This document shows positions 1-64,000 of a stretch of 64,000 nucleotides of DNA, one piece after another. A program made the position numbers and the translations under genes. Every line of letters starts with the position of its first letter. Positions within the stretch are counted from its first letter, which is position 1. The notes beneath the pieces were generated by a model. The model saw nothing but the letters and a program-made list of their open reading frames with translations, ran no database searches and was not told the origin of the DNA. This DNA comes from Trypanosoma brucei (Eukaryota), in NCBI GenBank assembly GCA_000002445.1, contig CP000067.1, positions 128,001-192,000 on the forward strand, in the 5' to 3' direction.

Positions 1-71
1 CAAAACAAAACGAAACAAAGTTACGAGCTCCACCCACCCCTCCTGCTTGTTTCCTGCGCAAATTACCGAAC

Positions 72-728
72 TCATCGAATAATGGCTGTTTTCTCAAAGC
101 AGAACCCCTCATACTCCCAATTTGTTTCTACTTCAAACGGCTTGCCAATCTCCACAGCGTCATTTGTCGCATCTGCAATTTGAAACTTGTTGATGGCGCG
201 GCACTCCCGGTAGAAAAGAACACGAAGACAGTTTTTGATAACCTCCACCGCCTCCTCACGTGAGAGTCCACCAGGTTTTTCAAGCGCCTTCCGTAGTAGT
301 GGAATTGCAATATATGCTCCATATCCCGTAGCCACGCAGTCATCCCTCCATTGCGTCCCCACACTGTCAATTCCACCAAGAAATGGAACTCCTCCTTGAC
401 AACCACAGACAACAAAACTGCAAAGGCATGGCTCAAAATTGGAGCGTTTATGGTAAATATGCCGGTGGAGATAACAAAATATTTCATCAGGCCTAAGCAC
501 ATCATTGATGTATCTCCGCTGTCGCTCCACATGACTCTCAAGTTGTTCAGTCATATCTTGAAAGTCAGCGTAGTCGCCAGTAGCACACACGGCGGTATGG
601 GGGCCTATGATTTTAATACGCGGGATATTTGGCCATTTCGCAAGGGATCCATACGATAAAAGTGTGTCGCTAGCCAACAGGACACCACCGTTATATTTCA
701 GACCAATAACAGATCCTCCAGATGCCAT
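72..728 (-). CDS. Proteasome beta-type subunit (non-catalytic; no Thr1 active-site context)
   Basis: ORF 72..740; the first ATG is at 726-728 (MASGGSVIGLKYNGGVLLASDT...), while the track start at 740 is a TTG. N-terminal sequence is typical of Ntn-hydrolase 20S beta subunits, with GxxxxG...SD...Y...GSG-like spacing. 219 aa. Confidence 0.8.
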   Translation of the reverse strand: MASGGSVIGLKYNGGVLLASDTLLSYGSLAKWPNIPRIKIIGPHTAVCATGDYADFQDMTEQLESHVERQRRYINDVLRPDEIFCYLHRHIYHKRSNFEPCLCSFVVCGCQGGVPFLGGIDSVGTQWRDDCVATGYGAYIAIPLLRKALEKPGGLSREEAVEVIKNCLRVLFYRECRAINKFQIADATNDAVEIGKPFEVETNWEYEGFCFEKTAIIR

Positions 729-773
729 AATGGTGCGCAATAAAAAAGAGGATGTGAAGTGGTTTCTTTACAA

Positions 774-809
774 ATATATATATATATATATTTGTGTGTG
801 TGTGTGTGT
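774..809. repeat. Compound microsatellite (AT)8-(TG)9 in the intergenic/UTR region
   Basis: Seen directly: atatatatatatatatat then gtgtgtgtgtgtgtgtgt. Confidence 0.9.
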
Positions 810-1063
810 CCGTGTGTCTTTGTTAGTTTGCTCACTTGTATTTCTGCCTCTCCTCCCTCTTTTTCTCTCTTACGGTGTATATGTGACCTGTTCGACAGAG
901 CAGATGTCCCTAAACACAGTTGTTGTTGTTTTTTTGGTTTCGTTTGATCTGTGGCGCGGCACTAATATAAAAATTCAAGAGAGGTTTACAAAAAGTTTGT
1001 TCCCTTTTACTTCCTTTTCTTTTCCGGTTCTTCAACTACCTTTTAACTGAACCATATCAAATA

Positions 1064-1116
1064 ACGGGAGGAAAAAGAGAAAAAAAGAATGAAGAAAGGA
1101 AGAAAATAAGAAACTC
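1064..1116 (-). promoter_or_regulatory. Polypyrimidine tract (minus strand) with downstream AG dinucleotides: candidate spliced-leader trans-splicing signal for the proteasome beta gene
   Basis: The + strand is purine-rich here (gggaggaaaaagagaaaaaaagaatgaagaaaggaagaaaataagaaa), so the minus strand is a polyY tract about 330 nt upstream of the ATG. Kinetoplastid mRNAs are trans-spliced at an AG downstream of such tracts. Confidence 0.35.
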
Positions 1117-1596
1117 AGTGGCACCATCGATAATGTTAAAGATGATGCAGTTAAAGCATACGGAAGGAAGAGAGAACCAAAGCAGTTGTGTTGCTTCAAC
1201 CAATAAATCACAATAATAATGATGACCGAAACAGTGAAAAAAAAAAGAAGGATGAATAAATGAGTGAGTGAGTATGTGTTTGTGCATACGTAAGTGCACC
1301 TTCACACTACGCCATGACACAACAATTTACAACACGTCTCGCCCTATTCTAAAACTAAAGACACTCCTCCGACCCATCACCACACACGCGTGAGCTAAAA
1401 TTCTCCCTAAACATTCAGCATTTTCTCCTCCCCCTCCCCTACTTTTTATATTTTATGTGTTTCACCAGTCACACGAAAAAAAAAAGTAGGGGAGCAAATA
1501 TATATATATATCAACACCTACAAATGCTCATTCTCTTTCACTGACTAACGTTACGTAACAAAAATAGTTACAGCAATATCACAAAATACGAAAAAA

Positions 1597-1621
1597 AATG
1601 AATGAATGAATGAATGAATGG
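1597..1621. repeat. (AATG)6 tetranucleotide microsatellite
   Basis: aatgaatgaatgaatgaatgaatg read directly. Confidence 0.9.
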
Positions 1622-1796
1622 ATAAATCAATCGACCACAATTGAAAGTTCCTCTTCCTTCATTTATTTTTTTTTCACTTCCCTGCATCCTCATATAAAAT
1701 TTCTTTTAAAAAAAAATTTACTGGCGTTGCGCTACCCACTACTTCACCTAACATGTTCCTAAACTCACACATTGTACTAAGTAATGTTGTAAACCA

Positions 1797-2135
1797 TTAT
1801 CGTCTATCCGGCTGAATATCGCTATCAAACTTCTCTCCCTCTAATATCATAAGTTCCTGCGCCTCCCGTCTCAAACGCATGCGTCGCAATGCCTCTTCAC
1901 GTGCCCAATCCATACGACTGTTTAATTTTGAATAATACGCCCACATGGCAAATTCAACACCCACAATTCCAATTCCAATATGCCAAATTTTTTCCCATAA
2001 TGGCCAGTCATCCCATTGGTAACGGAAAGTTGCACGAGGGGTATAAGGATACGGGTCACCATCACCCCATGCAAGACGCCGGAATTTGGAGCGACGAAAT
2101 GCCATTTTGGCCATTTTTTGGTTCCAACCAGTCAT
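1797..2135 (-). CDS. Small (112 aa) single-pass membrane protein, conserved-hypothetical; possibly a respiratory-complex accessory subunit
   Basis: ATG-initiated ORF with the same orientation and spacing as its neighbours. One clear TM helix (IWHIGIGIVGVEFAMWAYY) flanked by charged and Trp-rich segments. Not low-complexity. Confidence 0.4.
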   Translation of the reverse strand: MTGWNQKMAKMAFRRSKFRRLAWGDGDPYPYTPRATFRYQWDDWPLWEKIWHIGIGIVGVEFAMWAYYSKLNSRMDWAREEALRRMRLRREAQELMILEGEKFDSDIQPDRR

Positions 2136-2677
2136 TTTGCTCCTACGGTGGCTACATCATAATATTTATAAAAAAAAAATGTTCGTGGTCAAGTGCAAGT
2201 TACGCCAAAACATAAACACACACCAACAAACAAGAAAAAAAAGAAAAAAAAGAGAGAAAGATGTGTAGGAAAACAGAAGGAAGAGAAAAAAGTACAGTCA
2301 CGACAAAAACAATTACAAGAAAAAAGAGGGGGGAAAACACATGATAGAAATCGATAAGGGAGGGAAGAATGAGCACAATCACCTGTCCGACGTTTTTTCT
2401 TTTCTTCTTTTTTAATTTCTTTTTATTTTGTTATGGCTAGAAGATCTCACATATTCTTCCACGCCATACACCAGCAGTTCGTGGTGGATACCGTCCTTCT
2501 TTTCTCCACCTTACTTCACCTTTGTTCTACGAAGCACTCTTTTTTTTTCTATTCCTTTTTCCTTCTTGTTATCATTTTCCTTCATTTCAGTATAAGGAAA
2601 CTCAGCTAAATGATATAAAAAGAAAAGTTTTCGGAAGCGGCACCAGCTAAAATTATTTTATCTCATACGCAGCCAAA

Positions 2678-2705
2678 TACACACACACAAACACACACAC
2701 ACACA
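2678..2705. repeat. (AC)n dinucleotide microsatellite (interrupted)
   Basis: acacacacacaaacacacacacacacac read directly. Confidence 0.9.
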
Positions 2706-3218
2706 TTCCCACCCCCTTTTTTCTCCTTCTCAGCAGCCCAAAGACCAGCATACATCTGAGGAGCTTTAGCGACTTGTTTATCCTCACAGTAAGTAAAACA
2801 AAAAAGAAAAATGCCTTCCGTAGCGTGCCGTGTCAAACAAAAGAAAAAGAAAGGTAGAAAAAGAGGAATGATGAAAATCGACGACCTTAATACGAGCATT
2901 AGTTTCCTTTGCTTTTCCTTTTTCTTAGTATGATGAGGGTCCTATTTTTTTTTTTCTTGTTTGACTGTTTGTATATAAAGATATATATATATGTATGTAT
3001 TCGTAAGTTATTATTTTACCATTACTTTTTCTCTTCAACTCAGTTTTCCTCAAAACCTCCTCCTTCCCTCGACACACGGCATGCAAACGGAAACACACAC
3101 CTTTCAACTCATCTCGTTTCATCCATCACTCCACAAAAGCGACCCTCTAACAAATTCATTTATTACTATTATTATTTTTTTGCTTTTACAATGGAAGAAA
3201 AAAGAAAAAAGAAAACCC

Positions 3219-6200
3219 TCACGTACGATTTGCAAGTCCAGAGCAGTCCGCACCAAGAAACGCTATACGACAGACGGGACATATTTCGCCCTTATGTTTA
3301 GGCATAGCAGGGGAAAAGCAGTAACCACATCGAATGGGATCAACTGTTCCCTTGTACATTGGCCTATGAGAAACAGAACAAAGCACAAATGGATTGCGCT
3401 CGTCATAGTCCACAGGTTCAGCATCTGTTGGATTTCTCTCAGCTTCAGCAACAATTGCTGAAGCCTGTGCTGCCTTTTGCTTCGGTGGATCCTGATCCAA
3501 AAGCCTCCTCGCAACCGAAGCTGCTATCTTCAAATTCTTCAACTTGTAGGCTTTACTCATAGCTTGACCAAGGGCCAGAGCAAGATGATTCCGCTGAAGT
3601 TTGAAATGTGTAAAGTAGAGTGACAACTCTAGTGAAAGTTTCGAAGCACCATCAGTACTACGACAGTGTAGCTGTACATTAAGAGCACGCGCATACTCGG
3701 AGGCGGTAGTAACAATCTCTCGAAGAGTAGTAAATTGCTTCTCACCCCTGCAGGTGGTAAACACAGCTTGATGCAATGCGGTAACAAAATGGAGTTGGGC
3801 ATCCGCGAAGTGTCCTCCAACAAACGCAGAATAACCGGAACGCAACCGTTCAGTGAGCTGAGGAATATAATCTGGCAACAACGGAGAGTGAGACGCCGCC
3901 CCACGCTGCTCCTCAGAAGGATATGTTGTCAGAGGGAACATAGCGGACGGAATAAGCCAACTGGGCCGCGACGCATTGACTGTGGCCCACAGATCCAACA
4001 TATGAGTTTTGAGAGGAGCAGGATCCCCTAGTCCAATTTGGCGACGCAATAAACCAAGTGCCGTTGAAAAAGAACCAGCGGCGACGTGAAATGCCGGAAA
4101 TGAAGAGGTTTCAACCCAATGCTGCGTTAGCGGTGGGCGTTCGGTAGGCACAACGTAAGGCGCACCTTCGACTCCGCCCGCAGTCTGTTCTGCAGGAATC
4201 TCAATTTCGAGATCGTCACCCCAACCGTCACCTTCTGCAGCTTCACTGCCCTCAACCCCATCCAAACCGCCACTTCCGTCATCACTGTTAGGAAGCCCAT
4301 CAACATCATCCCACCCTGCACCGGCTTCAGCATATTCCTCTTCCTCAATCCCAACACCAGCACCACTCAGCAAGTTGGGTTCCCTCAGAAACCTGGAGAA
4401 AACAGATTCCTCCACCTGCAACATAGGCCAATTGTCGGTAACTGGTGTTACTGTCGGCGCCTCTAACCGTACTTTGACCTCTGTCTGCCGCATACGTTCT
4501 GCAACATCAGGATCCATTTTTTCGAGGAGCGAAGCTGCTAATTCATCCAACCCAGTTGATTTGGCGGCCACGTACGCCAGCGGAAGTTGTCCAGTATTAG
4601 TCAATGTCTTAACGCGCTGATGAGCATCGTCGAGATACATACCGTAGTGAAGACCGAAGTTCTCATCCCTTACCGTGTTAACCATGTGATCTAAAGCAGA
4701 CATGTTTCCAGTTATGAGAGACAAGAAACTTGCACCATGAAAGTTTCCTGTCTTTGTGTGAGCCAAGAGTGCAAGATGAATATCCCCATATGAGGTTGCC
4801 GCCTCTGCAAGCCTTCTCCACAATGCGGGTTGGTTTAGTTCCAGTGCTGCTGTCTTTGCGACATCCATGGCGCCGCACTCTACCGCTAAGTTGAACCTAG
4901 TTAAGGGGTCTGAGACGAGATACAGCGCAACCTCGTCGTGGCCATGTTTGTGTAGGTAACCAACAAGCGCCTGTCCCCTGAGTTGTTTTTGGCGTATAAT
5001 TTTAATAACATCCCTGTAGGCCTGCTGCTGCAACTTTAGTTTAAAATTAAGTTCCGGATTGTTCAGCTCCATTACAACAACTTTTCCATTGCGGGAAAGC
5101 GCCCAGACCGTATCACCACTCGCACGAACAAGATAAATCGGGGAAGGGAGACACTGAATGATACCGCACTCCCCGTTGCGCAAGTTACAATACTTGAGGT
5201 GGTCACTCGTAGTGTAATAAAGGATATTTCTTTGCTCATCAAATGCCGCGCTCTTAATCCTTATTGATGGTTCCGAAAAAAAGGTAATGCTCCTCAAGCG
5301 CCTTGTCATGACGTGAACGGTGGTAATACCCAAAAACGCCACCTTCGTAAAGTCTTTGTCCCATACAACATATTTAGTCTCCGTTATTGGAACCTCTGCG
5401 GCCACACTCTGCTGAGCCACGTGAAACAACTCCATACCCTCCTCGGTCTGACGTAAAATATATCCTGCAGGCCCTGGAAAGAGGGCCTTTAAATTTTTTT
5501 CGTGCTTAATCACTTTTTCACCATCGCCGTGTGCATTACACAGAATTATATTTTTATTCTTGTCGAGGAACGCGCATTTATTAGGGGCATAAAACAAAGC
5601 GGCAAGAATACCGAGGCGCTTCTTCACATCTGCATCGACTGTACAGCCTGGTTTGGGAATTGTCAAGGTTGATGCACACCCACCATCCTTGTCGTAAAAA
5701 ACAACAGCCATGTTATCCACTGGGTTGCAAGAAAGGGTGAGAGGTGGGTGTAAGTTTCGTGAGAGACTGAACTTGGATTCTGTCTTTGACTCCATGTTAT
5801 ATGAATGGAGCACGTTCCCGTGGACGTAGTGTAGCACGTTACCATTCATAGTCGACGCAGGACGTTCGCGGAAAAGCTTAAATACGTGCACACCGGAGTC
5901 GTGACCAGCAGCAAGAAGGTTCTTTTCTAGTAACGCCGCTAGCATCCAGTAACGGTCAGACTCGCGGCGAAAAAGCATGACTGAGCAACGTGTTTTCACG
6001 TCCCAAACACGGATTGTTCGATCCTCACCGTTTGACACGAGATAATCCTTAGTGTACACAACGCAACTCACATTGTTGGTGTGCCCCCGCAGTTGTACCT
6101 CCTCAGTGCAGGTGGTACTACTAATTCGCCAGACGCGGACGGTGCGGTCGTCTGAGGCCGATGCAATAAGTGGCTGAGTGGGATGAAAGCAAACCCAGTT

Positions 6201-6797
6201 AACGCCTTTATCGTGGCCCTCTAATGAATATTTAAGACCCACATCACTGGTTCCGAGCAGATCTTGAGCAATTCCCGGCTGTTGCTTTCGGACCCGCAAA
6301 CTGGAGATGTCCCACACTCGAATTGTCCTGTCAAGACTCGCTGATACCACAATGTCATCCCGAGGGTGAAATCGAGCACACATAACGTAGTGCGTATGCC
6401 CAGGAAGACAAGCCAAACTGCTTCGGTTCTGCCAATTCCAAATGCGGACGGTGAAATCGTCGGAGGAGGAAACAATCCATGGTTGCTCATGGTGGAAAAA
6501 AGTTGATCGAACATAGTCCATATGCCCCTTTAAAGTAAAGAGGGAACGGCGCGCCTTGTAGTTCCAAACCTTCACCAAGTAGTCATCACCTCCAGAAACA
6601 AATAGAGGTTGCGTATCATGAAAGTCTACACCACGTACCGCACCGCTATGTTCATCATACTTATCAACGCTCGTGTTCACGCGGTAGTCCCAAATTTGCA
6701 CGGTTCCGTTGTGCAGTCCGCAAAGCACCCACGGCCGCGTTTTGTGGAAACTTATCCCTTTCACACGACTGGAGCGAACATCAAATCTCGTCAGCAT
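3219..6797 (-). CDS. COPA: Coatomer (COPI) alpha subunit
   Basis: 1192 aa. N-terminus MLTRFDVRSSRVKGISFHKTRPWVLCGLHNGTVQIWDYR matches the conserved alpha-COP start ([23 protein letters not shown]...). WD40 repeats (GH..WD motifs) are followed by a long helical domain and a Cys-rich C-terminus (CGYCF...CPVCR). ATG at 6795-6797. Confidence 0.9.
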   Translation of the reverse strand: MLTRFDVRSSRVKGISFHKTRPWVLCGLHNGTVQIWDYRVNTSVDKYDEHSGAVRGVDFHDTQPLFVSGGDDYLVKVWNYKARRSLFTLKGHMDYVRSTFFHHEQPWIVSSSDDFTVRIWNWQNRSSLACLPGHTHYVMCARFHPRDDIVVSASLDRTIRVWDISSLRVRKQQPGIAQDLLGTSDVGLKYSLEGHDKGVNWVCFHPTQPLIASASDDRTVRVWRISSTTCTEEVQLRGHTNNVSCVVYTKDYLVSNGEDRTIRVWDVKTRCSVMLFRRESDRYWMLAALLEKNLLAAGHDSGVHVFKLFRERPASTMNGNVLHYVHGNVLHSYNMESKTESKFSLSRNLHPPLTLSCNPVDNMAVVFYDKDGGCASTLTIPKPGCTVDADVKKRLGILAALFYAPNKCAFLDKNKNIILCNAHGDGEKVIKHEKNLKALFPGPAGYILRQTEEGMELFHVAQQSVAAEVPITETKYVVWDKDFTKVAFLGITTVHVMTRRLRSITFFSEPSIRIKSAAFDEQRNILYYTTSDHLKYCNLRNGECGIIQCLPSPIYLVRASGDTVWALSRNGKVVVMELNNPELNFKLKLQQQAYRDVIKIIRQKQLRGQALVGYLHKHGHDEVALYLVSDPLTRFNLAVECGAMDVAKTAALELNQPALWRRLAEAATSYGDIHLALLAHTKTGNFHGASFLSLITGNMSALDHMVNTVRDENFGLHYGMYLDDAHQRVKTLTNTGQLPLAYVAAKSTGLDELAASLLEKMDPDVAERMRQTEVKVRLEAPTVTPVTDNWPMLQVEESVFSRFLREPNLLSGAGVGIEEEEYAEAGAGWDDVDGLPNSDDGSGGLDGVEGSEAAEGDGWGDDLEIEIPAEQTAGGVEGAPYVVPTERPPLTQHWVETSSFPAFHVAAGSFSTALGLLRRQIGLGDPAPLKTHMLDLWATVNASRPSWLIPSAMFPLTTYPSEEQRGAASHSPLLPDYIPQLTERLRSGYSAFVGGHFADAQLHFVTALHQAVFTTCRGEKQFTTLREIVTTASEYARALNVQLHCRSTDGASKLSLELSLYFTHFKLQRNHLALALGQAMSKAYKLKNLKIAASVARRLLDQDPPKQKAAQASAIVAEAERNPTDAEPVDYDERNPFVLCSVSHRPMYKGTVDPIRCGYCFSPAMPKHKGEICPVCRIAFLGADCSGLANRT

Positions 6798-6860
6798 TAC
6801 TACAATATTTGGTTAAATGCTAATCTTCAGTGCAAAATCGAAAGCGTAATTTAAAAATAT

Positions 6861-6912
6861 ATATTTTTGTTTTGAAACAAAAAGGCGGAGGGAGTGTGAA
6901 GGTAAGAAATTA
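6861..6912 (-). promoter_or_regulatory. Polypyrimidine tract (minus strand): candidate trans-splice signal for the coatomer alpha gene
   Basis: + strand purine-rich aaaaaggcggagggagtgtgaaggtaagaaattaaaac, 65-115 nt upstream of ATG 6797 on the coding strand. Confidence 0.3.
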
Positions 6913-7155
6913 AAACCGAACGCTATTAGGGTAGCGGTGGAAAACCAAATCAATGGAAATGATGGTTTTAATGAGGAACGCCACGGTCAAAGTGCTTATA
7001 CTTCATCCCTCACAAATCTCACAACTTGCAAAAGTTTTGGAACTCGACCGAAAGGAGTCACCGAAGTGCGGCACGTCGGCTTCTGATACATTTAACGGCA
7101 AGACCAAACGACAAACCGGCACATATATGGCTCTGCACACACCTGAACGTAAATA

Positions 7156-8127
7156 TCATTCGTTAAGGAACTCACACCTGTCAGGGTACACCTGTCTTAC
7201 GTTAATATTGACACGCAAATGACGCATCTGCTCCCTCCAGTAAAATTCTCCTTCTTCCTCCTCCGTTTCATTCTGTGGGCACAAGTACTGCGGACAATCG
7301 TCCATAATGCGTGGTACGCCGTGGTAAGCTGTTCGGGAGGCACCGCTCACGACAATAACATCGCCACTACGGAGCCAAAAGGCACACGGCGTATCGTCAC
7401 GAGACTCGGTCCCCATGAGAAAAACACATGAGCATCCCAGAGAAATACTAATGAGCGGCTGTTGCAGCACTTCTTCACTCACATCCTGGTGAGCCATCAT
7501 CATAGCCCCTACCGGGAAGTAGTTGACAATCGAAGTTTGTGGCTCGTAAGGCTGTGAAACGTTACAAAGGCGGGCAATTCGTTCAACACATTTTCGAAGC
7601 CGCCGGGGAAAATGCGAATACTTCTCCTTGCAGTATGATTTAGATGACCATTGATAACTAAACCCCACCGTCGCCCAACGCATTGGTGGTTCATAACGTG
7701 TTGTTTCCCTTGGCTCGCTCGCATGGGTCGAGAGGTGATTGGGGTGCCGCCGAGAATCGCCGTATTCCAGTAAGGCAGCGCGGCAAAATTCCTGCTGCTC
7801 CGCATCCGTGAGAAAATTCGGGAACACCTCCATTCCGGGGACGCCGGCAAATGTGCAACACTTCACGAGCCGGTCATCCTCATGGCACTCCCTGGTGGAA
7901 ATACACGCCAGGTTTGCTGCTGTGTTCGCCTCAAGATTGCGAAAATCAACAACATCGCTAAAGTCCGTTTCAGGAACTTGTAAGCGCCGTGATGTCCGGC
8001 GGTCGTAACGGTAAAGTTTGTAGCGCTTCTCCACTTGTCTAAACGCCGTCAACGGCAACAATTCCCCCTGACTGTAGCCATCGTCTTGCGCGTGTTTCTG
8101 ACATTCGCAGCGCACGGGGTCTTCCAT
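7156..8127 (-). CDS. AlkB-family Fe(II)/2-oxoglutarate dioxygenase (alkylation repair homolog)
   Basis: HxD...H iron triad (MAHQDVSE ... YHGVPRI) and the R-x-N-x-N-x-R 2OG-binding motif (LRVNINVRQV). The track start at 8220 is GTG with a junk hydrophobic extension. The first ATG is at 8125-8127 (MEDPVRCECQK...), giving 324 aa. Confidence 0.7.
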   Translation of the reverse strand: MEDPVRCECQKHAQDDGYSQGELLPLTAFRQVEKRYKLYRYDRRTSRRLQVPETDFSDVVDFRNLEANTAANLACISTRECHEDDRLVKCCTFAGVPGMEVFPNFLTDAEQQEFCRAALLEYGDSRRHPNHLSTHASEPRETTRYEPPMRWATVGFSYQWSSKSYCKEKYSHFPRRLRKCVERIARLCNVSQPYEPQTSIVNYFPVGAMMMAHQDVSEEVLQQPLISISLGCSCVFLMGTESRDDTPCAFWLRSGDVIVVSGASRTAYHGVPRIMDDCPQYLCPQNETEEEEGEFYWREQMRHLRVNINVRQVYPDRCEFLNE

Positions 8128-9455
8128 TGGGGAACCGACGAAGAGCCAAAAACAACTGAGGGAAAAGAAAAGAAAAAAATGAAAGTGGTTAAAGTGAAGT
8201 GGAATTAGTGCGGCACCCACTCAATGATATTCGCCGTAGTGCGTGGTATTGGAGCGTATTTTAAGTGCTAAATTGGAACATCAACGGCTAGTTAAAATAA
8301 TAAAGCAAACAGAATAAATTAAATAAAAGGTGGAGCAAAGGGATCCATATACAACTCCGAATTGAGAAGCCCACTTCTACTTGTGAAAAATAAGGGCACA
8401 GGCAGCGCAATCCCACACATGAACGCGGAACTTCAAAAAATAAATAATAAAGACCATCAACTACCTTAGTTGGAGACAAGTTAAATTTTTTTCCTTTTAG
8501 AGAGAAAAAGGAAGGCACGGACACGCATACACCACTGGCAACGCATGGTGGTAAACAGCACCACCGGCACCTTTTGTGACGAAGAGCCCAAATTTATTAT
8601 TATTGTTCCCCACATCCAAGACAGCACACCAGCAAATAGAAAAAAGAGATACAGCACTATCAACAGCGGCATGTCAGTAGAGATCGAAAATGACAGGCAA
8701 AGCCCTACGGTTCTCGTCGTTTTATGGGAGTTTCGAGGTGTTGTAGTGATGCTCGTAACCATCGGCCTGTAAGCAACTCGGAAGCTATCAATGGAGGTCC
8801 GCATTGTTTCAATCCCTCACGAAACCTCGAATATGCGGAAAATAACCCCAGAAACAATGCGGTGTTCATTCAGGAGGTGGGGGTGGACGAACATCAAATA
8901 TGAATGGCATCTCACAGCTACGAGGATATGAAGCATCAACTGTCCAAGTGAAATCAAGTAGTGAGAAAATCAGTTTTTTTAGAAGCGACTCGGAATGCCA
9001 CAGCGATAATCCCTCGACAGCTAGCGTTACTGGAGGAGGGAAATGGATCCAAACACAACCAAGAAGAAATAAATTAAATGTTATGTTTCACATTGTTCTT
9101 GTTGAGGGATGCGTTCTTGAATGAGAGATGCAGAAAGTGGGAAAATAAGTGCAAACCATGAAACAACAATGAATGGGACACAACCGAAACAGCAAGAGCC
9201 AACAAAAAACGTAGCAAAGGAAATAAATTCCTTTCTCGTGTTTTACGGTGAAACTTATTAGAACAGATTCTCACTCGCCGTTTAACATTAAGCGGCTTTT
9301 CTCGTTCCCTTTTATGTCTCTTCGTTTCCTTCATTTTCCTTTTCTTCTTGTGTTACACCCTTTCCTCTCCGTTTACTTGCGCGTCGTTAGCCGAAGTTAC
9401 TACCGATCATGGGTGGCGCAAATAGGTTAAAAGACACCCATCAGCTCCAACTGCA

Positions 9456-10145
9456 TCAAAAACCACGCCCGCGGCCACCAAATCCCCCGCGGCCGCCGCG
9501 ACCGCCACCACCGCCACCAAAGTTTCTGTAGCCGCCTCCGTCTCCTCCTCTGCCGAAACCACCCCGGCCGCCACCACCACCACCACCTCCTCCTCCAAAA
9601 CTCCCGCGACCACCGCGACCGAAGCTTCCGCGTCCACCGCGATCACCGCCCCTTCCGCCACGACCGCCACCCCGCCCGCCGCGGCCGCGTGGCTTCGGTG
9701 GATCAGTGAACATACGCAGAGGACTTATCTGTGTAGGGGATATATATATCGTATCTCCTGCGCTAATGGATTCTGCTTGTATGCCCGGTACCGTTTTGAC
9801 TGAAAACATTACATCGCTCGTGTTGCCCAATATTTCCTCGATCTTACCAATCTTGGCCTTGTTGGCACCATAAACAAATGCGTTGAAACGTGGTACAGAG
9901 TCACTCGCTGTCACTTTGTAGACGAGGTCGCCCTCCGAAGCGGTGAGCAATGTTCCGATGGGTACAATTTGCTCTGGTGGGTCCGGCTCCATGGAACGGC
10001 CACCGCCACCACCTCCTCCTCGACCACCGCCACCGCGTCCACCGCCAAAGCCACCGCCGAAGCCGCCGCCTCGACCACCACCTCCCCGACCACCGCCAAA
10101 GCCACCGCCCCGGCTGCCTCCAAAACCGCCTCCTCCCCGTGCCAT
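9456..10145 (-). CDS. GAR1: H/ACA snoRNP protein GAR1 (Gly/Arg-rich domains flanking a conserved core)
   Basis: 229 aa. N- and C-terminal RGG/GAR repeats (GGRGGGFGG...). Central core IVPIGTLLTASEGDLVYKV...PRFNAFVY is typical of Gar1. ATG at 10143-10145. Confidence 0.85.
   Translation of the reverse strand: MARGGGGFGGSRGGGFGGGRGGGGRGGGFGGGFGGGRGGGGRGGGGGGGRSMEPDPPEQIVPIGTLLTASEGDLVYKVTASDSVPRFNAFVYGANKAKIGKIEEILGNTSDVMFSVKTVPGIQAESISAGDTIYISPTQISPLRMFTDPPKPRGRGGRGGGRGGRGGDRGGRGSFGRGGRGSFGGGGGGGGGGRGGFGRGGDGGGYRNFGGGGGGRGGRGGFGGRGRGF
9458..10140 (-). repeat. Codon-level GGC/CGN tandem repeats encoding the two GAR (RGG) domains of GAR1
   Basis: Two blocks (about 9458-9720 and 9985-10140) of imperfect ccgccacc/ccgcgacc-type repeats on the + strand. 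Confidence 0.8.
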
Positions 10146-10317
10146 AACTTACCTGCCGGAGTGTTCCTTTCTCTTCTCTTAATAACAAAACAAAAAAAGA
10201 AAAAGAAATATACTGAGAGAGGTATGACAGAAGACAACGATAAGGAGCAGTTGCAGAAGGTAAGCAAACAAACGAATGTTAGGGTGCATGTGCGTGCAAG
10301 CAAAGACATCAGATATG

Positions 10318-10320
10318 CAC

Positions 10321-10355
<35 letters not shown>

Positions 10356-10356
10356 C
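10318..10356. repeat. (ACAT)n-(AT)n compound microsatellite in the GAR1 5' flank
   Basis: acatacatacatacatatatatatatatatatatatata read directly. Confidence 0.9.
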
Positions 10357-10427
10357 AGGCACGCACAGGCAACATTAGGCGACGTCAGCCCAACAGGGTC
10401 CAATAAAAAAGTAGAGAGGGAAACATG

Positions 10428-11126
10428 TCATGGTGTTTCACAGGTCTCCCGCCACTCAGCAAAAAGATCGAAAGCAGTAGGCCATGCATCTTCCTTCCGA
10501 TATGGGGTTGCATTTTCTCCGGTATTGAAAAACAACGCCACATGCCGCCAAATGTCGCGGGTAACCTCGCAATCGTAAAAACCTGTGTACCATCTGATCC
10601 ACTGTGCAACCTGCTGGTCACCCCTAAACAGTACATCCCACGCCCTCGCTGCAGTTTCAGGAAGCATCATGCGCGCACTATCCCCCCTAATGTAATCATA
10701 TAATTCGCTGTAGAACTCAACAAAAGAAGGACCTCTTGCGTCCTTCACCCACTCCCGAAGCCGTCTCTTCAGTTCCACCGGGACCTCAATGTTGTAGTTG
10801 TACACCATGTTCAACCAATCTGAGCGTGGAATGCACCCACCCCTTGTAATCCCAAGCTTCCAAATGAGCGTGTACATCTCGAAGGAATCCCTTTTTATAG
10901 CAAGATCCTCACAGAGATGTTGAATTCCCTTTGGTCCTATAGTTTCTAGGCCTTCTGCAGAGTCCATCGACGCAAAATTCTCAAAATAACGTTCCATCTC
11001 AGTTCGACCGGTCGAAGAGGCAGTGCCTGTGGAAGCCTTAACCGAAGACACAAAGCGTGAGGCTCTCCGTGCCATCTTGTGCGGATCCAACCCGGTGACG
11101 GTTGTCGACATATCCCCCGTTACCAT
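10428..11126 (-). CDS. DCN1-like protein (PONY/DCUN1 cullin-neddylation domain), no obvious UBA domain
   Basis: YFENFAS...EGLETIGPKGIQHLCEDLAI...MYTLIWKLG...DWLNM resembles the DCN1 PONY domain (IGPEGMEKFCEDIGVEP...MLVLAWKL...EW). The track start is TTG. The first ATG is at 11124-11126 (MVTGDMSTTV...). Confidence 0.6.
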   Translation of the reverse strand: MVTGDMSTTVTGLDPHKMARRASRFVSSVKASTGTASSTGRTEMERYFENFASMDSAEGLETIGPKGIQHLCEDLAIKRDSFEMYTLIWKLGITRGGCIPRSDWLNMVYNYNIEVPVELKRRLREWVKDARGPSFVEFYSELYDYIRGDSARMMLPETAARAWDVLFRGDQQVAQWIRWYTGFYDCEVTRDIWRHVALFFNTGENATPYRKEDAWPTAFDLFAEWRETCETP

Positions 11127-11980
11127 TATTATTATTTTTTTTTTTGCTTCTTCCTTCCCTCGAACTATATGGGTGCGCAAAAATACAGTTAGTTATATTG
11201 TTGTATAAAAGCAGGCAAGCGCAAGCGCTTGCTTCAGAAACTGCACAGCTGCCACACCTCTTCAACACCAACGAAAGGGACTTTTCACCCGCGCTATAAC
11301 ACAAACACTACAATTACAAAAATAAATAAAGAAACAGCAACAGTGAAGAAAAGAGAGCGCAGCGCAACAGTTTCAGTAGCGGTGATTGTATTAACGATTT
11401 TCAGAAATGGAAAAAAAAATCAAAATAAAGAATTCTTGAAGCACCGAATTTTACGATCGTCTGCGGTTCTTAAAGAGAGCGCTAACACATGACATGTCCC
11501 CGTGATCCCCACCCACCGTTACGGGGCCTCTGCAGCTGATCGGCTCGCAGAAGTGACGATTTTTTTTTTTCACCATCGGCAGTCGAAAAGGGGGGAAAGC
11601 GTAAGGACGCGAAGATATCCACTTGAACTTCACATCACCCATTCACTAAACACCTGCAGAGCTTTGTGAAAGAAAATTCACCGCAGAATACTTCCGAAAG
11701 CATTTGAGATTCGTCATGACAGTGTGAGGTCCATAGGTCATACCACAGGAGGCACCCAACATAGCAAAGTCAACGAGGAATAAAGAGAGCCAAAACGAAT
11801 AAAAATAGATGAGAAAAGGAGGGGTTCTCACATCTCCATTACTCGGCCGCTAAATATATCCATCAAAAGAAGCCTCCGCAACAACAGCACTCCGCCAACT
11901 TTATAAGTAAATAGAGTATAGCGCATCCAAGCTATGGGAAAGGAAACATATGTATATGTAGCTATTTCTGATAAACACAA

Positions 11981-13627
11981 CTAACTATCCGACGATATTT
12001 CTATGCCGTTACATTTGACGACACTCTCAATGATGGTACTCATAGAAACTAACCCGCTTTTCGTCAAGGATCCTGCAGTGCTCTGAAAAAGCAGGAACTC
12101 CTGAAGAATGGCTACAATGAGTTTCATCGGTTTCGATTCCACAGCCTTCCCCGTTTCTGTCCCTTTCGTTGCCTGCGCCACAGCCGTTATGACAGGCACA
12201 CGCAGCTGAACTTTCGGCGTGTCGATGAGGGATAGAACAGCAAGCAGTAGCGCGTAATACCCGGAAACGACGTTCCGCTCCGTTTCCTCTGCGTTGTAAC
12301 ACTGCAAAGTCAATTCTGCAATCCGAGAGAGAAAATCCGGACAATTAACTAAACATCGGGCAAACTCGTCGCATCTAGAAGCGACTTCCCACTTCACAAT
12401 GTTCACTGCAGAGCAGAGGATGAAGGCTGCTACGTTCAAGGGAGTGTTGTCACTCATCAGCCTTTTGGTAGAAAACTCAGCGAGCTGTGACCTCTCACGC
12501 CGACGATTCGAATCCCGCAGTGCATGCGGAACAAGACTCGTGCCATTAACCAAAACCCGCAGAGCAATAGTTAGCACATCATTTTCGCACTTTGTGTCCT
12601 CACGCGCCACCAAACGTATCAAAAGGATAACCAACTCTTGCAAAGCCGCATCATAAGATGGGCACAACCGTTCGCATAATGTCACAACCTCCAGCAGGTG
12701 AAGCACATCTTTGCAGTCCGCGTCGTTCAGCATGGGTGTCACAACCTCAAATCCGCCAAGCTCAGCAAACACAAGGCAAGGGTTAGCTTCCCCTGGAAAC
12801 GAGGTTGCTTGATTGTACCTAAAAATAATGTGGAGTAACGCCTTAAGAGCTAAGGAGGTTGCGGTATCATCTGATTTCCCGCGGCAAAACTTGTCAACAG
12901 CTGACTTCAGTGCTGAATCATCTTGACGCCGTTGCTTAGGTGGCGTCGGGCAATGTGCCCGCTGCGACCAGTGCTTTGATCCAGCTGGTGTTGCAGCAGC
13001 TTCCTCAGCTCGCTTCTCGGAGCTCAGAAGAAAGAATTTCACCAAACTAGCATCGGATAATACCTCATCGTCGCATAGAGTTAACAAGTGGCCGACAAAA
13101 CGAATATAAAGTCCTTCTTTGTTGTCTGTAACGCTGCGTGCGGAGGATTTGCAGAGAGCGCTGAGCAGTTGCGATTGCAGTCCAGCTCGTTTCAAAGATT
13201 GCATTACCATATCTGGCTCATGTTCCATAAAGTAGAGGACAAGTGCCATCAGGGCCTCAGGTGTGCGTGACGATGAGGCGACCTCAGCCAAGTATACGCA
13301 CATATCCGCAATATTTTCCTCTTCCCTGCAAAAGAAGTTCATTTCTGTTTCAAACACGCTCCCCCGCAACCTCGGAGAATCCGCCCTCTTGACCAACCTA
13401 ACCCTTGCCTCATTCACCGTAGGGATATGCATGGTATCAGGACCGGGTACGCTGCCGCCGCTGCTGCTACTACAATTTTCGTTTGAAGTATCACTACGCA
13501 ATGACAGTTGCATAGCTTCACCATCTGAAGATTGGCTTAATGGAGGGGATTCAGCCGTCCGCTTGCATGCCATAAAGGAGTCCAAATAACCAACGACATC
13601 GGCCATGCACCGCTTGCGTTTCGACAT
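11981..13627 (-). CDS. Conserved hypothetical protein, 548 aa, Ser-rich N-terminus and alpha-helical (ARM/HEAT-like) C-terminal half
   Basis: Long ATG-initiated ORF (ATG 13625-13627) in the cluster orientation with non-repetitive composition. I recognise no diagnostic catalytic motif. Confidence 0.6.
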   Translation of the reverse strand: MSKRKRCMADVVGYLDSFMACKRTAESPPLSQSSDGEAMQLSLRSDTSNENCSSSSGGSVPGPDTMHIPTVNEARVRLVKRADSPRLRGSVFETEMNFFCREEENIADMCVYLAEVASSSRTPEALMALVLYFMEHEPDMVMQSLKRAGLQSQLLSALCKSSARSVTDNKEGLYIRFVGHLLTLCDDEVLSDASLVKFFLLSSEKRAEEAAATPAGSKHWSQRAHCPTPPKQRRQDDSALKSAVDKFCRGKSDDTATSLALKALLHIIFRYNQATSFPGEANPCLVFAELGGFEVVTPMLNDADCKDVLHLLEVVTLCERLCPSYDAALQELVILLIRLVAREDTKCENDVLTIALRVLVNGTSLVPHALRDSNRRRERSQLAEFSTKRLMSDNTPLNVAAFILCSAVNIVKWEVASRCDEFARCLVNCPDFLSRIAELTLQCYNAEETERNVVSGYYALLLAVLSLIDTPKVQLRVPVITAVAQATKGTETGKAVESKPMKLIVAILQEFLLFQSTAGSLTKSGLVSMSTIIESVVKCNGIEISSDS

Positions 13628-14453
13628 TGGTTAAGCAGATACAAAGATGGCGGGGCACTTTACCAGCCAAACTCCTCTACCACACAAGTGCAAGAAAAAA
13701 AAAAGATGTCACTTCACTTGGAAACACGAAAAGTAATTTCATACATACACACAAAGGGAACCTGTCAGCAGCATGGGACCAACCAAATCACAGCAGATGT
13801 GGTATAAATACATATAGAATTAATAGATATTACAATATAAAAGAAAGGCAATAAATTTTTAAAAAAAAAGCAACGGAAAAAGTATTACAGATAATTTTTG
13901 GGGAGGAAAGGTTGAAAAAAAAAACGAAAATGAAAGGAACATAATGAAAGGTAAATCATTGCTAGGACCACCGTTACACAGGCGAGTCCTGATGCAACAA
14001 TTTTCATACAGCGTTGTGTCACACACAATTCTCACACGTATTGACAACAGCGCAGATGTGCAGTGCCTAGTGGGTTACACAATACCGAATTTCTTTCGAA
14101 GTAGGAGAAGTGAGGAGACACATAAAATAAATGACAAGGAAACAAATAAATAAAATGAAGGCGCACAAACGAACTTAACAACAGAAAAGTCGGAACGAGG
14201 ATGGAAGCAAAGCGCAAGAGAAAGTAAGATGGATAATGAAACGGGAACAGGCAAACAACCGGACGCCCATTCAACGATAGTACGGTCTCTTTAACAAAAA
14301 AGCCAAAGAGGACTCAAAAAACAAAGTTACAGAACGTGCAAGTATATAAACGTAACTGTTGTTGATTGATGGGTATATATGAAGAAAACAGTAAAATGAA
14401 AGAGCGAAGAGAACGAAATGGGGACGTAGATCGTCGCTCAATTGTAATTGTAA

Positions 14454-15746
14454 TTAAGCTGGAACTTTACCGCGCAAAATGTCATCATACAGTGCTGTCA
14501 GAGTTGCTCCCGTCAATGAGATTACAGATTTGCTTTTGGTTCCTTTGGTGAAAACAACCGCTCCACAGCCGGTCAATATATTCCTGGCAGTACGGCGCCA
14601 CGCTGGTGGAACTTTTTCCAGAGAGAAACGCCTCCCCAGTAGGGCGGGCTTTCCGACGTTTGAAGTAATGACTTGGAAGAGGCGCCCAGCATCGTAGGTG
14701 CAGTTGTTGTGAACTAGCGACGGCGCAAACTGCCTCACCTGTCGCATATCCCCACATGCGAAAAATTCCTCCGTAACAACCGGTATGCCGCGGGCAACGG
14801 CAATGATAAATTTGGGTGTTCGTACGGGTGGGTGATTGATTATAAGAAGATCTGCCATGCAAACATTATCCACAATAGACCAGCAATGCTTCTTCGCAAG
14901 GAACTTAGCCGCCAGCGTCGCTTCTCCACACATCCCTGAAAAGCAAACTTTCACTCGACCCTTCGATTTACTCTTGGGTTTTAGGCGGCTACCTCTTGCG
15001 GTAGTTTCACTTTTAACCGTAGCTGAGGAAGGCAAGCTCTTAACCTTAGATAACCTGTCAGTGGTGTTTTTAATAACGGAGCGGGATCGTTTCCTCCCGG
15101 CGCCAGTACTCTCCGAAAGATACGGAACCACATTTTCAAGTTCGCAAAGAGGTTTGCACAGCACGCCGCAATCCAATTGCACAGAAACAACAGCGCAAGT
15201 TTTTTCATCCGATGCGGCGGTCAGAGTCACCGGCAGCGGGGGTGTTGCATCCGTTCCCGCAAGGGAACAAGAAGCACAAATGGATGAGCACACGGTTCCT
15301 TCAAGACGAAGCAAATCGTTGCTGGCCCCATTCATCCCAGAACCCTGTGATGAATCCATTAGGTTTGCATTTGAGTCGTAGACGGGAACTCTTCCCCCGC
15401 AAACGGCAATAACGTCCCATTCAAAGCGCAATTTCAAGTCACCAAAAGTAACATGGTTACCGCGCTTCAACTGGTAGAAAAACCCCGGCTCCAAGCGTAC
15501 ACTCACACCCGTGTCGGAGTGAAGGAAAGTTCCGTTAGTGCTTTCGCAATCGCGTAGCCACGCCTCCCCATTTTCGCATAGTTTGATGATGGCGTGCGTA
15601 CGGCTCACGTTGATGCATGTGGTGCCGACACAAACAACGTTTGCACCCTTGACTGCTATTTCTGCTCCACGACGGATGATGTTTTCCCCAGTTAGCAGCC
15701 GCATGATCCTCCCAGTAGATTCATCAATGAGAAAATACCTCTTCAT
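14454..15746 (-). CDS. FHA-domain protein with C-terminal BRCT-like domain(s) (Nbs1/Xrs2-like architecture)
   Basis: N-terminal FHA signature (RIMRLLTGENIIRRG...NVSRTHAIIKL...WLRDCESTNGTFLH). The C-terminal region VKVCFSGMCGEATLAAKFLAKKHCWSIV...TPKFIIAVARGIPVVTEEFF is a BRCT-like pattern. The track start is GTG. The first ATG is at 15744-15746 (MKRYFLIDESTG...). Confidence 0.6.
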   Translation of the reverse strand: MKRYFLIDESTGRIMRLLTGENIIRRGAEIAVKGANVVCVGTTCINVSRTHAIIKLCENGEAWLRDCESTNGTFLHSDTGVSVRLEPGFFYQLKRGNHVTFGDLKLRFEWDVIAVCGGRVPVYDSNANLMDSSQGSGMNGASNDLLRLEGTVCSSICASCSLAGTDATPPLPVTLTAASDEKTCAVVSVQLDCGVLCKPLCELENVVPYLSESTGAGRKRSRSVIKNTTDRLSKVKSLPSSATVKSETTARGSRLKPKSKSKGRVKVCFSGMCGEATLAAKFLAKKHCWSIVDNVCMADLLIINHPPVRTPKFIIAVARGIPVVTEEFFACGDMRQVRQFAPSLVHNNCTYDAGRLFQVITSNVGKPALLGRRFSLEKVPPAWRRTARNILTGCGAVVFTKGTKSKSVISLTGATLTALYDDILRGKVPA

Positions 15747-16165
15747 CGGATACCTTAGGTATACCACGAGGGGGTTGCGCCTCCGAGCACTAAACCAAAG
15801 GGCACAAGCATACGCGCACACAATAGGAGGCAGAAAAAGAAAAGTAGGAGAGGATGGGAATGTAAATGCGTAGACAACTTATACTAACGTGAATGCGCAG
15901 AGTAAGTCCAAAAATTTGATACTATCTACAATGCTCAGCCATGGGTCAGCAAATGCGCAAGCAAACATACGTGTAGAACACACTTCGCTTTGCTCCCACC
16001 CCACCCCCTCCGCACACAAATAAACAACCTCACAACTTCGGTCCGCACCATTGATTCAGGAGGAACCTCAAATCACCACCAACAGCTGTTCGTTTAGTAG
16101 ATGGCAGTCAAGAAAAAGGAACAAACAAGAAAGGAAGCGAAGAGAAATAGTCAAGTGTGTCGCTT

Positions 16166-16483
16166 CTAGCTTTGCTCCAGAGCATCAGACACCGCCCTCT
16201 TCACTACAATGCCAAAGTGTTCATTTGGGCCGGCAATCGTAGTAATGACGTACGCAACATTGTCGAACACCATCGATATGCGTTTGAGTTCCTCCCCAGG
16301 CCTAAGTAATGTGGAGGCTTGTTGTGCTACTGTGTAGGCAAGTAGCCGTTTCTCCTCATTTTGGAAGTCACCACTCCACTCCAGCACTTCACCCACGGAA
16401 GTAAATATGACAAAGTGGTTGGCCCCTTGATTCAGAAGCCGATCCTTCAACAAACTCGCTTGACTCATTGCAGCCACCTCCAT
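16166..16483 (-). CDS. Roadblock/LC7-family protein (dynein light chain roadblock-type / MglB-like)
   Basis: 106 aa from ATG 16481-16483 (MEVAAMSQASLLKDRLLNQGANHFVIFTSVGEVLEWSGD...ISMVFDNVAYVITTIAG). Size and pattern match Robl/LC7. The track's upstream extension is polypyrimidine junk. Confidence 0.65.
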   Translation of the reverse strand: MEVAAMSQASLLKDRLLNQGANHFVIFTSVGEVLEWSGDFQNEEKRLLAYTVAQQASTLLRPGEELKRISMVFDNVAYVITTIAGPNEHFGIVVKRAVSDALEQS

Positions 16484-16881
16484 CCCTTCCCTTTTATAAC
16501 GTGTGTCAAATTGATGGGACGAAGAAAAATGAAAAGGAAGCAAAAAGAGGCAGAAATACGTTAACACATAAACGAATATATAGGTGTGTGTGTCTACGCA
16601 CATGGTGCCAGTAGCGTCATCCAGAAACAAGCGAAACCAACGCACAAAATAGGAAGGTGAGCAAAAACATCAAGAGCAGATACCATCTGGAAAAGGCGTA
16701 AAAATAAAAAAAATGAAACGTTCGAACATCAGGAATAATCCTCTACACGAAGTATGAGATAAAGAAATCATAAGAGAAACCCCCCTACAATTTCACAAAA
16801 AATACGCACATTCACAAAAACACATATATTCATAAGCGCTATTTATTAGTTTTCGTGCACACGAGTATCCCGTCATTATCC

Positions 16882-17493
16882 CTAATAATGTTTCTTGGGT
16901 GTCTTTTTCATTTTTGGTTTTCCTTGGAACTGCACATACATTTGCTCCTCGAAGCTCAGATCCTCCAACAGCACCGGTTTGGGTTTGTTCCGCCAATGTG
17001 GGCCCATAAAATGCTGACGGTCCGTCAACTCCTTATGGCGCATGACCGCATCGGGATCCATGTTTCCGTATCCCCAGTTCGTCATTGGCACAAAGTCACG
17101 ACGCCCTGCGCCATGGGGAAATGCATCCGGACTTTCCCTCTCTTCACGGCGCTGTATTCGCTGTGCGTGGTGCTCGAGAGGGTTTACAACACCCCAATCA
17201 TATTTTTCACTTGCGTTTGGTATGAGACGCAGTCGTTGTTTTGATACGCACATGCGCCCATACGCAATTCTGTCCAAAGCACTCGCCAGCTGAAGCTGCA
17301 ATGTCTGACCGCCATCACCGCGGCTCAGTAGCCACTTTTCCCGAACCTCTACAATTGTGTGTTGTCGCACGAGAGGATCACTAACACTTGAAGCAAGCGC
17401 AATACATTCCTTATACAGTGCCAACTTTGCTATACGGTTGTGTATGTCCTTCCCTTTAGCCAGTGGAAGAGTCTGAAGCAGTTGTTTGTTCAT
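16882..17493 (-). CDS. Conserved hypothetical, possible LYR-motif (Complex1_LYR-like) mitochondrial protein
   Basis: 203 aa with ATG at 17491-17493. N-terminal KLALYKECIALASSVSDPLVRQHTIVEVREKW resembles the L-Y-(R/K) ... R ... F/W pattern of LYRM proteins. The remainder is basic. Confidence 0.5.
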   Translation of the reverse strand: MNKQLLQTLPLAKGKDIHNRIAKLALYKECIALASSVSDPLVRQHTIVEVREKWLLSRGDGGQTLQLQLASALDRIAYGRMCVSKQRLRLIPNASEKYDWGVVNPLEHHAQRIQRREERESPDAFPHGAGRRDFVPMTNWGYGNMDPDAVMRHKELTDRQHFMGPHWRNKPKPVLLEDLSFEEQMYVQFQGKPKMKKTPKKHY

Positions 17494-17984
17494 AACCCAG
17501 GCATTCCACGGGGACTCCTAACCCAACTATTTGAATTCTCCGATAGGCACCGTGCACACATACATGGACACGCACATTCCATTGCAGTCGAATGAAATAA
17601 AAGAAAAAGTAAAGAACAAAAGAAGAGGATCAAATAAACAACTTAAGAGCAAAGCAAAACAAGTGAGAAAGCATACTTATTTCATGGAGGAGATAAAGCA
17701 GACATTGCTTCTCAGTGCATCTATGTGCAAAACACCGTCCGTAAAGTAGGCAAATGCGTTAAAGCAAACAATCGTAGGTCACGAGATGTCGTGTGTTTGC
17801 ACCCATTCGTATCGATGTATCTATAAACGAAGGTAAAAATATGTGTGGTTCGCCTTTCTTTTTCCCCTTTACCCCCCCCCCTCTTTCCAAGAGGAAAGCA
17901 AAAAAAAGAAATTCTACCTACTAAACAAAATGAAGTGTGCGGAAATATTTGCAAGGGAGAAGGAGCCATCCCTTCCCTCTCGCC

Positions 17985-19517
17985 TCAGCGGTTGGTATCA
18001 GCACTCGGCTTAAGTGCTACTGCACCGAAAAAAGACATTAAATTCTTCTGAGGGGTAGCGCCCTGGCGCTCAACTTTTGGCGGCCCCCTTCGCTCCACCG
18101 CCACTTTTGCAGAAGCTTTGCCCCCACCGCCTACTGCAAGGGGGTTTTTGCTTCCGGCGTCATGTGTTGATTTTTGCTCAGTCGCGACGCACGTTCGCAT
18201 CAACTCAGCGCTTTTCTTATGATATTCCTCTTCAGATAATACCGCACCCGTCTTTACGTGCCGGTACACCACCCTGTCGCTGCAAATGTACTCGCCGCCC
18301 TCAAAAACCGTGTCCGTTTCCAGCTCACGTGAATACTCTTTCTGAAAGGCAATCACCTCCGGTTGAAAGAACCCCGTAAGTTTTGGATGTGCTGAGAGTG
18401 CAGCGTTGCCATTAGCTGCCTGTGTCCGATGTGGATCCCTCTTTAGAGGAGATGAGGTTGGTTCGGGGGCGCAGAATATCATCGGTGGTGCATTGTCACA
18501 CAAAATTATCTCATCATTCTCTGCAGGTGTAAAAGCGACCTCAAGCACAGGTTCAGGGTCATCTAAGAGGCCTTCATCGCGGTGTGGGGAACGGTTTCCA
18601 CGACTGCTGCCATCGGATTGCTCTTCATCATCAAGAATATCTCGAGACGATTTGGCATTGTCTGTATTACAGCCATTTGCAGCTGCAGCTGCGCTTGACG
18701 ACCCAGTAAGGCTGCTCTTCTTGGATGCCTTAGCGAGTTTCATTAAACTTGTAGTGGCTTCACCAACTTTCGCCTCCTTTTTGGATTGGGCGCGGGGTTT
18801 CTTCGCCTTCGGGGACGCCTTCTTGCTATCTTCAATGAGCCGGTCCCGCTTCGCCCCCCCAACTGGCATACCCAAAAGCGTTTGCTGTTTCTTGCCACCG
18901 GACTCCTTTGGAATTAACTTCGGAGCACCTTCCGCTGCCGCCCCACTCAAAGAAACCGGTGCAGGGTTTTTTCCCCTCTCCATCTCATCCATCCTATTCT
19001 TTTCTTCTTCCTCTACATTCTTAACAACATTCTCCTCTTCCAACCGCTTCATCGGTTCCTCTGTCGGAGGGGGTGGAGAGGGCGCCTCCTTCACAGATGG
19101 TTTCGGCTCCGGTGACCTTTCCTTCTTTACTGGAGGCGGAAAGTCATCATTCACCAATACGGGCACAAGTTTGCGTTCCCGCTGTACCACACCGTTTCTT
19201 GGCACCAGAGCGGGACGGGTCTTCCGGGGCTGAAATGCAGACGCGGGACCTCGCTTTCGTAATGCGTACACTTCCACAGAGGCTTCATTGAGTGTTTCCC
19301 GCGTCCATTCAGCTGCAGCAGCACCACTGCACAGATACACAACAGTGCTATGAGGTTCAGTACCGCGGCCGGTAACGGTAAAAAGCACCTCATAACCTTC
19401 CTTTGATGTGGCAATGTTCTCAAATGCCGCGCGCACATCAGCTTTCGGCAGCGGTACCTCAGAGGCGTGAACAAAGTATGAACTTTCCACCTGCTGCAGT
19501 AAATCTAGAGGAGACAT
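17985..19517 (-). CDS. DNA polymerase delta subunit 3 (Pol32/POLD3)-like protein with C-terminal PIP box
   Basis: 510 aa. Structured N-terminal ~100 aa, then a long Lys/Pro/Glu/Ser-rich disordered region. The extreme C-terminus QKNLMSFFGAVALKP is a canonical PCNA-interacting Qxx[LIM]xx[FY][FY] motif placed as in POLD3. Confidence 0.45.
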   Translation of the reverse strand: MSPLDLLQQVESSYFVHASEVPLPKADVRAAFENIATSKEGYEVLFTVTGRGTEPHSTVVYLCSGAAAAEWTRETLNEASVEVYALRKRGPASAFQPRKTRPALVPRNGVVQRERKLVPVLVNDDFPPPVKKERSPEPKPSVKEAPSPPPPTEEPMKRLEEENVVKNVEEEEKNRMDEMERGKNPAPVSLSGAAAEGAPKLIPKESGGKKQQTLLGMPVGGAKRDRLIEDSKKASPKAKKPRAQSKKEAKVGEATTSLMKLAKASKKSSLTGSSSAAAAANGCNTDNAKSSRDILDDEEQSDGSSRGNRSPHRDEGLLDDPEPVLEVAFTPAENDEIILCDNAPPMIFCAPEPTSSPLKRDPHRTQAANGNAALSAHPKLTGFFQPEVIAFQKEYSRELETDTVFEGGEYICSDRVVYRHVKTGAVLSEEEYHKKSAELMRTCVATEQKSTHDAGSKNPLAVGGGGKASAKVAVERRGPPKVERQGATPQKNLMSFFGAVALKPSADTNR

Positions 19518-20634
19518 TTAATGTGCTTCTAGCTCGATTATGTCTAACTACTCTGTTCTCACGCTGCCTCGGTCTATCTAATTTTAGCTCGCCCTCCCTA
19601 GTTGCTGCTATACCTTTACTGTCGACGTTGTTCCCATGTGAACAGTGCAAGTATGAAAAAAAAGGGGAAAAATGAAGGTGAACGATAGAAAAACAAATTA
19701 TGTAATGACAAACTCTCCTCCGGCTATGTTTAATTCCCCACAATAAACTGGCCAATGCGTTGCATGTAAGAAACAAAAGACGCACATTCCCCCCCCCATT
19801 TGCAACATCATCAACGAGGCTAATATCCGCATAACCAGCCATCACCAAACACAAAGACGCAGATCGCAATAGTTCATATCAAACAAGCCTAACCATATGA
19901 TGCAACAGGAAAGGCAAGGAAGAAAAGAGTAAGAGGGATTTGAAATCTTCCCCTTAAGTACTGTAAAATACTTATCATTACTGTTACTTTTACTGTTATT
20001 ATCATCATTACTATTATGGTCTTTATTTCCGTTTGGCGTTAACTGTAGAACAATATCAATAGCAACGGCAATAATATTAAATTATGTCGATAGATTTGGT
20101 TTGACTTTTCTCCCTTTTACTCCTTCCATTCCTCTATTGATAAGGAAATGGAGGGAAAGAAAAAAGACTAATAAGAAAAAACGGGCGAATTGCAATGATC
20201 ATGGAAATACTTGTTTTCACTGTGGAACTCTACATACGCGGACGATACGTGCACTACCCAGTTCCAAGTGCTGTGCAGTAAAAAAGAAACTCTTCTATAA
20301 CATCTTTTGTATATCAATGGTACCGTTGCGGCTTCATGAAACCTGTATTATCTCCTTTCCTCTTTCCACTAGGAAAATAAGTAAAAGAAACAAAAAAAAT
20401 GTTAACTGAAGGTCATAGAAGTACGTGGGAGCCAGAGGGCATCTAAACAACAAAAGAGGGGAGGATATGTTGCGCCACTGGTGACGCTACGACCTTGAAG
20501 TACTAAAAGAAGAAAATAAAACAATAATGACACGATAGTACGCCAACCGTTACAACAACAACAACAGTAACGTTGCTTATGTACCCACGGTGCGGTTTTT
20601 CATAACTATGCATCTATGTAAATAACCAGATCAA

Positions 20635-20662
20635 TGAATAATAATAATAATAACAACAACAA
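20635..20662. repeat. (AAT)6-(AAC)3 trinucleotide microsatellite
   Basis: aataataataataataacaacaac read directly. Confidence 0.85.
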
Positions 20663-20744
20663 AAACACATTATCGCCTCAGGAGCAACCCCATCACGTAT
20701 GAAACGCTCTCAAACACTCCTCTGTCATTTTTGGGAACAAACAT

Positions 20745-22292
20745 TTAATCATCGTCCGGATCCACAAAATCCGGCAGTTCATCTAATCCCTCCCATTCCT
20801 CAGGGATATTAATCTCCCAATAAGCTGGCAGGCTAAACACCTCCTCTGGTGAATATTTCTTCAGACATTGCTCCACAACACGCAAAACCTTCTCTAGCCG
20901 CGATTGCATTGTAAAAAAAATTGTGAGGCCTAACATGTTAAAGACAAAAGGGTGTAACACCTTCCGCACATGCGCTACCAGCGGAAGGGTACGATATAAT
21001 GAATCCGGTTCATCATACGCCTTCAGTGCATCATATGTTCCACGCCTGAAGCGGCAAATGGAAATATTCGCTACATTCCCAGAGAAGGGATTATTACTGG
21101 GATCAGCACGTGAATAAAAACCGCTACCGTGATCAAGAAAAGCGTACTTGGCGAGTCCCTTGATGCGTTTGTCCTTCATTGGTCGGTCACAAACGGTTTC
21201 ACGACCGCAGCCACCGTACACAAAGTTGTTGTGGTCATTCATACCGCGATCACTATTACCAATGATGAAGTCGAAAATAAAACGGTCATTAAGCTCACCG
21301 ATAGCCCGCAACCTCGCGCTCTTTGGAGGCCAAAATGAACTTCCTGGAATGAAATACTTCTTGGCAAAGGCATTGTCATACTTATACGGCAGCTCCAAAA
21401 AAGTTTCCAATGCTGGATGGACATCATGCATCCATAGTTGAACAGAAACGTAGGCGCAAAGTGAAGCACGAAACGGTGGGTGTCGTGAAGAATTTGTGCA
21501 AGACACAAAGTCCTCTTTGATGTTCTTATCTTCAAAAATAGTGTTCGACGCCCACTGCGAGAGGAGAGGGGAAGTTGCGGCAGCGGCTTGCATATGCTCC
21601 ACGGGAAGAGCAACTAACACTGTTGTGGGAACTCGTGACAAGTTCAGGGCGCGATCAACACTAAAAGCAGCTACCTCACTACTGGCCTCGAAGTAAAACC
21701 TACCCTGAGAAACCTTCACTAGCGCTTTGATTCCATTATGGGCATATGTAATCCTAAACTTTATCGTGCGCCCGTACAACAGCTTTGACGACATGGCCTT
21801 AATGTAGCGCATGTTGTTCAGATTGCTAAGGTACGCCTTGCAAAGTTCATCACGTTCCACCGTAAACTCTGCGTTGCGTCTATCGCACGCCTCCCATTCG
21901 CCTCGTTTTGATGAATTGACAGTTGCAAGATTGTACGGCAAAGGCACACCCAGCCCTGGCTTGGCAATGATGTCTGTGAACTTACCCGATGGTTGCCAAG
22001 GGTCTCCTTCAATTTCCTTCAGGAGTAAATTGTTCGCAAACGTTCGTAGCGCCTCAACGTACTCTTGTGGGAGAATGTAATCCACTGCAGCCACTTGTGA
22101 ATCTTCTGCAGTTTTTTTGGAAATTGGAGTGGGTGCCTCGCCTACACGGCTGGATGAGCCAAGGGTTTTATATAGTAAGCCACAACATACACACACAGGC
22201 ACCATCAAAATAAGAACAAGGAAAATTAGCACACGGCGCCTCGCACGTGTCCACTTCACGCGGCTACGGCGGCTGAAGTGACGAAAAGACAT
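20745..22292 (-). CDS. Type II membrane protein with Fam20/Four-jointed-like secretory-pathway kinase domain
   Basis: N-terminal signal anchor ([22 protein letters not shown]). GIKALVKV...[20 protein letters not shown] matches Fam20C (K)...[38 protein letters not shown] matches LDFLMGNMDRHHYE (catalytic loop). LDHGSGFY matches IDNGRGFG (metal-binding D). Confidence 0.55.
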   Translation of the reverse strand: [515 protein letters not shown]

Positions 22293-22745
22293 ATTTTCTT
22301 CGTTTTGTTATTCTCGTTAAAAAAATCAGCGGAATCGCCACAACTATTTGGATCACGCAGTCGGCAACGAAATTAGATTCATCGTTGCATGAGAGGCAGA
22401 AGGACACAAACAAGTATGACCATCAGGGGGGGGGGAAAGAAAAAAGAAAGGATGACAAAGTGGAAGCAAACATTTGCTCACAAAATAGAGAAATAGGTTA
22501 ATGGGAAATGTATGCATGTTTAAAAATAGAAAAGGATAGGGAAAAAAACCGAAGGCATAACAGGAAACGTGCGTGCAGCAACGAGTGAAATATGCCCAAT
22601 GATAATCACACTAACAACAATGCCAAATAAAAAGTGTCCGACTATACGAAAACAAAAAAAACCATTCAAAGCACCAAAACAATTCCTTTTTTTTCATTTG
22701 AGGGTCCGGTTCCTGGCGCACATGCGATTACGCCAGCCGGTTTAT

Positions 22746-23180
22746 TCACTCCTCAGTTTTAAACGTTTTCTTCGCATTATGTGTGTTGTCCTCCTCTTTA
22801 ATAATGACCTTCATATCGCTCTGCTCTTCACTTTCCCTCTTCACACCGGTCCTGTCTTCCAACCGCTGTTTCTTTTGGCTAACCTCCGCGCGGGCTTCTG
22901 CGACCAACTGCCGCTCCACGCCCTTCACACGCTCTTTATACGCCTCCCACTCTGTTGGTTCCGGCACAAACTCCTGTCGCTGCTGTTTAATGCCCCATCG
23001 CAGCTGTTGAGTTCTACTGAGTCGCGTCGTCGCGGCCCCACGTGATGGCGTTACGCCTTTGCACTCAAATGTCCAATGCGCTTTAGAACCACACTTTTGG
23101 CACGTTTTCTTCGCATTCGAGGTTTCGTCAACTCCGCGAGGGGTGCTATACTTCCGCGGAGGTCCTTTGTTGCCGTACAT
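22746..23180 (-). CDS. ZCCHC10-like CCHC zinc-knuckle protein
   Basis: 144 aa. CQKCGSKAHWTFEC is a C-x2-C-x4-H-x4-C knuckle near the N-terminus, followed by a charged Lys/Glu-rich tail, as in ZCCHC10. Confidence 0.6.
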   Translation of the reverse strand: MYGNKGPPRKYSTPRGVDETSNAKKTCQKCGSKAHWTFECKGVTPSRGAATTRLSRTQQLRWGIKQQRQEFVPEPTEWEAYKERVKGVERQLVAEARAEVSQKKQRLEDRTGVKRESEEQSDMKVIIKEEDNTHNAKKTFKTEE

Positions 23181-23602
23181 TTTGCTATAATGCTACAAAA
23201 CAACAATAAAGGATGAAAAAGATGCATTTACAACTAATACAAACAACACCTACAAGACAGAACACCAGCAAAACGATATGCTCATGAAGGAGGTTATACA
23301 AAATACAAAACGAGTAAACAAACAAACAAACAACTCCATTTTTCTTTTTTTTCCTCTCTTCATTGTGTGTTCGAAATGATGTGTTGTGGACATCACTGAG
23401 CAAGTAGCAGGAACATTTTTCATATATTAAGAAGCCATGGCTTCAATTCTTTTCTGGCAATTGGTGTTACCCCCCCCCCCCACCTCCCCTCCTTCCTTTC
23501 TTCCTTCTTTTTCATTCGTTATTACGTCTATGTTACTGGTTTTTATTTTCCGCACAAGCAAAATATGTGAAACGTTAGGCGGAGTGAGCGAAAGAAAGAC
23601 AA

Positions 23603-26600
23603 CTAGGGCTCCAGCACCAGCGCAACACCCGCCAAAATGAAAGCTTTAGCGGCAAGCTCGCTGGCACAGGGTAAATGTAATTCTGCAAGAAACATTTCCT
23701 TCGTGCCATTGGTGTATAACGGTACACCAACAGTGGTTACCGAATCCGGCATTGTGGTCATCCAACCAACATAAGTCTTTGGCATTGGAAATAACGCAGC
23801 CTCGTCCGCTGCCTCAATGGATTGCAATACATTAGACTCATCCAGTACAGCACCTTGCAGCATTAACCCCTCCAAACACACAGGGACTGTTTTACCCTCT
23901 GGTGGTGTAGAAATTGAGGTAACAAGCCGAAGAGCCACGAGAGGTTCGTGAAGGGAATGGGCAGTTTCCTGTCGAAGTGCATGCAAAAACGTGTGCGGTC
24001 GGAACATGGTGGAAATGTTAAGTGAAGACTTGAGAAGATTCCCATTCGTGGCCAACTCGAACAACTTTGCGATTGACGTTGCTCGATGCAACAGTGACTG
24101 CAGCCACGGTAAAATGCGAGGAGAGCCCTGATAATAGTTGTCCCATTGAGCCGGTACCTCGCCAGCGATCATTGTTGAAGCTTCAGCACGCCGATCTTCC
24201 CTCAGCAGAGCTTGACCTTCCAGAACCTTACCCAAGTCCTTCATCGACTCGTCCACAATGCTCACAAGACGCAGTGAAGATGTCATTTCGGCCCCCATGA
24301 AACCGAGAATTGGAGATGCATCCCGTGCAATACTAACTGTTTGCTGCAACAAGTCAGGGTTGGGCCGCATGAGTTCCTCCCACACTTGCAGAATTGGTCT
24401 CAACTTGTTTGCCCACTGTTCACGACTCATGGATGACTCACCTCTTGCTTCAATAAGGAGCTGCAAATCGTCTGTTAGTGCACGAACCTTCGACAACTGC
24501 ACGACGCGATCGGCATTTGGGGGAAGCGAAAAGACGAAAGGAATGTCATTTTCTGGTAGTTCTGATATCACCTTAAGGCAATCCCCATGCTTTCCTGATG
24601 CAGGTACTTTTACCTTTGCAAAGAGATTCATCTGTTGCTTCGCACTGGAGAGCACATTTGGATTAAAAAATTGATCCGTGTACTCCCTGAGGACGCGCAT
24701 GTCATACTCATTTTCCAAGCGAGAGCCATAGATGGCATCCTCCATGAGGCCACGAATAGCACGCCAGTCGGTCTCTCCCTTTGCTTGTTGTAGGACAATA
24801 TCTGAGGCGGACTTAAGATCAGCCGACGTCATTTCGTATGCCTTTGTCCAACCCTGTGGAATGTACGAGCGTCGCTCCTGCAGAATGGCGTGGAACGATG
24901 CCGTGATAAAGAGTAATTGCGTGTGAAGAGTTCCCTTTGCATCGTAAGGACCACTTTCCCAATCCTGGTAAGTGTGAAGAAGGTTTTGCTGTACACCCGG
25001 TGGTGCCTCAAAGGTGATCTTAAGGCACTGAGAAAGAAAAATTGAAGGGAAATCGTCATGCGCCTCGCTTGTGAGGAATAGTCGGAACTTGGAGTCCGGT
25101 TTAAGAACGTTCAGCTCCTTCTGTAGCGCTGTGACCCATGGGATCACAAGGTGCAAATTCTTTAGGAATAGCCAATCACCACTCTCAGCGCAGGCCCGCA
25201 ACAACCGAACAGCTTCCTCAGCCTGTCCACCACCCATAGCAAGTTGGTGGAAGTGATCCCGCCCGACCTTCTGATGAGCAATCGCTTGTAATTCCTGCGA
25301 GGGGTCAGCACCAGTCGTCGTGATTAACAAAATAGGCGTATTTGCCTCCGTACGAGTCAACAGTTGGGCGAGAGTATTATTGTCACCATAAGATTTAACA
25401 TGCAACATGTCACACGCCGTGCTTCTCACCGCCGCCATTAGCCTATCAGGACGAAGAGTCTTAACGACCAGTAATCGCTGAAACCTTGAAAGTTGACTAA
25501 TGAATTTGGGATACGATACCTCTGGGTTGGAGGAACGCATCCACTGCAACCAAACATCAGCCTCATGAAGAGAAAGCTTCGGTGTGAGATCTTCAAATAA
25601 CACGGCAAAGGAGCGATAAAGATCTCTGCTGTCTGGGAGTACCCACGTGGGCACCCGTACTTCGCTCTTCTTTGCTTCAGGGGCGATGGCGCGGTCAAGA
25701 AAGAAGTCCCATTCAGCAGCAGTGCAATCATTAGGGTACAGAGAACGAGCAAGGTGGATCCCGAAGACTGTACGGTGCTCCTTAAACAGGGAAGTGCAAA
25801 CCGAAGACACAACGCTTCGCACAAATGTCTTCGTTAACGCATCAATTTTAGTGTCGATATCGGTACGATCTTCTGCGTGGTGATGCAGTGTGTCGTTGAA
25901 TATCCCCATAAAGAAGCTGAAAGAAAACTGATACATATGCGACAGGGCTTTCAGACTTTTCACAATAAAGAATATTTCACTCGCCGTTTTTGCGAATGGT
26001 CGGTACACATTGCGCTTGGTATCGATTTCCTCCTGAACCTTCTTCGACGTTTCTAGCGCCACACTAATCTCCGCAGCCTGTGTTTTGATTTCGTTAAGGG
26101 AGTCAATCAGCGTTTTGTTATCCAGTAGCGATCCCTTTGACTCCGCTAAGTCTTTGAGGAGCGATTCCTCCAGATCGCTTAGTTGCATTTTCAGTCGCTC
26201 TTCTTTCTGAAGGACGGCAAGTTTCTCCTTCTCCAACTCCGGCTGTTCGTGTTGAATGGTTGCACCCAAAAACTGCCCCTCAAGACCATTTTGAGTTATG
26301 GAGAAGTTAACAGGAGTCAAGTAACTGAGAACGTCTGGGGGAATCCAAAGGTCAGTGGAGTTGGTAACGAGATAAAGTTGGAATCCATCCGCGTAGTCCA
26401 CCGTGCGACGGTCGCCGAACTGAATGACGCGTTTTGTACCCTCGGTCCGAAGTTCTTTTCGGAAGAGCGGGTACATGAACGCCTCAATGCCGTCTACATC
26501 AGTGAGAATAAAGCTCTTACCGAAGCGAAGCGCCAACTCCAAAGAAGATACAAACCGTTCTTCAGACACACTACAAACTTCCACTGATAGGCCCTTGCCT

Positions 26601-29600
26601 TTTAGGTGATTCACCAACCAGGACAGAGCCTGACCAGAGGAATCAATAATAAGCGGCGTTGTAACCTGTTCCTGTATAATCACAGCGTTATCCATGGACA
26701 GTTCATCTCCAGGAAGCCCTTCCGATTTATAGTGTAGTTGCATACTTTCTGGCCTCATAAATGTAAAGAATTCGAAATTGTCAACATCTTTCAACCGCTC
26801 TTTCCACACGTTCAAGGCGGTCCGGCGACCGTCCTCTGTAGCGTTACCAAGGTAGAGTATAAAAGCCGCAGCAAGAAGGCACCGCTTTGGTAAAAGAACC
26901 TGGTTCTCACGTATTACCTTGATCTGTGACACCCACCTGTCATGCTCGGAAGTGAGCTTTGCCAAAAGGTCATGGGCACACGCATACAAGCGCTCAGCCT
27001 GCTCAGCATGATCCTTGAGTCGCTCCGCCTCAGCCGTTCTCTCCCCAAAGTTGCGCTTCAGTCCCTCCACTCGCTCCTCCAACTTTGTTAGTTTCTCCTC
27101 ATACTTCCGCTTCTTCTCACTCCGACTCGCGAGACTCACCTCGTATTCCTTCAACTCCGCCTGCATCGGGCCCATCGTCTGAAGCACGGAAGAATACTCC
27201 AACACAGCCTTAATCCACTCAGCCATGGGGGCTGCAGCTTTTGAGGCACGGCCAATGACTTCTCGCTTGAAGGAGTTCTCGTGGTTCTGCATGAACTGTG
27301 TGACTCGCAAACGTGTTGCCTCCGTGAAACCAGCGATATTAAAATTGATGATCTGTTCCTTAATATCACCCGCTAGGATCTTACGAATGGATGCCCAATT
27401 CGTATCACCGCCACCACCTCCACCAATAGTAATAATGACGGCCTCCATTACGTCTTGCACAGCCGGCGGGGGTTGCTTGAGGGATTTCAACTCTGAAAGA
27501 TGTTCACTTCGGATCGAGCGTACGGCCGAAAGCGCCGCGTCAAGTGTTGGCTGAATGCCACTAAGACGTTCCTCAATCACACTTTTGCGTTCCTCAATGG
27601 CTTTCTGCTCCTTCTCTAGGTCCTTTCGGATCTTCTGAATATTTTTCTTTTGATCACTGGCCGCCTCCATATTAGTCTTTATCTCTTGTAGCGCATCGTC
27701 GGCCTCCTTTTGTTTGACTTCCATCAGTTTTCTCTTTTCAACAACGTCGGTTGCGATTTGGTCGACGTTCTCCTGTGCTTCATCGAGTTTCGACACACCG
27801 GTCTGCAGGCGTGTAATGCCCTCAGAGATCATCCGGCTCTTCTCTTTGAAGATACTCTCGTACGTGAGGCACAGCCCCTTGAAGTGTTGTGGGGAAAAGG
27901 TATTGATGTACTCTTTATGCACATGCACAATCTCCGTCGTCAGACTGAAGTCCTTCTTGTTATCTCGGCTGTCAATAGATTTGAACACATCCCGCATCAA
28001 GAGCCGGGGTATCAGCTTGAAACTGTCCGTGTGCCACGTCCCTACCCAGTAAACGTTGCAGCGCGTGAACAGAGCCGGATTGGAACGGCACTGCGGTTCG
28101 TAATTGGGATTCGTAGGGTCCATCACAACACACACGTGCAGCATTCGGGCAATTCGGTCAACAAAGTACGCATATGCACTCATACCCTCACCCAACGCAT
28201 CCTCCTTGAGTGGTGCGGTCATTGCATCCAGTTCCTCCTGCGCGAATAGTCCAGGAACCTCACCCGAGGCCAGAAGGGAATTGATAGTTTCAAGGAACGA
28301 CGAGTTCACGGTGAAGTTATGGTCCTCCAGCAACAATACAACATGCTGTCCCTCAACACCCGCCTTCATCATAATAGTCTTCAGTTCCGCGTTGAACTGC
28401 TTCATGCTGTACTCGCGGGTGATTCCCAATGTGACAAGTTCCATTCTCAAGCCGTACGCGGCGAGGCGAACAATACCGGCGGCGCACACGCCTGATCGGC
28501 CCACAAGCAGCAAGTTCCCACGTTCCTGCGACAGTACGCGATCCACGCGGGCCATCCAAACACAAACTTCGGGGATAAGTTGAACGTCGAGGTCAGCAAA
28601 CTCGCGCGAGTAACCCAACACAAAATCTTCAGCAGGTTTCTTGAGCTCTTCATTCGCGATGGGAGTCAGCTTCTTCTTCCCAATTGGCGATGTATCCATC
28701 CACGACACAAAGCTTGTCGTTTCTTTTTCACTGAGACCAGATTTGTGGCCAACGAGGAATATTAAGTTGTCGTGTATGACTTTTGATATCTTGGAGCGCT
28801 CCTCAGTAGTGACGAGACGGTCAACAAATATTCGGCGACCCTCGTAGCCGATTGCGTTGGTAACATCTTCTGGATTGTAGTTCAGCAAGTTGAGAACCCA
28901 TGAAGTAACGTCACGCGGGTTAAACATATAGTGGGACGCTACATTGACGGTGTAACGACTTGCCACTGCTTCGTAAACAGTAGTCATAATGCGTGCAATG
29001 TCAACAGCACCTTTTCCAGGAAGGTTGAGTTGAAGGCGGCCGCTCTGAATCATAATATTGAAGAATTCTGTGTATATGTTCTGCATCGCCTCTCGCGAGG
29101 GGTACGACATGGCGAGCACAGAGACCATAGCAAGGAAACGCGGTGCAACAGGGTGGCGTCCCATGCTCCCTGGTGGGTTCATGCTTCCGACAATTTGTAC
29201 CCGCTCCAAACTAATCCACTCCAAGTCAGTGTCATAGAAACCATTGTACAATACAATCTGTTGGAGCAGGGAGTGAAGCTGGACCGTGCCGTACTTATCT
29301 GGTTTCGGAAGATTCATGTCCTTCAAAAGAAGCACAAGGCGCTCCACTTCCTTGGGGCGCAACACTCGCCCTTGATTTGTGTTGTACACTTGACACATTT
29401 GTTTAAGTTTTTGAATAACATGGGTGGCCTCGGTCTGAGCGGAGCAGTTAACGGCGGTTACACGAGTACCAGGCGTTTTTCCAAACAAGTTGGTCAACAA
29501 CATCTTTTTCCCACATCCTTCAGGGCCGACGAGAATGAATGGACGGTATATGCCCGGACGCACTGGCTTCATCCAGGCTTGTAGAATCTTAACATTACGT

Positions 29601-32600
29601 TGACAGTCGACAGTTGCAACCATTGGGTCGCGGTATAGATCCTCCACAGAGAGGTCAGTGCAGGGTTCCACATCAAAAGTCCTATAGCAGTTGCTGGACT
29701 CATCGTAGTAAACATCTAGAGGATTCTTTGGATCAGGGAGTCGCTCCGACATCATGCTATGTATTTCCTTAGCATAATCCTTTCTGTACTCCTCCGTGAG
29801 ATATGAGCCCAAGCCATACACAAGGGCCAGAGCAAACTGTGCTTTACCAGTGCACCCCTGAAGTTGACTGAGTCCCGACGCAACCAAGCCAGTACGAGTG
29901 GTGTCAACAATTAACTTACCGGTGGCCAACAGAGCGTCAATCGCCTTGTAGAAGTAGTCATTAATCCATCTCTCCAACTTATCACGGACATCTTCGGGTT
30001 GCTCCACCAACCACGAGGTGACCATCATCTTGGGATCCACATCCTCCTCCGAAAGGTAAATAATACCCGTGCGTGAGACGGTTGCAGGTGACGCGAATTC
30101 CAGACTGTGCGTTTCAAATATGAAGTTTACGTTGTCTCCAAACTGAATACGCACACCATTCGGCATGGTAAGCAGTTTGTTGTCGTCCAACACTGAGTTT
30201 AGAGACTCCACCCACTCGGGGTCAATATCACCGTCGCAGACAATCCACGACAGTACGGAGGTTTCCTCCTTCACAACTTTACGAGCCGCCTCTGTAAGGA
30301 CACCATCGAACCACTCGCGAGTGTCGTTGTCCATGTAACCAAGCAACTGCGTACGCGGCAAGGCCTTAGGATTCATTATATACTGCGGAATAACCTTACC
30401 AAGTCGTTGCAGGGCGCGGCGAAGAATAAGAAGAAGCGTACTCTTTCCACTACCTCCAGGACCAACCAATACAACACCCATACGCTGTCTGAGGGCCTCG
30501 TACAGTTGAAGAACTTTCTGTATTTGTGCCTCCACAAGCTGCAACTTCAGTTCCTTAACAGATTCTTCAATAGCGGGACGTAGCTCAGCATAGTCAATCT
30601 CCTTTATCGGAGCGCCGGGGAATATGTCAGCGATAAGGTTGTTGTACAGCAGGGCATCATCGAAGGTAAGTTTGGAAAGTGTGTTGACACGTAATGATTT
30701 GATAATAATCTCACTTTCTTTTTCGAATATTTCCTCGGGACTGGGGTTGACTTTTCCACATGCACGTTCTGTAAGGTACTCATGAATTAACGTCCCACCC
30801 AGCCGCAGCACGGCCTTCATGGAACGCAGACCCCAATCGTAATGTGTTTGGAATGACAAGAGGTCTCTCGAGAGCTTAAAAACTTCTACCGTTTTCCGTG
30901 CCAAATCCACCGCATTTTCGAACCCCTCACTAAAGAGAATGGTACGTGTAATGAGTTCGTTATCTGGCACACTCATTGCGACTGAACGGAAGAGTTGCTT
31001 CAAGTTGTCGGGCAGTTTGCTACGGCCACCGTACCGCTTACCCGCAGGGTTTAACGTAACAAAAATACCGGCGTTTGAATCCACGTTGATTTCCTTCCCC
31101 ATGAGATGGCAACGAGGCTCACCATTCTTTATTGCTTCTTGAATCACTTGAATCATCTGCGACACTGCCGACAGTTGATCTACCTTAAGACGGTTAAACT
31201 CATCGAAACAACCCCATGCCCCACACTTGACAAGCCCAGTAAAGATACGACCCATGGATTTGAAGTCAATACCCTCATCACAGTTAAACACAAGCACCTG
31301 ACGACCCATCGCATTACCGAGTGCTTTAACAGACTCAGTTTTTCCTGTGCCCGCAGGTCCATATGGGTTACCACCGTAACCGAGTTGCATACCTTGCGTA
31401 AGCGTCAAATAGCAGCGGTCCGTCAGGGGCGTGTGCACAAGCTTGGGTGCATTACCCTGATACTCGTAACTGTACCGAAACTCCGCACCGACCATCCGGA
31501 GTACACAAGAATCACTGTAATCCATGTAAAAGCGGAGTTGCTTTCGCCACAACCAATCTGTATCCTTCTCAATACCAGCATCAATCAGGGCATCAACAAC
31601 TTCAATATTGTGAATAAGGTCCATAATGAGTGCTTTTACCTTCAGACCAATTACAACGTCACTGTTCCCACCAGCATACGTCGTCAATTCGCGTAGTTGT
31701 GCTTGAAGATTTGCCCTGTGTTTCTTTAACCCACCACTCTTAGCGTCCCGTATAGCATCTTCAGTCTGCTTGGTGAACGTGATCAAACCAGCCGTAGAGA
31801 GAATTTGAGACGAGTATGCGCCAATGTTTACCTTGTCAACACAACGTACTAAGTGTAATTTGAGTGTGTCCTTTACTGCAAGGTCTAACCTCCCCAACCA
31901 TTCTTCTACTTCCTCCGTGATCAAAACAGACTCTTCAATGGGCACCACCTCACCTTCAAGGGAATTGATTTGCAGGATGTGCTCCTTTGCATCGTCAAAC
32001 CGGACGCTGTGAACACCCATGAACAGTTTCTTCAGATGAGATTGAATGACAGAGGGATTGCGACTGTGGGCTAGAATCTCCAGCAAGTCATCATCGCTGA
32101 TAAAGTAGAAGCGCGGGAAACTATCACGTTTCGCCTCAAGAAATTGATTCAGCGCACGCTGACAGCGATCTAGCTGTTCCAACACAGTATACAGTACGTC
32201 CTTGAATTCCGTATGGCCTGCAAGGGAAACAAGACGACTATCAGCCGCGACAACCTTCATCACCTGCAAATACTCTTTATCAATCCTTGAAAAACGTTCC
32301 TGTTCCTGTGGAAGTGCACCACGGCGGAAGATAGGCTCAAGGTACACCCACTTGCGTTGAATTTGGCTCATATTACGGAGGTATTCATCAAGACAGGCAA
32401 GTCGCTCCTCCCATTTGTTTGCGTCGTTAGCAAAAATCCCAAAGTATGGAGACTCCTTCATACTCATTAAGAGTGCTTGGTTATCACTGAGAGCCGACAT
32501 CGTGTCCTTCCACTCTGTAATGAGTTTAACACCTTCACGATCTGGATGCGGAATAAGTGTAAATTTAGCATTGTTACCCCACGAACGCACATCGTCTAAA

Positions 32601-35600
32601 GCCTCACGGATCTGTGCCTCTCCTTGTGCCCGCGCATGAAGCTTCTTGAGATCTGCCTCACGCCTCAGAAGAGTTTCATGTTGATCTATAACGTCTCCAA
32701 ATTTCAGTGTGTCTTGTGTGACACCTCGCACTCCAATCAGGCTGAACATTTCTCCCCAGTGACTTGGTGTAAAACCGTCACCCCGAAGGTACTTCAATAC
32801 AGGTAGGCACCGCATCCAAGAGTCGAGAAGTGTACGGATGTGAACAGTTATTGGACTAGACGAAAACGTCCTCAACTGCTCTTCCCAGTGCCGCCCAAAA
32901 TCCTCGAAACGGTAGCACTTCGCACGCATGATTATCCATGGTTCCGCACGAAGCACATCCAACTCTTCCTGAAACTTGACCAATATGTCCCACATTTGGA
33001 CATATTCTTCAATGTCACGTTCGAGATCCTCCAGCTCCTCGATGTCTGGCTCATCCAGTTGAAAATACTTACACTGCTGGATGCACTCCTCACCCTCCGC
33101 CTTTAAGGCCTTGAACTGCTCTCGGCGTTCGGTTACAATCTTCATTGCGTTGGGGGTATCAACGGTCTTGGGTTTCACCTCATGCCACTGGTTAGAGAAC
33201 CGCTCAAGATTTTTCATCCATGCACTGACAGTGTCTTCGACGGACATCTTCAGTGAATCGACCTGTTTCTCCATTTCCCGCTCAAATGCATCAAGACGGC
33301 GGGTAACCTCATCCCACCGTTGCTTTACGCCACGAAAGTCAAAATCTGACTTATTTGCCATACTCTGAAGCAAAACATTCTTGTTATGCAAATGATGAAA
33401 CTCAACCTCCACTGCTGGTCGCTTCTCCATCAACTTGGCATGTTGGAGGTTAGCCGCACCGATCTCTTCAAGCTTCGTTAACCTAGCACCCAATGCAGTG
33501 GTTACTTCGGCGATGTACTCCTCAATCCTAGAAAGATTCTTCTGAGCGCTGTCCCGGAGTGTGACATGAAGTACCTGGGACAACTTGTGAAGATGATCTT
33601 CCACTGTACCCTTGACGCCTGCTGTACAGATCGTAATGCAACCGCATTTAATAAAGAGTTCTTCGGCATTAATTTCTTTACCCTTTTGCTTCAGCAAACG
33701 CACGCTCTGCTCCCAATGTTGCACCTCCTTCAGAGTGTGACCCACAATGTCCTCTAGTGATGGGTTTCCTCCTTTCCCACAGCGTCCGATAACAAGCAAA
33801 GGATGAAAACGCTTCAGCTCTTGTTGCACTTTCTTAAAAAGTTGCGCGGCATGCTTCATAACGGCAAAGATGCCGCGCTCATTGTTCCCTGGCATTGCGC
33901 CGAAGATATCGCTGTTACCGCACCCACGGAATCGAAGTGGGAACGTTATGAAGTCCTTTATCCTTTGATAGTACTGCCCACGTATAACATCTATATTGGG
34001 GCGCAGTGTAGCCAACCCAGTATCCGGATCGTACGTGATGTCCGCCTTAATCTCCGCAACAACTTCGTGAAGGCTCTCAAGGCCCAGTTGATATTGATGC
34101 TCTAGTGCCTTGTATATTTGCATATCCCAAAACTGCTTCCATGATTCCATATTGTTGAAGCCTGATGTTTCCATTTTCTCCCTGATGAGACGTACCTTCC
34201 CCGTCCAGCGCTCCCTCAATCGCAGGAGATCAATGCTGAACAGCTCGATCACAATTGACTCAATCTCCCTGTGCAGCTTGTGAAGCCGACGATTAGCATC
34301 AGTCAGCGCCTGAGATGCACGACGCAACTTGCCAATGAACCGCTCGGCGTCGTCCGTGTTCCTCCACGTCAACTTTCTGTCACCGCTTGCAGTAATAATA
34401 TTCTCAAAAGCCAGGGCAGGTTCAAGCAGCATCGCCTGCGTGCAAGGTATAATGTTCTCCTTCATGGAATTGTATGTACTGGCGACCTGCTTGAGCGCCA
34501 CACCGTTGCGGTAGAAACGGATGCCCTGATCCACCATCTCCTGTATGGCAGTGCTTATGCGAAACCCCAAGCTTCTGAATATACGCACCTCACGAATGAG
34601 TTGCACCAACCTCTCCGGGTAATTCACTCTCACACTACCGTCACCTGCAATGTCCATAAGTGGTGCATTCGCGTCAAGCATCAGCACATGCTTGCTACCC
34701 TCAACGTCCATTGTCCATTGTTTGAAAGTCTCAATCACATAATCGTCAATTTCTTCCATCAATGTGTTTGCTGAACGCAAAAACTCCCCTGCATTCTGCA
34801 AGTCGTTCAAAAGAGATTTGCACATTGAAATCATATCACTCGTTCGACCCCGAAGTTGTCGGAGCCAAATCATATTATTTACCACACCGGGCATAAAACG
34901 CCCCGCTTGGCAACGGCGGTCTTCTTCATCAAGAGCGACATCGTCCTCCACGCTTTCCGAACGCCGCTCGAATTCCATGCGAATGCTTTGAAGCCGCTCA
35001 TTCAACTTGGCAAGGAGGGCGTCACGCTCGTTCACAAGTTCCTTTGACACAGCAGGCCTTCGTATGAGCTGACGAAACTTCACCACTTCATTAAGAATCG
35101 TTTGTGGCGCCAAGTTGCCCCGCTCTCCAAAGAAGTCACTGAGAGCAGATGCACAACGATGCTCGACTGGCTGGAGGCGACGGTAAAAGGCGTCCAAACA
35201 ATTTGTCCACAACTGCTCTACAGCGGGAGTAGTAGCGAATATATCAAGGGAATCGAAGGTCTCCCATAATGTCTCCGTACGTAGCGACTGCAACTTGTCG
35301 GCGGCAGTAAGAAGTTCGACAATCTCATCCACCAAGTCGCGAATAGAAACGACAACACTCAACCGATCACGCACCGTTATCAGCTGAACGTCCTCGAATG
35401 CTGTACCCCATGAAGAACCCCAGTCAACTGTCGTGAGTCTTTTGCACATATTCACCCATTCATCACAGCAACCAAGTGCCACTTCAGTAATATTCTTCGA
35501 ACCGCTGAACACACCACCGGCGTCTAGTGTTTTCTTAGCAAAGTATTCCCGCAGGTTAGACCCCACAGTTTTCATGAGGAACACAACTTTTGTACGGATT

Positions 35601-36301
35601 GCTGTGTCCTGATCACTGTCATTCCAGAAGTCAGTTATTGCCATCTGCGCATCCTCTAACATGTCTGTGACATGCGACGGCTCCACACTGTCCATATTTC
35701 CCCATGCCTGGGAGAGAACAGTTTCAGCGAAGGAGGAGGTGCACATGCCCCCAAGGACACGACGAAGGGACTTCATGTACAACAAAACTTTCGTGTCGTC
35801 CTCCTCGCTAGATTGGAGGGAAAACAACACATAACCTGCAACGACCGTATCCAACCGTTGCCCCCCTCGGGGTGTGAGGCACTTGGGAAAATCTGAAACT
35901 TGGAACACCTGCAATTCCGAGTGCTTAATGAGGTAACGCATATACGTTACCTCAACCACAGAGGTTATAGGAGGGCTGTCACCGGGTAATTCGTTGAAAT
36001 CGAGGTCACGAACACGAACGGCCTCCGCAAACCGTAGAACAGTAAAGTTCTCCCGAGCATCAATGTTCACATCAGTTAAACCAACCTTAGTTGTTCCCGC
36101 CTCAGATCCACATGCCGCCTTGACGAAACCACTAAATAACGCAGCGGCAATTGGCGGACACTTCTCGCTTCCGACGGCAATCTGCAGCTCAACGACGTCG
36201 GAACGGCGGTTAGTTGAACTCACGGAGGCGCCCAACTGCTTGAGTGTTTCCCCTGCCACATCTACGCACACATCTGAAATATCCTTCTCTGCCGAAACCA
36301 T
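23603..36301 (-). CDS. DHC2: Dynein heavy chain, best match cytoplasmic dynein-2 (IFT retrograde motor) heavy chain
   Basis: 4232 aa with ATG at 36299-36301. Four P-loops: GPAGTGKTE (AAA1), GPGGSGKST (AAA2), GPEGCGKK (AAA3) and a degenerate AAA4. AAA1 context [33 protein letters not shown] matches the dynein-2 consensus ([32 protein letters not shown]) better than cytoplasmic dynein-1 ([25 protein letters not shown]). Stalk coiled coils and a C-terminal domain are present. Confidence 0.85.
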   Translation of the reverse strand: [4232 protein letters not shown]

Positions 36302-36605
36302 TTCTACAACTGCGCCTTCCCTTTATATTCAACAAGTTTGCTTCGAACGTCCTGATGAATTCAAAAAAAATATATACGCGAAGCACCTCCAACCACTCCT
36401 TTTTATCTTACCGTGCAGGAAGAAAAAGTATAGTCCTTCCTTTTCTTTTTTTTGTTTTTCGTTGCCCTGCTACACCTCTTATCAGTTTTTTTTGTTTTTT
36501 TTCTTTTAGTTACCTACACAACTTGATTCCTCACACCCTTATTCTTTCAACGGAACAATTGCTGCCTTTCTTTCTTTCTAAAATTACAGCCGCATATTCA
36601 AATTG

Positions 36606-36692
36606 ATGACAGAAAGGGGAAAAAGAAAGCAACAACCAATTAATTGATTAATCAATAGAATGAAGTCACAAACCTCAAAAGAAAAAAAAATG
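36606..36692 (-). promoter_or_regulatory. Polypyrimidine tract (minus strand): candidate trans-splice signal for the dynein heavy chain gene
   Basis: + strand purine-rich gatgacagaaaggggaaaaagaaagcaacaacc...caaaagaaaaaaaaatgg, about 300-390 nt upstream of ATG 36301. Confidence 0.3.
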
Positions 36693-37136
36693 GTAGTGCT
36701 ACAGCATCTTGCTCAGTATGTCCCTCGCTTATGAGCAAATGCGGTGCATCCCATCGTATTAAGGGAAAACAAAAAAAAAAGAGCGCGGCAGAGTAACAAT
36801 GTGGATAAAATCTTCCCCATCCCCCGGGAATATATGCTAACACAAATATCTGGAACAGTTAAAAGCAAAGCACATCTGCCAATATAAAAATGTAACTATG
36901 ATCATCGGCATCAACTTGTTCGACAAGCAAATGAGACAAGTGTACAAACGATGGGACATTGGGGAAGGGGGGAGAGGAATGAAATGATCGAACGCACGCA
37001 ACCGTCCATAGTGGCATGGCTACTGTCTGTTGGTTAATCCACTGATGCAAAAGAAACACAAAGAAGGGGAAGGAAGGGACTCGCACCCGCGCAAGCATGA
37101 GTGAAAAAAAAAAATGGACAAAAAAGAAAACATTCA

Positions 37137-38933
37137 TTACAAACCTCCCTCACTCATTATTTGCTCCACTGCCCCGAGCACCACAGCAGCACATCGCGCC
37201 ATATCAACCCTCTGACACCTCTTAACTTGCGTAACTCCTCCAAGTGACTGTTCAAGCCAAAAAAGTGCAGGGAGCCCAATGAGCTCATGCGTGATGAGGC
37301 GCTCAAAGTTCGGTGAGTCCTTGCGATATCTCAACAAAGTTGATGTATCAAAACCAAATAATTCCTTACCGACAGATTCAAGGCCAAAAGCCCGCGCCGA
37401 TCGAATACCGTCCGACAACTCAAGTTGAACTAAAAAGCGCTCTTCCACCGACGCCTCAGGGCAGCTCGAGCATACGGAGGTTTCATTGCCAACTTTCCTT
37501 CCGCATGCAGAGCAGGCCGTATATGTCAGTGGATGTTTCACACCTTTTACCTTTGCTAGGACGGGTAGCGACTCGGATATTTCATCCAAATCAAAAACCA
37601 ACTGCACAATATCGGCGTTGTGTGTACCGCCTGCCACCTCCTCCTGTTTTGAAGTGTGTGGAGGCTGCTCCTCAGGGCGCTCATTACTGGCAACATCCAC
37701 CCGGCCTTTCGGGCTCATCACAAAGGCGCTACTTACACATCTACTAGAGGCAGTAATTCTACCACCGAAAATACGGACAAGAAAATTCGAAAAGCACCAC
37801 TGCTCACCAACAACTGGTACCACGATCGCCCCCATATCACCCCAGAGAGTTACTTCAATGGAATGCTGCAGGGAGTTTAGATCTCTCAACTCAACTACTG
37901 ACCTCCCAACATGTCCGTATCGCGTGTTAACTAATGTAGTTGGGGAGAACGCCGCCACCTCTCCATAAACGGAAACAATGTCCCCCACCTCGCAACACTC
38001 CACAAGGTACTGTACCGAACAAGAAAAAAACACGTACCGAGGATGCTTGGGAATAAGGTGTTCAGCTCCAGCACAGCATCCCGGAGTTGAAGACCAATCG
38101 AACACGTTCAGTTTTTCACTGTACCCGGATTCGCCTTTGTCCACAAAAGCAGGGTTTCGACATCGGATGCAATCACCAACATCAAACATATCACTAATCA
38201 CAGAACTGCCGAAGAATGACACAGAAACGGCGTCACCGTCAGCGTCGACTCCCACGCAATCCACAGCGAACCGCCCAAGTATTCCACTAGATGCAACTTG
38301 CCGTATTTTATTCTTCCACACCACGCGGAGGTAAACGACACAATCATTGAACCCTTTCCCCTCCGCTGTGACCACCTGTCGAATAGTCCGCGCGCCGTAG
38401 TCCCCAAGGGGAGTTGACTGCCACGTAGCGCTGCTGCTGCTGCACGTATTGGTGTAGCGGTATACAAGCGCGTTGGCTGAAAGACGGAAGAGATTGGAAT
38501 TAAATACTGGGTTTCCCAACAACGGGTACACTGTGTTAGAGTGGGTAATGGACAAAGGCACAACGACATTCCGCCCATTTCGGGCGGCAACTAAAGTGTA
38601 CTCTCTCAGCTTCACGCAATAACCGATTTCTATTTGAAATGTACTGACAAGTTCTTCCATCCCAGTGGAAGGGGGAATCACTAGCCATATCAGTGAGAGG
38701 GTGTCTGATAATGCGAGATAAAACAGCGATTGAGTAGAAGATTGCACTACTCTTTCCGGAAACCGTTGAATGTCAATTACCTGCAGCGAGGGGTTAGGCC
38801 ATCGTAACGTGAAAGTTTCACCACGGGAATCACCCGAAAGAGGGGCCGTCAGTGCGCTTTCGCAGAATCCTGTCGTTAATTGGAACATGTCTTCTTTGCC
38901 TTTGACTGTGTTTATGCAAAATAACTCGGCCAT
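37137..38933 (-). CDS. RPA1 (RPA70)-like OB-fold protein with C4 zinc ribbon; RPA1 paralog or related ssDNA-binding protein
   Basis: The track start is GTG. The first ATG is at 38931-38933 (MAELFCINTVKGKEDMFQLTTGF...), giving 599 aa. Several OB-fold-like blocks (GDIVSVYGEVAAFSPTTLVNTRYGHVGRSVVELRD...IEVTLWG). YTACSACGRKVGNETSVCSSCPE...RFLVQLELSDGIRSARAFGLESVGKELFG resembles the RPA70 DBD-C Cys4 ribbon and following segment. Confidence 0.45.
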   Translation of the reverse strand: MAELFCINTVKGKEDMFQLTTGFCESALTAPLSGDSRGETFTLRWPNPSLQVIDIQRFPERVVQSSTQSLFYLALSDTLSLIWLVIPPSTGMEELVSTFQIEIGYCVKLREYTLVAARNGRNVVVPLSITHSNTVYPLLGNPVFNSNLFRLSANALVYRYTNTCSSSSATWQSTPLGDYGARTIRQVVTAEGKGFNDCVVYLRVVWKNKIRQVASSGILGRFAVDCVGVDADGDAVSVSFFGSSVISDMFDVGDCIRCRNPAFVDKGESGYSEKLNVFDWSSTPGCCAGAEHLIPKHPRYVFFSCSVQYLVECCEVGDIVSVYGEVAAFSPTTLVNTRYGHVGRSVVELRDLNSLQHSIEVTLWGDMGAIVVPVVGEQWCFSNFLVRIFGGRITASSRCVSSAFVMSPKGRVDVASNERPEEQPPHTSKQEEVAGGTHNADIVQLVFDLDEISESLPVLAKVKGVKHPLTYTACSACGRKVGNETSVCSSCPEASVEERFLVQLELSDGIRSARAFGLESVGKELFGFDTSTLLRYRKDSPNFERLITHELIGLPALFWLEQSLGGVTQVKRCQRVDMARCAAVVLGAVEQIMSEGGL

Positions 38934-39193
38934 GCAAAAAAAAAAAGACGTGAGGGAGGCCACGAAAGTGGTAGCACCAAGTGCAATCAGTATAAAATAT
39001 CCAAAAAAAATACCTCAACCAGGGCACGTAGACGAAACGAATAGAATGCAAAATAAGTTAGAAGACATTCCAACTACAGATTTTCTTTCTTTAAAAGGAG
39101 CGAGGAAAATCCGTCACTATATATCTAGTCAACAACATAATTTCCCAATCTATGGTTTTCATGAACAATGAATTAAAGAAATTGAAACTGGGG

Positions 39194-40474
39194 CTAATGC
39201 GTCATGCGACGTGACACATCAAAGGGATACGGCTGTGGGCACAATTCGCGAGGAGCTGGGACGGCAGCAGAGCTCTCTACAACGGCTCCATGACTTGGGA
39301 GTGGAAACGCAAGCCGATCTAGCAGCTGCGCAAACATAGGCGATGGTTCACCACGGGTCAGCTCCCCTGTAAAGTTTGACACTGATTCAAAACTGGTGTT
39401 GCAAGTGGGAGTTTCTGAGGAAACAACTGCATCTGTTAAGGGTGAAAGCGCACCAGTCCTGTCAAGAGACAATTCCTTAGTTGTTTTCTCCAATTTAGAA
39501 TGGCACATATCACCTGAAACTGGGGTGCTAACCACCGCACCCTTTGAACAGCACGATGCTTCCACTGGCCGAGAGGCAATCCCATACCGAATTGTACCTG
39601 CGGAAGACGACCGTAATCCAGAACGGTAAACTTTTCCCCGGGGCGGAAACTCCACATTCGACGCATCAACAGCCTTTGCATGGGTGAGAGTTACTTCACT
39701 AACCGTCCTGCGGTGTTGCGACCGCGGTGGATTCTTAAATGCATTTGCTCCTGTTCTTTCAGTCCCTGACGTATCTTTGTTCTGCTGGGAATGTGAAACC
39801 TCGGTTGTTTTTTGCCCCTCCGCCTGCACATTTGTAGAGTGTTTGGATTTGGTCCTTGCCCCGATGCGTCTCAACAGCTTACGGCGAAGTGGTGACGATG
39901 AAAACATAGATGATTTTTTGTATGCAGTGGTGCACACCGCTAGTTCATCTTTGTACACATGGAACGCACTACCTTGCTGCTTGCTAGGGACTGACAAGGA
40001 GGCCGCCGCTCGCACCGTTTCCTTATGCTGCGGATACGGTTCCTTCTTCACAATGCTACCTTCCCCCTTCGTTCCACAGTAACGCTTCATTTGCTTGTTC
40101 CACACAGAAACTGGGGCCATAAACCAAGGTAGGTTTTCCTTTCCCCCCTGTGGTGGCCCCTGTGCTTCACACAATTCAAGAGAGTACCTCTGGAGCTCCG
40201 ACATTTCAGACTTTTCTAACTGTTTATGGGAGTTTCTACAACGTACACTACATTCTCTTTCACCCAGCTTAGATTGTGTTGACGGGCCGGAGAATGTTGA
40301 CTTTTGTGATGGTGCTCGCATAAGACCCGCCCTTGTGGTTGCCGCTCGCAGGCGCTGCCGGCACTCTTCACGCATCTTCTGCCGCCACGCTATCAAGTCT
40401 TGTTGAACCATCGATTCCTCACCACAACATTCCGCCGCTTTGGTCTTTTGCGAGGGCACCACACCATTTACCAT
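39194..40474 (-). CDS. Hypothetical protein (426 aa), Ser/Thr/Arg-rich, no recognised domain
   Basis: The track start is TTG. The first ATG is at 40472-40474 (MVNGVVPSQKTKAAECCGEES...). Same orientation and spacing as neighbours, but low-complexity composition lowers confidence. Confidence 0.45.
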   Translation of the reverse strand: MVNGVVPSQKTKAAECCGEESMVQQDLIAWRQKMREECRQRLRAATTRAGLMRAPSQKSTFSGPSTQSKLGERECSVRCRNSHKQLEKSEMSELQRYSLELCEAQGPPQGGKENLPWFMAPVSVWNKQMKRYCGTKGEGSIVKKEPYPQHKETVRAAASLSVPSKQQGSAFHVYKDELAVCTTAYKKSSMFSSSPLRRKLLRRIGARTKSKHSTNVQAEGQKTTEVSHSQQNKDTSGTERTGANAFKNPPRSQHRRTVSEVTLTHAKAVDASNVEFPPRGKVYRSGLRSSSAGTIRYGIASRPVEASCCSKGAVVSTPVSGDMCHSKLEKTTKELSLDRTGALSPLTDAVVSSETPTCNTSFESVSNFTGELTRGEPSPMFAQLLDRLAFPLPSHGAVVESSAAVPAPRELCPQPYPFDVSRRMTH

Positions 40475-41129
40475 CCTCCACCGGCCAACGACGCCGTTGT
40501 TTACACGGTTACGGGTGGAAAATGCAGTCGTAGGTAGCACTAATGAACAACGGGCCAAGTGAAATGAGGGTATGAGGAAAATAAAAAGATGGTCGAGTCA
40601 GCTGCAAGTTTGGAGGGAAATTGCGTGGAGTGATGGAACAAAACTGCCTAACCTAACAATGCCGGGTTAAAACTTATAAGTCAGCGACGATATACTGTTG
40701 TTGTTTTTCTTCTTGGTTCCTCATTTTTGTGTTTTTTTTTACTAAAAAAGAAAAAATGACGATCCACCGTTAGTTGCGCCCGCTGCCTTCACGGTAATGT
40801 CCTCTTTAACCTTTCCTTAAGTTAACGCTGCACATACACACACGCACAGAAACAGACTCTTCCTTTCTTTTCCACCCAAATGGAGGGCTCCGCTTTCACC
40901 CTTCCATCGAACCCGCACGGTACACACTCCAGAAAACCTTCGAACTGCTCGCATGCGCCACTGCTGACTAACAGAGACAGTCCACACCTCAACCACTACT
41001 TTCTCTCGCTTTCCTTCACCCAGAAATGACTCGTCAGGAATTTTCAGCAAAAACAGAAAAACGTACACATACACACATCGCAACCAAGGCGACGACATGT
41101 TAATCCCGAGAAGTCAATATCTCTCGGGA

Positions 41130-43586
41130 TTATCGCCACAGTTGTCTCACACCTTTACGCATGGCAAAGTAGCGTGCCACAAGGGAAAGGACACCAAAGC
41201 TGCATGTAAGAGCTATCAGCAGAGTCTTGTTGAAATCACTGTTAAGGAGGTCAAACTCCTTTCCAGAAGAGGTGCGCACGTAAAAGAGGTCCATACCTGA
41301 AACGAGTACATGGCAGGAGCTTTCAAGATTTGTTGGTCGCGTTGCAATTAGAGTGGGACGTGCCGCTCGATACCTGTGGGTAACTATAGCAGTGCTCGGA
41401 ATGATCACATGTGTTAACTGCCCGGCGCCGTCACCTAAGGAAACCTGCCCACCAGCAAGTAGACGGTTAAGCCCCACGGAGGCAACCCTCCCGGACGTAA
41501 ACACAAACAGAAGACTTTTTCGTGCGATGGCGCCGAAGGACGTCGTGACGCTCATTTTGGCAACCCCACCGCCGTGCATACCGAGCACAGATCCTACCAC
41601 AACAGGTGGCCATGTAGCACGGGAACTGAATACGCGCTTGTGCCGGGAGAAAAACGATGAGATCACCTGAGGTGGTGTGGCACCCGTATCCTTGAAAAGT
41701 ACTGGGCCAACCTCGGTTTCAAACATCTCCCACACGCCAAGGGAATGGCGCATCTTTTCCACATCCATAAAGTGGTAAAGCACAGCGTGCTCCACAATGA
41801 GGATATGCACCGGTCCTTCTACATTTCGATGACGCATGGACGCAAGAACGCTTCCTGTGACAACATCGACAGCTGTTACAACAAGAGTTGGCATCTCGTC
41901 GTCAACGGGCTCGTAGTACGCCACTGCGAGGACGTTGCGCGTTGGAAACTTGCGACGTACCTCCTCCATACCACTGCTTTTATTCGGAAACACACGAATA
42001 TTATTCACCAATGAAGTGCGGAGTGCATCCTCACCCGTAGCAACGGCAATAATGGGAAATGGCAGTTGCACGGTCCAGAGTGGCGTCACAGACGGAGATG
42101 ATGAGGCTAGATAACCCTTGATGGTTCCCGTTGTCATATTCAAACTGAATACGTGCAACTTGGAATGGGGGATTTTTCCGTTCACCGCAAGCGAACGCTT
42201 GACGTCAAATGTAGGTGCAACAATCAGTGAGTCTTCGTGCTTTGTTGCCTCTACCACAGCACCGGTGACGACATTTAAAATTACCCGAATCTTAACCACA
42301 CCAAAAGAAGCGAATAAAGTAGCAGTATCCGCTCCGGATACCTCTAATTTTTCGAACGCTATATTCTCCACGGAAGCGGCGGTTGTCATCTCCAGCACAG
42401 TTTTAGATACATCGACAAGCACCTTCATGTTACTTCCCATTTCTGCCAGAGGAATCATATATACTACGCCACGTGTAGAAATTCCCAAGGCTTCTTTTGA
42501 CAAACCAAACCGATCTTCCTTCGATGAACTGTCAAGTACAACTACCGCCGCGAGTCTTGAAAGGCCTTCCCACCGTTCCCACTTCACCCCTCCGTTCTCT
42601 CGCACCACAACAAGATGGTCATTGGGTGCGCGAACGAGAGCCCATGCGCCGTCTCCATCGCCCTGCACAGCAAGAAGTATAGCGGGAGCACCTTTTGTCC
42701 CGCCCTTTAAAGGAACGTGAATACTCTTAGCAGGGAACTTAACCATGAAACCGTTGGGATCCGCCTGGCCGATTACGTATCCCTGAAACACGCCAGCCGG
42801 GTTTGTCATAACCGACGCAGCACAACCACTACAGTCAATTACTTCCTGTTCCACAGCGCCGTTTGTCTCGCGTTGAGGGCCATGTCTTACAAGTGTTACC
42901 TTGTGTGAAGAATATGCAACTGCCTCGGCCGAAGAGGTAACGTCAATACCACCCACAGCATCAACGCCTGTAATTTCGACCGCACCCTTAAGGGAGTAGC
43001 GATCGGCAGATAACCGTCGCACCACCCAAAGGTGAGCGTCGCTAAGGCGTAGGCCCTTCACGTCCTCCCCAATGGGAAATTGACCGAGAGTCTTAACTTC
43101 TTCGTCATCAGAATTCATATCTAACTCGAAGATATGTGCGTTTTTACCGTCGAAGGCGGCAAATCTCGCCTTACTATTTGTGATGCTTTTACACGACTCC
43201 ACGTCTGCGCCGGCTGGCAAGAGCAATTTGAAAGTGGTTTCTACTGCTCCAGTCCCTGCGTTAAGAACGTGCACTGCTCCTGACCGGGAGGAGACAAAGA
43301 CAGAGCCGCCAGTTACTCCAATGCACACACGTGGTTCGCTAAAAACTTTCCTCCACAGTAACTCTCCGCTGTCAAGGGAAAGTGCGGCAACCGCCCCCTG
43401 AGCAGACCTTATGTACACGTTGTTAAGTTTCAGCTTAGGATGCAGTGCGGCGCCCTCCACCTGGCCGACAAAGCGCAAAATCCAGTCACGTAACCCCTGC
43501 TCATCTTCATGTATGGCTTGGATTGGAACAATGAGTCCACAAATGAGGCACAACTTGAGCAACAGAAAGTATAAAGTGGGCCGCAT
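41130..43586 (-). CDS. EMC1: ER membrane protein complex subunit 1 (EMC1)
   Basis: 818 aa with N-terminal signal peptide. IHEDEQGLRDWILRFVGQVEGAALH...SAQGAVAALSLDSGELLWRKVF matches EMC1 (YEDQVGKFDWRQQYVGK...KNVIAALNSRTGEILWRHV). C-terminal TM helix LLIALTCSFGVLSLVARYF. PQQ-like beta-propeller content. Confidence 0.7.
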   Translation of the reverse strand: MRPTLYFLLLKLCLICGLIVPIQAIHEDEQGLRDWILRFVGQVEGAALHPKLKLNNVYIRSAQGAVAALSLDSGELLWRKVFSEPRVCIGVTGGSVFVSSRSGAVHVLNAGTGAVETTFKLLLPAGADVESCKSITNSKARFAAFDGKNAHIFELDMNSDDEEVKTLGQFPIGEDVKGLRLSDAHLWVVRRLSADRYSLKGAVEITGVDAVGGIDVTSSAEAVAYSSHKVTLVRHGPQRETNGAVEQEVIDCSGCAASVMTNPAGVFQGYVIGQADPNGFMVKFPAKSIHVPLKGGTKGAPAILLAVQGDGDGAWALVRAPNDHLVVVRENGGVKWERWEGLSRLAAVVVLDSSSKEDRFGLSKEALGISTRGVVYMIPLAEMGSNMKVLVDVSKTVLEMTTAASVENIAFEKLEVSGADTATLFASFGVVKIRVILNVVTGAVVEATKHEDSLIVAPTFDVKRSLAVNGKIPHSKLHVFSLNMTTGTIKGYLASSSPSVTPLWTVQLPFPIIAVATGEDALRTSLVNNIRVFPNKSSGMEEVRRKFPTRNVLAVAYYEPVDDEMPTLVVTAVDVVTGSVLASMRHRNVEGPVHILIVEHAVLYHFMDVEKMRHSLGVWEMFETEVGPVLFKDTGATPPQVISSFFSRHKRVFSSRATWPPVVVGSVLGMHGGGVAKMSVTTSFGAIARKSLLFVFTSGRVASVGLNRLLAGGQVSLGDGAGQLTHVIIPSTAIVTHRYRAARPTLIATRPTNLESSCHVLVSGMDLFYVRTSSGKEFDLLNSDFNKTLLIALTCSFGVLSLVARYFAMRKGVRQLWR

Positions 43587-44086
43587 CGCGTTTTGGGTCC
43601 CCTCTTCTCTCTCCTATTCTCTCGTATCCCCTTTGTTTTTGTTGTAAGTCTTTTTTTTCCCACCTCACTCTCTTCTTTTTTGGTTACCCCAATTTTTCTT
43701 TTTTTCTTTTACGTGTCGCTCCCCTTCTACACCTCCGTTCCAATAACCTTTCGGTATCAGCTGTGACAATTACGTTCCTTGATGATGCTACAGTGAAATA
43801 ATACCAAAAAGAAAAAAATATTCGCAACAAAATAACAATAGGGAAAGAGTGCATTAATTTAAAAAGTGGACAAACAATCCTTACACGTCCCTTACGGCAA
43901 TCCCTTAGAACACGCAACTGATAAAGAAAAGGAAAAGTGTGACAAACGATGTAAACAGCCTGAGACAGTAAGTCCAACGAATGGCTCCAATTCTTTTTCC
44001 TCCCTTCAATAGTAATAACAAACGGCCCCTTTTTTTCATTTTTTAGGTGCCCCCGCTGCTCCGTTACGCTGCATTTAAAAACAAAA

Positions 44087-45040
44087 CTATTCCTCCCCAC
44101 CTGTTGTCTCACCTAACAATTCCATCGCCTCGAGTAGAGTACGAGTGACAGCAGGTCCCTGAGCGCTAAGACCACTGATCCCGCCGCTGCGGTCACCCTC
44201 GAATAGTACAAATTTGGCTTTGGGAAAATGCTTCATAAAATCGCTCTTCGCCTCTCCTGAGAACTCCTCCGAGCCGCACTGAATGACTGTCACGGGTTTT
44301 GTGAAAATATTTTCCGGTCCCACATCGCTAAACCCACATAATGGCCCACGAAACTGAAACAACGTCTCGTTGAACTTAAATCCCACAGTTCCCTCCCGCT
44401 GCTCCACAGTCGAAAGAATAAGTGCCCTCTCCGCCTCATTAGGCACTCTTTTGTGCAAATGATGTTCGAGATCTGCGACGGAACTTATTTCTTTCGGGAT
44501 ATCTGAAATAAAAGAGGGAAGGGAGTAACGTGCCGGCTCACATGCCAGCAGATCTGATGGCCCATTTACAATAAGCACAAGGGAATCGATACCTGATTCA
44601 GGAGAGTGCAGTGCAGCCTGGCATGCGACAAGCGCACCAAACCCAATTCCAACCAACTTGGCATCCGCACGCAAGACTTGCTGTTGCAGAAGCATAATAT
44701 CAGCTGCACACGCCATTGTGAAGGCACGCCCTTCTTCGGGGCAGGGAAGTGATTTGGAATGGTTATGTCCCCGAAAGTCCACAGCAAATAACTCCAGTGG
44801 TACAAGTGGTGTAAGACCCGAACACGGTAATCTCCCGAGACTCTCATGCAAAAGCATTTGCCAGTAAGCAGAACTGCCGAACAGATCATGCAGAAGAATT
44901 GCTTTACTGGGCTTCCGGGAGTCGAGGTGCCACTTGAAGGTTGAAAGCCCATAATTCACCGGAAAGGGTCTTTCTTTAATTGGCAATGATGCAGAAGCAG
45001 CAACGTGGCCCCTCGAAAGCATGCGATTGATTACATTCAT
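44087..45040 (-). CDS. ABHD11-like alpha/beta-hydrolase fold protein with degenerate catalytic motifs (probable pseudo-hydrolase)
   Basis: The track start is TTG. The first ATG is at 45038-45040 (MNVINRMLSRGH...), giving 317 aa. LLHDLFGSS corresponds to the oxyanion HGLFGS motif. The nucleophile elbow reads VGIGFGALV instead of GHSMGG (Ser to Gly). No clear C-terminal catalytic His. Confidence 0.6.
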   Translation of the reverse strand: MNVINRMLSRGHVAASASLPIKERPFPVNYGLSTFKWHLDSRKPSKAILLHDLFGSSAYWQMLLHESLGRLPCSGLTPLVPLELFAVDFRGHNHSKSLPCPEEGRAFTMACAADIMLLQQQVLRADAKLVGIGFGALVACQAALHSPESGIDSLVLIVNGPSDLLACEPARYSLPSFISDIPKEISSVADLEHHLHKRVPNEAERALILSTVEQREGTVGFKFNETLFQFRGPLCGFSDVGPENIFTKPVTVIQCGSEEFSGEAKSDFMKHFPKAKFVLFEGDRSGGISGLSAQGPAVTRTLLEAMELLGETTGGEE

Positions 45041-46020
45041 GTTGTACGACTCGCAGCTGCTAAATCTTGGACCAAACAAGATTAATTGTTGGAATGGTGC
45101 TTCCCAATTATTCTGTTTTCTTTTCTCGAAAATCCAGCCGATGACACAACAACTCTACTTGCAACCCTCTCGGTACACAGAACCAAACTCGTCCCCCTTT
45201 CCTTGTACCCCTTGTTGATCTCAACAATTGTTGCAAATTATAAAAGTGAAATAAAAAGTAAAAAAAACATAACGCCTCAAAAAGATTAACGGAAATTTGT
45301 CTCGCATTCAAACGTAAAACGCAAACGCAGAAGTTAAAAATGTGAAGGAAGAAAGAGGAGGAAAAAAAACGAGCAAACTTAAAACGCAACAGTGAAGTGG
45401 GTGCTACTAGTAGTTAACCCGTGATTCTGCCCGCACACGCGAATGGGCATACCTATCCCCACATCCTAACCAGCACTGAGTGCTTAAACTGCGGGTAAAT
45501 CAAAAAAAGAAAGAAAGAAGCATAACCAAAAAAAAGTGAAAGGAGTCTCTTTTATACCAACGACCCGCAACACGCCAACAGGTATTGGTTATTCTCATGT
45601 AACTTCTCCCACACTCTTGCATGCACGTCACATCCTCCTTCTGAATATCCTCTAACCCCCTGTCGCCTCCAACCACAAAATAACATCCGAAATCTAATGT
45701 GAATGAGCCGGAACCTTCGCTCCAGAAAAGGGAGCTGAACGGATTTTCCTTCCAGAGACAACTAAAAGCCTCAACAATGCAACGCACTTGCGAGAAGCAT
45801 GAGGAAGGAGGAGAGTTTTTTTTCCCCCGTGAAAAGCGCCCCGTGTCGACGAAACACTGCAACGCTAAAAATAAAAAAAAAACGCCCTCGTATGAATAAA
45901 TACAAAATACAATACACACGCAAACTTTCGCATCGCGGGCCCAGGAAACGTTTTCGGAAAGTTTATTGCGCAACTATATGCAGCATTCCACTACCCGCCT
46001 TCTTTTTTCTTTTATGATTC

Positions 46021-47436
46021 TCACTGAGAACCCTCCTCCGGCGGAAAAGTTGGAACCGTCAGTGCCGAACTGATCTGCAAAATGCGCGCACTCCAACCTT
46101 CATCGATGAAAAGAAATGTACCTATTCTTCCAAGCTTATGGGCAACAGCAGCCAACACTTGCGCTTGGTGTGGAATGCAGAACTTTTCGTATTGCTCAGT
46201 AAACCGTGTGTATCCATCCGCGACACGTTGTTTTAATGATTCCCGATGCGCCTCCCCTTCGGTATCGTCCCTCCCGGGGGCAGGTTGGGCTAAAGCGTTT
46301 GATTCCATCTTTTTGAGCTGCGTAGCAGCATTGATGCAGGAAATTGAAAGATGGGAAGCAAACCAAAGCAAATCGCCAACCTCCCTCAAGCCTTCAGCCT
46401 CTTCCTTTTTGCTCAGATACATGAGATGGGAATCAATTTGTTCTGTTATTGCATGAAGGGCTAACATTACCGGGTCGCTCACACCCGATGACGGATATCT
46501 GAGGTCGGCTACAGGGACACGGGACATCCCTCCCTCACGATCGTTCCACTCAATTACCGCCGTGTTCCGATCTATGCTCTTCACCACACCCTCACGCCCA
46601 CCGTTCGCCTCATACCGAACGAAACATCCCTCGTGACATGCAGCGGCGGGAAGGGGAGCTCCAGCCGTCCGCTTGCATATATTCCGAGTACTTCTCCGTT
46701 TGGATGGTTCACCTACAAACCGCCTTGTCATTTTTTCCACGACGGCGCCGCACATCTGTAGAAGCCGCACCATTTCGCCATGTTGCACGAGGATGGAGCT
46801 AAGACGGGAAGAGACGGGACCTTCTTGTTCCCGCACCATCGCGAAACTGCTTAGTTTTCCAAGGAGGCCCAAACACTTCATTTTCACAATAGAAAGTAGA
46901 GAATTTTTCCTTGCTGCCTCCCACGAATCGCGGAACTTTCTCCATCCGTCTTCGTCAAGCGTTGTGAAAGCCTTCATTAACTCACATTCATGAATCGCAC
47001 CGATATGGGATATGGCATTAAGAGTCAGTTGAAGTCGCCTTAGCCGTTGTCTTACCAGTGAGTTCTTCTTTGCGTCAAGGCCACTCACACCGTCAAAGTG
47101 CGCTGTAAGTTTGTCGATCGTCCCATTGACTTCCTTCTCTGGAATGGGTGGAAAGATTATACCTGGAAACTCTGTCAGCATCTGTGTAGCAAACCACTCA
47201 AAATCGGAATAACGATGCCATGTGCAATAGTCGATGTAGCCATCGCCTTTAATAAAGTTGCTCTGCGTACTGTTTGGGAAAATGAGAGGCGGATTCTGGT
47301 AACTTTCCAGAAAGCTGCGCGTCATCATTTTATACGTCCAGTGAGAAAAGAAGAGGACCTTATCATTCTCAGCGAACACGCGCTCCGCATTTGCAACATA
47401 GAACTCCAGCGGTGGCTGAGCGGGGTTTTCGGACAT
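46021..47436 (-). CDS. Sorting nexin (PX-domain protein, probably SNX-BAR type)
   Basis: The track start is TTG. The first ATG is at 47434-47436 (MSENPAQPP...), giving 471 aa. PX-domain signature RYSDFEWFATQMLTEFPGIIFPPIPEK (R[RY]SDF...L...PG..PP.P.K). Helical remainder consistent with a BAR region. Confidence 0.65.
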   Translation of the reverse strand: MSENPAQPPLEFYVANAERVFAENDKVLFFSHWTYKMMTRSFLESYQNPPLIFPNSTQSNFIKGDGYIDYCTWHRYSDFEWFATQMLTEFPGIIFPPIPEKEVNGTIDKLTAHFDGVSGLDAKKNSLVRQRLRRLQLTLNAISHIGAIHECELMKAFTTLDEDGWRKFRDSWEAARKNSLLSIVKMKCLGLLGKLSSFAMVREQEGPVSSRLSSILVQHGEMVRLLQMCGAVVEKMTRRFVGEPSKRRSTRNICKRTAGAPLPAAACHEGCFVRYEANGGREGVVKSIDRNTAVIEWNDREGGMSRVPVADLRYPSSGVSDPVMLALHAITEQIDSHLMYLSKKEEAEGLREVGDLLWFASHLSISCINAATQLKKMESNALAQPAPGRDDTEGEAHRESLKQRVADGYTRFTEQYEKFCIPHQAQVLAAVAHKLGRIGTFLFIDEGWSARILQISSALTVPTFPPEEGSQ

Positions 47437-47778
47437 TGCTCTTTGTTCAAGTTGTGAATGAGAGTGCGGCAAGGGGAGAACAAGAAAAAAAATGGGTTGG
47501 CGTGAGGAAAAAACAAAAACGAGTACAAGCCCTACGTTCGGTGCCGTTTCGTCTCCACTCCGTTCTCCCTTTCTATGAGTCCATCCACCTTTATCACGGG
47601 AGTCACGGCCTCATATACAATTGGACCATACCTGACACCTCGGGACTGCAGAACCACGGACACTTGTCGACAGTTTACATAAACACAACTGAGAGCAACA
47701 TTGCCACAGCAGGTGGAGTACGAATTCGGTAAGTCCCCTGGACTCTCAACATAACAAGTACAGAGGTATCTCCCTCCT

Positions 47779-47817
47779 CCCCCCCCCCCCCAAAAAAAAA
47801 AAATAATAATAATAATA
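47779..47817. repeat. Homopolymer block C13-A13 followed by (AAT)5
   Basis: ccccccccccccc aaaaaaaaaaaaa taataataataat, directly downstream (3' UTR side) of the sorting-nexin gene and upstream-flank side of the 2503-aa gene's stop. Confidence 0.9.
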
Positions 47818-47883
47818 CAACTTCCCCACAACACAGCGACAATAATAAAAGTAAAGCATATAAAATTAGAAGACATTGAAATG

Positions 47884-50800
47884 TTACTTTGCCTTCACAT
47901 TATGATGGATCACACCATATGAAATATGCAATTGGGTACTGGGGCCCGCCGCGTCTCCGTTCGAGCCCTTGACAGCCTCCGCAAGTGCCTTTCCGCCGCC
48001 TCCACCAACAAAAGACAAACACCTCTTGCTAAACACATTACATTCACTCGCTGTAAGGGTAAAGATATTGCTCAATACGTGATGTACTCCACGCGCGAGG
48101 AGGAGGATCGAAACAACGTAATTCTTCTCGTAAAAAAAGTCCATGTAAGCCCTGCACGTGTCACACCCTTGCTCACGACAGTATGACGCGTCATTGGTGG
48201 CCATGGCTATGAGTACTGTTTGAAGATGATCTAGAGAGAGCTCGGCAATGACGGAGGGCTTGATAATGTCAGAGAAGGACCCACATGCACTCACCAAAAC
48301 ATTGGCATAAGCCTTGTTAGCAAAAATACGATGCACATAGGCTAGAGATGGCCTGCTTGAAGAGCCCTGCCCATCCTTGACGAAGGTAACGATTTCAGCG
48401 TTAGACGTTTTCGTTCGTCCTCCACCAAAGATATACTGCAGCGCTTCCTCGTTCTCGCCAAACGGATCAATAATATAGGCCACTCCGTTTGATTGAGGCT
48501 TCCCTGTACGCAACGCCGTCTTCTGCCGTAAGTTTAAAACTGATAACTCTCTGTGAACGGCCATAAAAGACGAAAGCTCAGGAAGCTGCTCGAAGGGAAG
48601 TGGCTGAAGGATGGGATCCAGGCAGAGATATAGGCTGCATGATGCCGCTCGTTGAGATGAGAATAAATCACTGAAGTCCCCAAGCAAAGGAAATACCACT
48701 GTCCTCACCTTCTCGAGGTACGAGTGAAAAACCGACCCCCACTTCGCATCAGGAGACCGCTCACCGGCAGAAGGTCCGGCGGCTACTTCTACTTTCTTGA
48801 GACGCTTAAGTTCCTCAATCTGAGATGTACACTCACGGAGAGCCCCCATGTCCAACTCCGCCCGTCGGGAACACACCTCACCGTCCTGTCTTCGAAAAGC
48901 CACTAGGAAGTACGATGTGGTTCCCTCGCGCACAGCACTGAGGGTGCATATGTCCGACAGCAGAGGGTCAGCCTTATTAGGCTCCGCCGGCCATGCTCCC
49001 ACAAGGTCAAAACGCCTCCACATGCTAGAAATCTCCATGAGATTGTTCCGCAGGGAATCAAAAGCTTTGGTGTTGACCAGGTAGGGCGCATCCATCTTTG
49101 TCTTGTTTACCAAACGAATAAGTTCAGCCTCAGGTGTGGTGTGAGTCAAAGAAGTGACAAGATCGCTCACAAAACCGTACATAGCCGCCGTTTCCGCGTA
49201 CTCGATGGCCGTCCCAGCAGCGTTAAAGTTACCAGACAACATAAAATTGTGAGCCAAATAAATGTAACATTTCGCCATTTGTTTGTACTCAAACATGTGT
49301 CTCGCTTGCCGAACAGCTGCGAGCAGAAGCATCTGCAAGTTACTATTAATTTCTATCCATGCGTTCGCAGCAAGGCGATTTGGATCTTCAACATGAATAC
49401 TAGCGAGTTTCGCAGCGCGGCGTTCCGCTACCGACATCCTCCGAGGAACTGATGGGTGTGGTACAGAAATCGTGATTTTTGACCACTGTGCCGTTAGAAA
49501 TGCGTTCTCGCGTTCATTTACGTCCCCACTGAAAGTAGTGTTTACTGAAGCCTCAGGACTTTCCATCGCTCTGGTAGCCGCCGTAAGCCTCCGGCTAAAC
49601 TCACTTAGTGCAGCGATGATGCTGGCTTCCATTTGAACAGAAGATACGGTGCCAACACCACCCATCGCACGATAGAGCAAGGCTTCAATGTGTGGCGTAG
49701 AAGTGTTGACCATATAGTTAAGTGGAATGCCGAAGTGACTTAGAGAACTCGCAACCTCATTATCATGACCACAAATCCCCTCCTGTGAGGGTAAAGCCGC
49801 ATTAGCGCTATCGTTAAGCATCCTACTCTGCTCGTAGAGAGCGGGGTCACGCATGTAACTGGCAACATAGCCCTCCAACTCCACCGGTCCCCCAGTGGGA
49901 ATGCCCAGGTCCGCGACCGACAGCGCGCTGAAACGTTGTGATATAAAGTTCTTCAGCAACTTCCGTTCCAAGCAGTTGCGTGCACACATTACTAAAACCT
50001 CATCGTACGCCGCTGCCGCGGAAGGACACGTGGTAACGTCACCCCCCAGAGCTAAGACTGGAACGACAGCGTTGACCTCGCTCTGTAACATGTCTGCCAC
50101 TTTAAGGATCTCAGAGTACTCATTGAACAATCGCTCGGGTAACGCTTTGTCCACACCCCCCTTCCCAGTTGCCAGCACGTCATCCACGCACGGCCGCAAA
50201 ATCTGACGCACCCGAAGCGACACCAGTCGACTCTTCCAATCCGCGTATTGGTCCAGCTGCGAGCAAACTTCATCAAGCAATCCCTTCACATCACCCTCTC
50301 GGGGCCCTCCAGGAAATAGTGTGTCAAAGGGCCGACGAAGAAATGCAACAAACCGAGGGGCGCACCTCTGTAGAAGAACCTTATGGCACATTTCGGTTGT
50401 GTCCTTCTCGATGTCACCTTCACCAACTTCTTCAAGGCGCCACAGCAACCGCGTCAAAAGCTGGCGTACGAAAGCTACGGCCTCGGCGACCTTATCACAA
50501 GACAGGAAACCGTCGATATGCACCAATTGCAGTTCCGTCCACGCAGCAACCGTGAGTGAAGTGGGAAGCCCCGTTCCTTCGCCATCACCCATATCTTCAG
50601 TTTTTGTCTCTTCTTCAGTACTGTCCTCCGCACTCGCTTCCTCACTTGTAGGGGGGTCCCATCGACCCCGAAGAATACTAGCACGAGCCTCCAGCAGATG
50701 ACACCGTGCCAACGCACCTCTATCTCCCGTCCGAGAAGCACACTGTTTTACCTTTGCCTTCCACAGTAAAGCTTCTTGCACGCGACCAAGGGTAAAAAGG

Positions 50801-53800
50801 TCCTCGGCTTCACTCAGAATAAACCGATGTGTACTCCCAACAAAGTTGCTGAAATCTAGTGGTCCAGAGGACGGCCACGGTACTGACAGTGCAGGAGTCT
50901 CCGTGGATAAAAGCACCTCATTAACGCTCGACCAGCATTCCGCATCCGGCGGTTCTACGTTATACGCATCACACACCTCAGCCCATCCACATCGTGCAGC
51001 TGATATGAATCCCTTTAGACGAACAGCTCGCACGGCAGCCCTCCCGCGAGGATCAGACTCATCATATCGCCAGTATATGCAGAACTCGACCCAGCTCAAA
51101 ATGAGAAACACATACAGCTCCATCCCATCTTCAAGGAGGTAATCACAAACATCTAACAACATCCCCCACAGTCTATGCGTGTTCAAGGCGAGACCGTCTT
51201 TGCACAGATCACGTATGATAATCGCATGTTGAGGATTGGCATGAAACCCCCGCCATTCGTACAATGTCTCCGGAAGGTGCAACGGGTCCACTTTTACGCC
51301 TCTGATATCCTCTCCTCTGTGAATCTGCAGGAGAACTGCAACAACTTTCCAGCACGATAAGACATAATAGAGAAGGGTCGATGCACAACACCGCTTGTAG
51401 ACAAACGGCCTACTAGCGCATGGCGTGATCGGAGCCACTACAAACAAGAAGTAGAGAAGGCGCAGAGCCGTCAAAGTCTCCAGCAGGGACGGTAAGTCTT
51501 TTTGCTTATCGACCGGAACAACGTTTGTGCAGGTGAGACTCTGAGCAATGGCAAATGTCCGCCCCACCATCGTGCCTGTGAGAGCGTGACGGAGGGCAGG
51601 TGAAACATCTGTATTGCGCCGACCAGCACTTTTATTTAACCACGCACTGAGTAGCATACTATCCACGCGTTCCAGGTCGCTTAGTCCATTCATAAGCAGT
51701 GATATAAGTTCGCTTTTCGTAACGGCATTGCGTCCTGCAAGCCATTCCGCCATGCTGAGAACCAAATCGGCTCTTTGAACGGGTTTACCTTCCAATATCT
51801 TCAATGCCTGATTCCATGCTCTCATGCCCTCGGAGATATCATGCGCGTTCTTCGCAACGGCAACGCACACCGCTGCCTCCACCTCTGCGTCCACAGTTCT
51901 AGCTTTCTCATGCAACTCTGATGTCGAAAGCCTCAACTTCGTACGGAGTTGCGCCTCGTATGCACACAAGGATCCATGATATCTTGACGGAAGCACGCGC
52001 AGAAGCTCATGCATTTGTTTTATCCCCTCGTCATAATTTTCGTCCTCCAGCAGGCTTGTAAAAAGATAGCCGCCTAGTGTGCTGGTCAGTGTGCATAAGT
52101 CATCGAATTCAGCGTCACACCTGCCATTGGTCCGCGACCGTAAAAATTTATTAACTATCCTCAAGATAGGTGGAGAAAGGAGAATTCGAAGCCCCGACTG
52201 CAGCACTCGATAAGAAGCCCGAGAAATGGATGTGGCAACGCGGCACAAAGCGCGATAAGCCTTTGTTATTTGGGTAATTTGCGCTTCTGGTATGGAGCGG
52301 GATGCCGCCACCGCGCTGTTTGTTATGGCCACAAGAACCCTTTTCTCAAACTCAAGACGATGCGTCCTGTCGGCTCCAACCCCGAGATGCAAGAAAAGCG
52401 TGGCCTCATGAAGTAAAATGTCTGCGTACCAATACCAATCCATGTCACTTGGCTTCGGTTGCATCCCACCATTCGAATTGGCCACGACGGAGCCCTTTAA
52501 GTTACCTAAATACATGACTGATGGGGACGGTTGCTGAGTCGAAACAACGGTGCTTGCTAAAGATTTATCCCTACCTGAATTCACAGTTATAAGAGATTTG
52601 GTGCCCCACCCAAGTTTGCCTTCATGGTACAACCGATCGGCGGTACGGCAGATTTCGAGCGTTACTCTTTCATTTTGGGGTATTTGCACGCTGTGAGATG
52701 CCAATCGAGCACACAACTCTACTGATGGGTCGGCTCTAAGCATATCTAAGCATTCCGTGTTAACCAAATGCCGTCTCTCGTCGAGTTCAATAGGTCCATT
52801 CAAGCGACCCAACAAAAAGAGCAACTGCTCTTGCGGGTGAGTAGAGGTTTCGTGGGTTCTATCAAGAAGTCGATTGATGCACGGAAGAATAAGAGAGAAA
52901 TTCTTCCTCCGGGATGGTAGTGACCATTTGCTCATTATTTGGTGGCAGGCCTCCGCCGCCTGCTTGAGTACACTATTATGTGCCTCACATATGGGATACA
53001 AATAAGTTTTGCGCATTGTTTCGGCCAAAGACTCACAGTGAAGCTCACCATTAACTTCTCCCTTCGCACTGATGTACGTCTGTACAAGCGACATAACGTA
53101 TCCAAAGCCGATACTGTCAAATAGTTTGTATTCACCCATGGGATCAGCGTTTACTTGACCCAATGCAAGAGAAAGGTCACGTAGGGTTGCTGCAGCAGGA
53201 AGAAACAAGCCCTTTTTGAACATTTCAGTGTTTTGATTGATCAACGCAGTGCATGCGTTAAGGACAATCCACCCCCCACCGTATCCTGCTGCGCTCAGCC
53301 TAGCACCAAGTTGTGCTGCTTTGGATATGTGAGACATACCATCTTCATGGGTGGCATCACCTAAGGCACGGGGAGATGTTTGTCCTCGCTTTTCCAGCAA
53401 CTCCGACATAACCAAATGAGCTTCAGCCTTCATGGCGAGCAAGTCTCTAGCGAAGCCATTATCTGGAACAGCAATCCGAGCGAGACCCTCCGCAGCTTTA
53501 ATAATAATCTCATCAACCGCAGGATCATTAGTCGTCGAAGCCTCCTTGAGTAACAGGTAGTAAACATTAGGAGTACTAAAATCTTCGAATGTAAACGGTA
53601 CCCGTTCATCAACGGTTTCGCGTACAACGTCTTGTTTTCGACTTTTTCCGCCTTTATTTTTCTCCCCGTTTACCGATACGTTCTTCGTCCTCGTCTCGGC
53701 TACGGATTCCGTGCGAGTAATCGGAGGAAGTCTATCAGCCGCCGCCTGCAAAAGAGGGACACGATTAGCCGATGCTAGCCGAGCTTGCTCGATAAGATGA

Positions 53801-55395
53801 ACGATATGATCCCCATCCGAAATAAAGGAAGTGCCCTCATGTGCCTTCCGCACCACGGCACGGCGCCTTAACCACAGAAGGGCAAACTCCATGGGATAGG
53901 CGGAGGTATTGTCCGCACTTCCCGACAACTGCTCTACTGCCAAAGCCTTGTCAATCTGTTCAATGGTAGCATTCATATTTTCCTCTTCAAACTCCGCCAA
54001 TGCTGATTCATATGCCGCACGAACAAAAAGTCGGTTTAGCCTGCTGTTGCACAACCTTAGCAGCATCACTATTCTACTCAATGTGAGACGCAACCTCCCA
54101 CGAGTTTGGGGTTGCAAGAGCGGAAGACACAAATTCCACAGCACCACACAACCAACCTCAATTGCGTACATGCTTTCCGATACATCTACAGACGTACGAG
54201 CGGCATCTATCACGTCCTCGACGTGGCCGATGCATGCAAACAGCTTTTCCGCCATATTCTTTGTAAGATAACCAGCGTCTAACGCCTTGCTTGCGGCCAG
54301 CGAGCCACAGTCACGAGCCCTCATGATGGCTTTGGCGTATTCAGTGAACAATCGGGCGCGGGCATTATCGCCATTCAGAAGTTTTGGTAAAATTGTATTA
54401 CACGTGTCATCCGCACCGCACATGGCTAACGCAAGGGCAACCTCACTGAGTACATCTGAGATAATCGCAGGATCGCGGAACGCCGCCTCTGCTTCAGCGG
54501 CCTTACGGCCCTTTTGTTTCACTTCCTTCTTCTCGGGGTCGCCGAGGAGTTTTTCAGTTGCCTGAATGAGCTCCTGCTTAGCGCTTGAGTCATCTGTTGC
54601 ACCACAGAAAAATGAATACACAGCAGCAAGTGCCTGAAACACAGGTCTGGTATTATCTTGCTTCGTCCGGTTTGATGATGTACTGGCTGTGAAGGCAACC
54701 TGAATGCGGTAAAATTGTAATTGAAGTCGCTCAGAACCCGTCTTTGCAACAAGTTCTGCACCGGACACAATCTGATTGAGCGCATCCTGAACCCTTCCGG
54801 TAGCCCGCAAGCAGACGGCATAACGCACAATCCACTGCAGCTGAGTATGAATTCCTCCAAGTGAAAGCTTTTCATGCAAAGTTACAACCAACACCAGAAT
54901 ATCCAACATGCTGTTGCTTATTATTCGACCGCAAACATCTTGAATAGACAGCCAGAGGTAGTCGATACCTGCGATAAGGGTCTCCGGTTCCTTCGGCCAC
55001 TCCTCTAGTACAATCTTTATACCTGAAACAATCTTCGTCGCGCAACGAATGTGCGCTGCCAGTTTAGCCCTACCACGCAGCGAGTGAGGCACACCACTCA
55101 AAGCTACGAGAGCATCACAATAAAGAGCCCGTGCCTCCAGTGCCTTCGTTTGAGCCCGCCTCCCTGTGTACTTCTTCAAACAAGCCCCTGCTAGTGCCCA
55201 CTCCTTCTTCTCAATGGCAGCCTCCGTGCAGAGAATGTACAACTCACTCGATACATTCCGCTCCAGTGACGGGTCCCCTTCAGAAGACTCTTCAAACTCT
55301 TGCAACATTTTGTACGCTGCGTGCACGGCTTCAGCCGTGTAACTGCTGCGACTGGCACGCAGTTGTTGTTTCACCGCATTGGATACATACGCCAT
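47884..55395 (-). CDS. Very large (2503 aa) alpha-helical protein with separase (peptidase C50)-like C-terminal region
   Basis: ATG at 55393-55395. Long helical/TPR-like N-terminal body. C-terminal ~240 aa read LCLDPILQPLPFEQLPELSSFMAVHRELSVLNL...GVAYIIDPFGENE...FVKDGQGSS...NVLVSACGS, resembling separase LVLD..LQ.LPWE.LP.L....V.R.PS...L...FYVLNP...GHGxG...LLxGCSS. The Cys is in the expected position. The expected His may be replaced by Gln. Confidence 0.4.
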   Translation of the reverse strand: MAYVSNAVKQQLRASRSSYTAEAVHAAYKMLQEFEESSEGDPSLERNVSSELYILCTEAAIEKKEWALAGACLKKYTGRRAQTKALEARALYCDALVALSGVPHSLRGRAKLAAHIRCATKIVSGIKIVLEEWPKEPETLIAGIDYLWLSIQDVCGRIISNSMLDILVLVVTLHEKLSLGGIHTQLQWIVRYAVCLRATGRVQDALNQIVSGAELVAKTGSERLQLQFYRIQVAFTASTSSNRTKQDNTRPVFQALAAVYSFFCGATDDSSAKQELIQATEKLLGDPEKKEVKQKGRKAAEAEAAFRDPAIISDVLSEVALALAMCGADDTCNTILPKLLNGDNARARLFTEYAKAIMRARDCGSLAASKALDAGYLTKNMAEKLFACIGHVEDVIDAARTSVDVSESMYAIEVGCVVLWNLCLPLLQPQTRGRLRLTLSRIVMLLRLCNSRLNRLFVRAAYESALAEFEEENMNATIEQIDKALAVEQLSGSADNTSAYPMEFALLWLRRRAVVRKAHEGTSFISDGDHIVHLIEQARLASANRVPLLQAAADRLPPITRTESVAETRTKNVSVNGEKNKGGKSRKQDVVRETVDERVPFTFEDFSTPNVYYLLLKEASTTNDPAVDEIIIKAAEGLARIAVPDNGFARDLLAMKAEAHLVMSELLEKRGQTSPRALGDATHEDGMSHISKAAQLGARLSAAGYGGGWIVLNACTALINQNTEMFKKGLFLPAAATLRDLSLALGQVNADPMGEYKLFDSIGFGYVMSLVQTYISAKGEVNGELHCESLAETMRKTYLYPICEAHNSVLKQAAEACHQIMSKWSLPSRRKNFSLILPCINRLLDRTHETSTHPQEQLLFLLGRLNGPIELDERRHLVNTECLDMLRADPSVELCARLASHSVQIPQNERVTLEICRTADRLYHEGKLGWGTKSLITVNSGRDKSLASTVVSTQQPSPSVMYLGNLKGSVVANSNGGMQPKPSDMDWYWYADILLHEATLFLHLGVGADRTHRLEFEKRVLVAITNSAVAASRSIPEAQITQITKAYRALCRVATSISRASYRVLQSGLRILLSPPILRIVNKFLRSRTNGRCDAEFDDLCTLTSTLGGYLFTSLLEDENYDEGIKQMHELLRVLPSRYHGSLCAYEAQLRTKLRLSTSELHEKARTVDAEVEAAVCVAVAKNAHDISEGMRAWNQALKILEGKPVQRADLVLSMAEWLAGRNAVTKSELISLLMNGLSDLERVDSMLLSAWLNKSAGRRNTDVSPALRHALTGTMVGRTFAIAQSLTCTNVVPVDKQKDLPSLLETLTALRLLYFLFVVAPITPCASRPFVYKRCCASTLLYYVLSCWKVVAVLLQIHRGEDIRGVKVDPLHLPETLYEWRGFHANPQHAIIIRDLCKDGLALNTHRLWGMLLDVCDYLLEDGMELYVFLILSWVEFCIYWRYDESDPRGRAAVRAVRLKGFISAARCGWAEVCDAYNVEPPDAECWSSVNEVLLSTETPALSVPWPSSGPLDFSNFVGSTHRFILSEAEDLFTLGRVQEALLWKAKVKQCASRTGDRGALARCHLLEARASILRGRWDPPTSEEASAEDSTEEETKTEDMGDGEGTGLPTSLTVAAWTELQLVHIDGFLSCDKVAEAVAFVRQLLTRLLWRLEEVGEGDIEKDTTEMCHKVLLQRCAPRFVAFLRRPFDTLFPGGPREGDVKGLLDEVCSQLDQYADWKSRLVSLRVRQILRPCVDDVLATGKGGVDKALPERLFNEYSEILKVADMLQSEVNAVVPVLALGGDVTTCPSAAAAYDEVLVMCARNCLERKLLKNFISQRFSALSVADLGIPTGGPVELEGYVASYMRDPALYEQSRMLNDSANAALPSQEGICGHDNEVASSLSHFGIPLNYMVNTSTPHIEALLYRAMGGVGTVSSVQMEASIIAALSEFSRRLTAATRAMESPEASVNTTFSGDVNERENAFLTAQWSKITISVPHPSVPRRMSVAERRAAKLASIHVEDPNRLAANAWIEINSNLQMLLLAAVRQARHMFEYKQMAKCYIYLAHNFMLSGNFNAAGTAIEYAETAAMYGFVSDLVTSLTHTTPEAELIRLVNKTKMDAPYLVNTKAFDSLRNNLMEISSMWRRFDLVGAWPAEPNKADPLLSDICTLSAVREGTTSYFLVAFRRQDGEVCSRRAELDMGALRECTSQIEELKRLKKVEVAAGPSAGERSPDAKWGSVFHSYLEKVRTVVFPLLGDFSDLFSSQRAASCSLYLCLDPILQPLPFEQLPELSSFMAVHRELSVLNLRQKTALRTGKPQSNGVAYIIDPFGENEEALQYIFGGGRTKTSNAEIVTFVKDGQGSSSRPSLAYVHRIFANKAYANVLVSACGSFSDIIKPSVIAELSLDHLQTVLIAMATNDASYCREQGCDTCRAYMDFFYEKNYVVSILLLARGVHHVLSNIFTLTASECNVFSKRCLSFVGGGGGKALAEAVKGSNGDAAGPSTQLHISYGVIHHNVKAK

Positions 55396-55495
55396 GGTCG
55401 CAGTTTGGGTGTTCTCCCCTCTATATGCAGCTAATTATTCAAATACTTGCGCAGGTAGACATGTACATGAAAATACAAACATTAGCGTTTGGGTA

Positions 55496-55540
55496 GAAGT
55501 GAAAAAAGAAGAAAAAATAAAGGACGTTGGAAGCTAACGA
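55496..55540 (-). promoter_or_regulatory. Polypyrimidine tract (minus strand): candidate trans-splice signal for the 2503-aa gene
   Basis: + strand purine-rich gggtagaagtgaaaaaagaagaaaaaataaaggacgttggaag, 100-145 nt upstream of ATG 55395. Confidence 0.3.
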
Positions 55541-55596
55541 ACACACTTGTGCGTGAAGGCAAAATGAATCAGTGTATGGATTTATTCATACCTATG

Positions 55597-55621
55597 TATA
55601 TATATATATATATATATATAT
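55597..55621. repeat. (TA)12 microsatellite
   Basis: tatatatatatatatatatatatat read directly. Confidence 0.9.
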
Positions 55622-55832
55622 CAGTAACTAGGAAACACAATGACGCTGTCCAAGCCGCTGGATCATGCAGCGGCCGCGTGTAGCAGAGAAATCAAGACAA
55701 CCCTCAAAGACACGACGTTGAACCGTACTCAACTATACGAAACGAAACGGGGTTAAGGAGGTAACCGCTCAAACCACAACAACAGGGCGCTCTCCCACTA
55801 ACCACAACCGTTCAAGTCCAAACGTCCAGACT

Positions 55833-56738
55833 CTACTGTTCCTTTAACATATTCTCCACACACGCAAATCGTGCCGCGCAGAGGGATGCAGCACAATAAC
55901 GGAGCAACATATCCCCCGCCACCGTCGGCAGCACCGTTCGCCTAAATGCCCCAAACGCTTCATCTAACACCGCAGCGTCCTTCACGCCCTCACGTTTTAA
56001 TCCCGCGTATACATCTTCAGCAAGACTCAGTGCCCTATGGTACTCACCGCGTTCAACAAATCGCAAAAACTCTGCCTCCGATTTCAACGCCCGCAGCTGT
56101 CGTGACACGAGCATGGTTGGGCTTAGTGATGTGCGGAACTTAAAGAAGTCCAAAATGCCGCGAACGGGCTCAGCCGCGGGAGCTTTCCCCGCCTCAACGA
56201 TAGCGCGTCCGAGATTAAAGGCCGTTACACGCACAACAGCTGGTGAAGGGATGCTGTTTATGTACTTGAGCGGTGCAGCAACAAGGTTTACATCCTCACT
56301 TTCTGCATCCTTAAGAACTGCAGATAATTCTTCATTGAAGGGCAAACCAGCTTTCATTTTGTGCTTCAGTGCCTCATAATTGAGACCCACTGAAATGAGT
56401 TTTTTGCTTGTATAACCAAACTCCTCAAGCTCACGTTCCACCCGCTGCGAAACCAAATGCACTTGACTTGCTAATGTAGTTCCCACTTCCTGATAGTAGT
56501 GTTGCGCCAACGATATATCATTAAAGTCGTCCAAAAGCGGTTTAGCTTGTGCCGCATAACTCTCCTCCTTCGCCCGCATTTCATTATCAATCTTCTGCAT
56601 TTCTTTCTCCATGAACTCCTTCTCCGCTTCGTGTTGCAGCCGTGCGGCTGATAGTTTAGTCCGAGCAATTTCATTACGTACCATCTCACGGGATAACAAT
56701 CTCTCAGACGGCGTAAATAAGGAGTAAATGAACTGCAT
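55833..56738 (-). CDS. Conserved hypothetical coiled-coil/helical protein (301 aa)
   Basis: ATG at 56736-56738. N-terminal coiled coil (EAEKEFMEKEMQKIDNEMRAKEESYAAQ) and a helical C-terminal half. No catalytic motif recognised. A weak resemblance to the mitofilin C-terminal region is noted but not supported. Confidence 0.5.
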   Translation of the reverse strand: MQFIYSLFTPSERLLSREMVRNEIARTKLSAARLQHEAEKEFMEKEMQKIDNEMRAKEESYAAQAKPLLDDFNDISLAQHYYQEVGTTLASQVHLVSQRVERELEEFGYTSKKLISVGLNYEALKHKMKAGLPFNEELSAVLKDAESEDVNLVAAPLKYINSIPSPAVVRVTAFNLGRAIVEAGKAPAAEPVRGILDFFKFRTSLSPTMLVSRQLRALKSEAEFLRFVERGEYHRALSLAEDVYAGLKREGVKDAAVLDEAFGAFRRTVLPTVAGDMLLRYCAASLCAARFACVENMLKEQ

Positions 56739-57079
56739 GTTACCCTTTCTTGCTCTTCATCCAAACCGTGCAGAATGCAGGTCCCCCCGCAAAAAAAAAA
56801 GAAGTTAAAAATACACATTTTTCCTGAAGGAATTCAGGCACCATTAAAAAAGAAAATATTACGGGGCATGATTCGGGCCGCGATCCGTGATCCATTCAAG
56901 CACTTCCACATCGGGGAATATTCGTCATGCACTGACACCTGCGAAAGGTTGGCATCCACACAAATATCGGTAACCATCAAAAAATTTGGAAGGGAGGAAA
57001 CTGGTGGCCCACCATTAAACCAAGTAGACCACTTCGTAACACGTCGGCAACCGAACCAACAGCAAGGGATCAAACGGAA

Positions 57080-58468
57080 TCAAAACCTTCTCTTGACCCA
57101 CCCAGGATTTTTCTTGTAAATCTCACTAAGGTTCGACTTGTCAAAGCGTAGAAGTGTGGTAAGCACGGGAAAAAGGTTCTTGGCCACGTTGGTGTCTCCG
57201 CTGGAACAGAGGAGCTGCACAACCGTGAACCTCAAATAAGTTGCTAGCTGCCCATCAAATACCAAACTGTTCTCTTGGTCTTTCGTTGTATTCGACTGGT
57301 GCCGTGTGGCGACAAGGCGTCTCCGTGTTGCACACAGTTCATCTGACAACCGACTCACATCCCCTTCAAGTTCTGCAATACGAGAAAGTGCCTCAGGAAG
57401 CGTTGAGGGTTTATTTTGCCCATTAAAGTCCTTAACACTGCAACTCCCCAAGACCGGGCCACCTACACCTGAGTGGGTTCTCTTGACAGCAGCTAGTTCT
57501 TGCGTTAACTTTTGATTTTCTTCCTGAGCTCCCCTCAATTCTTCCTGAAGGGACTTTAAATGATCCAACAGCTCCCCGTACGCTGCGTCATCTCGCTGCT
57601 CCGACTGTCCCCTAGCCTGTGCGCCTTCCCCTAAATGTTTATTCCCGGTCTCCGCTGTTTCTAATGCCCTTTCCTCCAACTCGGCACGCAGTTCCGCCAT
57701 ATCTTGCTCATACCGCGACATCAATCTCTCCATTTCGTCACGGTGTTGGTCAAAAATGATAGATTCCCGGACGGTAAACTCGTGCCGCATATTTTCCCTT
57801 TCCTCTTCCAACCGCTCTTCAAACGCATTAATCTGCTCCGCGTTTGGTCGGCTTGCCATTGCCGCTTGAGAGGCTTCAAATGATGCCTTGGCCTCCTCCA
57901 AAGTTTCCAATCGGTTCTGTAAGGTTTCTAGGGCTTGATCACGCCGCTCAATGGCAGATTTGCGTTCCACTAATTCCGCCTGCGCGCCAGTAAGTGTCTC
58001 ACGGAGACCGGCCAGCTCCTGCTCGAGGGCTTCAGTAGTCTTCTTTTGCATTCGCAACGTTTGGGCAGTCCTTCGCTTGTGCTTTTCTAACTCACGCCAT
58101 GTTCCCACAGCAATGTCAAGCGCAGCATCAGACTTGTCCAAAAGTATTTCGACTAATGCATCCGATGAAGCGGTCACCCATGCCCCGACATGACTAAAAT
58201 AGTGAGACTCCGCAAAACTGCTGCATTCGGGCACAGCACCCGAAGTGGATGCAGCCGCTGTGGCAACACTCTTTGCATTTTGCAACTGCTGACTGAGTTG
58301 ATCGTTGGCTGCTCGGGATTCTTCCAGTTCAGTGGTAAGTTCTATAATTCTGTTACGCAGCTCCGTGACGCCTACTTGAGTCTTCTCCTTCCAGACCTGC
58401 ATCCGGTGTTTGGCTTTCTCAAGCTCTTCGCGCAGTTGCTGCACTTCACTATTTACAACAGCGTCCAT
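57080..58468 (-). CDS. GRIP-domain coiled-coil golgin
   Basis: 462 aa. Almost entirely heptad coiled coil (LEE/ELR-rich). C-terminal ...GQLATYLRFTVVQLLCSSGDTNVAKNLFPVLTTLLRFDKSNLSEI resembles the GRIP domain ((E)YLKNVLLQFL....L..LL.F). ATG at 58466-58468. Confidence 0.5.
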   Translation of the reverse strand: MDAVVNSEVQQLREELEKAKHRMQVWKEKTQVGVTELRNRIIELTTELEESRAANDQLSQQLQNAKSVATAAASTSGAVPECSSFAESHYFSHVGAWVTASSDALVEILLDKSDAALDIAVGTWRELEKHKRRTAQTLRMQKKTTEALEQELAGLRETLTGAQAELVERKSAIERRDQALETLQNRLETLEEAKASFEASQAAMASRPNAEQINAFEERLEEERENMRHEFTVRESIIFDQHRDEMERLMSRYEQDMAELRAELEERALETAETGNKHLGEGAQARGQSEQRDDAAYGELLDHLKSLQEELRGAQEENQKLTQELAAVKRTHSGVGGPVLGSCSVKDFNGQNKPSTLPEALSRIAELEGDVSRLSDELCATRRRLVATRHQSNTTKDQENSLVFDGQLATYLRFTVVQLLCSSGDTNVAKNLFPVLTTLLRFDKSNLSEIYKKNPGWVKRRF

Positions 58469-58583
58469 CGGTACCTCAGCCGTTGTTTCCTATAGCAACT
58501 TATCTGTACATCAAGAGAGAAAAAGAATTTAAACGAGTAACAGAAAAGACTTTATGCTGCGGTGGGAAGAGATTGGTGGGAAC

Positions 58584-58601
58584 CACACACACACACACAC
58601 C
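58584..58601. repeat. (CA)9 microsatellite
   Basis: cacacacacacacacaca read directly. Confidence 0.9.
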
Positions 58602-58962
58602 ATAGGTTGGTGGACCAATCAATTTGGAAAGACAGCAACCTAGTTTTCCCGAACGAACTAAATGTAGGAAGAAAAAAATAACTTCTTTTGATGCCAAAGG
58701 AAGACGAGGAAAACATATATAAGGAAACACGAAAACGTCGCCATACGGGGTAACATTTACATCACAAAGCTGTTAGACAATAACAGAACACGCAGCGTAG
58801 AATAACCCTTTCATCCTACAACCCACGAACTATAACAGAAGAGCGAAAGCATACACGGGCACACATGTTCATATACGCATATGCATATTTGCACCTATAT
58901 TGGCACAGCAGTGCAACTTCACGCCTCATTAATAACACGAACTAGTTAAACATGAATCCTTC

Positions 58963-59700
58963 CTATTGTCCATCAGCATCTTCGAGCACCGCTCCTATCG
59001 GTTGCCGCGCAACAGTATAATTAGCAAACGGCCCACCCGACTGCCACGGCATATGAACTAAAGGTGAAAGTGATCGCTTCTCCTCCAGCATCTCCCTCGA
59101 AATGCTCTGTTGCAGATGTCCAATTTCATCCATTACATCACGTGTCATGCGGTCGGTTCGCCACGGATGCCATCCGCGTACATCTTTATGCCCTCCCTCA
59201 TCATGCAACATGCTCTCGGTGTAGCTCCATCTGCTACGCAATATTTGTAACTGTGTGTGGAAGGCGCGATACGCGTAGAAGGACACTACAAATATGACAA
59301 GTGCCAGGAAAAACGCAAAGTCCTGCAAACTAAAGGAGCGGTACTCTGGGTTACCAGCTGTCTCCCTGTGTATGGTATTTGTCATGTTATCGTAATTCAT
59401 GCGGCGGAAATTGACGTCGGTACCGCCAGCACGGTTGCTTTCACCCTTGTCATGGCGATGGGCAAGCAGTAATTTGTGTGCCTCACGGAGAAGTTGAAAC
59501 TGCTCACTTGTACCACCATGGTCTGGGTGAAACCGCATCACTAGTTTGTTGAAGCGTTTCTTGATTTCAGTCACCTCCAACCGATCGCTCATCTCAAAAC
59601 CAAATATAGAACATGCCTGCTGATACGTCATGTAACCCTTGTCACCCGCAATGGTACCCTCAAACTTTTCGTAGACGAGCCGTACAGCACTGCGGCGCAT
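58963..59700 (-). CDS. DnaJ (J-domain) protein with one transmembrane helix
   Basis: J domain at the N-terminus (YQQACSIFGFEMSDRLEVTEIKKRFNKLVMRFHPDHGGTSEQFQLLREAHKLL) with an intact HPD tripeptide. TM helix FFLALVIFVVSFYAYRAF. 245 aa with ATG at 59698-59700. Confidence 0.75.
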   Translation of the reverse strand: MRRSAVRLVYEKFEGTIAGDKGYMTYQQACSIFGFEMSDRLEVTEIKKRFNKLVMRFHPDHGGTSEQFQLLREAHKLLLAHRHDKGESNRAGGTDVNFRRMNYDNMTNTIHRETAGNPEYRSFSLQDFAFFLALVIFVVSFYAYRAFHTQLQILRSRWSYTESMLHDEGGHKDVRGWHPWRTDRMTRDVMDEIGHLQQSISREMLEEKRSLSPLVHMPWQSGGPFANYTVARQPIGAVLEDADGQ

Positions 59701-59982
59701 TGGTAGGGAGAAAGAACACTAAGAAGGCGAAGAACAAGAGCAGTGACGGAGAAGGAGAGTAAAAAACGGAACACAAAAGTGTATACAGAGAGAATCGTAA
59801 TAGATGCAGAAACTCATTCATATATATATATACATATATATGAATTCCTCTGAAACATAGTGGCTCAACAAAAGCACATATATGTATTATTGAAATTCGT
59901 TTTAGACAGATTTCATGCTTCTAACCACCAAGTTCCAACATGTACATGATAGGGGATCTTTGGCGCGTGCCCCGGTATCCCT

Positions 59983-62046
59983 TTAACCCCAAGTAAGTGG
60001 GCGAATAAGTCTGAGGAGCTGATACACACATCGTCGTAAGAGGAAATTAGTTCGATGAAGGGCCATGAGTCGAACCTCTTCTCCTTTCTCCTTCAGCAGA
60101 AGTGTGTAGAGGTTGAGATGTGTCTCGTGGTCCTCGAGTATTCGTAGGTCCGGCACATCGTCACGCTCCCTAAAGGCCGAAAAGGCGCAACAATGTGTCT
60201 GATACCTTATACTGTGCCACTCACCATCCGCCTCTGCTGTTAGGTCGGGGGAGTCTTCGGTGCCTAAATACACCTGCTTCGACATACGGAAGAGTGCCAG
60301 GTCTGCGTCTTCTCCGCACTTATTGTGCCGCGAACTAGCTATGATGTAAAAGAGACAGAACTGTGCAATGTCTGCATACACTTTCTCCTCCAGCTCCGAG
60401 GACTTGGGCACAATGTCCTCAATAAACTCGGCATCTTCGTCGCGCAACATGAAGTTAAAGCCTGCTTGGGAGAGTAATCTCACCAGCGTAGCGGGCTCCA
60501 ACCAATCCGCTCGCAAAGCCGCCAGCTCCGGGTCTCCAGGGGAAATAAGTTTGCACTTGGCATCGCAGATAAGTATACGGAACTCGCGGTCACTTCCTTC
60601 GCCCCGGTGACGGCCTTCTAACACCATCATCACCTGATCGAAGCTCACCGGCTGCAGCCGCCACTGCTCATACGGCACATCAAACCCTTTCCCCTGCAAA
60701 ATGGTGAAGGTGCCAAATTCCCCTGTGGCGAAGCTACACATTCGCTCCGGTCCCGTTGAATCTGGAGAACTTGATGTGTGGCTGCACGGCTCCCATTCTT
60801 TTGTCTTCTCTACCCATTTGCCAATTAGAAGCGTGGGCTGGCGCATGACAATCGTGGAGGGAACCTCAAATGACACCCGCAGAGCGGGATTTTCATCAGT
60901 GGCCTCTAGAACAGGTGGAGGGTACGGAACAACATGTAACTTATGTGCTTCCTCCGTCTCAGAGCGATAAAGCCAGTCACCGCTTTGCTTTGGTCGCTCC
61001 GTAAAGCTCAATAGATCTATTTTTATCACACAAGGCAGTGCGTAGTATTCACGCCCGCCGGAGCCCCGACATCCATACGGGTCAAAACGGAGCTGGATGA
61101 CGCGCAATGCAACGTTTTCCTTGCTCAACCCAAGCGCCTTAGGAAGCTTCGGTAGCGCACTGGATTTAGGATCCAGTCGCATGGAAACGACGGGAAATAC
61201 AAGTGAAGCAAAGCTGCGAGTTGTTTCCTTCACCTTCACCCAAAGTCCAAATTTAGCGACAGGGTTCGCTGATGGCACGGCCACCGTGAGAAACTCACTG
61301 TCAGGTCCATCTAAAATCACATCGTAGTTTAGCAAAGTATGAATTGTGACAAAGTCAAACGCAAACATCACCTGCTCATACACGTTCCCAATATTCTCAC
61401 CGAAAAACTTCAGATCCTCTGTCTTTCCAAGTGTAAGGCAACGATCCGCTTCCAGACGGATTGTCTCCACCAGATCGTACGCCATGACACACCGATTAAG
61501 CTCCTCATTCAACATCTTCCGACGTGCTGCTGGAGGAATTCCAAGTTCCCCTTGGTGAAATCGGTGAACACGCAGACTGCTATTGGAATTGTCGCGTTTG
61601 ATATTGACTTCTACAGGCGGGGAATAATGACTGTAATGCTCCTCACTGTCCCTCCAGACGCTCAGAAATGTGTTGATTGCACTCTGAGACCTTATCGGTG
61701 GAAGGCGTGACGCCTCGGGAATGAGGCTCCACAGACGGTGTTTCTCGCATTCCTTGTACGCGAGCTGCTCCTGCTCCACAAGTTCGTCTTCAAAGGCGGT
61801 GTAGACGTCTTGATCCAACCGAAGGCGTTCCTTTTCAGCGGCCTTGTCGAGTGAAAACTTCTGAAGAGCCACCCGATCGGTCTGCTCCATCTTCAGTCGC
61901 TCACGCTCATGCAGTTTGTACAACTTATCAGCCGTCTCCACCGCCTTATTAATGGCGATTTGCGCCGGCTTAAGCTTTTTCGGCTTGTCATCCTTCCTGT
62001 CGTCCTTACCACCCCTGCCTATCACTTTCACAGTTTTAGGTGGCAT
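59983..62046 (-). CDS. Conserved hypothetical protein (687 aa) with Lys-rich N-terminus and coiled coil; possibly an axonemal/flagellar component (weak CASC1/IC97-like impression)
   Basis: ATG at 62044-62046 (MPPKTVKVIGRGGKDDRKDDKPKKLKP...). Lys/Glu-rich coiled-coil N-terminal ~120 aa followed by a large globular region. The family assignment is an impression only. Confidence 0.55.
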   Translation of the reverse strand: MPPKTVKVIGRGGKDDRKDDKPKKLKPAQIAINKAVETADKLYKLHERERLKMEQTDRVALQKFSLDKAAEKERLRLDQDVYTAFEDELVEQEQLAYKECEKHRLWSLIPEASRLPPIRSQSAINTFLSVWRDSEEHYSHYSPPVEVNIKRDNSNSSLRVHRFHQGELGIPPAARRKMLNEELNRCVMAYDLVETIRLEADRCLTLGKTEDLKFFGENIGNVYEQVMFAFDFVTIHTLLNYDVILDGPDSEFLTVAVPSANPVAKFGLWVKVKETTRSFASLVFPVVSMRLDPKSSALPKLPKALGLSKENVALRVIQLRFDPYGCRGSGGREYYALPCVIKIDLLSFTERPKQSGDWLYRSETEEAHKLHVVPYPPPVLEATDENPALRVSFEVPSTIVMRQPTLLIGKWVEKTKEWEPCSHTSSSPDSTGPERMCSFATGEFGTFTILQGKGFDVPYEQWRLQPVSFDQVMMVLEGRHRGEGSDREFRILICDAKCKLISPGDPELAALRADWLEPATLVRLLSQAGFNFMLRDEDAEFIEDIVPKSSELEEKVYADIAQFCLFYIIASSRHNKCGEDADLALFRMSKQVYLGTEDSPDLTAEADGEWHSIRYQTHCCAFSAFRERDDVPDLRILEDHETHLNLYTLLLKEKGEEVRLMALHRTNFLLRRCVYQLLRLIRPLTWG

Positions 62047-63590
62047 TGTTCCCTCCCACAGCTTCCGTTAGAGCTCGTGAAAGTCGGGTCTACAAAGATG
62101 TCGAAGAAGAAAGTAAAAAGATGATGAAAATACAGAGGAAGGGGAAACAGTGAGCAGCTAATAATGCTCCTCAGGTCACTGAGTCACCGCGGCAGAGCAC
62201 CAAGAATAGACAAATAGTTGGATGTCAGGTGAGGTTGAAGAAGTAGGGGGAGGGAAGCAACGAAAATTGAAAATACCCTTAAAGGTTTGCCTCAAATACC
62301 GCTTAGTCAATTATTATCCTCATATTATGGTGACCAGTATTACCCTCATCAATAACCAACCCAAAGTAGCCCCTCAAGGAGCTACCTTTGCACTTTCATC
62401 AGATAGAGGAGAAATCAGCACGCAACCTCTACACACTTTATATGCAACTCCAACTGCTGGTCACCTCCCTCCACGTTGCATTTCCAGTTTCTGCTCTCGC
62501 ACAGACCACACGAATCAACGCGCAGCAATTTAGTTTCCCACACGCAAGTCTCCGCATACGCCCTTCCATTGAAGCACAACACAATCTCACAATGAGTGGG
62601 AAAGGGGAAAGATAAGAGAACACGTCTCTGTGAATTGTGGCGACATGCATATGCGTGATCATCTACTACTCGTGATTCAAACGAACAGCGGTTGTCGTTC
62701 TTGTTGTTATTGTTTTTCCTAGCGACTAGCCCGCGCGTCTAAGGTACCAGTACCTCAACTCCCACTCCATAAAATGAGCGAAATGCTCGCTGACAACCTT
62801 CTCCAGACCTCGAATGTATGGAAAAGCAAGGTCACAGTGCAACGCGTGCACACATGAAAATAAAATATTTTGGTCAGTCTTAACGCTATTGTCTCTGAAC
62901 CCAACTCTCTCAACGCAAAATTTGCGTATCGTGTAGAAAAGAGGGGAACTTGGTTTTTTCTTCCTTTATTACCATTATCGACCCCCTTAATAACCGCGGC
63001 AGGGCTCGCTGAGTGCCGAATTTGGGAGGAAATGAAAAATATAGGAACCCGGCGGTACCAACCACGACACGACCAGAATTTTTGTAAAAAAGAGGAAATA
63101 AAAGAAGGAACCGCTAGTTTCCCTCCTTTTCTCATACCCCCTCTTGAAACCGAAGCCGTTGCCGCCATTCCCGCTACCGCACCGGCGTTCGTTTCAACAA
63201 CTCATCACTGAACACTATTCGAAATATTTATGTATGCTTCCGAGATATACATACACACACACGCATTTACATTTTTTGTGTACCCTTAACGCTAGTGATC
63301 GCGCGCTAGGTGGTGAACAAAAGGGTAGTAGGCGAATTAAATATACAACATCCACAGCAGCCATACAAATGAGGAGTCGAAACTCACATTTTCTTCCCCC
63401 ATCTAGAGGGGAGAAGCCGCAGCGTAACGAAAAGAATCGCGCGCCCTGCTACCACTGTAAGAAAACGTTTGTGAGAACGGTGCTCAAGCAAGGCCATGGG
63501 AGGCAAAAAGAAAATAAGAAAAATAAGAAAAGGGACCGACATGTTCCAATGCATACAGTGAACAAATATTTGAATAGTTTACATGGTGCC

Positions 63591-64000
63591 TCAACGAGGT
63601 GAGACACTGCGCCCTCCCTGGAGTCTGAATGGCCGCCGCGAAGCATAATCTGTTGTCCCAAAGCAGAGTCTTAAGGAGGGGTTCAGGTTGACCTCTTTGG
63701 TCACTGCCGAAACCGTCTTCCCCTTGTAACCTGGACCGTCACCTGCCATGTTTGCGTAGTTAAATAAGCGCTCACGTTTCTCAGCATTGGCATTGAAGAA
63801 TCGAGCCTGCTCCCTCCGAAGTTGTGGATTGTACGAATAGATGCGGACTTGAGGTACTGGAGAGGCACCAAACTTCAATTTTGACTCTACTGCCTCGAGG
63901 CGGCGCTCCATTTGTATGGCCTCCTCGAGTGTGAGTCGGCCACTCTTAACTTCTTCCTTAAGCTGTGGAGGAATCTCTTCAATGTCTGAATGAAGCAACG
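63591..64000 (-). CDS. Partial CDS (3' portion), hypothetical protein; the ORF runs off the right edge of the window
   Basis: Open frame from 63591 to the window end. The first internal ATG is at 63909-63911 (MERRLEAVESKLKF...). Composition is protein-like and orientation matches the cluster. The N-terminus may lie outside the window. Confidence 0.3.
   Translation of the reverse strand, partial: LLHSDIEEIPPQLKEEVKSGRLTLEEAIQMERRLEAVESKLKFGASPVPQVRIYSYNPQLRREQARFFNANAEKRERLFNYANMAGDGPGYKGKTVSAVTKEVNLNPSLRLCFGTTDYASRRPFRLQGGRSVSPR

What the first reader, a model, noticed from the sequence alone, without database searches (positions are those of the whole stretch)
14454..15746. FHA plus BRCT architecture (Nbs1/Xrs2-like) protein
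A clear N-terminal FHA domain is followed, after a Ser/Thr-rich linker, by a BRCT-like block (VKVCFSG...TPKFIIAVARGIPVVTEEFF). FHA followed by BRCT is the hallmark of Nbs1 and a few checkpoint mediators. Kinetoplastid Nbs1 orthologs are poorly characterised.
Basis: inference. Interest (0 to 1): 0.5.

Follow-up and report, generated by a model that had tools for sequence, protein, structure and literature searches.

The report
Trypanosome MDC1-like FHA–tandem-BRCT adaptor
This Trypanosoma brucei gene (Tb927.4.500) really does encode an FHA domain plus BRCT domains, but its layout and closest relatives are those of the DNA-damage mediator MDC1, not Nbs1, which makes it an untested candidate for the protein that reads phosphorylated histone H2A at DNA breaks in trypanosomes.

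Summary
Window 14454..15746 (minus strand) is a 430-aa ORF identical to T. brucei TREU927 Q57US5, most likely Tb927.4.500. It has three parts:
- an N-terminal FHA domain (Pfam 34.8 bits, cutoff 20.7);
- a ~150-aa disordered, Ser/Thr-rich, basic linker;

The Nbs1/Xrs2 reading is not supported.
- The BRCT pair sits at the extreme C-terminus, behind a long linker.
- There is no Mre11-binding or ATM-binding motif, and no Nbs1-specific Pfam or PDB sequence match.
- The literature assigns TbNBS1 to another gene, Tb927.8.5710.

Each domain on its own points to MDC1/Mdb1.
- The top PDB profile hits are the MDC1 FHA, the Mdb1 BRCT and the MDC1 tandem BRCT.
- The first non-euglenozoan hits among 1.84 billion proteins are animal MDC1s.
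- hhalign probabilities are 98.8% (tandem BRCT) and 99.3% (FHA).

The phosphate-pocket residues S/T-G and R-T-x-K are conserved across the family.

The likely function, which is inferred, is a compact MDC1-type adaptor. Its tandem BRCT would dock on the γH2A tail (pT130-P-S-V-COOH) and its FHA would bind pThr partners. I found no functional study. I rate it a new member of a known kind, of moderate interest.

The parts
14454..15746 (-). Complete CDS, 430 aa plus a stop codon (TAA at 14454..14456). Identical to T. brucei TREU927 Q57US5, most likely Tb927.4.500.
   Evidence: [quoted passage not shown]
15411..15746 (-). FHA domain, residues 1-112. An 11-strand beta-sandwich that would read phosphothreonine.
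   Evidence: Pfam FHA 34.8 bits. AF2 strands span residues 4-110. Family profile hits the MDC1 FHA at E 2.9e-5. hhalign gives 99.3% against animal MDC1 N-termini. Foldseek matches APLF and MDC1 FHA at TM 0.72-0.76.
15669..15671 (-). R26, the invariant Arg of the FHA 'G-R' loop (predicted phosphate contact).
   Evidence: Invariant in A1 and in about 50 family representatives. Coordinates checked.
15594..15605 (-). S48-R-T-H51, the FHA 'S-x-x-H' loop (predicted phosphate contact).
15528..15536 (-). N71-G-T73, the FHA 'N-G-T' loop (peptide backbone contact).
14961..15410 (-). Disordered linker, residues 113-262. Enriched in Ser/Thr and basic residues and poorly conserved apart from one short motif.
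   Evidence: pLDDT below 50 over residues 114-262. S+T content 23.6%. Alignment.
15108..15131 (-). Conserved short linear motif V-V-P-Y-L-S-E-S (residues 206-213; family consensus [VT]-P-Y-L-[DSA]-E). Its partner is unknown.
   Evidence: P208, Y209 and L210 are invariant in A1 and present in most of about 50 representatives.
15078..15101 (-). Basic cluster A-G-R-K-R-S-R-S (residues 216-223). Resembles a nuclear localisation signal (inference).
   Evidence: (regex). R218 is nearly invariant.
14748..14960 (-). BRCT1, residues 263-333.
   Evidence: Pfam BRCT over residues 265-329. AF2 shows beta-alpha-beta-beta-alpha-beta-alpha. PDB profile hits are Mdb1 at 3.3e-5 and MDC1 at 1.1e-3.
14934..14939 (-). 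S270-G271, which aligns to MDC1 T1898-G1899 (phosphate-binding loop).
   Evidence: HMM alignment to 2azm_A. hhalign. S/T-G is conserved across the family.
14811..14822 (-). R309-T310-P311-K312, which aligns to MDC1 R1933-T-V-K1936. The Lys contacts phosphate; the Arg contacts the +3 residue or the C-terminal carboxylate.
   Evidence: R, T and K are invariant in A1 and nearly so in about 50 representatives. MDC1 residue roles are from established knowledge (Stucki et al. 2005).
14652..14747 (-). Inter-BRCT linker, residues 334-365 (helix, beta-hairpin, helix).
   Evidence: Aligned with the MDC1 inter-repeat region.
14457..14651 (-). BRCT2, residues 366-430. A shortened second repeat that ends the protein.

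Best explanation
The gene encodes a compact (430 aa) MDC1-type phospho-dependent adaptor or mediator of the nuclear DNA-damage response. It is not Nbs1.

Shown here:
- an N-terminal FHA domain with an intact pThr-binding signature;
- a ~150-aa disordered linker carrying one conserved P-Y-L motif and basic clusters;
- a canonical C-terminal tandem BRCT whose phosphate pocket is conserved and aligns residue for residue with MDC1 T1898/G1899/R1933/K1936 (S270-G271, K312, and R309 at the +3/carboxylate position).

Inferred mechanism:
- After DNA damage, the tandem BRCT docks on the phosphorylated C-terminal tail of histone H2A. This is trypanosomal γH2A, ...KHAKA-pT130-P-S-V-COOH. Its phospho-residue lies three positions from a free C-terminus, the same geometry as γH2AX pS139-Q-E-Y-COOH read by MDC1.
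- The FHA domain and the linker motif then recruit pThr-marked or other partners, or mediate self-association. This concentrates repair and checkpoint factors on damaged chromatin.

Sub-probabilities: MDC1-like architecture and homology, not Nbs1, about 0.85; nuclear DNA-damage-response role about 0.7; direct γH2A(pT130) reading by the tandem BRCT about 0.5.
For: Identity and expression:
- The protein is identical to T. brucei Q57US5.
- Tb927.4.500 is listed as 'FHA and BRCT domains', with mRNA 2.6-fold higher in cultured bloodstream forms.

Domains:
- Pfam FHA is above its cutoff and BRCT is marginal in T. brucei.
- All 14 orthologues hit BRCT, and 11 hit RTT107_BRCT_5, a γH2A-binding type of BRCT.

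Structure:
- AF2 gives FHA, a disordered linker and two BRCT repeats.
- The Foldseek top hit is the MDC1 tandem BRCT, 2ado (E 4.3e-7).

Sequence, with each domain tested independently:
- The family profile against the PDB hits the MDC1 FHA (2.9e-5), the Mdb1 BRCT (1.7e-4 and 3.3e-5) and the MDC1 tandem BRCT (1.1e-3).
- The profile against 1.84 billion representatives finds, as its first non-family hits, animal MDC1s matched in both domains.
- hhalign gives 98.8% (tandem BRCT, 145 columns) and 99.3% (FHA).

Pocket and layout:
- The pocket motifs align to MDC1 and are conserved across about 50 representatives, including T. cruzi and a euglenid.
- All 64 two-domain relatives have the FHA at the N-terminus and the BRCT pair near the C-terminus.
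- Chytrid fungi carry the same layout, and one of those proteins is named MDC1.

Ligand geometry: the γH2A tail is pT130-P-S-V-COOH (PMC3334830).
Against: - There is no experimental datum for this protein: no localisation, binding or phenotype. The literature searches found none.
- Canonical MDC1 and BRCA1 tandem BRCTs prefer pSer, whereas trypanosomal γH2A is pThr (established knowledge).
- The MDC1 hallmark linker elements are absent: no SDT repeats, TQxF motifs or PST repeats.
- BRCT2 is shortened.
- The AF2 models rest on shallow alignments (14 and 11 sequences; mean pLDDT 59.7 overall and 77 for the C-terminal domain).
- Shared ancestry with MDC1, as opposed to independent domain shuffling, is not proven.
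Confidence: 0.6

Rival explanations
1. It is the kinetoplastid Nbs1/Xrs2 orthologue: an FHA-BRCT subunit of the MRE11-RAD50 complex that binds Mre11 and ATM through C-terminal motifs.
Against: - The FHA and BRCTs are separated by a 150-aa disordered linker, and the BRCT pair ends the protein.
- No NFKxFxK or FxF/Y motif is present.
- No Nbs1_C or NIBRIN_BRCT_II Pfam hit appears at E<=10.
- No Nbs1 or Xrs2 chain appears in PDB profile searches at E<=1, whereas MDC1 and Mdb1 are hit.
- None of 64 two-domain relatives has the Nbs1 layout.
- TbNBS1 is assigned to Tb927.8.5710 (PMC7897489).
Confidence: 0.03
2. It is a generic FHA-tandem-BRCT phospho-adaptor whose BRCT pair reads an internal pS/pT-x-x-hydrophobic motif on some other nuclear protein, not the γH2A tail. 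Such a target could be a replication, checkpoint, transcription or kinetochore factor, in the manner of BRCA1, TopBP1 BRCT7/8 or KKT4.
For: - The conserved S/T-G...R-T-x-K pocket is common to all class-II tandem BRCTs.
- BRCA1, BARD1, SLF1 and TopBP1 BRCT7/8 score as well as MDC1 by fold.
- Tandem BRCTs usually prefer pSer, while γH2A here is pThr (established knowledge).
Against: - Sequence-level similarity, as distinct from fold, singles out MDC1 and Mdb1 for both domains independently.
- 11 of 14 orthologues hit the γH2A-binding RTT107_BRCT_5 model.
- The gene is not in the KKT list.
- The layout matches MDC1 across animals, chytrids and Euglenozoa.
Confidence: 0.27
3. It is an MDC1-like adaptor in which the FHA domain, not the tandem BRCT, reads γH2A pThr130. 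FHA domains are pThr-specific and often select an aliphatic residue at +3, here Val-COOH. The tandem BRCT would then bind a different phosphoprotein.
For: Trypanosomatid γH2A is unusual in being phosphorylated on Thr, with the sequence pT-P-S-V (PMC3334830). The FHA pThr-binding residues are intact and invariant.
Against: No known γH2A(X) reader uses an FHA domain. All solved γH2A(X) complexes use tandem BRCTs, and those dominate the fold hits. The conserved Arg at the MDC1 R1933 position fits carboxylate recognition.
Confidence: 0.1

Closest known systems
[quoted passage not shown]
   Same: N-terminal FHA, a long disordered linker, and a tandem BRCT at the extreme C-terminus. It is the best sequence match for both domains. 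The phosphate-pocket and Arg residues align (T1898/G1899/R1933/K1936 to S270/G271/R309/K312). UniRef already labels the Leptomonas and L. donovani orthologues 'MDC1'.
   Different: It is 430 aa, against about 900-2500 aa for the animal MDC1 hits. It lacks SDT repeats (the NBS1 docking sites), TQxF motifs (RNF8 docking) and PST repeats. BRCT2 is shortened. The presumed ligand is pThr-P-S-Val-COOH rather than pSer-Q-E-Tyr-COOH. The linker carries a lineage-specific P-Y-L motif.
S. pombe Mdb1 (fission-yeast MDC1 homologue, PDB 7p0j) and chytrid 'MDC1' proteins
   Different: Sequence identity is low. The Mdb1 FHA status was not examined here. Fungal H2A carries the canonical SQ motif.
Nbs1/Xrs2
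   Same: It contains one FHA and two BRCT repeats and reads phosphoproteins in the double-strand-break response.
   Different: In Nbs1 the FHA, BRCT1 and BRCT2 form one fused N-terminal module, followed by a long tail with Mre11- and ATM-binding motifs. Here the order in space is FHA, then a 150-aa linker, then a tandem BRCT at the C-terminus, with no tail and no such motifs. There is no sequence-level match. TbNBS1 is Tb927.8.5710.
Other γH2A(X)-reading tandem BRCTs: PTIP BRCT5/6, MCPH1, Crb2/53BP1, Brc1 BRCT5/6, Rtt107 BRCT5/6
   Different: None of them has an N-terminal FHA. They carry Tudor domains or further BRCT repeats instead.
T. brucei KKT4 BRCT and KKT13 FHA (kinetoplastid kinetochore proteins)
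   Different: They are different genes with different architectures. Tb927.4.500 is not among the KKT genes, and its similarity to KKT4 is much weaker than to MDC1.

Membership tests
Nbs1/Xrs2 | FHA directly fused to BRCT1-BRCT2 as one compact N-terminal module | tested here: not met
   The FHA ends at about residue 112 and BRCT1 starts at about residue 263. The 150 residues between them are predicted disordered. None of 64 two-domain relatives has an FHA-BRCT gap under 40 residues.
Nbs1/Xrs2 | C-terminal Mre11-binding motif (NFKxFxK type) after the BRCTs | tested here: not met
   A regex search finds none. The protein ends with BRCT2 at residue 430, so there is no tail.
Nbs1/Xrs2 | Extreme C-terminal acidic FxF/Y motif that binds ATM/Tel1 | tested here: not met
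   The only F-x-[FY] match is F89-F-Y91, inside the FHA fold.
Nbs1/Xrs2 | Sequence similarity to Nbs1-specific profiles or solved Nbs1/Xrs2 chains | tested here: not met
Nbs1/Xrs2 | Physical association with Mre11-Rad50 | not testable with these tools
   This needs co-IP or pull-down experiments. The literature assigns TbNBS1 to Tb927.8.5710 (PMC7897489).
MDC1 / Mdb1-type mediator | N-terminal FHA domain with intact pThr-binding residues | tested here: met
   Pfam FHA 34.8 bits. R26, S48/H51 and N71-G-T73 are conserved. The best PDB sequence hit is the MDC1 FHA. hhalign gives 99.3%.
MDC1 / Mdb1-type mediator | Tandem BRCT at the extreme C-terminus, with a canonical head-to-tail pair | tested here: met
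MDC1 / Mdb1-type mediator | Phosphate-binding S/T-G and Lys, plus Arg at the +3/carboxylate position (MDC1 T1898, G1899, K1936, R1933) | tested here: met
   The aligned residues are S270, G271, K312 and R309. They are conserved across about 50 representatives.
MDC1 / Mdb1-type mediator | Closest sequence relatives outside the lineage are MDC1 proteins, for both domains | tested here: met
MDC1 / Mdb1-type mediator | Phospho-specific binding to the γH2A(X) C-terminal tail | not testable with these tools
   This needs peptide binding assays or a complex structure. Only the ligand geometry (pT130-P-S-V-COOH) is known (PMC3334830).
MDC1 / Mdb1-type mediator | Central SDT repeats, TQxF motifs and PST repeats (features of vertebrate MDC1) | tested here: not met
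   There are no TQxF motifs. The single 'SDT' lies inside the FHA fold (residue 77). There are no repeats and only one SQ. The protein is therefore a minimal member, as fungal homologues are, and not a vertebrate-type MDC1.

The most novel reading that the evidence does not exclude
Tb927.4.500 is the so far unidentified reader of trypanosomal γH2A (pThr130). On this reading it is a minimal MDC1 whose tandem BRCT has been retuned from pSer-Q-E-Tyr-COOH to pThr-P-S-Val-COOH. That would show that the MDC1-type FHA...tandem-BRCT mediator predates the split between Discoba and opisthokonts, and so was probably present in the last eukaryotic common ancestor. It would link break signalling to homologous recombination and VSG switching through its FHA domain and the conserved P-Y-L linker motif.
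Probability: 0.4. Interest if true: 0.6.

Novelty: new member of a known kind. Interest (0 to 1): 0.4.

Why it matters
Trypanosomes mark DNA damage with an unusual γH2A (pThr130, with no SQ motif). I found no protein in the literature that reads this mark and connects it to repair, checkpoint arrest or VSG recombination. This gene supplies a concrete, easily testable candidate through peptide binding, tagging and RNAi.

It also corrects a plausible mis-assignment: TbNBS1 is a different gene.

If the homology to MDC1 reflects common descent, the MDC1-type mediator is far older than animals and fungi.

Interest is tempered for two reasons. The FHA+BRCT composition of Tb927.4.500 was already noted in 2009, and automated pipelines already label some Leishmaniinae orthologues 'MDC1'.

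Tried and rejected
- **Kinetochore protein.** KKT4 has a BRCT and KKT13 has an FHA, but Tb927.4.500 is not in the KKT list, and KKT8 is the only Tb927.4 entry there. Rejected.
- **Functional literature.** Searches on MDC1, BRCT, γH2A, Q57US5 and Tb927.4.500 found only a 2009 transcriptome table entry. The two other 'Tb927.4.500' hits were returned by a substring ('anywhere') search. I did not open them and assume they are longer IDs such as Tb927.4.5000.
- **DNA-damage phosphoproteome supplements (PMC11408851).** A search for FHA and BRCT entries found only Tb927.11.6480 and pescadillo. The stored files are truncated, so absence means little.
- **AFDB50 fold search.** I wanted it for the taxonomic spread, but the library is unavailable. 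I substituted a homology search from P0070, which showed chytrid fungi.
- **Longer GTG-initiated ORF (to 15821).** Rejected. The annotated protein and all orthologues start at the ATG at 15746, and a polypyrimidine tract with AG dinucleotides lies just upstream.

Full report
**What is there**

The coordinates given (14454..15746) correspond to a minus-strand ORF of 430 codons plus a stop. The mechanical ORF list extends it to a GTG at 15821. However, the first in-frame ATG is at 15746, a polypyrimidine tract with AG dinucleotides lies just upstream, and all orthologues begin at the equivalent position.

The protein is 100% identical to T. brucei brucei TREU927 Q57US5/XP_844200.1, on a 1.59-Mb contig the size of chromosome 4, and 99% identical to T. 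b. gambiense.

The gene sits in a minus-strand polycistron of unrelated housekeeping genes: COPI-alpha, an AlkB-like oxygenase, Gar1, a DCN1-like protein and a dynein heavy chain. From the position next to COPI-alpha I guessed Tb927.4.500. [quoted passage not shown] The ID link is an inference from chromosome, neighbourhood and description, not a sequence match.

**Checking the observation**

- **FHA.** Pfam PF00498 scores 34.8 bits against a gathering score of 20.7 (E 2.3e-8). AlphaFold2 models an 11-strand sandwich over residues 1-110. The canonical phospho-threonine-binding residues (R26; S48-x-x-H51; N71-G-T73) are present and conserved.
- **Linker.** Residues 113-262 are predicted disordered (pLDDT below 50). 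They contain 23.6% Ser+Thr, against 16% overall.
- **BRCT.** In the T. brucei sequence alone the Pfam hit is just sub-threshold (20.5 against 21.3 bits, E 5.6e-4). However, all 14 family members match BRCT (best E 1.1e-12), and 11 also match RTT107_BRCT_5 and PTCB-BRCT.

**Is it Nbs1?**

The features that define Nbs1/Xrs2 are a fused FHA-BRCT1-BRCT2 N-terminal module followed by a long tail carrying Mre11-binding and ATM/Tel1-binding motifs. None of these is met.

- The FHA and the BRCTs are 150 disordered residues apart, and the BRCT pair ends the protein.
- There is no NFKxFxK motif and no C-terminal FxF/Y motif.
- No Nbs1-specific Pfam family appears even at E<=10.
- Among 147 profile hits from 1.84 billion representatives, 64 contain both domains and none has the Nbs1 layout.
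- The trypanosome literature assigns NBS1 to Tb927.8.5710, on chromosome 8 (PMC7897489).

**What it resembles instead**

Each domain on its own points to MDC1.

- With the full-length family profile, the best PDB sequence hits are the MDC1 FHA (E 2.9e-5), the S. pombe Mdb1 BRCT (1.7e-4), the MDC1 tandem BRCT (7.7e-3) and MCPH1.
- With the C-terminal profile alone they are Mdb1 at 3.3e-5 and MDC1 at 1.1e-3, across both repeats.
- The Foldseek top hit for the whole model is the MDC1 tandem BRCT, and MDC1 FHA entries are among the best FHA matches.
- In the exhaustive profile search, the family proper (39 representatives at E<=1e-30, including T. cruzi, with a weaker euglenid hit at E 2.1e-19) is followed directly by animal proteins named MDC1 (skate, sharks, mussel, beetle), matched in both an N-terminal and a C-terminal stretch.
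- Eight of ten mid-length hits have N-terminal FHA plus C-terminal RTT107_BRCT_5+BRCT_2. The relatives of one of them are chytrid fungi, one of which is named MDC1.
- Local profile-profile comparison with 17 long hits taken as animal MDC1s (the six whose names were looked up include four named MDC1) gives 98.8% probability for the tandem BRCT (145 columns, 26% identity) and 99.3% for the FHA.

**Pocket residues**

The HMM and hhalign alignments place the family's 'V-C-x-(S/T)-G' on MDC1 'V-L-F-T-G'. They place 'V-R-T-P-K-F-I-I-A-V-A-R-G-I-P-V-V' on MDC1 'R-R-T-V-K-F-L-C-A-L-G-R-G-I-P-I-L'.

From established knowledge of the MDC1-γH2AX complex (Stucki et al. 2005; PDB 2azm), T1898, G1899 and K1936 bind the phosphate and R1933 binds the C-terminal carboxylate. 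The aligned T. brucei residues are S270, G271, K312 and R309. They are invariant in the 14-sequence alignment and nearly so in about 50 representatives.

**Mechanism (inferred)**

Trypanosomal γH2A is H2A phosphorylated on Thr130 in the tail ...KHAKA-pT-P-S-V-COOH (PMC3334830). The phospho-residue lies three positions from a free C-terminus, as in γH2AX pS139-Q-E-Y-COOH.

The simplest model is that the tandem BRCT docks on this tail at lesions. The FHA, the conserved linker motif [VT]-P-Y-L-[DSA]-E (residues 206-213) and the basic clusters would then bring in partners or drive nuclear import and self-association.

I put the steps at these probabilities:
- MDC1-like architecture and homology rather than Nbs1: about 0.85.
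- A nuclear DNA-damage-response role: about 0.7.
- Direct γH2A reading by the tandem BRCT: about 0.5.

**Caveats and rivals**

- Canonical MDC1 and BRCA1 tandem BRCTs prefer pSer (established knowledge) and the mark here is pThr. The pThr-specific FHA might therefore be the γH2A reader (rival, about 0.1).
- The vertebrate MDC1 linker elements (SDT, TQxF, PST repeats) are absent and BRCT2 is shortened. This is a minimal member, as the fungal homologues are.
- The AF2 models rest on shallow alignments.
- I found no experimental data on this protein.

**Novelty and verdict**

The domain composition of Tb927.4.500 has been in print since 2009, and automated annotation calls some orthologues MDC1. 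This is therefore not a new kind of system. It is an uncharacterised, compact member of the MDC1/Mdb1 mediator family in Euglenozoa.

Its value is practical. It corrects the Nbs1 reading, and it nominates a specific, testable candidate for the unknown reader of the atypical trypanosomal γH2A mark, with possible relevance to recombination-based antigenic variation and to the antiquity of MDC1.

Interest 0.4.

Noticed in passing
window 16166..16468 (-), inside the mechanical ORF 16166..16645: A small ORF of about 100 aa (MSQASLLKDRLLNQGANHFV...) lies immediately upstream of the FHA/BRCT gene. It is 48% identical to the first 97 residues of the L. donovani 'FHA domain family protein' model P0013. 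That Leishmania model is therefore a fusion of two neighbouring genes, and the gene order is conserved between T. brucei and Leishmania. The ORF has no Pfam hit.
   Followed up: partly
window 15108..15131 (-), residues 206-213: An invariant short linear motif [VT]-P-Y-L-[DSA]-E sits in the otherwise unconserved disordered linker and is present in most of about 50 family representatives. Its partner is unknown, and it resembles no motif I could test.
   Followed up: partly
window 23603..36301 (-): A 4232-aa ORF encodes a dynein heavy chain. It hits the full set of dynein motor Pfam domains, including DYNC2H1_AAA_dom, which suggests the IFT/cytoplasmic dynein-2 type.
   Followed up: partly
window 7156..8220 (-): A 354-aa ORF has a strong 2OG-Fe(II) oxygenase (AlkB-like, PF13532) match, E 9e-53. 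It is possibly a DNA/RNA alkylation-repair dioxygenase, two genes away from the FHA/BRCT gene. In a trypanosome polycistron this proximity is probably coincidental.
   Followed up: no
window 20745..22292 (-): A 515-aa ORF has a weak match to the C-terminal domain of the Fam20C Golgi casein kinase (E 9e-8, 32.4 bits against a cutoff of 26.8). That would be an unusual family for a kinetoplastid if real.
   Followed up: no
window 3219..6797, 9456..10145, 10428..11180 (all -): Ordinary housekeeping neighbours: COPI alpha subunit, a Gar1 H/ACA snoRNP protein, and a DCN1-like cullin-binding protein. All ORFs of this 30-kb stretch that look like genes are on the minus strand, as expected for one polycistronic unit.
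   Followed up: partly
window 11981..13627 (-) and 17985..19517 (-): Two long ORFs (548 and 510 aa) flank the gene and have no Pfam hit at E<=0.001. The 510-aa one is rich in low-complexity Lys/Ser/Pro/Glu sequence.
   Followed up: no

Follow-up and report, generated by a model that had tools for sequence, protein, structure and literature searches.

Described Fam20 enzymes share a kinase core with four conserved disulfides (hmFam20 Cys207-222, 212-215, 267-340, and 341-400), and in Hydra Fam20B the catalytic base is Asp299 (PMC5865150). Fam20B and Fam20C are 42% identical, yet they differ in substrate class (PMC5865150), so substrate class can switch inside the superfamily. Asp478 is the DFG Asp of human Fam20C, while in Fam20A the essential Glu is replaced by Gln258 and ATP is bound in an inverted orientation (PMC5413348). 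Fam20A is further marked by an insertion, containing Cys, in its Kbeta1-Kbeta2 loop. The main study of Fam20 evolution covered animal genomes only (PMC5865150), and a review of Leishmania kinases states that FAM20C is absent. We analyzed a 64-kb stretch of Trypanosoma brucei chromosome 4 (the window), which encodes a Fam20-like protein of 515 residues. Public annotation already carries the domain ('DUF1193', 'FAM20 C-terminal domain-containing protein'), and the Fam20 homology is not in itself a new discovery. A literature search for Fam20 or DUF1193 in Trypanosoma, Leishmania, and kinetoplastids found no study of the protein; the 'Fam20' of T. congolense (PMC6029126) is the name of an unrelated surface-protein family. 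Leishmania nevertheless has orthologs of the window protein.

The open reading frame exists exactly as given in a preliminary description made from the DNA letters. T. b. gambiense FN554967.1 and a T. equiperdum contig each contain an exact match to it, and a T. equiperdum 'DUF1193' protein is 100% identical to the 515-residue protein. Judging from general trypanosome gene structure, the polypyrimidine tract 5' of the start codon is likely a trans-splicing signal. The features are as follows.

20745..22292, minus strand: complete open reading frame from the ORF listing, 515 aa plus stop, Fam20-like kinase
22425..22466, minus strand: polypyrimidine tract, with 30-nt windows that are 90% or more pyrimidine at 22450-22466 (coding strand) and AG dinucleotides downstream
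22233..22292, minus strand: predicted cytoplasmic tail, aa 1-20, strongly basic (nine K/R, zero D/E)
22170..22232, minus strand: predicted single transmembrane signal-anchor, aa 21-41, the protein's only hydrophobic segment
22089..22169, minus strand: low-confidence stem, aa 42-68, spacing the anchor from the fold (pLDDT <50; length and sequence differ among orthologs)
21813..22088, minus strand: predicted lumenal N-terminal segment, aa 69-160, with Cys136 and Cys151 (pLDDT mostly >80)
21603..21812, minus strand: kinase N-lobe, aa 161-230, with K178 and K193 on beta strands, followed by E202 and by E206 of the alphaC helix
21618..21677, minus strand: first motif block of the preliminary description, aa 206-225, inside the N-lobe
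21222..21275, minus strand: catalytic loop, aa 340-357 (predicted roles: D348 catalytic base, N355 metal ligand)
21114..21137, minus strand: DFG-equivalent LDHGSGFY, aa 386-393 (D387 predicted metal-binding Asp)
20838..21137, minus strand: C-lobe region under the Pfam Fam20C match, aa 386-485, including C413 and C476
20748..20837, minus strand: acidic C-terminal tail, aa 486-515 (pLDDT drops toward the end)

Among the neighboring genes, Tb927.4.560, two genes away from the Fam20-like gene, is DHC2.1, as confirmed from the literature; guessed identifiers Tb927.4.520 to 4.550 were not found in article main texts.

This layout agrees with the type II topology that had been proposed: the basic tail leads into one predicted transmembrane segment, and a disordered stem links this to the predicted lumenal domain. 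The anchor reaches a maximum 19-residue Kyte-Doolittle mean of 3.12 and is covered by helix 16-45 of the AF2 model. Most orthologs scanned have an equivalent N-terminal anchor; for the L. tarentolae ortholog, the hydrophobicity scan gave no segment above the cutoff. By the positive-inside rule, the tail would face the cytoplasm and the kinase domain the lumen. The protein is thus predicted to enter the secretory pathway in the Fam20 manner, by a signal peptide or anchor with a lumenal catalytic domain. Fam20C is secreted after cleavage of its signal peptide, whereas the trypanosome protein has a signal anchor. At the other terminus, the acidic tail is found in trypanosomatid orthologs and is missing from bodonid and more distant members.

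The preliminary description had proposed a Fam20-like kinase and named a search with the Pfam Fam20C profile (PF06702) as a check. That search returned a significant match (E 9.3e-8), which at 32.4 bits exceeds the gathering cutoff of 26.8 by a small margin. The single-sequence match spans aa 386-485 only, equivalent to profile positions 125-217 of 218; the N-terminal motif blocks lie outside it and were recovered through PDB and profile searches. PF06702 is matched by 22 of the 23 orthologs at E <= 0.01. Against Hydra Fam20B, phmmer gave E 7e-7. An ortholog profile searched against the PDB retrieved chains of Fam20A, Fam20B, and Fam20C alone (E 3.4e-13 to 3e-8), the next family following at E about 0.8, and hhalign gave a probability of 96% against animal Fam20 fragments. 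The fold is in agreement. The AF2 model (pLDDT 85.7, pTM 0.81) has a Fam20 kinase fold as its closest solved structure, and the top 27 Foldseek matches are all Fam20. The protein is 18-21% identical to solved Fam20 structures. Its similarity to Fam20 is far beyond chance, and the proposal of a trypanosome Fam20-like kinase is borne out.

Neither sequences nor structures of Four-jointed (Fj/FJX1) were among the matches. NCBIfam returned zero matches, as expected of a library built for prokaryotes. When aa 324-401, the catalytic segment, were searched against the PDB on their own, HIV proteases came up at chance level (E about 0.6) and nothing else did, which is uninformative on the register of the Asn discussed below. 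A profile search of a word-indexed protein database retrieved the same euglenozoan proteins and nothing else, and a 152-residue Hydra Fam20B segment used as query returned mostly short animal fragments, which served for motif comparison and hhalign.

The roles of the essential Fam20 residues were taken from PMC5865150 and PMC5413348 and matched to the trypanosome protein by HMMER and hhalign sequence alignment. Three motif blocks (aa 206-225, 340-349, and 386-393) had been likened to Fam20C. HMMER does pair each with its counterpart in the solved structures of Fam20A, Fam20B, and Fam20C, but the string set against the first block was that of Fam20A; in zebrafish Fam20C it ends ...VPPVA. K178 and K193 are paired by hhalign with two animal lysines, in GGTQxK and FKPMR. 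E206 aligns with ceFam20 Glu218, the alphaC Glu. E202 adjoins hmFam20 Asp152 (ceFam20 Glu213) in a pairwise register offset by one residue, and its position is E or D in all family members. The GNSDR of the catalytic loop aligns with GNADR of Hydra Fam20B, and LDHGSGFY with LDHGRAF of ceFam20 and LDNGRGF of zebrafish Fam20C. Every residue of the active-Fam20 set thus has a counterpart here: the two phosphate-binding Lys, the ceGlu213 equivalent, ceGlu218, hmAsp299, and human Asp478.

The preliminary description had also suspected altered catalytic residues, which the alignment contradicts: all 23 sequences, from Trypanosoma to bodonids and beyond, share K178, K193, E202, E206, D348, N355, and D387. 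The same alignment holds D341, N346, and R349 of the catalytic loop and G389 and S390 of the DFG-equivalent invariant, along with C136, F143, D148, C151, Y154, and N160 of the N-terminal segment. The context of the catalytic Asp does differ, as had been noted, since the loop after DR reads GMNDHNNF (DR-x5-HN) instead of the animal DRHHYE; loss of activity is not indicated by this, with D348 and the other essential residues unchanged. DRHHYE is carried by the animal fragments and by 0 of the 185 euglenozoan-family sequences with a catalytic loop, most of which have DR-x(3-5)-[KH]-N. Across the family, the HHYE segment is replaced by x5-[H/K]-N with invariant N355. This Asn probably acts as metal ligand from a position +7 from D348, compared with the canonical +5, and retention of [H/K]-N across most family sequences is as expected of a functional metal-binding Asn.

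The cysteines were compared with those of Fam20B. C413 and C476 are at least 90% conserved and align with hmFam20 Cys341 and Cys400, a known Fam20 disulfide (PMC5865150). On sequence, this is the one bond of the four that is clearly kept; the other three have no clear conservation. Cys267-Cys340 appears to be absent, because Ile412 is aligned with Cys340 and no Cys stands opposite Cys267, and C265 and C279, although they sit within the Cys-rich loop, are themselves not conserved in the family. Specific to this family, as compared with Fam20B, are two Cys pairs: Cys136/Cys151, which may form a disulfide, and Cys362/Cys368.

The family comprises about 300 clusters, and every named member belongs to Euglenozoa. 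In T. brucei it is represented by at least two paralogues. The second, XP_845794.1 (P0120), has zero Pfam matches and lacks the Cys362/Cys368 pair; it keeps the full set of catalytic residues. Another paralogue, P0042, is not among the genes encoded within the window. Fusion proteins of T. cruzi and Bodo saltans (P0177 and P0096) are annotated 'glycogenin glucosyltransferase, putative' and carry a GT18-C-like region N-terminal to the kinase domain, to which P0096 adds a sub-threshold GT8 match. Elsewhere in the family, relatives are fused to GT8 above the cutoff and to the recurrent GT18-C-like region; the window protein has no glycosyltransferase domain. Scored with the ortholog profile, P0120 gives E 8e-42, P0096 E 3.6e-55, and P0177 E 7e-14, and the motifs KV[SP]Q, GNxDR...[KH]N, and LD[QH]G[SM]xF are common to the window protein and these paralogues.

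We infer that the window protein is an active lumenal kinase, with a probability of roughly 0.7, and favor this over a pseudokinase because the residues of catalysis are invariant across the 23 orthologs. A wrong topology prediction is among the less probable alternatives. The protein would be a type II enzyme of the kind resident in the Golgi or ER: a lumenal kinase domain of ~420 residues, carried on a flexible stem behind a signal-anchor helix and a short basic tail. Inside the secretory pathway, K178/K193, E202/E206, N355, and D387 would bind ATP and a divalent cation, and D348 would act as base as the gamma-phosphate is moved to a hydroxyl of a secretory-pathway substrate.

What that substrate would be can be proposed only tentatively, and our best single guess, by analogy with the logic of Fam20B, is a glycoconjugate other than Gal-Xyl that is phosphorylated on a sugar hydroxyl. 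Fam20B (Hydra 5XOM/5XOO, 21% identity) is the best match by every measure, and this, together with the GT8 and GT18-C-like fusions in relatives, makes us lean slightly toward a glycan over a protein; the fusions belong to remote paralogous clades (profile E about 1e-13) and are lacking in the protein itself. A Fam20B-type xylosylkinase was itself rejected, as the Gal-Xyl pocket is not conserved. The xylose-binding His301 is Gly350 in the trypanosome protein, and the pocket segment Tyr148-Glu149-Gly150-Tyr151 aligns with R198-F201 and has no counterpart there; by sequence, the remaining pocket positions (hmFam20 Thr114, Gln115, Tyr214, Tyr253, and Lys321) are unaligned or poorly aligned. The beta3-alphaC linker is also about 10 residues shorter than in Fam20B. 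T. brucei is not known to have UDP-xylose, the lack of which would likewise exclude the Fam20B-type reaction. A substrate that is neither sugar nor Ser/Thr would be improbable for an active kinase.

It is also possible, and only a little less probable than the glycan reading, that the enzyme is a Fam20C-like kinase of the Golgi or ER lumen that acts on Ser/Thr of secreted or surface proteins, for which GPEET procyclin is a candidate substrate. A membrane-associated kinase, never identified, phosphorylates the threonines of GPEET, and the later papers surveyed cite only the 2003 activity paper. Intact catalytic residues and the absent Fam20B sugar pocket both suit such an enzyme, and so does the placement of the window protein outside the conventional protein kinases. 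However, the phosphorylated site of GPEET, E-E-T-G-P, does not fit the S-x-E motif of Fam20C, and the gene is kept in species without GPEET, as far as the free-living bodonids. Sequence and structure scores are also slightly higher for Fam20B than for Fam20C (ceFam20 4KQA/4KQB, zebrafish 5YH0, human 5YH3), the HHYE of which is missing here, and neither S-x-E specificity nor response to a Fam20A-type activator finds support in the trypanosome protein.

The protein appears unlikely to be a Fam20A-type pseudokinase or scaffold, one that binds nucleotide or engages a partner (XP_845794.1, for example) and performs no phosphotransfer. Fam20A and the trypanosome protein have nearly identical alphaC blocks and share both fold and FDFLIGNMDR loop. 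The GMNDHNNF loop differs from the HHYE of all characterized active Fam20 enzymes, and the presence of at least two paralogues in T. brucei is a setting for enzyme/pseudoenzyme pairs, examples of which are Fam20A-Fam20C and TbPRMT1 ENZ-PRO (PMC10211241). However, the acidic residue lost from Fam20A as Gln258 is retained as E202, so the trypanosome protein lacks the Fam20A pseudokinase signature; K193, D348, and D387, whose loss would likewise mark a Fam20A-like protein, are invariant as well. The conservation of [H/K]-N in most loop-containing family sequences and the full residue set of XP_845794.1 argue further against this reading.

Type II PI 4-kinases are cytosolic and palmitoylated. That the protein is instead a lipid or lipid-headgroup kinase akin to them, acting at the membrane surface on a phosphoinositide, GPI intermediate, or sphingolipid, is very improbable: these enzymes are the next-best sequence neighbors, family members show weak Pfam PI3_PI4_kinase and HipA matches over the catalytic loop, and the DRG..N loop presumably resembles their DRGNDNWL, but Fam20 clearly surpasses them in every comparison, the domain should lie in the lumen, kept off the membrane by the stem, and the conserved Cys pairs are typical of oxidizing compartments. 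Type II PI 4-kinases and the HipA, CotH, and CtkA atypical kinases lack significant sequence similarity to the window protein (E about 0.8), a signal anchor, and lumenal cysteines, and they occupy other cellular compartments.

In the literature surveyed, Fam20 is treated as an animal family, whereas trypanosomatids encode Fam20-like kinases that are predicted to be active. Their set comprises the window protein, a paralogue invisible to Pfam, and glycosyltransferase fusions, and belongs to a large, overlooked family that spans Euglenozoa and includes free-living relatives. If active, the window protein would be a candidate for orphan phosphorylation in the secretory pathway of these parasites, such as that by the GPEET procyclin kinase, and would represent a divergent, parasite-specific enzyme outside the conventional protein kinases. 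Its activity would also extend Fam20-type enzymes to a lineage far from animals. More speculatively, the family may be an ancient Fam20-related branch of Euglenozoa, not derived from animals, composed of lumenal glycan kinases that partner GT8- and GT18-like glycosyltransferases and make a possibly transient phospho-glycan undescribed in trypanosomes. Were this so, secretory glycan phosphorylation of the Fam20B type would be much older than animals.

We consider it probable, at roughly 70%, that the window gene encodes an active, lumen-facing, membrane-anchored kinase of the Fam20 superfamily. The analysis shows Fam20 homology and fold, a predicted topology and conserved residues; orientation, activity and substrate are inferred. 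The ORF at 20745..22292 (minus strand, ATG start, 515 aa) is present exactly as in the preliminary description. Its product, the window protein, shows 100% identity to an entry from Trypanosoma equiperdum with the title "Protein of unknown function (DUF1193), putative", DUF1193 being an older designation of Pfam PF06702. T. b. gambiense DAL972 FN554967.1 (~62-79 kb) and one T. equiperdum contig also encode this sequence without change.

The window protein is Fam20 by every test run. Against Pfam Fam20C (PF06702) it reaches 32.4 bits, above the gathering cutoff of 26.8 (E 9.3e-8), in an alignment confined to aa 386-485. The same family is matched by 22 of 23 aligned orthologs, among which no competing Pfam family was found. 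Using phmmer against PDB sequences, the window protein matched Hydra Fam20B (5XOM; E 7e-7) over aa 200-351, an alignment that contains the first two of the three motif blocks originally proposed as Fam20-like (aa 206-225 and the catalytic loop, aa 340-349). The third, LDHGSGF, aligns with animal LDHGRAF and LDNGRGF when PDB sequences are searched with the 23-ortholog profile. That search returned six distinct significant sequences, Fam20 proteins without exception (Fam20B, 3.4e-13; ceFam20 from animals, 2e-9; zebrafish Fam20C, 3.4e-9; Fam20A, 7e-9; human Fam20C, 3e-8), and the first non-Fam20 match was PI4K-II beta at E ~0.8. Comparison by hhalign with aligned fragments of animal Fam20 gave 96.4% probability. 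In the structural comparison, the Fam20 proteins were followed by PI4K-II alpha (16.3), CtkA (13.4), HipA (11.8), CotH (11.5) and actin-fragmin kinase (11.4). The best 27 Foldseek matches were all Fam20 chains.

The type II membrane topology proposed earlier is also predicted here, with a basic tail followed by a single anchor. Residues 1-20 are strongly basic (nine Lys/Arg and no acidic residue in aa 1-21), and aa 21-41 form the sole hydrophobic segment. The AlphaFold model places a helix at aa 16-45, drops below pLDDT 50 at aa 42-68, and then enters a confidently folded domain. This plan of tail, anchor, stem and catalytic domain is shared with Golgi type II enzymes, and the positive-inside rule would orient the domain towards the lumen. 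Basic tail and anchor are kept in most orthologs, including those of Trypanosoma, Leishmania, Leptomonas, Angomonas, Neobodo, and euglenid and diplonemid relatives; in the ortholog scan, the L. tarentolae protein had no hydrophobic segment above the cutoff. At the other end, trypanosomatid orthologs carry an acidic C-terminal extension (aa 486-515; 20748..20837, minus strand) with a conserved SLP.Y…IPEE core, which bodonid, diplonemid and euglenid relatives lack.

Twelve positions are invariant in the 23-sequence alignment: K178, K193, E202, E206, D341, N346, D348, R349, N355, D387, G389 and S390. Several map onto animal active-site residues, with roles drawn from Fam20 papers (PMC5865150, PMC5413348).

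Active-site residues of the window protein, proposed animal counterparts and basis
K178, K193: animal Lys pair (GGTQxK, FKPMR); profile-profile alignment
E202: essential acidic residue, ceFam20 Glu213 / hmFam20 (Hydra) Asp152; 4 residues before E206, versus 5 in the Hydra enzyme
E206: alphaC Glu, ceFam20 Glu218; Glu in the (A/S)E(I/V)AAF..DR helix
D348: catalytic base, hmFam20 Asp299; GNSDR aligned to GNADR
D387: metal-binding DFG-type Asp, human Asp478; LDHGSGF aligned to LDHGRAF and LDNGRGF

By alignment, the K178/K193 pair probably corresponds to the two critical phosphate-binding Lys of Fam20C described in the Fam20A paper (PMC5413348). In Fam20A, Gln258 replaces the essential acidic residue, which partly explains its pseudokinase status (PMC5413348), whereas the window protein retains it as E202. 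The altered context of the catalytic Asp noted previously is real, in that GMNDHNNF takes the place of animal HHYE after Asp-Arg; however, with the essential residues invariant and E202 retained, it is no pointer to a dead enzyme. Within the replaced segment H354 is nearly invariant, most loop-containing sequences among 185 relatives read GNxDR-x(3-5)-[K/H]-N-x-[F/Y], and DRHHYE is absent from all 185. N355 may correspond to the Asn that binds metal downstream of the catalytic Asp in loops of the canonical, HipA and PI3/4-kinase types; the weak Pfam matches to PI3_PI4_kinase and HipA that relatives give over their catalytic loop agree with this.

Other features set the family apart from animal Fam20. 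At the β3 Lys, the family has the motif A-x-x-K-V-[S/P]-Q in place of FKPMR, and the β3-αC linker is ~10 residues shorter. Of the four disulfides listed for Hydra Fam20B (PMC5865150), Cys341-Cys400 is the only one clearly matched (by C413 and C476, each at least 90% conserved); Cys340 aligns with Ile412, Cys267 has no aligned Cys in the window protein, and the invariant pairs Cys136/Cys151 and Cys362/Cys368 are the family's own. The Gal-Xyl pocket of Fam20B is likewise not conserved in the sequence alignment, with His301 aligned to Gly350 and Tyr148-Glu149-Gly150-Tyr151 to R198-F201, which argues against a xylosylkinase of the Fam20B type, although no solved structure is closer than Fam20B.

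When the ortholog profile was run exhaustively with HMMER against 1.84 billion representative proteins, it recovered 301 clusters at E <= 1e-3 (109 at E <= 1e-30). Every member with an organism name is euglenozoan: kinetoplastid (Trypanosoma, Leishmania, Leptomonas, Phytomonas, Angomonas, Strigomonas, Porcisia, Neobodo, Bodo), diplonemid (Namystynia, Rhynchopus) or euglenid (Entosiphon, Ploeotia, Lentomonas, Euglena gracilis). Since many matches are unnamed environmental sequences, the distribution may reach further. T. brucei TREU927 has a second, divergent paralogue outside the window on a 2.2 Mb contig (XP_845794.1; Q57V40, P0120; 644 aa; "hypothetical protein, conserved"), which matches the profile at E 8e-42 and keeps the predicted catalytic Lys/Glu/Glu/Asp/Asn/Asp set; a Pfam search with it gave no match whatever.

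More distant members include glycosyltransferase fusions. The environmental protein P0173 combines GT8 (28.4 bits, cutoff 24.3; the only glycosyltransferase match among the fused relatives to pass its Pfam cutoff) and Fam20C (28.9 bits, cutoff 26.8) in one chain. In six proteins, a region N-terminal to the kinase domain matches the last 90 residues of GT18, each time below threshold; two of the six are T. cruzi and Bodo saltans proteins named "glycogenin glucosyltransferase, putative". Outside the window, a C-terminal Fam20-like kinase domain lies behind GT8-like and/or GT18-C-like regions in P0177 (T. cruzi XP_819773.1 and others), P0096 (Bodo saltans CUG53605.1), P0173, P0095, P0121, P0126 and P0130.

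These fusions, in the same family and organisms, favor a glycan or glycoconjugate substrate, as does the first rank of Fam20B in every comparison run (phmmer, ortholog profile and structural). A protein substrate is favored by the loss of the Fam20B-type sugar pocket, by structural neighbors that are mostly protein kinases, by the switch in substrate class seen between Fam20B and Fam20C at 42% identity (PMC5865150), and by the orphan protein phosphorylation of the trypanosome secretory pathway. Assignment as the kinase of GPEET procyclin would be speculation, as the gene is kept in species without GPEET, the phosphorylation site is unlike S-x-E, and GPEET kinase activity is stage-restricted; our literature search found no later identification of that kinase.

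The gene lies among the following neighbors.

Neighboring genes in the window
3219..6797: COPI alpha
7156..8220: AlkB-like 2OG-Fe(II) oxygenase
14454..15821: FHA protein
22746..23180, minus: zf-CCHC_3 protein, 144 aa, between the Fam20-like and dynein genes
23603..36301, minus: dynein heavy chain, 4232 aa (DHC_N1/N2, AAA, DYNC2H1 domains), two genes from the Fam20-like gene
41130..43586: EMC1
46021..47472: PX-domain protein
59983..62046: Casc1_N protein

Judging by its place on chromosome 4 and a published gene ID, the dynein is probably the IFT dynein DHC2.1 (Tb927.4.560). Of the 18 ORFs that reach 250 aa or more, all but one lie on the minus strand, the exception overlapping a longer minus-strand ORF, and GC skew is negative across 1..64000; both fit a single trypanosomatid polycistronic transcription unit. 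Ahead of the Fam20-like start codon, the coding strand has a polypyrimidine tract and then AG dinucleotides, as expected for a trans-spliced gene. The sole tandem repeat above the score threshold (10023..10139; 51-bp unit, 2.3 copies) is CCA/CCG-rich (Pro/Gly-type codons on either strand) and lies within ORFs at 9456..10145.

The homology itself is not new, as automated annotation already records the Fam20 domain (DUF1193; "FAM20 C-terminal domain-containing protein"; KEGG K20825 for a diplonemid relative). A key evolutionary study of Fam20 covered animal genomes only (PMC5865150), and our literature search found no paper discussing a kinetoplastid Fam20-like protein. A 2021 review of Leishmania kinases stated that FAM20C is not present; however, Leishmania orthologs carrying PF06702 exist. 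Judged from its sequence, the window protein is an uncharacterized Fam20 member of what appears to be a divergent branch in the Euglenozoa, marked by a motif signature of its own.

What the first reader, a model, noticed from the sequence alone, without database searches (positions are those of the whole stretch)
37137..38933. RPA70-like OB-fold protein with Cys4 zinc ribbon: RPA1 paralog, CST/CTC1-like or meiosis-specific ssDNA binder?
The protein has multiple OB-fold-like blocks. It also has a C-x2-C...C-x2-C ribbon (CSACGRKVGNETSVCSSCPE) followed by a segment resembling RPA70 DBD-C. It is 599 aa, with an N-terminal region unlike the canonical trypanosome RPA1. Such paralogs in other eukaryotes serve telomere (CST) or meiotic (MEIOB) functions.
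Basis: inference. Interest (0 to 1): 0.5.

Follow-up and report, generated by a model that had tools for sequence, protein, structure and literature searches.

The report
Second, full-length RPA70 paralogue in trypanosomes
This Trypanosoma brucei gene (Tb927.4.570) encodes a very diverged second copy of the large subunit of replication protein A that keeps the N-terminal protein-docking domain missing from the parasite's standard RPA1, and it co-purifies with RPA2, so it probably forms an alternative RPA complex that nobody has studied.

Summary
Window 37137..38933 (minus strand) is a real, conserved gene of 598 codons, T. brucei Tb927.4.570 (UniProt Q57ZY5). The true start is probably Met16.

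Profile, profile-profile and structure comparisons all show a full-length RPA70 architecture: a 70N-like OB fold, DBD-A, DBD-B, and DBD-C with a Cys4 zinc ribbon and a C-terminal amphipathic helix. RPA70 is the best match by every method. CTC1, Stn1 and MEIOB are not supported.

Orthologues occur throughout Trypanosomatidae. They form one long-branched clade separate from the canonical short RPA1, which lacks 70N.

Conservation is inverted relative to normal RPA70. The N domain is the best conserved and DBD-A the worst. The DBD-B stacking aromatics and the zinc ligands are close to invariant.

In a published native YFP-RPA2 purification from bloodstream forms, this protein ranks third by significance (−log10 p). 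It sits just below RPA1, above the bait, and above RPA3. It is not listed among telomere-repeat or 70-bp-repeat purifications. No paper found discusses it.

Best reading: it is an alternative RPA large subunit that shares RPA2 (and probably RPA3) and supplies a 70N-type docking module. It is a new, uncharacterised member of a known kind, of moderate interest.

The parts
37137..38933 (-). Annotated CDS of Tb927.4.570 (598 aa plus stop), an RPA70/RPA1 paralogue
   Evidence: ORF listing. 99% identical to T. b. gambiense XP_011772617, and in the same 90% cluster as the TREU927 protein XP_844207 / Q57ZY5. Q57ZY5 = Tb927.4.570 in the supplement read.
38936..38958 (-). Polypyrimidine tract directly upstream of the first ATG. 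The first downstream AG (38926/38925) is a probable spliced-leader acceptor lying after that ATG.
   Evidence: Sequence read. Inference from the known rule for trypanosome trans-splicing (first AG after a poly-Y tract). Not verified with RNA data.
38529..38888 (-). RPA70N-like OB fold (residues 16-135), beginning at the probable true start Met16. It is the most conserved domain of the family; Q56, Y72, S76 and D77 are invariant or nearly so.
38394..38528 (-). Flexible N-A linker (residues 136-180)
   Evidence: pLDDT below 50 for residues 161-175. Aligns with the human RPA70 N-A linker.
38049..38393 (-). DBD-A-like OB fold (residues 181-295), the least conserved domain. The F238 equivalent (F241) is variable. 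The F269 equivalent falls in a 4-residue deletion.
   Evidence: hhalign. Profile hit to RPA70 AB structures 1jmc/1fgu at about 1e-6. Foldseek 1jmc_A E=4.8e-12. Residue columns.
37710..38048 (-). DBD-B-like OB fold (residues 296-408). The ssDNA-stacking aromatics are conserved: W364 corresponds to human W361 and F389 to human F386.
37599..37709 (-). Disordered, acidic and proline-rich B-C linker (residues 409-445)
   Evidence: pLDDT below 50 for residues 411-441. About 11% identity between species.
37140..37598 (-). DBD-C-like OB fold (residues 446-598)
37461..37514 (-). Cys4 zinc ribbon C474-x2-C477...C488-x2-C491. These correspond to human C481, C486, C500 and C503.
   Evidence: Translation. 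C474 and C477 are invariant in 34 sequences; C488 is Cys in 32 and C491 in 33, with His in T. vivax. Alignment to human.
37149..37202 (-). C-terminal amphipathic helix (residues 578-595). It is equivalent to the RPA70 helix that forms the three-helix bundle with RPA32 and RPA14.
   Evidence: Predicted helix 578-595. Conserved hydrophobic positions 578/579, 582, 585/586, 589, 592/593. Aligned to the human C-terminal helix.

Best explanation
Tb927.4.570 is a highly diverged but complete paralogue of the RPA large subunit (RPA70/RPA1). It has a 70N-type OB fold, DBD-A, DBD-B, and DBD-C with a zinc ribbon and a C-terminal helix.

Proposed mechanism: its DBD-C and C-terminal helix dock onto the same RPA2 (and probably RPA3) used by canonical RPA1. 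This would give a second, less abundant RPA-type heterotrimer. That complex would still contact ssDNA through DBD-B and DBD-C, whose key residues are retained, but with a weakened DBD-A. Its main selected function would lie in the N-terminal domain, a protein-docking module that canonical trypanosomatid RPA1 lacks.

Shown here: the homology, the architecture, the residue conservation, and the co-purification with RPA2 in proliferating bloodstream forms. Inferred: direct heterotrimer formation, ssDNA binding, and a recruitment or adaptor role for the N domain.
For: Homology and architecture:
- Family profile against PDB: human RPA70 at E=2.4e-19 over residues 34-593 (human 22-612), and Ustilago RPA70 at 7.5e-16.
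- hhalign of the family against a canonical RPA70 profile: probability 100%, E=3.8e-48, 544 columns, collinear from end to end.
- AF2 model with pLDDT 83 and four OB folds.
- Foldseek top hits are RPA70 (3.5e-20 and 4.4e-20), ahead of RADX, CTC1 and Teb1.

Residues:
- The four zinc-ligand positions are Cys in at least 32 of 34 sequences. The DBD-B stacking positions (W364, F389) are aromatic in all 34.
- The C-terminal helix keeps a heptad-like hydrophobic pattern.

Partner:
- In a native anti-GFP purification of YFP-RPA2 from Lister 427 bloodstream forms, Tb927.4.570 has -log10 p = 6.26. That compares with RPA1 7.29, the bait RPA2 5.43 and RPA3 5.19.

Selection:
- The family is conserved across Trypanosoma and Leishmaniinae.
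- It is monophyletic in 99/100 NJ bootstraps.
- The N domain is the most conserved domain: 46% mean identity, against 31% for DBD-A. This is the reverse of canonical RPA70 (N 25%, A 37%).

Literature context:
- Canonical trypanosomatid RPA1 lacks 70N.
Against: - Co-purification does not prove a shared heterotrimer. No nuclease treatment is described in the method passage read, so bridging through ssDNA or chromatin is possible. The table gives p-values, not stoichiometry.
- The basic cleft that binds acidic peptides in human 70N is only partly kept. R43 is replaced by an invariant Tyr, R31 by a nearly invariant Gln, and R41 is Leu in T. brucei although Arg in most orthologues. The classical ATRIP/RAD9-type ligands cannot be assumed.
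- DBD-A has lost or varies its stacking aromatics, so ssDNA affinity may be low.
- No phenotype, localisation or DNA-binding data were found.
- The gene is absent from the held MMS-sensitivity RNAi screen tables.
Confidence: 0.6

Rival explanations
1. It is an independent RPA-associated ssDNA-binding or adaptor protein, comparable to RADX. On this view it does not replace RPA1 in a trimer. It would meet RPA either on the same ssDNA or by binding the canonical RPA trimer.
For: - RADX is among the top Foldseek hits (E=2.3e-15).
- No nuclease treatment is described for the RPA2 purification. That purification also recovers many chromatin and repair proteins: FACT, histones, PIF7, Topo III, RMI1 and a SMARCAL1-like protein.
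- RPA1 is more significant than the paralogue in the same purification.
Against: - The whole DBD-C, including the C-terminal amphipathic helix used for trimerisation in RPA70, is retained and conserved.
- RPA70 is a better match than RADX at both sequence and structure level.
- Its significance in the RPA2 purification is comparable to the genuine subunits and above every other repair factor.
Confidence: 0.2
2. It is a telomere-dedicated RPA-like large subunit. It would be analogous to Tetrahymena Teb1 (which works with RPA2/RPA3-type subunits) or functionally to CTC1/Cdc13. It would fill the gap left by the missing POT1/CST in trypanosomes.
For: - Reviews state that no TPP1, POT1 or CST homologue has been identified in T. 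brucei and that structural analysis might reveal OB-fold candidates.
- Teb1 has the same N-A-B-C layout and works with RPA2/RPA3-type subunits. This last point is from my own knowledge of the Tetrahymena literature and was not checked here.
Against: - Tb927.4.570 occurs only once in the stored part of the TALE proteomics file, in the RPA2 sheet. It is therefore not listed among proteins enriched with YFP-TRF, the telomere-repeat TALE or the 70-bp-repeat TALE compared with untagged cells. The main text reports RPA1-3 with both TALEs, and RPA2 alone with YFP-TRF.
- It is absent from the held TelAP1/TelAP2 supplementary tables.
- By sequence profile, RPA70 (2.4e-19) far outranks Teb1 (1.2e-5, OB-A only) and Tetrahymena p75 (0.35).
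Confidence: 0.1
3. It is a meiosis-specific ssDNA binder of the MEIOB type.
For: A weak Pfam OB_MEIOB_N match (E=0.047 in this protein; 2 of 29 orthologues, best 7.6e-4).
Against: - That Pfam domain is itself a DBD-A homologue, and the RPA families score much better.
- The protein has a 70N domain and a zinc ribbon. MEIOB has no 70N (my own knowledge, not tested here).
- It was detected by mass spectrometry in monomorphic bloodstream forms, which do not undergo meiosis.
Confidence: 0.03

Closest known systems
Eukaryotic RPA70 / RPA1 (human RPA1, yeast Rfa1, Ustilago RPA70)
   Same: - Same four OB folds in the same order, with flexible N-A and B-C linkers.
- Cys4 zinc ribbon in DBD-C.
- DBD-B stacking aromatics (W361/F386 equivalents).
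- C-terminal helix.
- Co-purifies with RPA2.
   Different: - Only about 16% identity over the profile alignment, and a long branch outside all canonical RPA1s sampled.
- The zinc ribbon's first pair is C-x2-C rather than C-x4-C.
- DBD-A is degenerate: the F269 region is deleted and the F238 equivalent varies.
- The 70N basic-cleft residues are partly replaced (R43 to Y, R31 to Q).
- The conservation pattern is inverted: N is best conserved and A worst.
Canonical trypanosomatid RPA1 (Tb927.11.9130; Leishmania RPA-1)
   Same: Same organism and same partner RPA2. Both carry DBD-A, B and C.
   Different: - The canonical protein is about 467 aa and lacks 70N (P0126 is a probable orthologue).
- The paralogue shows no special affinity to it. 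P0126 scores only 2.3e-8 against the paralogue profile, and the two groups clustered together in 0/100 bootstraps.
- Per the paper's main text, canonical RPA1-3 are enriched at telomere and 70-bp repeats. The paralogue is not listed there.
Lineage-specific RPA1 paralogues that share small subunits: Arabidopsis RPA1A-E, Plasmodium RPA1L/RPA1S, Tetrahymena Teb1
   Same: The principle is the same: more than one large subunit, sub-functionalised, on an RPA2/RPA3-type platform. Papers listed cover the plant and Plasmodium cases. Teb1 structures are matched.
   Different: - This is an independent duplication with no specific sequence relationship.
- Here the split appears to separate a 70N-less bulk RPA1 from a 70N-bearing diverged copy.
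- No plant-type C-terminal zinc-knuckle extension was seen.
- No telomerase link is shown.
CTC1/Cdc13 (CST) and MEIOB
   Same: All are multi-OB-fold relatives of RPA70. CTC1 appears in Foldseek at about 1e-12 to 1e-13.
   Different: - No profile-level similarity to CTC1 or Stn1.
- It differs in size and domain number from CTC1.
- It has 70N and a zinc ribbon and is expressed in mitotic cells, unlike MEIOB.
- Its detected partner is RPA2, not Stn1/Ten1 or SPATA22.

Membership tests
RPA70 / RPA1 large-subunit family | Significant sequence-profile similarity along the whole length | tested here: met
   Family profile against human RPA70: E=2.4e-19 over 34-593 / 22-612. hhalign probability 100%, E=3.8e-48. 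Caveat: the T. brucei sequence alone stays below Pfam gathering scores (22.8 against 28.5 bits for Rep_fac-A_C).
RPA70 / RPA1 large-subunit family | Four OB folds in the order 70N, DBD-A, DBD-B, DBD-C | tested here: met
RPA70 / RPA1 large-subunit family | Cys4 zinc ribbon inside DBD-C | tested here: met
   C474, C477, C488 and C491 align to human C481, C486, C500 and C503. C474 and C477 are invariant in 34 sequences; C488 is Cys in 32 and C491 in 33, with His in T. vivax.
RPA70 / RPA1 large-subunit family | Base-stacking aromatic residues in DBD-A (F238, F269) and DBD-B (W361, F386) | tested here: inconclusive
   The DBD-B pair is conserved (W364, F389). In DBD-A the F238 equivalent is F in T. 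brucei but varies across the family, and F269 falls in a 4-residue deletion. It was checked only for the expected residues at those positions and against the 8rk2_A alignment.
RPA70 / RPA1 large-subunit family | Heterotrimer with RPA32/RPA2 and RPA14/RPA3 through the C-terminal helix | tested here: inconclusive
   A conserved amphipathic C-terminal helix is present. The protein co-purifies with YFP-RPA2 together with RPA3. Direct binding and exclusion of RPA1 have not been shown, and no multimer prediction was available.
RPA70 / RPA1 large-subunit family | Binds single-stranded DNA | not testable with these tools
   This needs EMSA or fluorescence anisotropy with recombinant protein or complex.
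CST large subunit (CTC1 / Cdc13) | Profile similarity to CTC1/Cdc13 | tested here: not met
   No CTC1, Cdc13 or Stn1 Pfam hit at E<=10. Human CTC1 is absent from the profile-versus-PDB hits, and Tetrahymena p75 scores E=0.35.
CST large subunit (CTC1 / Cdc13) | Association with Stn1/Ten1 | not tested
   No Stn1 or Ten1 homologue was searched for, and no reciprocal purification of this protein exists. The only partner evidence found is co-purification with RPA2.
CST large subunit (CTC1 / Cdc13) | Telomere association | tested here: not met
   It is not listed in the YFP-TRF or telomere-repeat TALE enrichment sheets held, nor in the TelAP2 study supplements. This is a weak negative, because low abundance could hide it.
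Teb1-type telomerase RPA paralogue | RPA70-like N-A-B-C architecture | tested here: met
Teb1-type telomerase RPA paralogue | Works with RPA2/RPA3-type small subunits | tested here: inconclusive
   The protein co-purifies with RPA2, and RPA3 is recovered in the same purification. A direct shared complex has not been shown.
Teb1-type telomerase RPA paralogue | Telomerase holoenzyme membership and sequence-specific binding of the telomeric G-strand | not tested
   No telomerase purification data were examined. DNA-binding specificity would need a biochemical assay.
MEIOB | Three OB folds without 70N | tested here: not met
   The protein has a 70N domain, and the only MEIOB hit is weak (E=0.047). 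That MEIOB itself lacks 70N is my own knowledge and was not tested here.
MEIOB | Meiosis-restricted expression | tested here: not met
   The protein is detected in monomorphic bloodstream forms.

The most novel reading that the evidence does not exclude
Trypanosomatids have split the two jobs of RPA70 between two genes. The short, abundant RPA1 would coat ssDNA. Tb927.4.570, a 70N-bearing paralogue sharing RPA2 and RPA3, would be the platform that recruits checkpoint and repair factors such as ATR-pathway, 9-1-1 or RecQ/Topo III-type proteins. This would answer the long-standing question of how these parasites signal from RPA-ssDNA when their RPA1 has no 70N domain.
Probability: 0.3. Interest if true: 0.7.

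Novelty: new member of a known kind. Interest (0 to 1): 0.5.

Why it matters
Papers on trypanosomatid DNA replication and repair state that RPA1 in these parasites lacks the 70N protein-interaction domain. They treat the RPA1-RPA2-RPA3 trimer as the only ssDNA-binding complex.

A conserved second large subunit that carries a 70N-type domain and co-purifies with RPA2 changes that picture. It offers a concrete, testable candidate for three things:
- how damage signalling and repair factor recruitment work in these organisms;
- whether two RPA complexes divide replication and repair between them;
- possibly, VSG recombination. This link is speculative: the protein is not listed in the 70-bp-repeat purification.

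It also bears on RPA1-targeted drug work (the JC-229 inhibitor paper, listed but not read). A diverged paralogue could buffer or modify inhibition.

[quoted passage not shown] RPA1 paralogues are also known in plants, ciliates and apicomplexans. The kind of thing is therefore not new; the member and its odd conservation pattern are.

Tried and rejected
- Single-sequence phmmer against PDB gave only chance-level hits: ferredoxin reductase at E=0.033 and ribosomal L37e zinc ribbons. These were discarded once profiles were available.
- The first AF2 run, with 6 sequences, was unusable (pLDDT 46.8). It was replaced by the 29-sequence run.
- The search for homologous proteins with the alignment added nothing because of the word-index limit.
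- The afdb50 fold library was unavailable.
- NJ phylogeny on the A-B-C region (428 columns, 139 sequences) shows that the family is monophyletic. It cannot place its origin, because distances are saturated: mean paralogue-to-canonical distance 3.08, against 1.58 within canonical sequences. I therefore make no claim on when the duplication happened, or on which copy is 'ancestral'.
- Genomic context was examined (DHC2.1, EMC1, PX, GRIP, alpha/beta hydrolase, FHA-BRCT). I rejected it as functional evidence because trypanosome polycistronic units are not functional operons.
- Text searches for the gene ID, the accessions and 'RPA1-like' in trypanosomes found no paper that discusses the protein.
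- Supplement searches were negative or the files were not held: TelAP1, chromatin factor interactome, PolIE, TelAP2, MMS RIT-seq.
- The second-ranked protein in the RPA2 purification, Tb927.3.5620, was checked as a possible novel partner. It is the FACT subunit Spt16.
Full report
**1. The observation**

The window is Trypanosoma brucei chromosome 4. All long ORFs lie on the minus strand.

The flagged interval is a minus-strand ORF. Its ATG is at 38933 and its stop at 37137-37139, giving 598 aa; an upstream GTG would give 608 aa. It is 99% identical to a T. b. gambiense 'hypothetical protein, conserved'. It falls in the same 90% cluster as T. b. brucei TREU927 XP_844207 / UniProt Q57ZY5, which sits on a 1,590,432-bp record.

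The flanking genes confirm the location:
- the 4232-aa dynein heavy chain downstream is DHC2.1, Tb927.4.560;
- the EMC1 homologue two genes upstream is Tb927.4.590.

The quoted C-x2-C...C-x2-C motif is at residues 474-491.

**2. What it is**

On its own, the T. brucei sequence gives only sub-threshold Pfam hits. They are collinear with RPA70:
- Rep-A_N at residues 47-125;
- a DBD-A-type hit at 203-266;
- REPA_OB_2 at 314-369;
- Rep_fac-A_C at 467-544 (E=8.3e-5).

An exhaustive HMM search found 29 cluster representatives at E<1e-30, a distinct orthologue family. Below them is a long tail of canonical full-length RPA70s.

Among 29 family members, Pfam detects:
- REPA_OB_2 in 14 (best 5.7e-9);
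- Rep-A_N in 13 (best 9.8e-8);
- Rep_fac-A_C in 8 (best 2.6e-11).

The 29-sequence profile hits full-length human RPA70 at E=2.4e-19 (residues 34-593 against 22-612) and Ustilago RPA70 at 7.5e-16. Lower hits are archaeal RPA, Teb1 (1.2e-5, OB-A only) and Tetrahymena p75 (0.35). Human CTC1 and Stn1 do not appear.

hhalign of a 21-sequence family alignment against a 62-sequence canonical RPA70 alignment gives probability 100%, E=3.8e-48 and 544 aligned columns, collinear from end to end. I checked it for the expected residues at known positions and against the printed 8rk2_A alignment.

With the 29-sequence alignment, AlphaFold2 gives a confident model: mean pLDDT 83, four OB folds, two disordered linkers and a C-terminal helix at residues 578-595.

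Foldseek ranks the hits in this order:
- RPA70 first (9pd4_N at 3.5e-20, 4gop_C at 4.4e-20);
- RADX (about 1e-15);
- CTC1 (about 1e-12 to 1e-13);
- Teb1-AB (about 1e-11).

- the Teb1 domains are close behind.

**3. Residue-level anatomy**

From the hhalign mapping and a 34-sequence family alignment:
- The zinc ligands C474, C477, C488 and C491 correspond to human C481, C486, C500 and C503. They are nearly invariant: C474 and C477 in all 34 sequences, C488 in 32, and C491 in 33 with His in T. vivax.
- The DBD-B stacking residues W364 and F389 correspond to human W361 and F386. Both positions are aromatic in all 34 sequences (W364 in 33, F389 in 32).
- In DBD-A, the F238 equivalent (F241) varies, and F269 falls in a 4-residue deletion.
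- In the N domain the hallmark '...(R)FY.A.SD...' segment aligns with human 'RYRLLMSD'. S76 and D77 are invariant.
- The basic cleft is remodelled. R43 becomes an invariant Tyr72. R31 becomes Gln56 (32 of 34 sequences), followed by a mostly conserved Arg57. R41 is Arg in most species but Leu in T. brucei.

Mean pairwise identity by domain is N 46%, B 39%, C 33% and A 31%. Canonical RPA70 shows the reverse order: A 37%, B 32%, C 28% and N 25%.

The C-terminal helix keeps a heptad-like hydrophobic pattern.

**4. Distribution and evolution**

Named orthologues exist in T. cruzi, T. vivax, T. conorhini, T. rangeli, T. grayi and T. melophagium. They also occur in several Leishmania species, Porcisia, Leptomonas, Novymonas and Lotmaria. 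There are also unnamed environmental sequences, for example a 912-aa relative on a contig from ENA metagenome assembly ERZ1292630.

Nearly all are annotated as hypothetical. A few are mis-named 'ATP synthase epsilon chain'.

In an NJ analysis of the A-B-C region the family is monophyletic in 99/100 replicates. It lies on a very long branch and shows no affinity to the probable short canonical kinetoplastid RPA1, P0126. The timing of the duplication cannot be resolved with these data.

**5. Functional evidence from the literature**

Papers on trypanosomatid RPA state that RPA1 lacks 70N and that the RPA subunits are the only ssDNA-binding-protein orthologues identified. A 2023 review notes that no POT1, TPP1 or CST homologue has been found. 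No paper text in the library mentions this gene or its accessions.

One supplementary table does contain it. It belongs to a 2026 eLife paper (PMC12975129) and reports a native anti-GFP purification of YFP-RPA2. Conditions were 0.2% NP-40, 150 mM KCl and brief sonication, with no formaldehyde mentioned, from monomorphic Lister 427 bloodstream forms. The top of the list by -log10 p reads:

| Protein | -log10 p |
|---|---|
| RPA1 | 7.29 |
| Tb927.3.5620 (FACT subunit Spt16) | 6.39 |
| Tb927.4.570 | 6.26 |
| RPA2 (bait) | 5.43 |
| RPA3 | 5.19 |

The paper's text does not comment on this protein.

The ID occurs only once in the stored part of the file, which covers the sheets up to the RPA2 sheet. 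It is therefore not listed among proteins enriched with YFP-TRF, the telomere-repeat TALE or the 70-bp-repeat TALE compared with untagged cells. [quoted passage not shown] The ID is also absent from the held TelAP2, chromatin-factor and MMS-screen supplements.

**6. Interpretation**

The protein is a bona fide RPA70 paralogue, with very high confidence.

The most likely mechanism (about 0.6) is an alternative large subunit that uses the same RPA2, and probably RPA3. The retained DBD-C and helix, together with the co-purification, point that way. The inverted conservation pattern suggests that its selected function centres on the N-terminal docking domain rather than on high-affinity ssDNA binding through DBD-A.

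Three rivals remain:
- An RPA-associated but independent ssDNA binder or adaptor of the RADX type (about 0.2). This cannot be excluded, because no nuclease treatment is described for the purification.
- A telomere-dedicated Teb1- or CST-like role (about 0.1). Its absence from telomere proteomes and the sequence ranking both argue against this.
- A MEIOB-like meiotic role (about 0.03). The architecture and the expression in non-meiotic cells contradict it.

**7. Start codon**

Orthologues begin at the position of T. brucei Met16. A long polypyrimidine tract (38958-38936) directly abuts the annotated ATG. There is no AG between about 39015 and 38926, so the first candidate spliced-leader acceptor (38926/38925) lies after the annotated ATG. 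Residues 1-13 are also predicted to be disordered. The real product probably starts at ATG 38888 and is 583 aa. This is an inference and needs spliced-leader read mapping.

**8. Novelty and score**

RPA1 paralogues that share small subunits are known in plants, Plasmodium and Tetrahymena. The gene also already carries a domain-level annotation. This is therefore a new, uncharacterised member of a known kind, not a new kind.

It is nevertheless relevant to an open question in the field: how RPA-dependent signalling works in trypanosomatids without 70N. It makes that question directly testable. Interest is 0.5.

Noticed in passing
window 38886..38958 (-): The annotated start codon (38933) is probably not used. 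A polypyrimidine tract abuts it, the first downstream AG is at 38926/38925, and all orthologues start at the equivalent of Met16 (ATG 38888). The T. b. brucei / T. b. gambiense difference T9I lies in this possibly untranslated stretch.
   Followed up: partly
window 14454..15821 (-): A 455-aa ORF with an FHA domain (E=2e-8) and a weak BRCT match (E=6.7e-4). This is an Nbs1- or PNKP-like damage-response architecture in the same polycistron.
   Followed up: no
window 23603..36301 (-): A 4232-aa dynein heavy chain immediately downstream of the target. By gene order it is the IFT dynein DHC2.1 (Tb927.4.560).
   Followed up: partly
window 41130..43586 (-); also 44087..45079, 46021..47472, 57080..58468, 59983..62046, 20745..22292 (all -): Neighbouring genes have unrelated functions: EMC1 (Tb927.4.590), an alpha/beta hydrolase, a PX-domain protein, a GRIP-domain protein, a Casc1_N (axonemal IC138-like) protein, and a Fam20C-like kinase domain. 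The context gives no functional clue.
   Followed up: partly
window 39194..40558 (-): The 454-aa ORF directly upstream of the target (by numbering, Tb927.4.580) has no Pfam match. It looks Ser/Lys/Arg-rich and possibly disordered.
   Followed up: no
window 47884..55395 (-) and 3219..6797 (-): Two large ORFs (2503 aa and 1192 aa) were not examined.
   Followed up: no
Orthologues P0154, P0155 (Lotmaria passim) and P0173 (Leptomonas pyrrhocoris): Public records name these RPA70 paralogues 'ATP synthase epsilon chain'. This looks like an annotation error that has propagated between genomes.
   Followed up: no
Orthologue P0003 (T. vivax), position equivalent to C491: The fourth zinc ligand is His instead of Cys (C-x2-H). 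It is the only such change among the named trypanosomatid orthologues.
   Followed up: no
PMC12975129, supplementary sheet 1j (YFP-RPA2 purification): The same purification also recovers a RecQ-like helicase (Tb927.11.12600), PIF7, Topo III, an RMI1-domain protein, a SMARCAL1-like protein, DUF2779 protein Tb927.11.6830 and a YqaJ-like recombinase-domain protein. Some of these could be ligands of the paralogue's N domain. Separately, the paper's text once labels Tb927.11.9130 as RPA2, although it is RPA1.
   Followed up: no

What the first reader, a model, noticed from the sequence alone, without database searches (positions are those of the whole stretch)
44087..45040. ABHD11-like alpha/beta hydrolase with Ser-to-Gly at the nucleophile elbow (pseudo-enzyme candidate)
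LLHDLFGSS corresponds to the HG(L)FGS oxyanion motif, but with HD instead of HG. The nucleophile elbow is VGIGFGALV where GHSMGG is expected, so the codon at 44642-44644 encodes Gly rather than Ser. I see no C-terminal catalytic His. The fold is conserved and the chemistry is not, which suggests a scaffolding or regulatory role.
Basis: seen in the sequence. Interest (0 to 1): 0.5.

Follow-up and report, generated by a model that had tools for sequence, protein, structure and literature searches.

The report
Dead ABHD11-like hydrolase in trypanosome mitochondria
This Trypanosoma brucei gene (Tb927.4.600) encodes a mitochondrial protein that keeps the shape of an ABHD11/YbfF-type esterase but has lost all three catalytic residues in every kinetoplastid examined, so it almost certainly works by binding rather than catalysis, possibly as an unrecognised partner of the mitochondrial processing peptidase.

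Summary

The nucleophile elbow reads G-I-G133-F-G, and codon 133 is GGG at 44642-44644. This Gly is invariant in all 41 aligned family members, which come from trypanosomatids, bodonids and prokinetoplastids including Perkinsela. The acid and histidine of the triad are also gone, and HG has become HD. The change is an ancient, fixed loss, not a sequencing error.

The protein is expressed and imported into mitochondria according to published proteomics. T. brucei has a separate, closer ABHD11/IMO32 homologue (Tb927.11.3690), so this gene is a divergent non-catalytic relative, not the ABHD11 orthologue.

Two published co-fractionation maps, which are not fully independent, place it with mitochondrial processing peptidase alpha and beta. 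One predicts a complex of exactly these three proteins. Neither paper discusses this. The only solved dead protein among its top structural matches is ciliate ATPTT2, with the same Ser-to-Gly change, which is a purely structural ATP-synthase subunit.

Verdict: a real, conserved pseudoenzyme and a new member of a known kind. The link to the processing peptidase is a testable lead, not a result.

The parts
44087..45040 (-). Complete CDS of Tb927.4.600 (317 aa plus stop): a non-catalytic ABHD11/YbfF-type alpha/beta-hydrolase-fold protein
44981..45040 (-). N-terminal ~20 residues (MNVINRMLSRGHVAASASLP): presequence-like, basic, with no acidic residues
   Evidence: Lowest pLDDT of the model, with a short helix at residues 4-8. 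The pattern M-N/K-x-hydrophobic-hydrophobic-R/K is conserved in the family. The published table marks Tb927.4.600 positive for TargetP and MitoFates. The cleavage site is not determined.
44915..44935 (-). Family-specific motif K/R-W37-H38-x-D40-x-R42 in the hairpin before the strand that leads to H51-D52
   Evidence: D40 is invariant and W37, H38 and R42 are at least 90% conserved in 41 sequences. The motif is absent from the bacterial active relatives P0053 and P0054; P0051 keeps only an aligned H and D. That it lies away from the former active site is inferred from fold topology, not measured.
44885..44890 (-). H51-D52, the position of the HG oxyanion-hole motif
   Evidence: H51 is present in 39 of 41 sequences. 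Position 52 is D in 35 and G in 4 of 41. It aligns to HG of the active relatives.
44795..44833 (-). Family-specific insertion between helix A and strand 4 (R70-L71-P72...P81-L82), containing a short predicted strand at residues 76-78
   Evidence: P72 and P81 are at least 90% conserved. The bacterial active relatives P0053 and P0054 have a gap over all or most of it, and P0051 lacks its first half. The strand is seen in the AF2 secondary structure.
44756..44773 (-). R90-G-H92-N-H-S95, equivalent to the D-L-R-N-H-G-x-S motif of the active relatives
   Evidence: H92 is invariant and R90 is present in 38 of 41 sequences. It aligns to DLRNHGxS in P0051, P0053 and P0054 and to 'dqRnHGrSph' of 7c4d.
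44636..44650 (-). Nucleophile elbow G131-I-G133-F-G135, with Gly (GGG, 44642-44644) in place of the catalytic Ser
   Evidence: Codons read directly. G131, G133 and G135 are invariant in 41 of 41 sequences. The elbow aligns to GHSMGG/GHSLGG. It sits between strand 127-132 and helix 134-145 in the model.
44564..44569 (-). V158-N159, the position of the catalytic acid after strand 6 in YbfF-type enzymes
   Evidence: It aligns to the Asp of 'ADIA' and 'VDIS' in P0053 and P0054. The column is V in 19, N in 8 and D in only 6 of 41 sequences. That this Asp is the triad acid in YbfF is from my memory of the YbfF structure paper and was not checked here.
44306..44563 (-). Cap (lid) domain, residues ~160-245, including the invariant-type R205 (44426-44428)
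   Evidence: Helices and small strands lie between strand 151-158 and strand 250-254. R205 is present in 37 of 41 sequences. It is also conserved in the active relatives, 7c4d and ATPTT2, so it is probably structural.
44165..44203 (-). Loop between strand 8 and helix F (residues 280-292, FEGDRSGGISGLS), where the catalytic His should be
   Evidence: It aligns to GAGHWIH and GATHWVH of the active relatives. The His column is Ile in T. brucei. 35 of 41 sequences have no His anywhere in this loop.
44108..44119 (-). C-terminal L308-L-G-E311 tail motif with a short predicted strand
   Evidence: 'LLGE/LLSE/VLGN' recurs at the C-terminus across the family. AF2 predicts a strand at residues 309-311.

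Best explanation
The ORF is T. brucei Tb927.4.600. It is a nuclear-encoded protein imported into the mitochondrion. It has the fold of a YbfF/ABHD11-type esterase or thioesterase, but the nucleophile (Ser to Gly133), the acid and the histidine are all missing, and the HG oxyanion motif has become HD.

The loss was fixed before the kinetoplastid radiation, and the protein has stayed under purifying selection since. It is therefore a functional pseudoenzyme that acts by binding, not by hydrolysis. The residues it shares with active relatives (R90, H92, D114, G131, G135, P147, R205) look like fold-maintaining residues. What is new and conserved is a set of lineage-specific features: the RWHxDxR hairpin motif, a Pro-rich insertion after helix A, and a C-terminal LLGE tail. 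I read these as an acquired protein-interaction surface.

The most likely partner is the soluble matrix processing peptidase (MPP alpha Tb927.2.4110 and MPP beta Tb927.9.4520). The protein would act as an accessory or regulatory third component.

Shown: the fold, the loss of the triad, the conservation, gene identity, expression and mitochondrial import. Inferred: the binding mode and the MPP partnership. Sub-confidences: catalytically dead hydrolase fold about 0.9, mitochondrial about 0.9, MPP partner about 0.35-0.4.
For: Fold and subfamily:
- Pfam Abhydrolase_1.
- AF2 model with pLDDT 93.5 and pTM 0.91.
- Foldseek top hits are 7c4d and YbfF.
- The family profile against the PDB gives 7c4d at E 2.4e-22 over the full length.
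- In 1.84 billion representatives, the hits outside the G-x-G-x-G family (P0051, P0053, P0054) carry an active-type elbow (GHS/TxGG) and the catalytic His.

Triad loss:
- G133 is invariant in 41 of 41 sequences. The acid column is mostly V or N. 35 of 41 sequences have no His in the His loop.
- There is no alternative GxSxG anywhere in the protein.

Age and constraint:
- Orthologues occur in Trypanosoma spp., Lotmaria, Phytomonas, Neobodo, Trypanoplasma, Papus and Perkinsela.
- Synteny CFAP46-PX-ABH-EMC1 is kept at about 25% identity.

Identity, expression and import:
- Primer match and molecular weight.
- 10-14 peptides and 36-55% sequence coverage in proteomics.
- Listed in the mitochondrial proteome, and positive for TargetP and MitoFates.
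- Abundance falls to 0.67 on ATOM40 RNAi (p 0.006) and is unchanged on SAM50 RNAi.

MPP link:
- Crozier 2017 predicted complex 219 is exactly MPP alpha + Tb927.4.600 + MPP beta. It is one of 234 complexes derived from SEC300, SEC1000 and SAX profiles.
- Gazestani 2016 cluster 80 is Tb927.4.600 plus MPP alpha, MPP beta and two other M16 peptidases.

Precedent: ATPTT2 has an alpha/beta-hydrolase fold with an inactive triad and the same GHGIGG elbow. It is a purely structural subunit that anchors IF1 in the ciliate ATP synthase.
Against: - The MPP link rests only on co-fractionation and machine learning. Neither paper discusses it.
- The two maps are not fully independent, because Crozier's second predictor used Gazestani features and STRING.
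- In Gazestani's data the protein also falls in a second cluster (116) with unrelated matrix enzymes, and it has pairwise links to other proteins.
- Recombinant T. brucei MPP alpha/beta made in E. coli already cleaves a substrate without any third protein, though only partially.
- No reciprocal pull-down or structure exists, and I could not run a multimer prediction.
- The claim that the family-specific motifs form a surface away from the old active site is inferred from topology, not measured on coordinates.
Confidence: 0.5

Rival explanations
1. It is a non-catalytic binding protein, but its real partner or ligand is something other than MPP. For example, it could bind a small acyl or carboxylate ligand in the remnant pocket, or a 2-oxoacid dehydrogenase E2/lipoyl domain by analogy with ABHD11. 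In that case the co-elution with MPP is coincidental.
For: The pocket-adjacent H51 and the cap residue R205 are conserved. Human ABHD11 physically associates with the OGDH complex. Gazestani's data also place the protein in cluster 116 and in pairs with unrelated matrix enzymes. Co-fractionation maps are hypothesis-generating by their authors' own description.
Against: R205 and D114 are equally conserved in active esterases and in the structural subunit ATPTT2, so they are probably structural. ABHD11's function needs S141 and H296, and both are absent here. Two datasets built on different separation methods both pick MPP alpha and beta.
Confidence: 0.3
2. It is a structural subunit or assembly factor of a large mitochondrial membrane or ribonucleoprotein complex (ATP synthase, respiratory complexes, mitoribosome, editing complexes), as ATPTT2 is in ciliates.
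Against: A sequence search of all PDB chains finds no close relative; the best E-value is 0.0069, to a bacterial haloperoxidase. From memory, solved T. brucei mitochondrial complexes are in the PDB, so the protein would not be a modelled chain of any of them; I did not check that list here. It is not marked in the respiratome, ATPase, mitoribosome, RNA-editing or MRB1 lists. By sequence, ATPTT2 (45 bits) is no closer than the active esterases (83 bits for 7c4d).
Confidence: 0.08
3. It is still an enzyme that uses a non-canonical catalytic set, for example H51/D52 or H38/D40, on the same fold.
For: D40 is invariant and H38, H51 and D52 are nearly invariant polar residues. The alpha/beta-hydrolase fold supports diverse chemistries; this is established knowledge.
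Against: D52 is Gly in 4 of 41 members, which carry a plain HG. Two of the four were identified: Papus, and the cluster that contains Perkinsela. The H38/D40 motif sits in the hairpin before the strand leading to the oxyanion loop. By fold topology, that is the opposite edge from the active site (inference). All three canonical positions are lost together, which is the usual signature of inactivation.
Confidence: 0.07
4. The Gly codon is a sequencing or assembly error, or the gene is a decaying pseudogene.
For: None found.
Against: The identical protein occurs in 4 independent assemblies. Gly is invariant in 41 of 41 homologues. The reading frame is intact, and orthologues across Trypanosoma are 55-60% identical. 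The protein is detected with 10-14 peptides.
Confidence: 0.01

Closest known systems
YbfF / ABHD11 / IMO32-type esterases and thioesterases (solved examples: E. coli YbfF 3bf7/3bf8 and marine esterase 7c4d; human ABHD11 is the mitochondrial member)
   Different: Ser to Gly, acid lost, His lost, HG to HD. It has extra family-specific motifs and an insertion. ABHD11's function requires S141 and H296, so this protein cannot do the same chemistry. T. brucei has a separate, closer ABHD11/IMO32 homologue, Tb927.11.3690.
ATPTT2, subunit of the Tetrahymena thermophila type III mitochondrial ATP synthase (PDB 6ynx chain t)
   Different: ATPTT2 is larger (460-aa chain) and is built into the ATP synthase Fo region. 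The trypanosome protein is 317 aa and is not marked in the T. brucei ATPase list. It has no close relative among PDB chains. By sequence it is no closer to ATPTT2 than to the active esterases. Whether the two share a dead ancestor or arose independently was not resolved.
Other non-catalytic alpha/beta-hydrolase-fold proteins (neuroligins, DPP6/DPP10, NDRG family)
   Same: The fold is retained, the nucleophile is replaced (Gly in neuroligins and DPP10, from memory), and function is through protein binding. NDRG2 appears as a weak profile hit (E 2.8e-4).
   Different: These belong to different subfamilies, cellular compartments and partners, and have no specific sequence relationship to this protein. 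The comparison is one of principle only, and the details are from memory.
Mitochondrial processing peptidase (M16 alpha/beta heterodimer)
   Same: It co-fractionates with the T. brucei MPP alpha and beta subunits in two maps and shares the matrix compartment.
   Different: It is not homologous to M16 peptidases. MPP is described as an alpha/beta heterodimer (abstract of PMC3673636), sometimes integrated in complex III, and I found no report of a hydrolase-fold third subunit. Recombinant TbMPP alpha/beta is active alone.

Membership tests
alpha/beta-hydrolase fold superfamily | Central mostly parallel beta-sheet flanked by helices, with a sharp strand-turn-helix 'nucleophile elbow' | tested here: met
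alpha/beta-hydrolase fold superfamily (as enzymes) | Nucleophile-His-acid catalytic triad | tested here: not met
   G133 sits at the nucleophile position, V158/N159 at the acid position, and there is no His in the His loop. These losses are conserved family-wide.
YbfF/ABHD11/IMO32-type esterase subfamily | Closest sequence and structural similarity is to this subfamily rather than to other alpha/beta hydrolases | tested here: met
YbfF/ABHD11/IMO32-type esterase subfamily | GHSxGG nucleophile motif | tested here: not met
   The motif is G-I-G-F-G-A in T. brucei and G-x-G-x-G in all 41 members.
YbfF/ABHD11/IMO32-type esterase subfamily | Catalytic His in the GxGHW(V/I)H loop; human ABHD11 H296 is required for function | tested here: not met
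   The loop reads GDRSGGISGLS, and 35 of 41 members have no His in it. The requirement for S141 and H296 is shown in PMC7426941.
YbfF/ABHD11/IMO32-type esterase subfamily | D-L-R-N-H-G-x-S motif after strand 4, and a conserved cap Arg | tested here: met
   The motif D-F-R90-G-H92-N-H-S is present, and R205 aligns to the Arg of P0051, P0053, P0054 and 7c4d.
ABHD11 orthologue of T. brucei | Being the best reciprocal match to ABHD11/IMO32 in the genome | tested here: not met
   A published BLAST table assigns ABHD11 (4e-14) and IMO32 (3e-22) to a different gene, Tb927.11.3690. I could not run the reciprocal search myself, because the rest of the T. brucei proteome was not available.
ATPTT2-like ATP synthase subunit | Being a component of the mitochondrial ATP synthase | tested here: not met
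   The protein is not marked in the T. brucei ATPase column. It has no close match to any PDB chain. This test is indirect.
Mitochondrial processing peptidase complex (as accessory subunit) | Stable physical association with MPP alpha/beta | tested here: inconclusive
   The grouping appears in two published co-fractionation maps. No pull-down, structure or multimer prediction exists, and the two maps are partly interdependent.
Mitochondrial matrix-targeted proteins | N-terminal presequence and import that depends on the outer-membrane translocase | tested here: met
   From the literature: positive for TargetP and MitoFates, listed in the mitochondrial proteome, and reduced on ATOM40 RNAi. The sub-mitochondrial compartment (matrix) is inferred, not shown.

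The most novel reading that the evidence does not exclude
Kinetoplastid mitochondrial processing peptidase is not a simple alpha/beta heterodimer. It carries a lineage-specific third subunit, a catalytically dead ABHD11/YbfF-type hydrolase (Tb927.4.600) that modulates presequence processing or substrate delivery. Together with ciliate ATPTT2, this would show that dead ABHD11-like proteins have been recruited repeatedly as structural parts of mitochondrial machines.
Probability: 0.33. Interest if true: 0.62.

Novelty: new member of a known kind. Interest (0 to 1): 0.42.

Why it matters
Pseudoenzymes built on the alpha/beta-hydrolase fold are well known, so a dead hydrolase alone is not surprising. 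Three things give this one some value.

- It is conserved across Kinetoplastea and is kept even in the genome of Perkinsela, an intracellular endosymbiont of amoebae. That argues for a core mitochondrial role.
- It is still annotated only as a conserved hypothetical or putative alpha/beta hydrolase, so anyone reading the annotation would assume an enzyme.
- Published but undiscussed proteomics points to the presequence-processing peptidase as its partner. Mitochondrial protein import and processing in trypanosomes is unusually divergent and essential. A parasite-specific MPP-associated protein would be a concrete, easily testable addition to that machinery.

Tried and rejected
- I searched the whole protein for another nucleophile motif (GxSxG, GxCxG, GxDxG, small-x-S-x-small). 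Only 'AASAS' in the presequence matched, which is irrelevant.
- Sequence search of all PDB chains with the single protein found nothing closer than E 0.0069. From memory that T. brucei mitochondrial complexes have been solved, I take this to mean it is not a modelled chain in any of them.
- The first AF2 run, with 8 Trypanosoma sequences, gave a poor model (pLDDT 64). I replaced it with the 41-sequence run.
- The afdb50 fold library was unavailable, so I have no structural census of eukaryotic relatives.
- The word-indexed homologue search with the family profile added almost nothing beyond Trypanosoma.
- Full-text search for Tb927.4.600 and Tb927.4.580 returned no papers. A search for trypanosome MPP together with a hydrolase-fold subunit found nothing relevant.
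- The Crithidia alpha/beta-hydrolase micropublication concerns an unrelated 959-aa protein.
- The RIT-seq paper, under the PMC id I recalled from memory, and the sub-mitochondrial map paper itself are not held. The kDNA screen supplements do not list the gene. I therefore have no fitness or sub-compartment data.
- The TrypTag supplement, which was cut when stored, had no row for this gene.
- Genomic context is uninformative about function. The neighbours are EMC1, a PX-domain protein, CFAP46, a GRIP protein, a DnaJ protein and a Casc1 protein in one polycistronic unit.
- I considered reading R205 and D114 as a retained ligand site. I rejected this because both are equally conserved in active esterases and in the structural subunit ATPTT2.

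Full report
**What is in the sequence**

The finding's coordinates hold a single ORF on the minus strand, from ATG at 45040 to a stop at 44087-44089, encoding 317 aa. The longer TTG-started version and a 128-aa overlapping ORF are products of the mechanical ORF lister. All orthologues begin at the same methionine.

Codon 133 is GGG at 44642-44644, and the surrounding residues are G131-I-G133-F-G135. H51-D52 occupies the HG position. No GxSxG-like motif exists elsewhere in the protein.

**Which gene it is**

The published TrypTag tagging primer for Tb927.4.590 (TbEMC1) matches window 41133..41212 exactly, at the 3' end of the adjacent 818-aa EMC1 ORF. The next gene is Tb927.4.600 (UniProt Q57ZY8), listed at 34.458 kDa. 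The window ORF computes to 34,458.2 Da. The window is therefore T. brucei chromosome 4 and the ORF is Tb927.4.600. The gene is annotated 'hypothetical protein, conserved' and later 'Alpha/beta hydrolase family, putative'.

**Fold and nearest relatives**

- Pfam gives only a marginal Abhydrolase_1 hit over residues 49-159.
- A profile of eight Trypanosoma orthologues, searched against 1.84 billion representatives, found just 47 proteins.
- All but the three weakest full-length hits carry G-x-G-x-G at the elbow. Those three (P0051, P0053, P0054) are active-type enzymes with GHS/TxGG, DLRNHGxS and a GxGHW-type His loop.
- With a 41-sequence family alignment, AlphaFold2 gave a confident model (pLDDT 93.5, pTM 0.91).
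- The family profile matches 7c4d over its full length at E 2.4e-22.

The label 'ABHD11-like' is thus right at subfamily level. However, a published BLAST table assigns human ABHD11 (4e-14) and yeast IMO32 (3e-22) to another T. brucei gene, Tb927.11.3690. Tb927.4.600 is therefore a divergent relative, not the orthologue.

**Loss of catalysis**

I aligned family members with the active relatives and counted columns over 41 sequences.

| Position | Active relatives | This family |
|---|---|---|
| Nucleophile | Ser | Gly in 41/41 |
| Acid after strand 6 | Asp of 'ADIA' / 'VDIS' | V 19, N 8, D only 6 |
| His loop | GxGHW | No His at all in 35/41; Ile at the aligned column in T. brucei |
| Oxyanion motif | HG | HD in 35/41 |

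Human ABHD11 needs both S141 and H296 for its cellular function. This protein cannot be doing ABHD11 chemistry.

The residues conserved in both dead and active proteins are H51, R90, H92, D114, G131, G135, P147 and R205. Of these, D114, G131, G135, P147 and R205 can be seen conserved in ATPTT2 as well, which has no catalytic role; the printed ATPTT2 alignment starts only at query position 87 and shows Phe at the H92 position. I therefore read them as fold-maintaining.

The family-specific conserved elements are the W37-H38-x-D40-x-R42 motif, a Pro-rich insertion after helix A, and a C-terminal LLGE tail.

**Age and constraint**

Named members come from seven Trypanosoma species, Lotmaria, Phytomonas, Neobodo, Trypanoplasma, Papus and Perkinsela. 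That covers trypanosomatids, bodonids and prokinetoplastids. A member only about 25% identical sits in the same gene order, CFAP46 - PX - this gene - EMC1 - x - RPA-like, which supports orthology. An identical T. brucei protein occurs in four independent assemblies. A sequencing error and a decaying pseudogene are both excluded.

**Where the protein is**

In the ImportOmics supplements the protein is detected with 10-14 peptides. It is listed in the earlier mitochondrial proteome and is predicted to have a presequence by TargetP and MitoFates. It falls to 0.67 (p 0.006) in organelle fractions after ATOM40 knock-down and is unchanged after SAM50 knock-down. It is not marked in the respiratome, ATPase, mitoribosome, editing or MRB1 columns. 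It has no close relative among PDB chains. From memory that T. brucei mitochondrial complexes have been solved, this argues against it being a modelled subunit of one.

**What it may bind**

Two published complex maps list it with the mitochondrial processing peptidase.

- Crozier et al. used SEC300, SEC1000 and SAX profiles with random forests and ClusterONE. Their predicted complex 219 consists of MPP alpha (Tb927.2.4110), Tb927.4.600 and MPP beta (Tb927.9.4520), and nothing else.
- Gazestani et al. used glycerol gradients and ion exchange. Their cluster 80 holds Tb927.4.600 with MPP alpha, MPP beta, a pitrilysin-like M16C peptidase and another M16 peptidase.

Neither paper mentions this in its text, and I found no later paper that does.

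There are several caveats.

- Crozier's second predictor used Gazestani's features and STRING, so the two maps are not independent.
- Gazestani also places the protein in a second, heterogeneous cluster.
- Recombinant MPP alpha/beta is already active, if only partially, on a test substrate.

I rate the MPP partnership at roughly one in three.

**Precedent**

**Verdict**

This is a real, ancient, expressed, mitochondrial pseudoenzyme of the YbfF/ABHD11 subfamily. It is a new and uncharacterised member of a well-known kind of protein. The added value of this analysis is fourfold:

- the family-wide loss of the whole triad;
- the distinction from the true ABHD11 homologue;
- the ATPTT2 parallel;
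- a specific, testable candidate partner, MPP.

Noticed in passing
window 37137..55395 (-); L002 1..13062: The gene order CFAP46 - PX-domain protein - dead hydrolase - EMC1 - unknown - RPA-like is the same in the window and in a contig from an unidentified organism (Logan SRR7085473). The hydrolase-like protein there is only about 25% identical. One EukProt gene model (P0019, 1218 aa) even fuses the hydrolase-like protein to EMC1, which is probably a merged gene call. The order is not kept in the Perkinsela-like contig L001.
   Followed up: partly
P0051 (metagenome protein, 309 aa): This is the strongest hit outside the G-x-G-x-G family. It keeps the catalytic His (GGHYVYAEHP) but has Thr instead of Ser at the nucleophile position (GHTMGG). 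That is an unusual elbow for this subfamily. The source organism is unknown.
   Followed up: no
PDB 6ynx chain t (ATPTT2), alignment: The ciliate ATP-synthase subunit ATPTT2 carries the same Ser-to-Gly elbow (GHGIGG). It also keeps the cap Arg, and has a degenerate R-N-F-G-x-S version of the motif after strand 4. It too appears to be a dead ABHD11/YbfF-type protein. Whether it shares an origin with the kinetoplastid family is unresolved.
   Followed up: partly
literature: Tb927.11.3690 (not in the window): T. brucei has a second mitochondrial ABHD11/IMO32-like protein of 41.5 kDa whose abundance depends on ATOM40. It is probably the true ABHD11 orthologue. I could not check whether its triad is intact.
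   Followed up: no
literature: Gazestani cluster 80: Apart from Tb927.4.600, every member of this predicted cluster is an M16-family metallopeptidase: MPP alpha, MPP beta, a pitrilysin-like M16C peptidase (Tb927.8.1860) and Tb927.8.7020. Either these peptidases co-fractionate, or the clustering method used information beyond elution profiles.
   Followed up: partly
window 1..64000: Apart from short ORFs that overlap longer ones, every ORF of 200 aa or more lies on the minus strand. This is consistent with a single trypanosomatid polycistronic transcription unit. It includes a 4232-aa ORF (23603..36301) and a 2503-aa CFAP46-like ORF (47884..55395). The 4232-aa ORF was not analysed.
   Followed up: no
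window 44566..44952 (-) and 45041..45079 (-): A 128-aa ORF in another frame inside the gene, and a TTG-started 13-codon extension upstream of the real ATG, appear in the ORF list. Both are artefacts of the bacterial-code ORF lister and are not features.
   Followed up: yes

What the first reader, a model, noticed from the sequence alone, without database searches (positions are those of the whole stretch)
47887..48610. Separase-like C-terminus on a 2503-aa protein, with a possible His-to-Gln change at the catalytic dyad
The last ~240 residues read LCLDPILQPLPFEQLPELSSFMAVHRELSVLNL ... GVAYIIDPFGENE ... FVKDGQGSS ... (about 28 residues) ... NVLVSACGS. Separases have ...LVLD..LQ.LPWE.LP.L....V.R.PS...L... 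then FYVLNP.., then a GHGxG histidine strand and about 26 residues later an LLxGCSS cysteine strand. The Cys aligns. The His position appears to be Gln (DGQGS), unless the nearby YVHR supplies it. A 2500-aa helical N-terminal body also fits separase architecture. If the His is truly absent, this would be a separase-like pseudo-protease or a divergent enzyme.
Basis: inference. Interest (0 to 1): 0.65.

Follow-up and report, generated by a model that had tools for sequence, protein, structure and literature searches.

The report
Dead separase-like domain on trypanosome CFAP46
The 2503-residue protein is not a separase but the Trypanosoma brucei copy of CFAP46, a scaffold of the flagellar central apparatus, and its C-terminus is a real separase-type protease fold that has lost both catalytic residues.

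Summary

'ACGS' (Cys2371) sits where separase has G-H-G. The catalytic Cys position, about 28 residues later, is Ala2399 or Thr2400. 'DGQGSS' is an earlier loop. Both dyad residues are therefore missing.

The dyad is missing in almost all CFAP46 sequences examined, so this is most likely a pseudo-protease used as a structural or binding module of the C1d projection. I found no paper describing this domain. A 2025 preprint states that T. brucei has no FAP46 homologue.

The parts
47884..55395 (-). Complete CDS (stop codon included) of the 2503-aa T. brucei CFAP46/FAP46 orthologue
   Evidence: ORF list and translation. Identical to P0050 = XP_844212.1/Q57ZZ0, 'hypothetical protein, conserved', T. 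b. brucei TREU927.
54919..55395 (-). N-terminal TPR_CFAP46_N domain (residues 1-159)
   Evidence: Pfam PF25439, E 2.7e-59, 199.8 bits against a cut-off of 27. phmmer hit to mouse CFAP46 9ijj_A over residues 8-491, E 7.5e-12.
47887..49383 (-). C-terminal separase-like module (residues 2005-2503) that was modelled
48997..49371 (-). Helical, TPR-like lead-in (residues 2009-2133)
48640..48951 (-). Three-stranded sheet plus long helical hairpin (residues 2149-2252), in the position of separase's substrate-binding (pseudo-protease) domain with its helical insert
   Evidence: Model elements E145-176, H179-202 and H211-241. The correspondence to the separase substrate-binding domain is inferred from its position ahead of the catalytic-type domain and from the alignment lengths.
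47914..48636 (-). Caspase-haemoglobinase-fold domain (residues 2254-2494), equivalent to the separase catalytic domain
48583..48627 (-). LCLDPILQPLPFEQL, the first strand and loop of the domain. It matches separase 'LVLDKQLHVFPWESL'.
   Evidence: Aligned. L2263, P2267 and E2269 are at least 90% conserved in the family.
48358..48375 (-). It is a variable loop after strand E329-333 and is not the His strand.
   Evidence: Q2343 is N in T. congolense and Y in T. cruzi. In the hhalign output this stretch faces a gap in separase, ahead of 'RPPTEPEF'.
48283..48285 (-). Cys2371, at the position of separase's catalytic His (G-H-G becomes A-C-G)
   Evidence: HMMER aligns 'ngcGr' with 'IGHGS' and 'FGHGS'. 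hhalign aligns C with h. It is the last residue of strand E359-367. The column holds C in 11/37, L in 8 and P in 7; His occurs only in P0045.
48196..48201 (-). Ala2399-Thr2400, the position of separase's catalytic Cys (LLMG-C-SS corresponds to LIAM-A/T-ND)
   Evidence: HMMER aligns consensus 'lllDrgvn' with 'VLLMGCSS'. This is the end of strand E389-395. Which of the two residues corresponds depends on where a one-residue deletion is placed. Residues 2397-2400 are A-M-A-T, so there is no Cys in any register.
48169..48195 (-). NDASYCREQ (residues 2401-2409), the family signature N-[DE]-x-S-[YF]-R-R-[QE] immediately after the dead Cys position
   Evidence: Conservation in the family: N 27/37, S 28/37, R2407 35/37. 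It has no counterpart in the separase alignments. A role lining the vestigial cleft is inferred.

Best explanation
The gene encodes the T. brucei orthologue of CFAP46 (Chlamydomonas FAP46). CFAP46 is a large, mainly helical scaffold of the C1d projection of the flagellar central apparatus. Its last ~500 residues form a separase/CHAT-type module: a TPR-like lead-in, a sheet with a helical hairpin, and a caspase-fold domain. This module is homologous to the protease end of separase but has lost the His-Cys dyad. In T. brucei the His position is Cys2371 and the Cys position is Ala2399 or Thr2400. Shown: the identity of the family, the fold, the homology to separase and the absence of the dyad. 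Inferred: the domain works as a rigid protein-protein interaction module, probably holding a partner segment in the vestigial substrate cleft, and so helps assemble or anchor C1d rather than cleaving anything.

For: Dead site. C2371 aligns with His, and A2399 or T2400 with Cys. No His of the domain is conserved even among the 11 sequences that share C2371, apart from H2390 (7/11), which aligns with a non-catalytic His of the fungal separase. The solved FAP46 has Val at the His position and mouse CFAP46 has Met and Thr at the two positions.

Selection for something other than catalysis. D2310 is conserved in 37/37 sequences, R2282 in 36/37, G2372 in 35/37 and R2407 in 35/37, while the two dyad columns vary freely.

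Function of the family. The fap46 mutant lacks C1d and beats abnormally (review PMC7999657). Human CFAP46 variants cause primary ciliary dyskinesia (PMC11651342). Mouse CFAP46 contacts SPAG6, LRRC43 and CFAP74 (PMC12297659).
Against: There is no direct evidence that the T. brucei protein is flagellar; localisation and phenotype were not available. The residue mapping rests on sequence-profile alignments and on the predicted secondary structure, because residue-level structural superpositions could not be inspected, so the Cys position is uncertain by about two residues. The peptide-clamp idea is analogy only. Cys2371 is strictly conserved in 11/11 related sequences that include the kinetoplastids (T. 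brucei, T. congolense, T. cruzi, Bodo, Porcisia), and this conservation is unexplained. The T. brucei sequence alone scores below Pfam's Peptidase_C50 threshold (14.7 against 27.8 bits).
Confidence: 0.88

Rival explanations
1. It is the ordinary T. brucei separase, the enzyme that cleaves cohesin.
For: It has a separase-like fold and a similar overall plan, with a long helical body followed by a C-terminal caspase-like domain.
Against: The N-terminus is a CFAP46 domain. The closest sequences and structures are FAP46 and CFAP46, ahead of every separase. Both catalytic residues are absent. The literature names Tb927.1.3120 as the separase homologue, whereas this protein is XP_844212.1, whose T. 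b. equiperdum copy carries the locus tag DPX39_04...; chromosome 4 is my inference from that tag.
Confidence: 0.01
2. It is an active but unconventional cysteine protease that uses Cys2371 with a non-canonical partner residue.
For: Cys2371 sits in the active-site region and is invariant in 11/11 related sequences that include the kinetoplastids. A few distant members carry G-H-G (P0045) or a Cys near the canonical position (Chlamydomonas FAP46, P0031, P0035).
Against: No member examined has both residues in the profile-aligned columns. There is no conserved His to pair with Cys2371. Outside the C2371-sharing group the column holds Leu, Pro, Ala or Gly. To my knowledge, clan CD peptidases require the His-Cys dyad on adjacent strand ends.
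Confidence: 0.05
3. The domain descends independently from a bacterial TPR-CHAT protein and not from a shared ancestor with eukaryotic separase, so it is a CHAT relative and not a separase sister.
Confidence: 0.15
4. The resemblance is chance or a modelling artefact.
For: The single-sequence Pfam hit is sub-threshold (E 0.017). The AF2 model depends on a 37-sequence alignment.
Confidence: 0.01

Closest known systems
CFAP46 / FAP46 (TTC40), subunit of the C1d projection of the ciliary central apparatus (PDB 7N6G, 7SQC, 9IJJ)
   Different: It is very divergent in sequence. A direct phmmer search finds only the mouse N-terminus (E 7.5e-12) and not Chlamydomonas FAP46. Eleven related sequences, including the kinetoplastids, carry Cys at the former His position. 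T. brucei has a one-residue deletion at the former Cys strand and has Cys in place of the first Arg of the RR motif.
Separase (separin, MEROPS family C50, clan CD)
   Different: There is no catalytic His or Cys. The sequence is below Pfam's C50 threshold. The N-terminal domain is different. The gene differs from the T. brucei separase Tb927.1.3120. The family's known role is structural and ciliary, not cohesin cleavage.
Bacterial TPR-CHAT proteases (Csx29 of type III-E CRISPR 'Craspase') and other CHAT-domain proteins
   Different: These are active proteases that retain the dyad, are much smaller, and are prokaryotic defence proteins. Their similarity to this protein is weaker than that of separases.

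Membership tests
CFAP46/FAP46 | N-terminal CFAP46 TPR domain (Pfam PF25439) | tested here: met
   E 2.7e-59, 199.8 bits against a cut-off of 27, residues 1-159
CFAP46/FAP46 | Conserved C-terminal module shared with FAP46 and CFAP46 of solved central-apparatus structures | tested here: met
CFAP46/FAP46 | Very large protein (about 2300-3100 aa) with both end domains in one chain | tested here: met
   2503 aa. Full-length homologues are 2333-3113 aa with the module at the C-terminus.
CFAP46/FAP46 | [quoted passage not shown] | not testable with these tools
   No localisation data were found. The T. brucei central-apparatus cryoEM preprint did not resolve C1d.
Separase (MEROPS C50) | Caspase-haemoglobinase fold domain preceded by the separase-type substrate-binding domain | tested here: met
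Separase (MEROPS C50) | Catalytic His in the G-H-G motif | tested here: not met
   The position is Cys2371 (A-C-G) in the HMMER and hhalign alignments.
Separase (MEROPS C50) | Catalytic Cys in the G-C-S-S motif about 26-27 residues after the His | tested here: not met
   The position is Ala2399 or Thr2400. Residues 2397-2400 are A-M-A-T.
Separase (MEROPS C50) | Pfam Peptidase_C50 score above the gathering threshold | tested here: not met
   14.7 bits against 27.8 for this protein. At least one homologue just passes (P0025, 28.1 bits), and the best member reaches E 2.6e-10.
Separase (MEROPS C50) | Being the locus annotated as T. brucei separase | tested here: not met
   The separase homologue is Tb927.1.3120 (PMC2610385). 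This protein is XP_844212.1, a chromosome 4 locus by the DPX39_04... tag of its T. b. equiperdum copy.
CHAT domain (Pfam PF12770) | Sequence match to the CHAT profile | tested here: not met
   This protein has no CHAT hit at E up to 10. Of 37 homologues, 13 hit at E up to 1, best 1.1e-4, and all those inspected are below the 24-bit cut-off.
CHAT domain (Pfam PF12770) | Fold similarity to TPR-CHAT proteases | tested here: met

The most novel reading that the evidence does not exclude
CFAP46 would be an ancient sister of separase, present in the last eukaryotic common ancestor and sharing its whole plan of a helical solenoid plus a protease-type C-terminal module. It would have been recruited into the ciliary central apparatus. 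Its dead substrate cleft would clamp an extended segment of a C1d partner, in the way that securin occupies separase. At least one protist lineage would still be an active intraciliary protease: P0045 has G-H-G and a Cys exactly 27 residues downstream, the same spacing as in the fungal separase.
Probability: 0.2. Interest if true: 0.7.

Novelty: new variant of a known kind. Interest (0 to 1): 0.5.

Why it matters
The result assigns a family and a likely role to a 2503-aa T. brucei 'hypothetical protein'. It contradicts a 2025 preprint, which says T. brucei has no FAP46 homologue and reads this as lineage-specific loss or replacement in the C1d region.

It also gives CFAP46, a human primary ciliary dyskinesia gene described so far as having no recognised domain or only coiled coils, a defined C-terminal domain with a testable surface, the vestigial protease cleft.

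Finally, it links the enzyme that triggers anaphase to a structural ciliary protein. That bears on how the two arose from TPR-CHAT-like ancestors and adds a large, ancient pseudo-protease to clan CD.

Tried and rejected
- The word-indexed homologue search returned only two trypanosome fragments, both with the single sequence and with the 37-sequence profile, so no names or taxonomy came from it. The exhaustive representative search supplied the family instead.
- The exact-match contig look-up found nothing.
- The afdb50 fold library was unavailable, so AlphaFold-database annotations could not be checked.
- Model coordinates are not exposed. No residue-level superposition on separase was possible, and no inspection of what fills the cleft in 7SQC or 7N6G.
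- Gui et al. 2022 and Brown et al. 2012 are not held, so I cannot exclude that they mention the fold.
- Five literature searches combined CFAP46, FAP46 or TTC40 with separase, caspase, CHAT or peptidase C50, or separase with central apparatus and C1d. None found anything relevant.
- H2355 (YVHR) was considered as a substitute His and rejected. It is unique to T. brucei (1/37) and lies in a helix.
- P0045 was considered as a dyad-retaining member and left open. Its Cys falls on the family's conserved Asp column, two residues before the profile-aligned Cys position. Without the two-residue gap the spacing is exactly that of separase (and my own counting).

Full report
**1. What is there**

The window carries a long run of ORFs, all on the minus strand. 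ORF 47884-55395 (-) encodes 2503 residues.
- LCLDPILQPLPFEQL at residues 2257-2271
- AYIIDPFGENE at 2306-2316
- DGQGSS at 2341-2346
- YVHR around H2355
- VSACGS with C2371

The protein is identical to XP_844212.1/Q57ZZ0, 'hypothetical protein, conserved', of Trypanosoma brucei brucei TREU927. It differs by 1-13 residues from the copies in T. equiperdum, T. b. equiperdum and T. b. gambiense and in one unnamed assembly.

**2. Which family**

Pfam gives one strong hit, TPR_CFAP46_N at residues 1-159 (E 2.7e-59). It also gives one weak hit, Peptidase_C50 at residues 2250-2313 (E 0.017-0.068, below the 27.8-bit threshold). A phmmer search of PDB sequences finds mouse CFAP46 (9ijj_A, E 7.5e-12) through the N-terminus.

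An exhaustive HMMER search of 1.84 billion representatives with the C-terminal 499 residues, aligned with the T. congolense and T. cruzi fragments, gave 47 hits. The full-length ones are 2333-3113 aa and carry the matching region at their C-terminus. Among those whose source names an organism are Bodo saltans, Porcisia hertigi and Artemidia motanka.

I aligned 37 of these C-termini (A2). A profile of A2 hits Chlamydomonas FAP46 (7n6g/7sqc) at E 7e-55 and mouse CFAP46 at E 2e-46. The protein is therefore the T. brucei orthologue of CFAP46/FAP46, a subunit of the C1d projection of the ciliary central apparatus.

**3. Is the separase resemblance real?**

Yes, by several independent measures:
- The A2 profile hits C. 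elegans separase (5mz6, E 6.4e-6), C. thermophilum separase (5fby, 5fc3, 5fc2, about 3e-4) and human separin (about 4e-3).
- Scanned one by one, 29 of the 37 members hit Pfam Peptidase_C50 (best 2.6e-10) and 13 hit CHAT (best 1.1e-4). At least one member just passes Pfam's own C50 threshold.
- hhalign of A2 against a 166-residue fragment of the fungal separase gives 94.6% probability and E 7e-8.
- An AlphaFold2 model of residues 2005-2503 built on A2 is confident, with pLDDT 90.8 and pTM 0.92.
- Foldseek against the PDB ranks FAP46 and CFAP46 first (E 2e-15 to 5e-12). Next come human, worm, yeast and fungal separases (2.6e-11 to 1e-6), then TPR-CHAT/Craspase (1e-7 to 2e-5) and the CHAT anti-sigma factor DdvA. 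The next hit is at E 0.014.

The order of elements in the model is a helical lead-in, a three-stranded sheet with a long helical hairpin, and then an alternating strand-helix domain. That is the order found at the protease end of separase.

**4. The catalytic residues**

HMMER and hhalign both align the strand ...NVLVSA-C-GSF with separase ...LLYFG-H-GSG. Cys2371 therefore occupies the catalytic His position and is the last residue of model strand E359-367.

The family consensus 'lllDrgvN' aligns with separase 'VLLMGCSS'. The next strand of the T. brucei model, E389-395 (TVLIAMA), ends at Ala2399. Depending on where a one-residue deletion in T. brucei is placed, the Cys-equivalent is Ala2399 or Thr2400. 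Residues 2397-2400 are A-M-A-T, so no register supplies a Cys.

H2355 is unique to T. brucei (1/37) and lies in a helix. Among the 11 sequences that share Cys2371, no His of the domain is conserved except H2390 (7/11). That residue aligns with a non-catalytic His in the fungal 'LDHCR'.

**5. The loss is family-wide**

In A2 the His column holds C (11), L (8), P (7) and others, with His only in P0045. The Cys column holds G (14), A (10), S (5), T (3), N (2), C (2) and I (1).

In the two solved proteins, Chlamydomonas FAP46 has Val at the His position and Cys at the Cys position. Mouse CFAP46 has Met and Thr (read from the alignments).

Other positions are almost invariant: D2310 in 37/37, R2282 in 36/37, G2372 in 35/37 and R2407 in 35/37. 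The motif N-[DE]-x-S-[YF]-R-R-[QE] directly after the dead Cys position is a family signature with no separase counterpart. This pattern points to selection for fold and surface and not for catalysis.

**6. Likely mechanism**

Two things are shown: the protein is a CFAP46 orthologue, and it carries a dead separase-type module.

From the literature:
- The Chlamydomonas fap46 mutant lacks C1d and beats asynchronously and more slowly (PMC7999657).
- Human CFAP46 variants cause primary ciliary dyskinesia (PMC11651342).
- In mouse sperm, CFAP46 contacts SPAG6, LRRC43 and CFAP74 (PMC12297659).
- C1d is mostly helical and sits on the PF16 spring.

It is inferred that in T. brucei the protein is a C1d scaffold. 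It is also inferred that its C-terminal pseudo-protease is a rigid docking module, possibly gripping an extended partner segment in the former substrate cleft, by analogy with securin in separase. I could not test the cleft because coordinates are not exposed.

**7. Comparison with what is known, and novelty**

The real T. brucei separase homologue is Tb927.1.3120 (PMC2610385), so this gene is neither that enzyme nor a trypanosome-specific duplicate of it.

I found no paper that links CFAP46, FAP46 or TTC40 with separase, caspase or CHAT folds. A 2021 review lists no domain for FAP46, and a 2024 clinical paper's CFAP46 figure legend mentions only two coiled-coil motifs. The central-apparatus structure papers I could read do not mention the fold. 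Two key papers were not available, and the link is latent in Pfam scores for some orthologues. I therefore rate the finding as a new variant of a known kind and not as categorically new.

A 2025 preprint on the T. brucei central apparatus lists FAP46 among proteins with 'no clear homologs in T. brucei' (PMC12154619). The present evidence contradicts that. Direct pairwise search does miss Chlamydomonas FAP46, which explains the oversight.

**8. Verdict**

It is wrong on the residue mapping and on the identity of the protein. Interest is moderate at 0.5. The result is a useful annotation and correction and a neat evolutionary link, on a protein family whose structure is already solved.

Noticed in passing
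window 23603-36301 (-): A 4232-aa dynein heavy chain ORF with the full set of dynein motor domains. It includes a DYNC2H1_AAA_dom hit, which suggests the cytoplasmic dynein-2 (IFT dynein) heavy chain.
   Followed up: partly
window 59983-62046 (-): A 687-aa ORF with a Casc1_N domain (E 1.3e-8). From memory, CASC1 is an axonemal inner-arm dynein component, which would make this another flagellar gene in the same transcription unit.
   Followed up: no
window 1-64000: All 17 substantial ORFs lie on the minus strand, and the only plus-strand ORF overlaps one of them. GC skew is negative in every 2-kb bin, and the first 4 kb are AT-richer (GC 0.41). This is consistent with one kinetoplastid polycistronic unit.
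   Followed up: no
window 41130-47472 (-) and 57080-58468 (-): The neighbours of the CFAP46 gene are unrelated housekeeping genes: EMC1 (818 aa), an alpha/beta hydrolase (330 aa), a PX-domain protein (483 aa) and a GRIP-domain golgin-like protein (462 aa). There is no functional clustering with CFAP46.
   Followed up: partly
window 47884-55395 (-) versus the literature: The bioRxiv preprint 2025.05.29.656921 (PMC12154619) lists FAP46, together with FAP54, FAP221, FAP297 and others, as having no clear T. brucei homologue. FAP46 clearly has one, so the other 'missing' C1d proteins deserve profile-based searches.
   Followed up: partly
P0045 (2338 aa, unnamed metagenomic eukaryote), residues about 2130-2180: This is the only CFAP46 homologue seen with a separase-like 'YFGHGRF'. 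It also has a Cys (LALLACNTT) exactly 27 residues after the His, the same spacing as in C. thermophilum separase. In the multiple alignment, however, that Cys falls on the family's conserved Asp column, two residues before the profile-aligned Cys position. It may be a dyad-retaining member.
   Followed up: partly
window 48283-48285 (-), Cys2371: The Cys at the former His position is invariant in all 11 related sequences that carry it (T. brucei, T. congolense, T. cruzi, Bodo, Porcisia and others). Elsewhere the column holds Leu, Pro, Ala or Gly. Cys2258 in LCLDP shows the same clade-specific pattern (11/11 against 15/37). The reason is unknown.
   Followed up: partly
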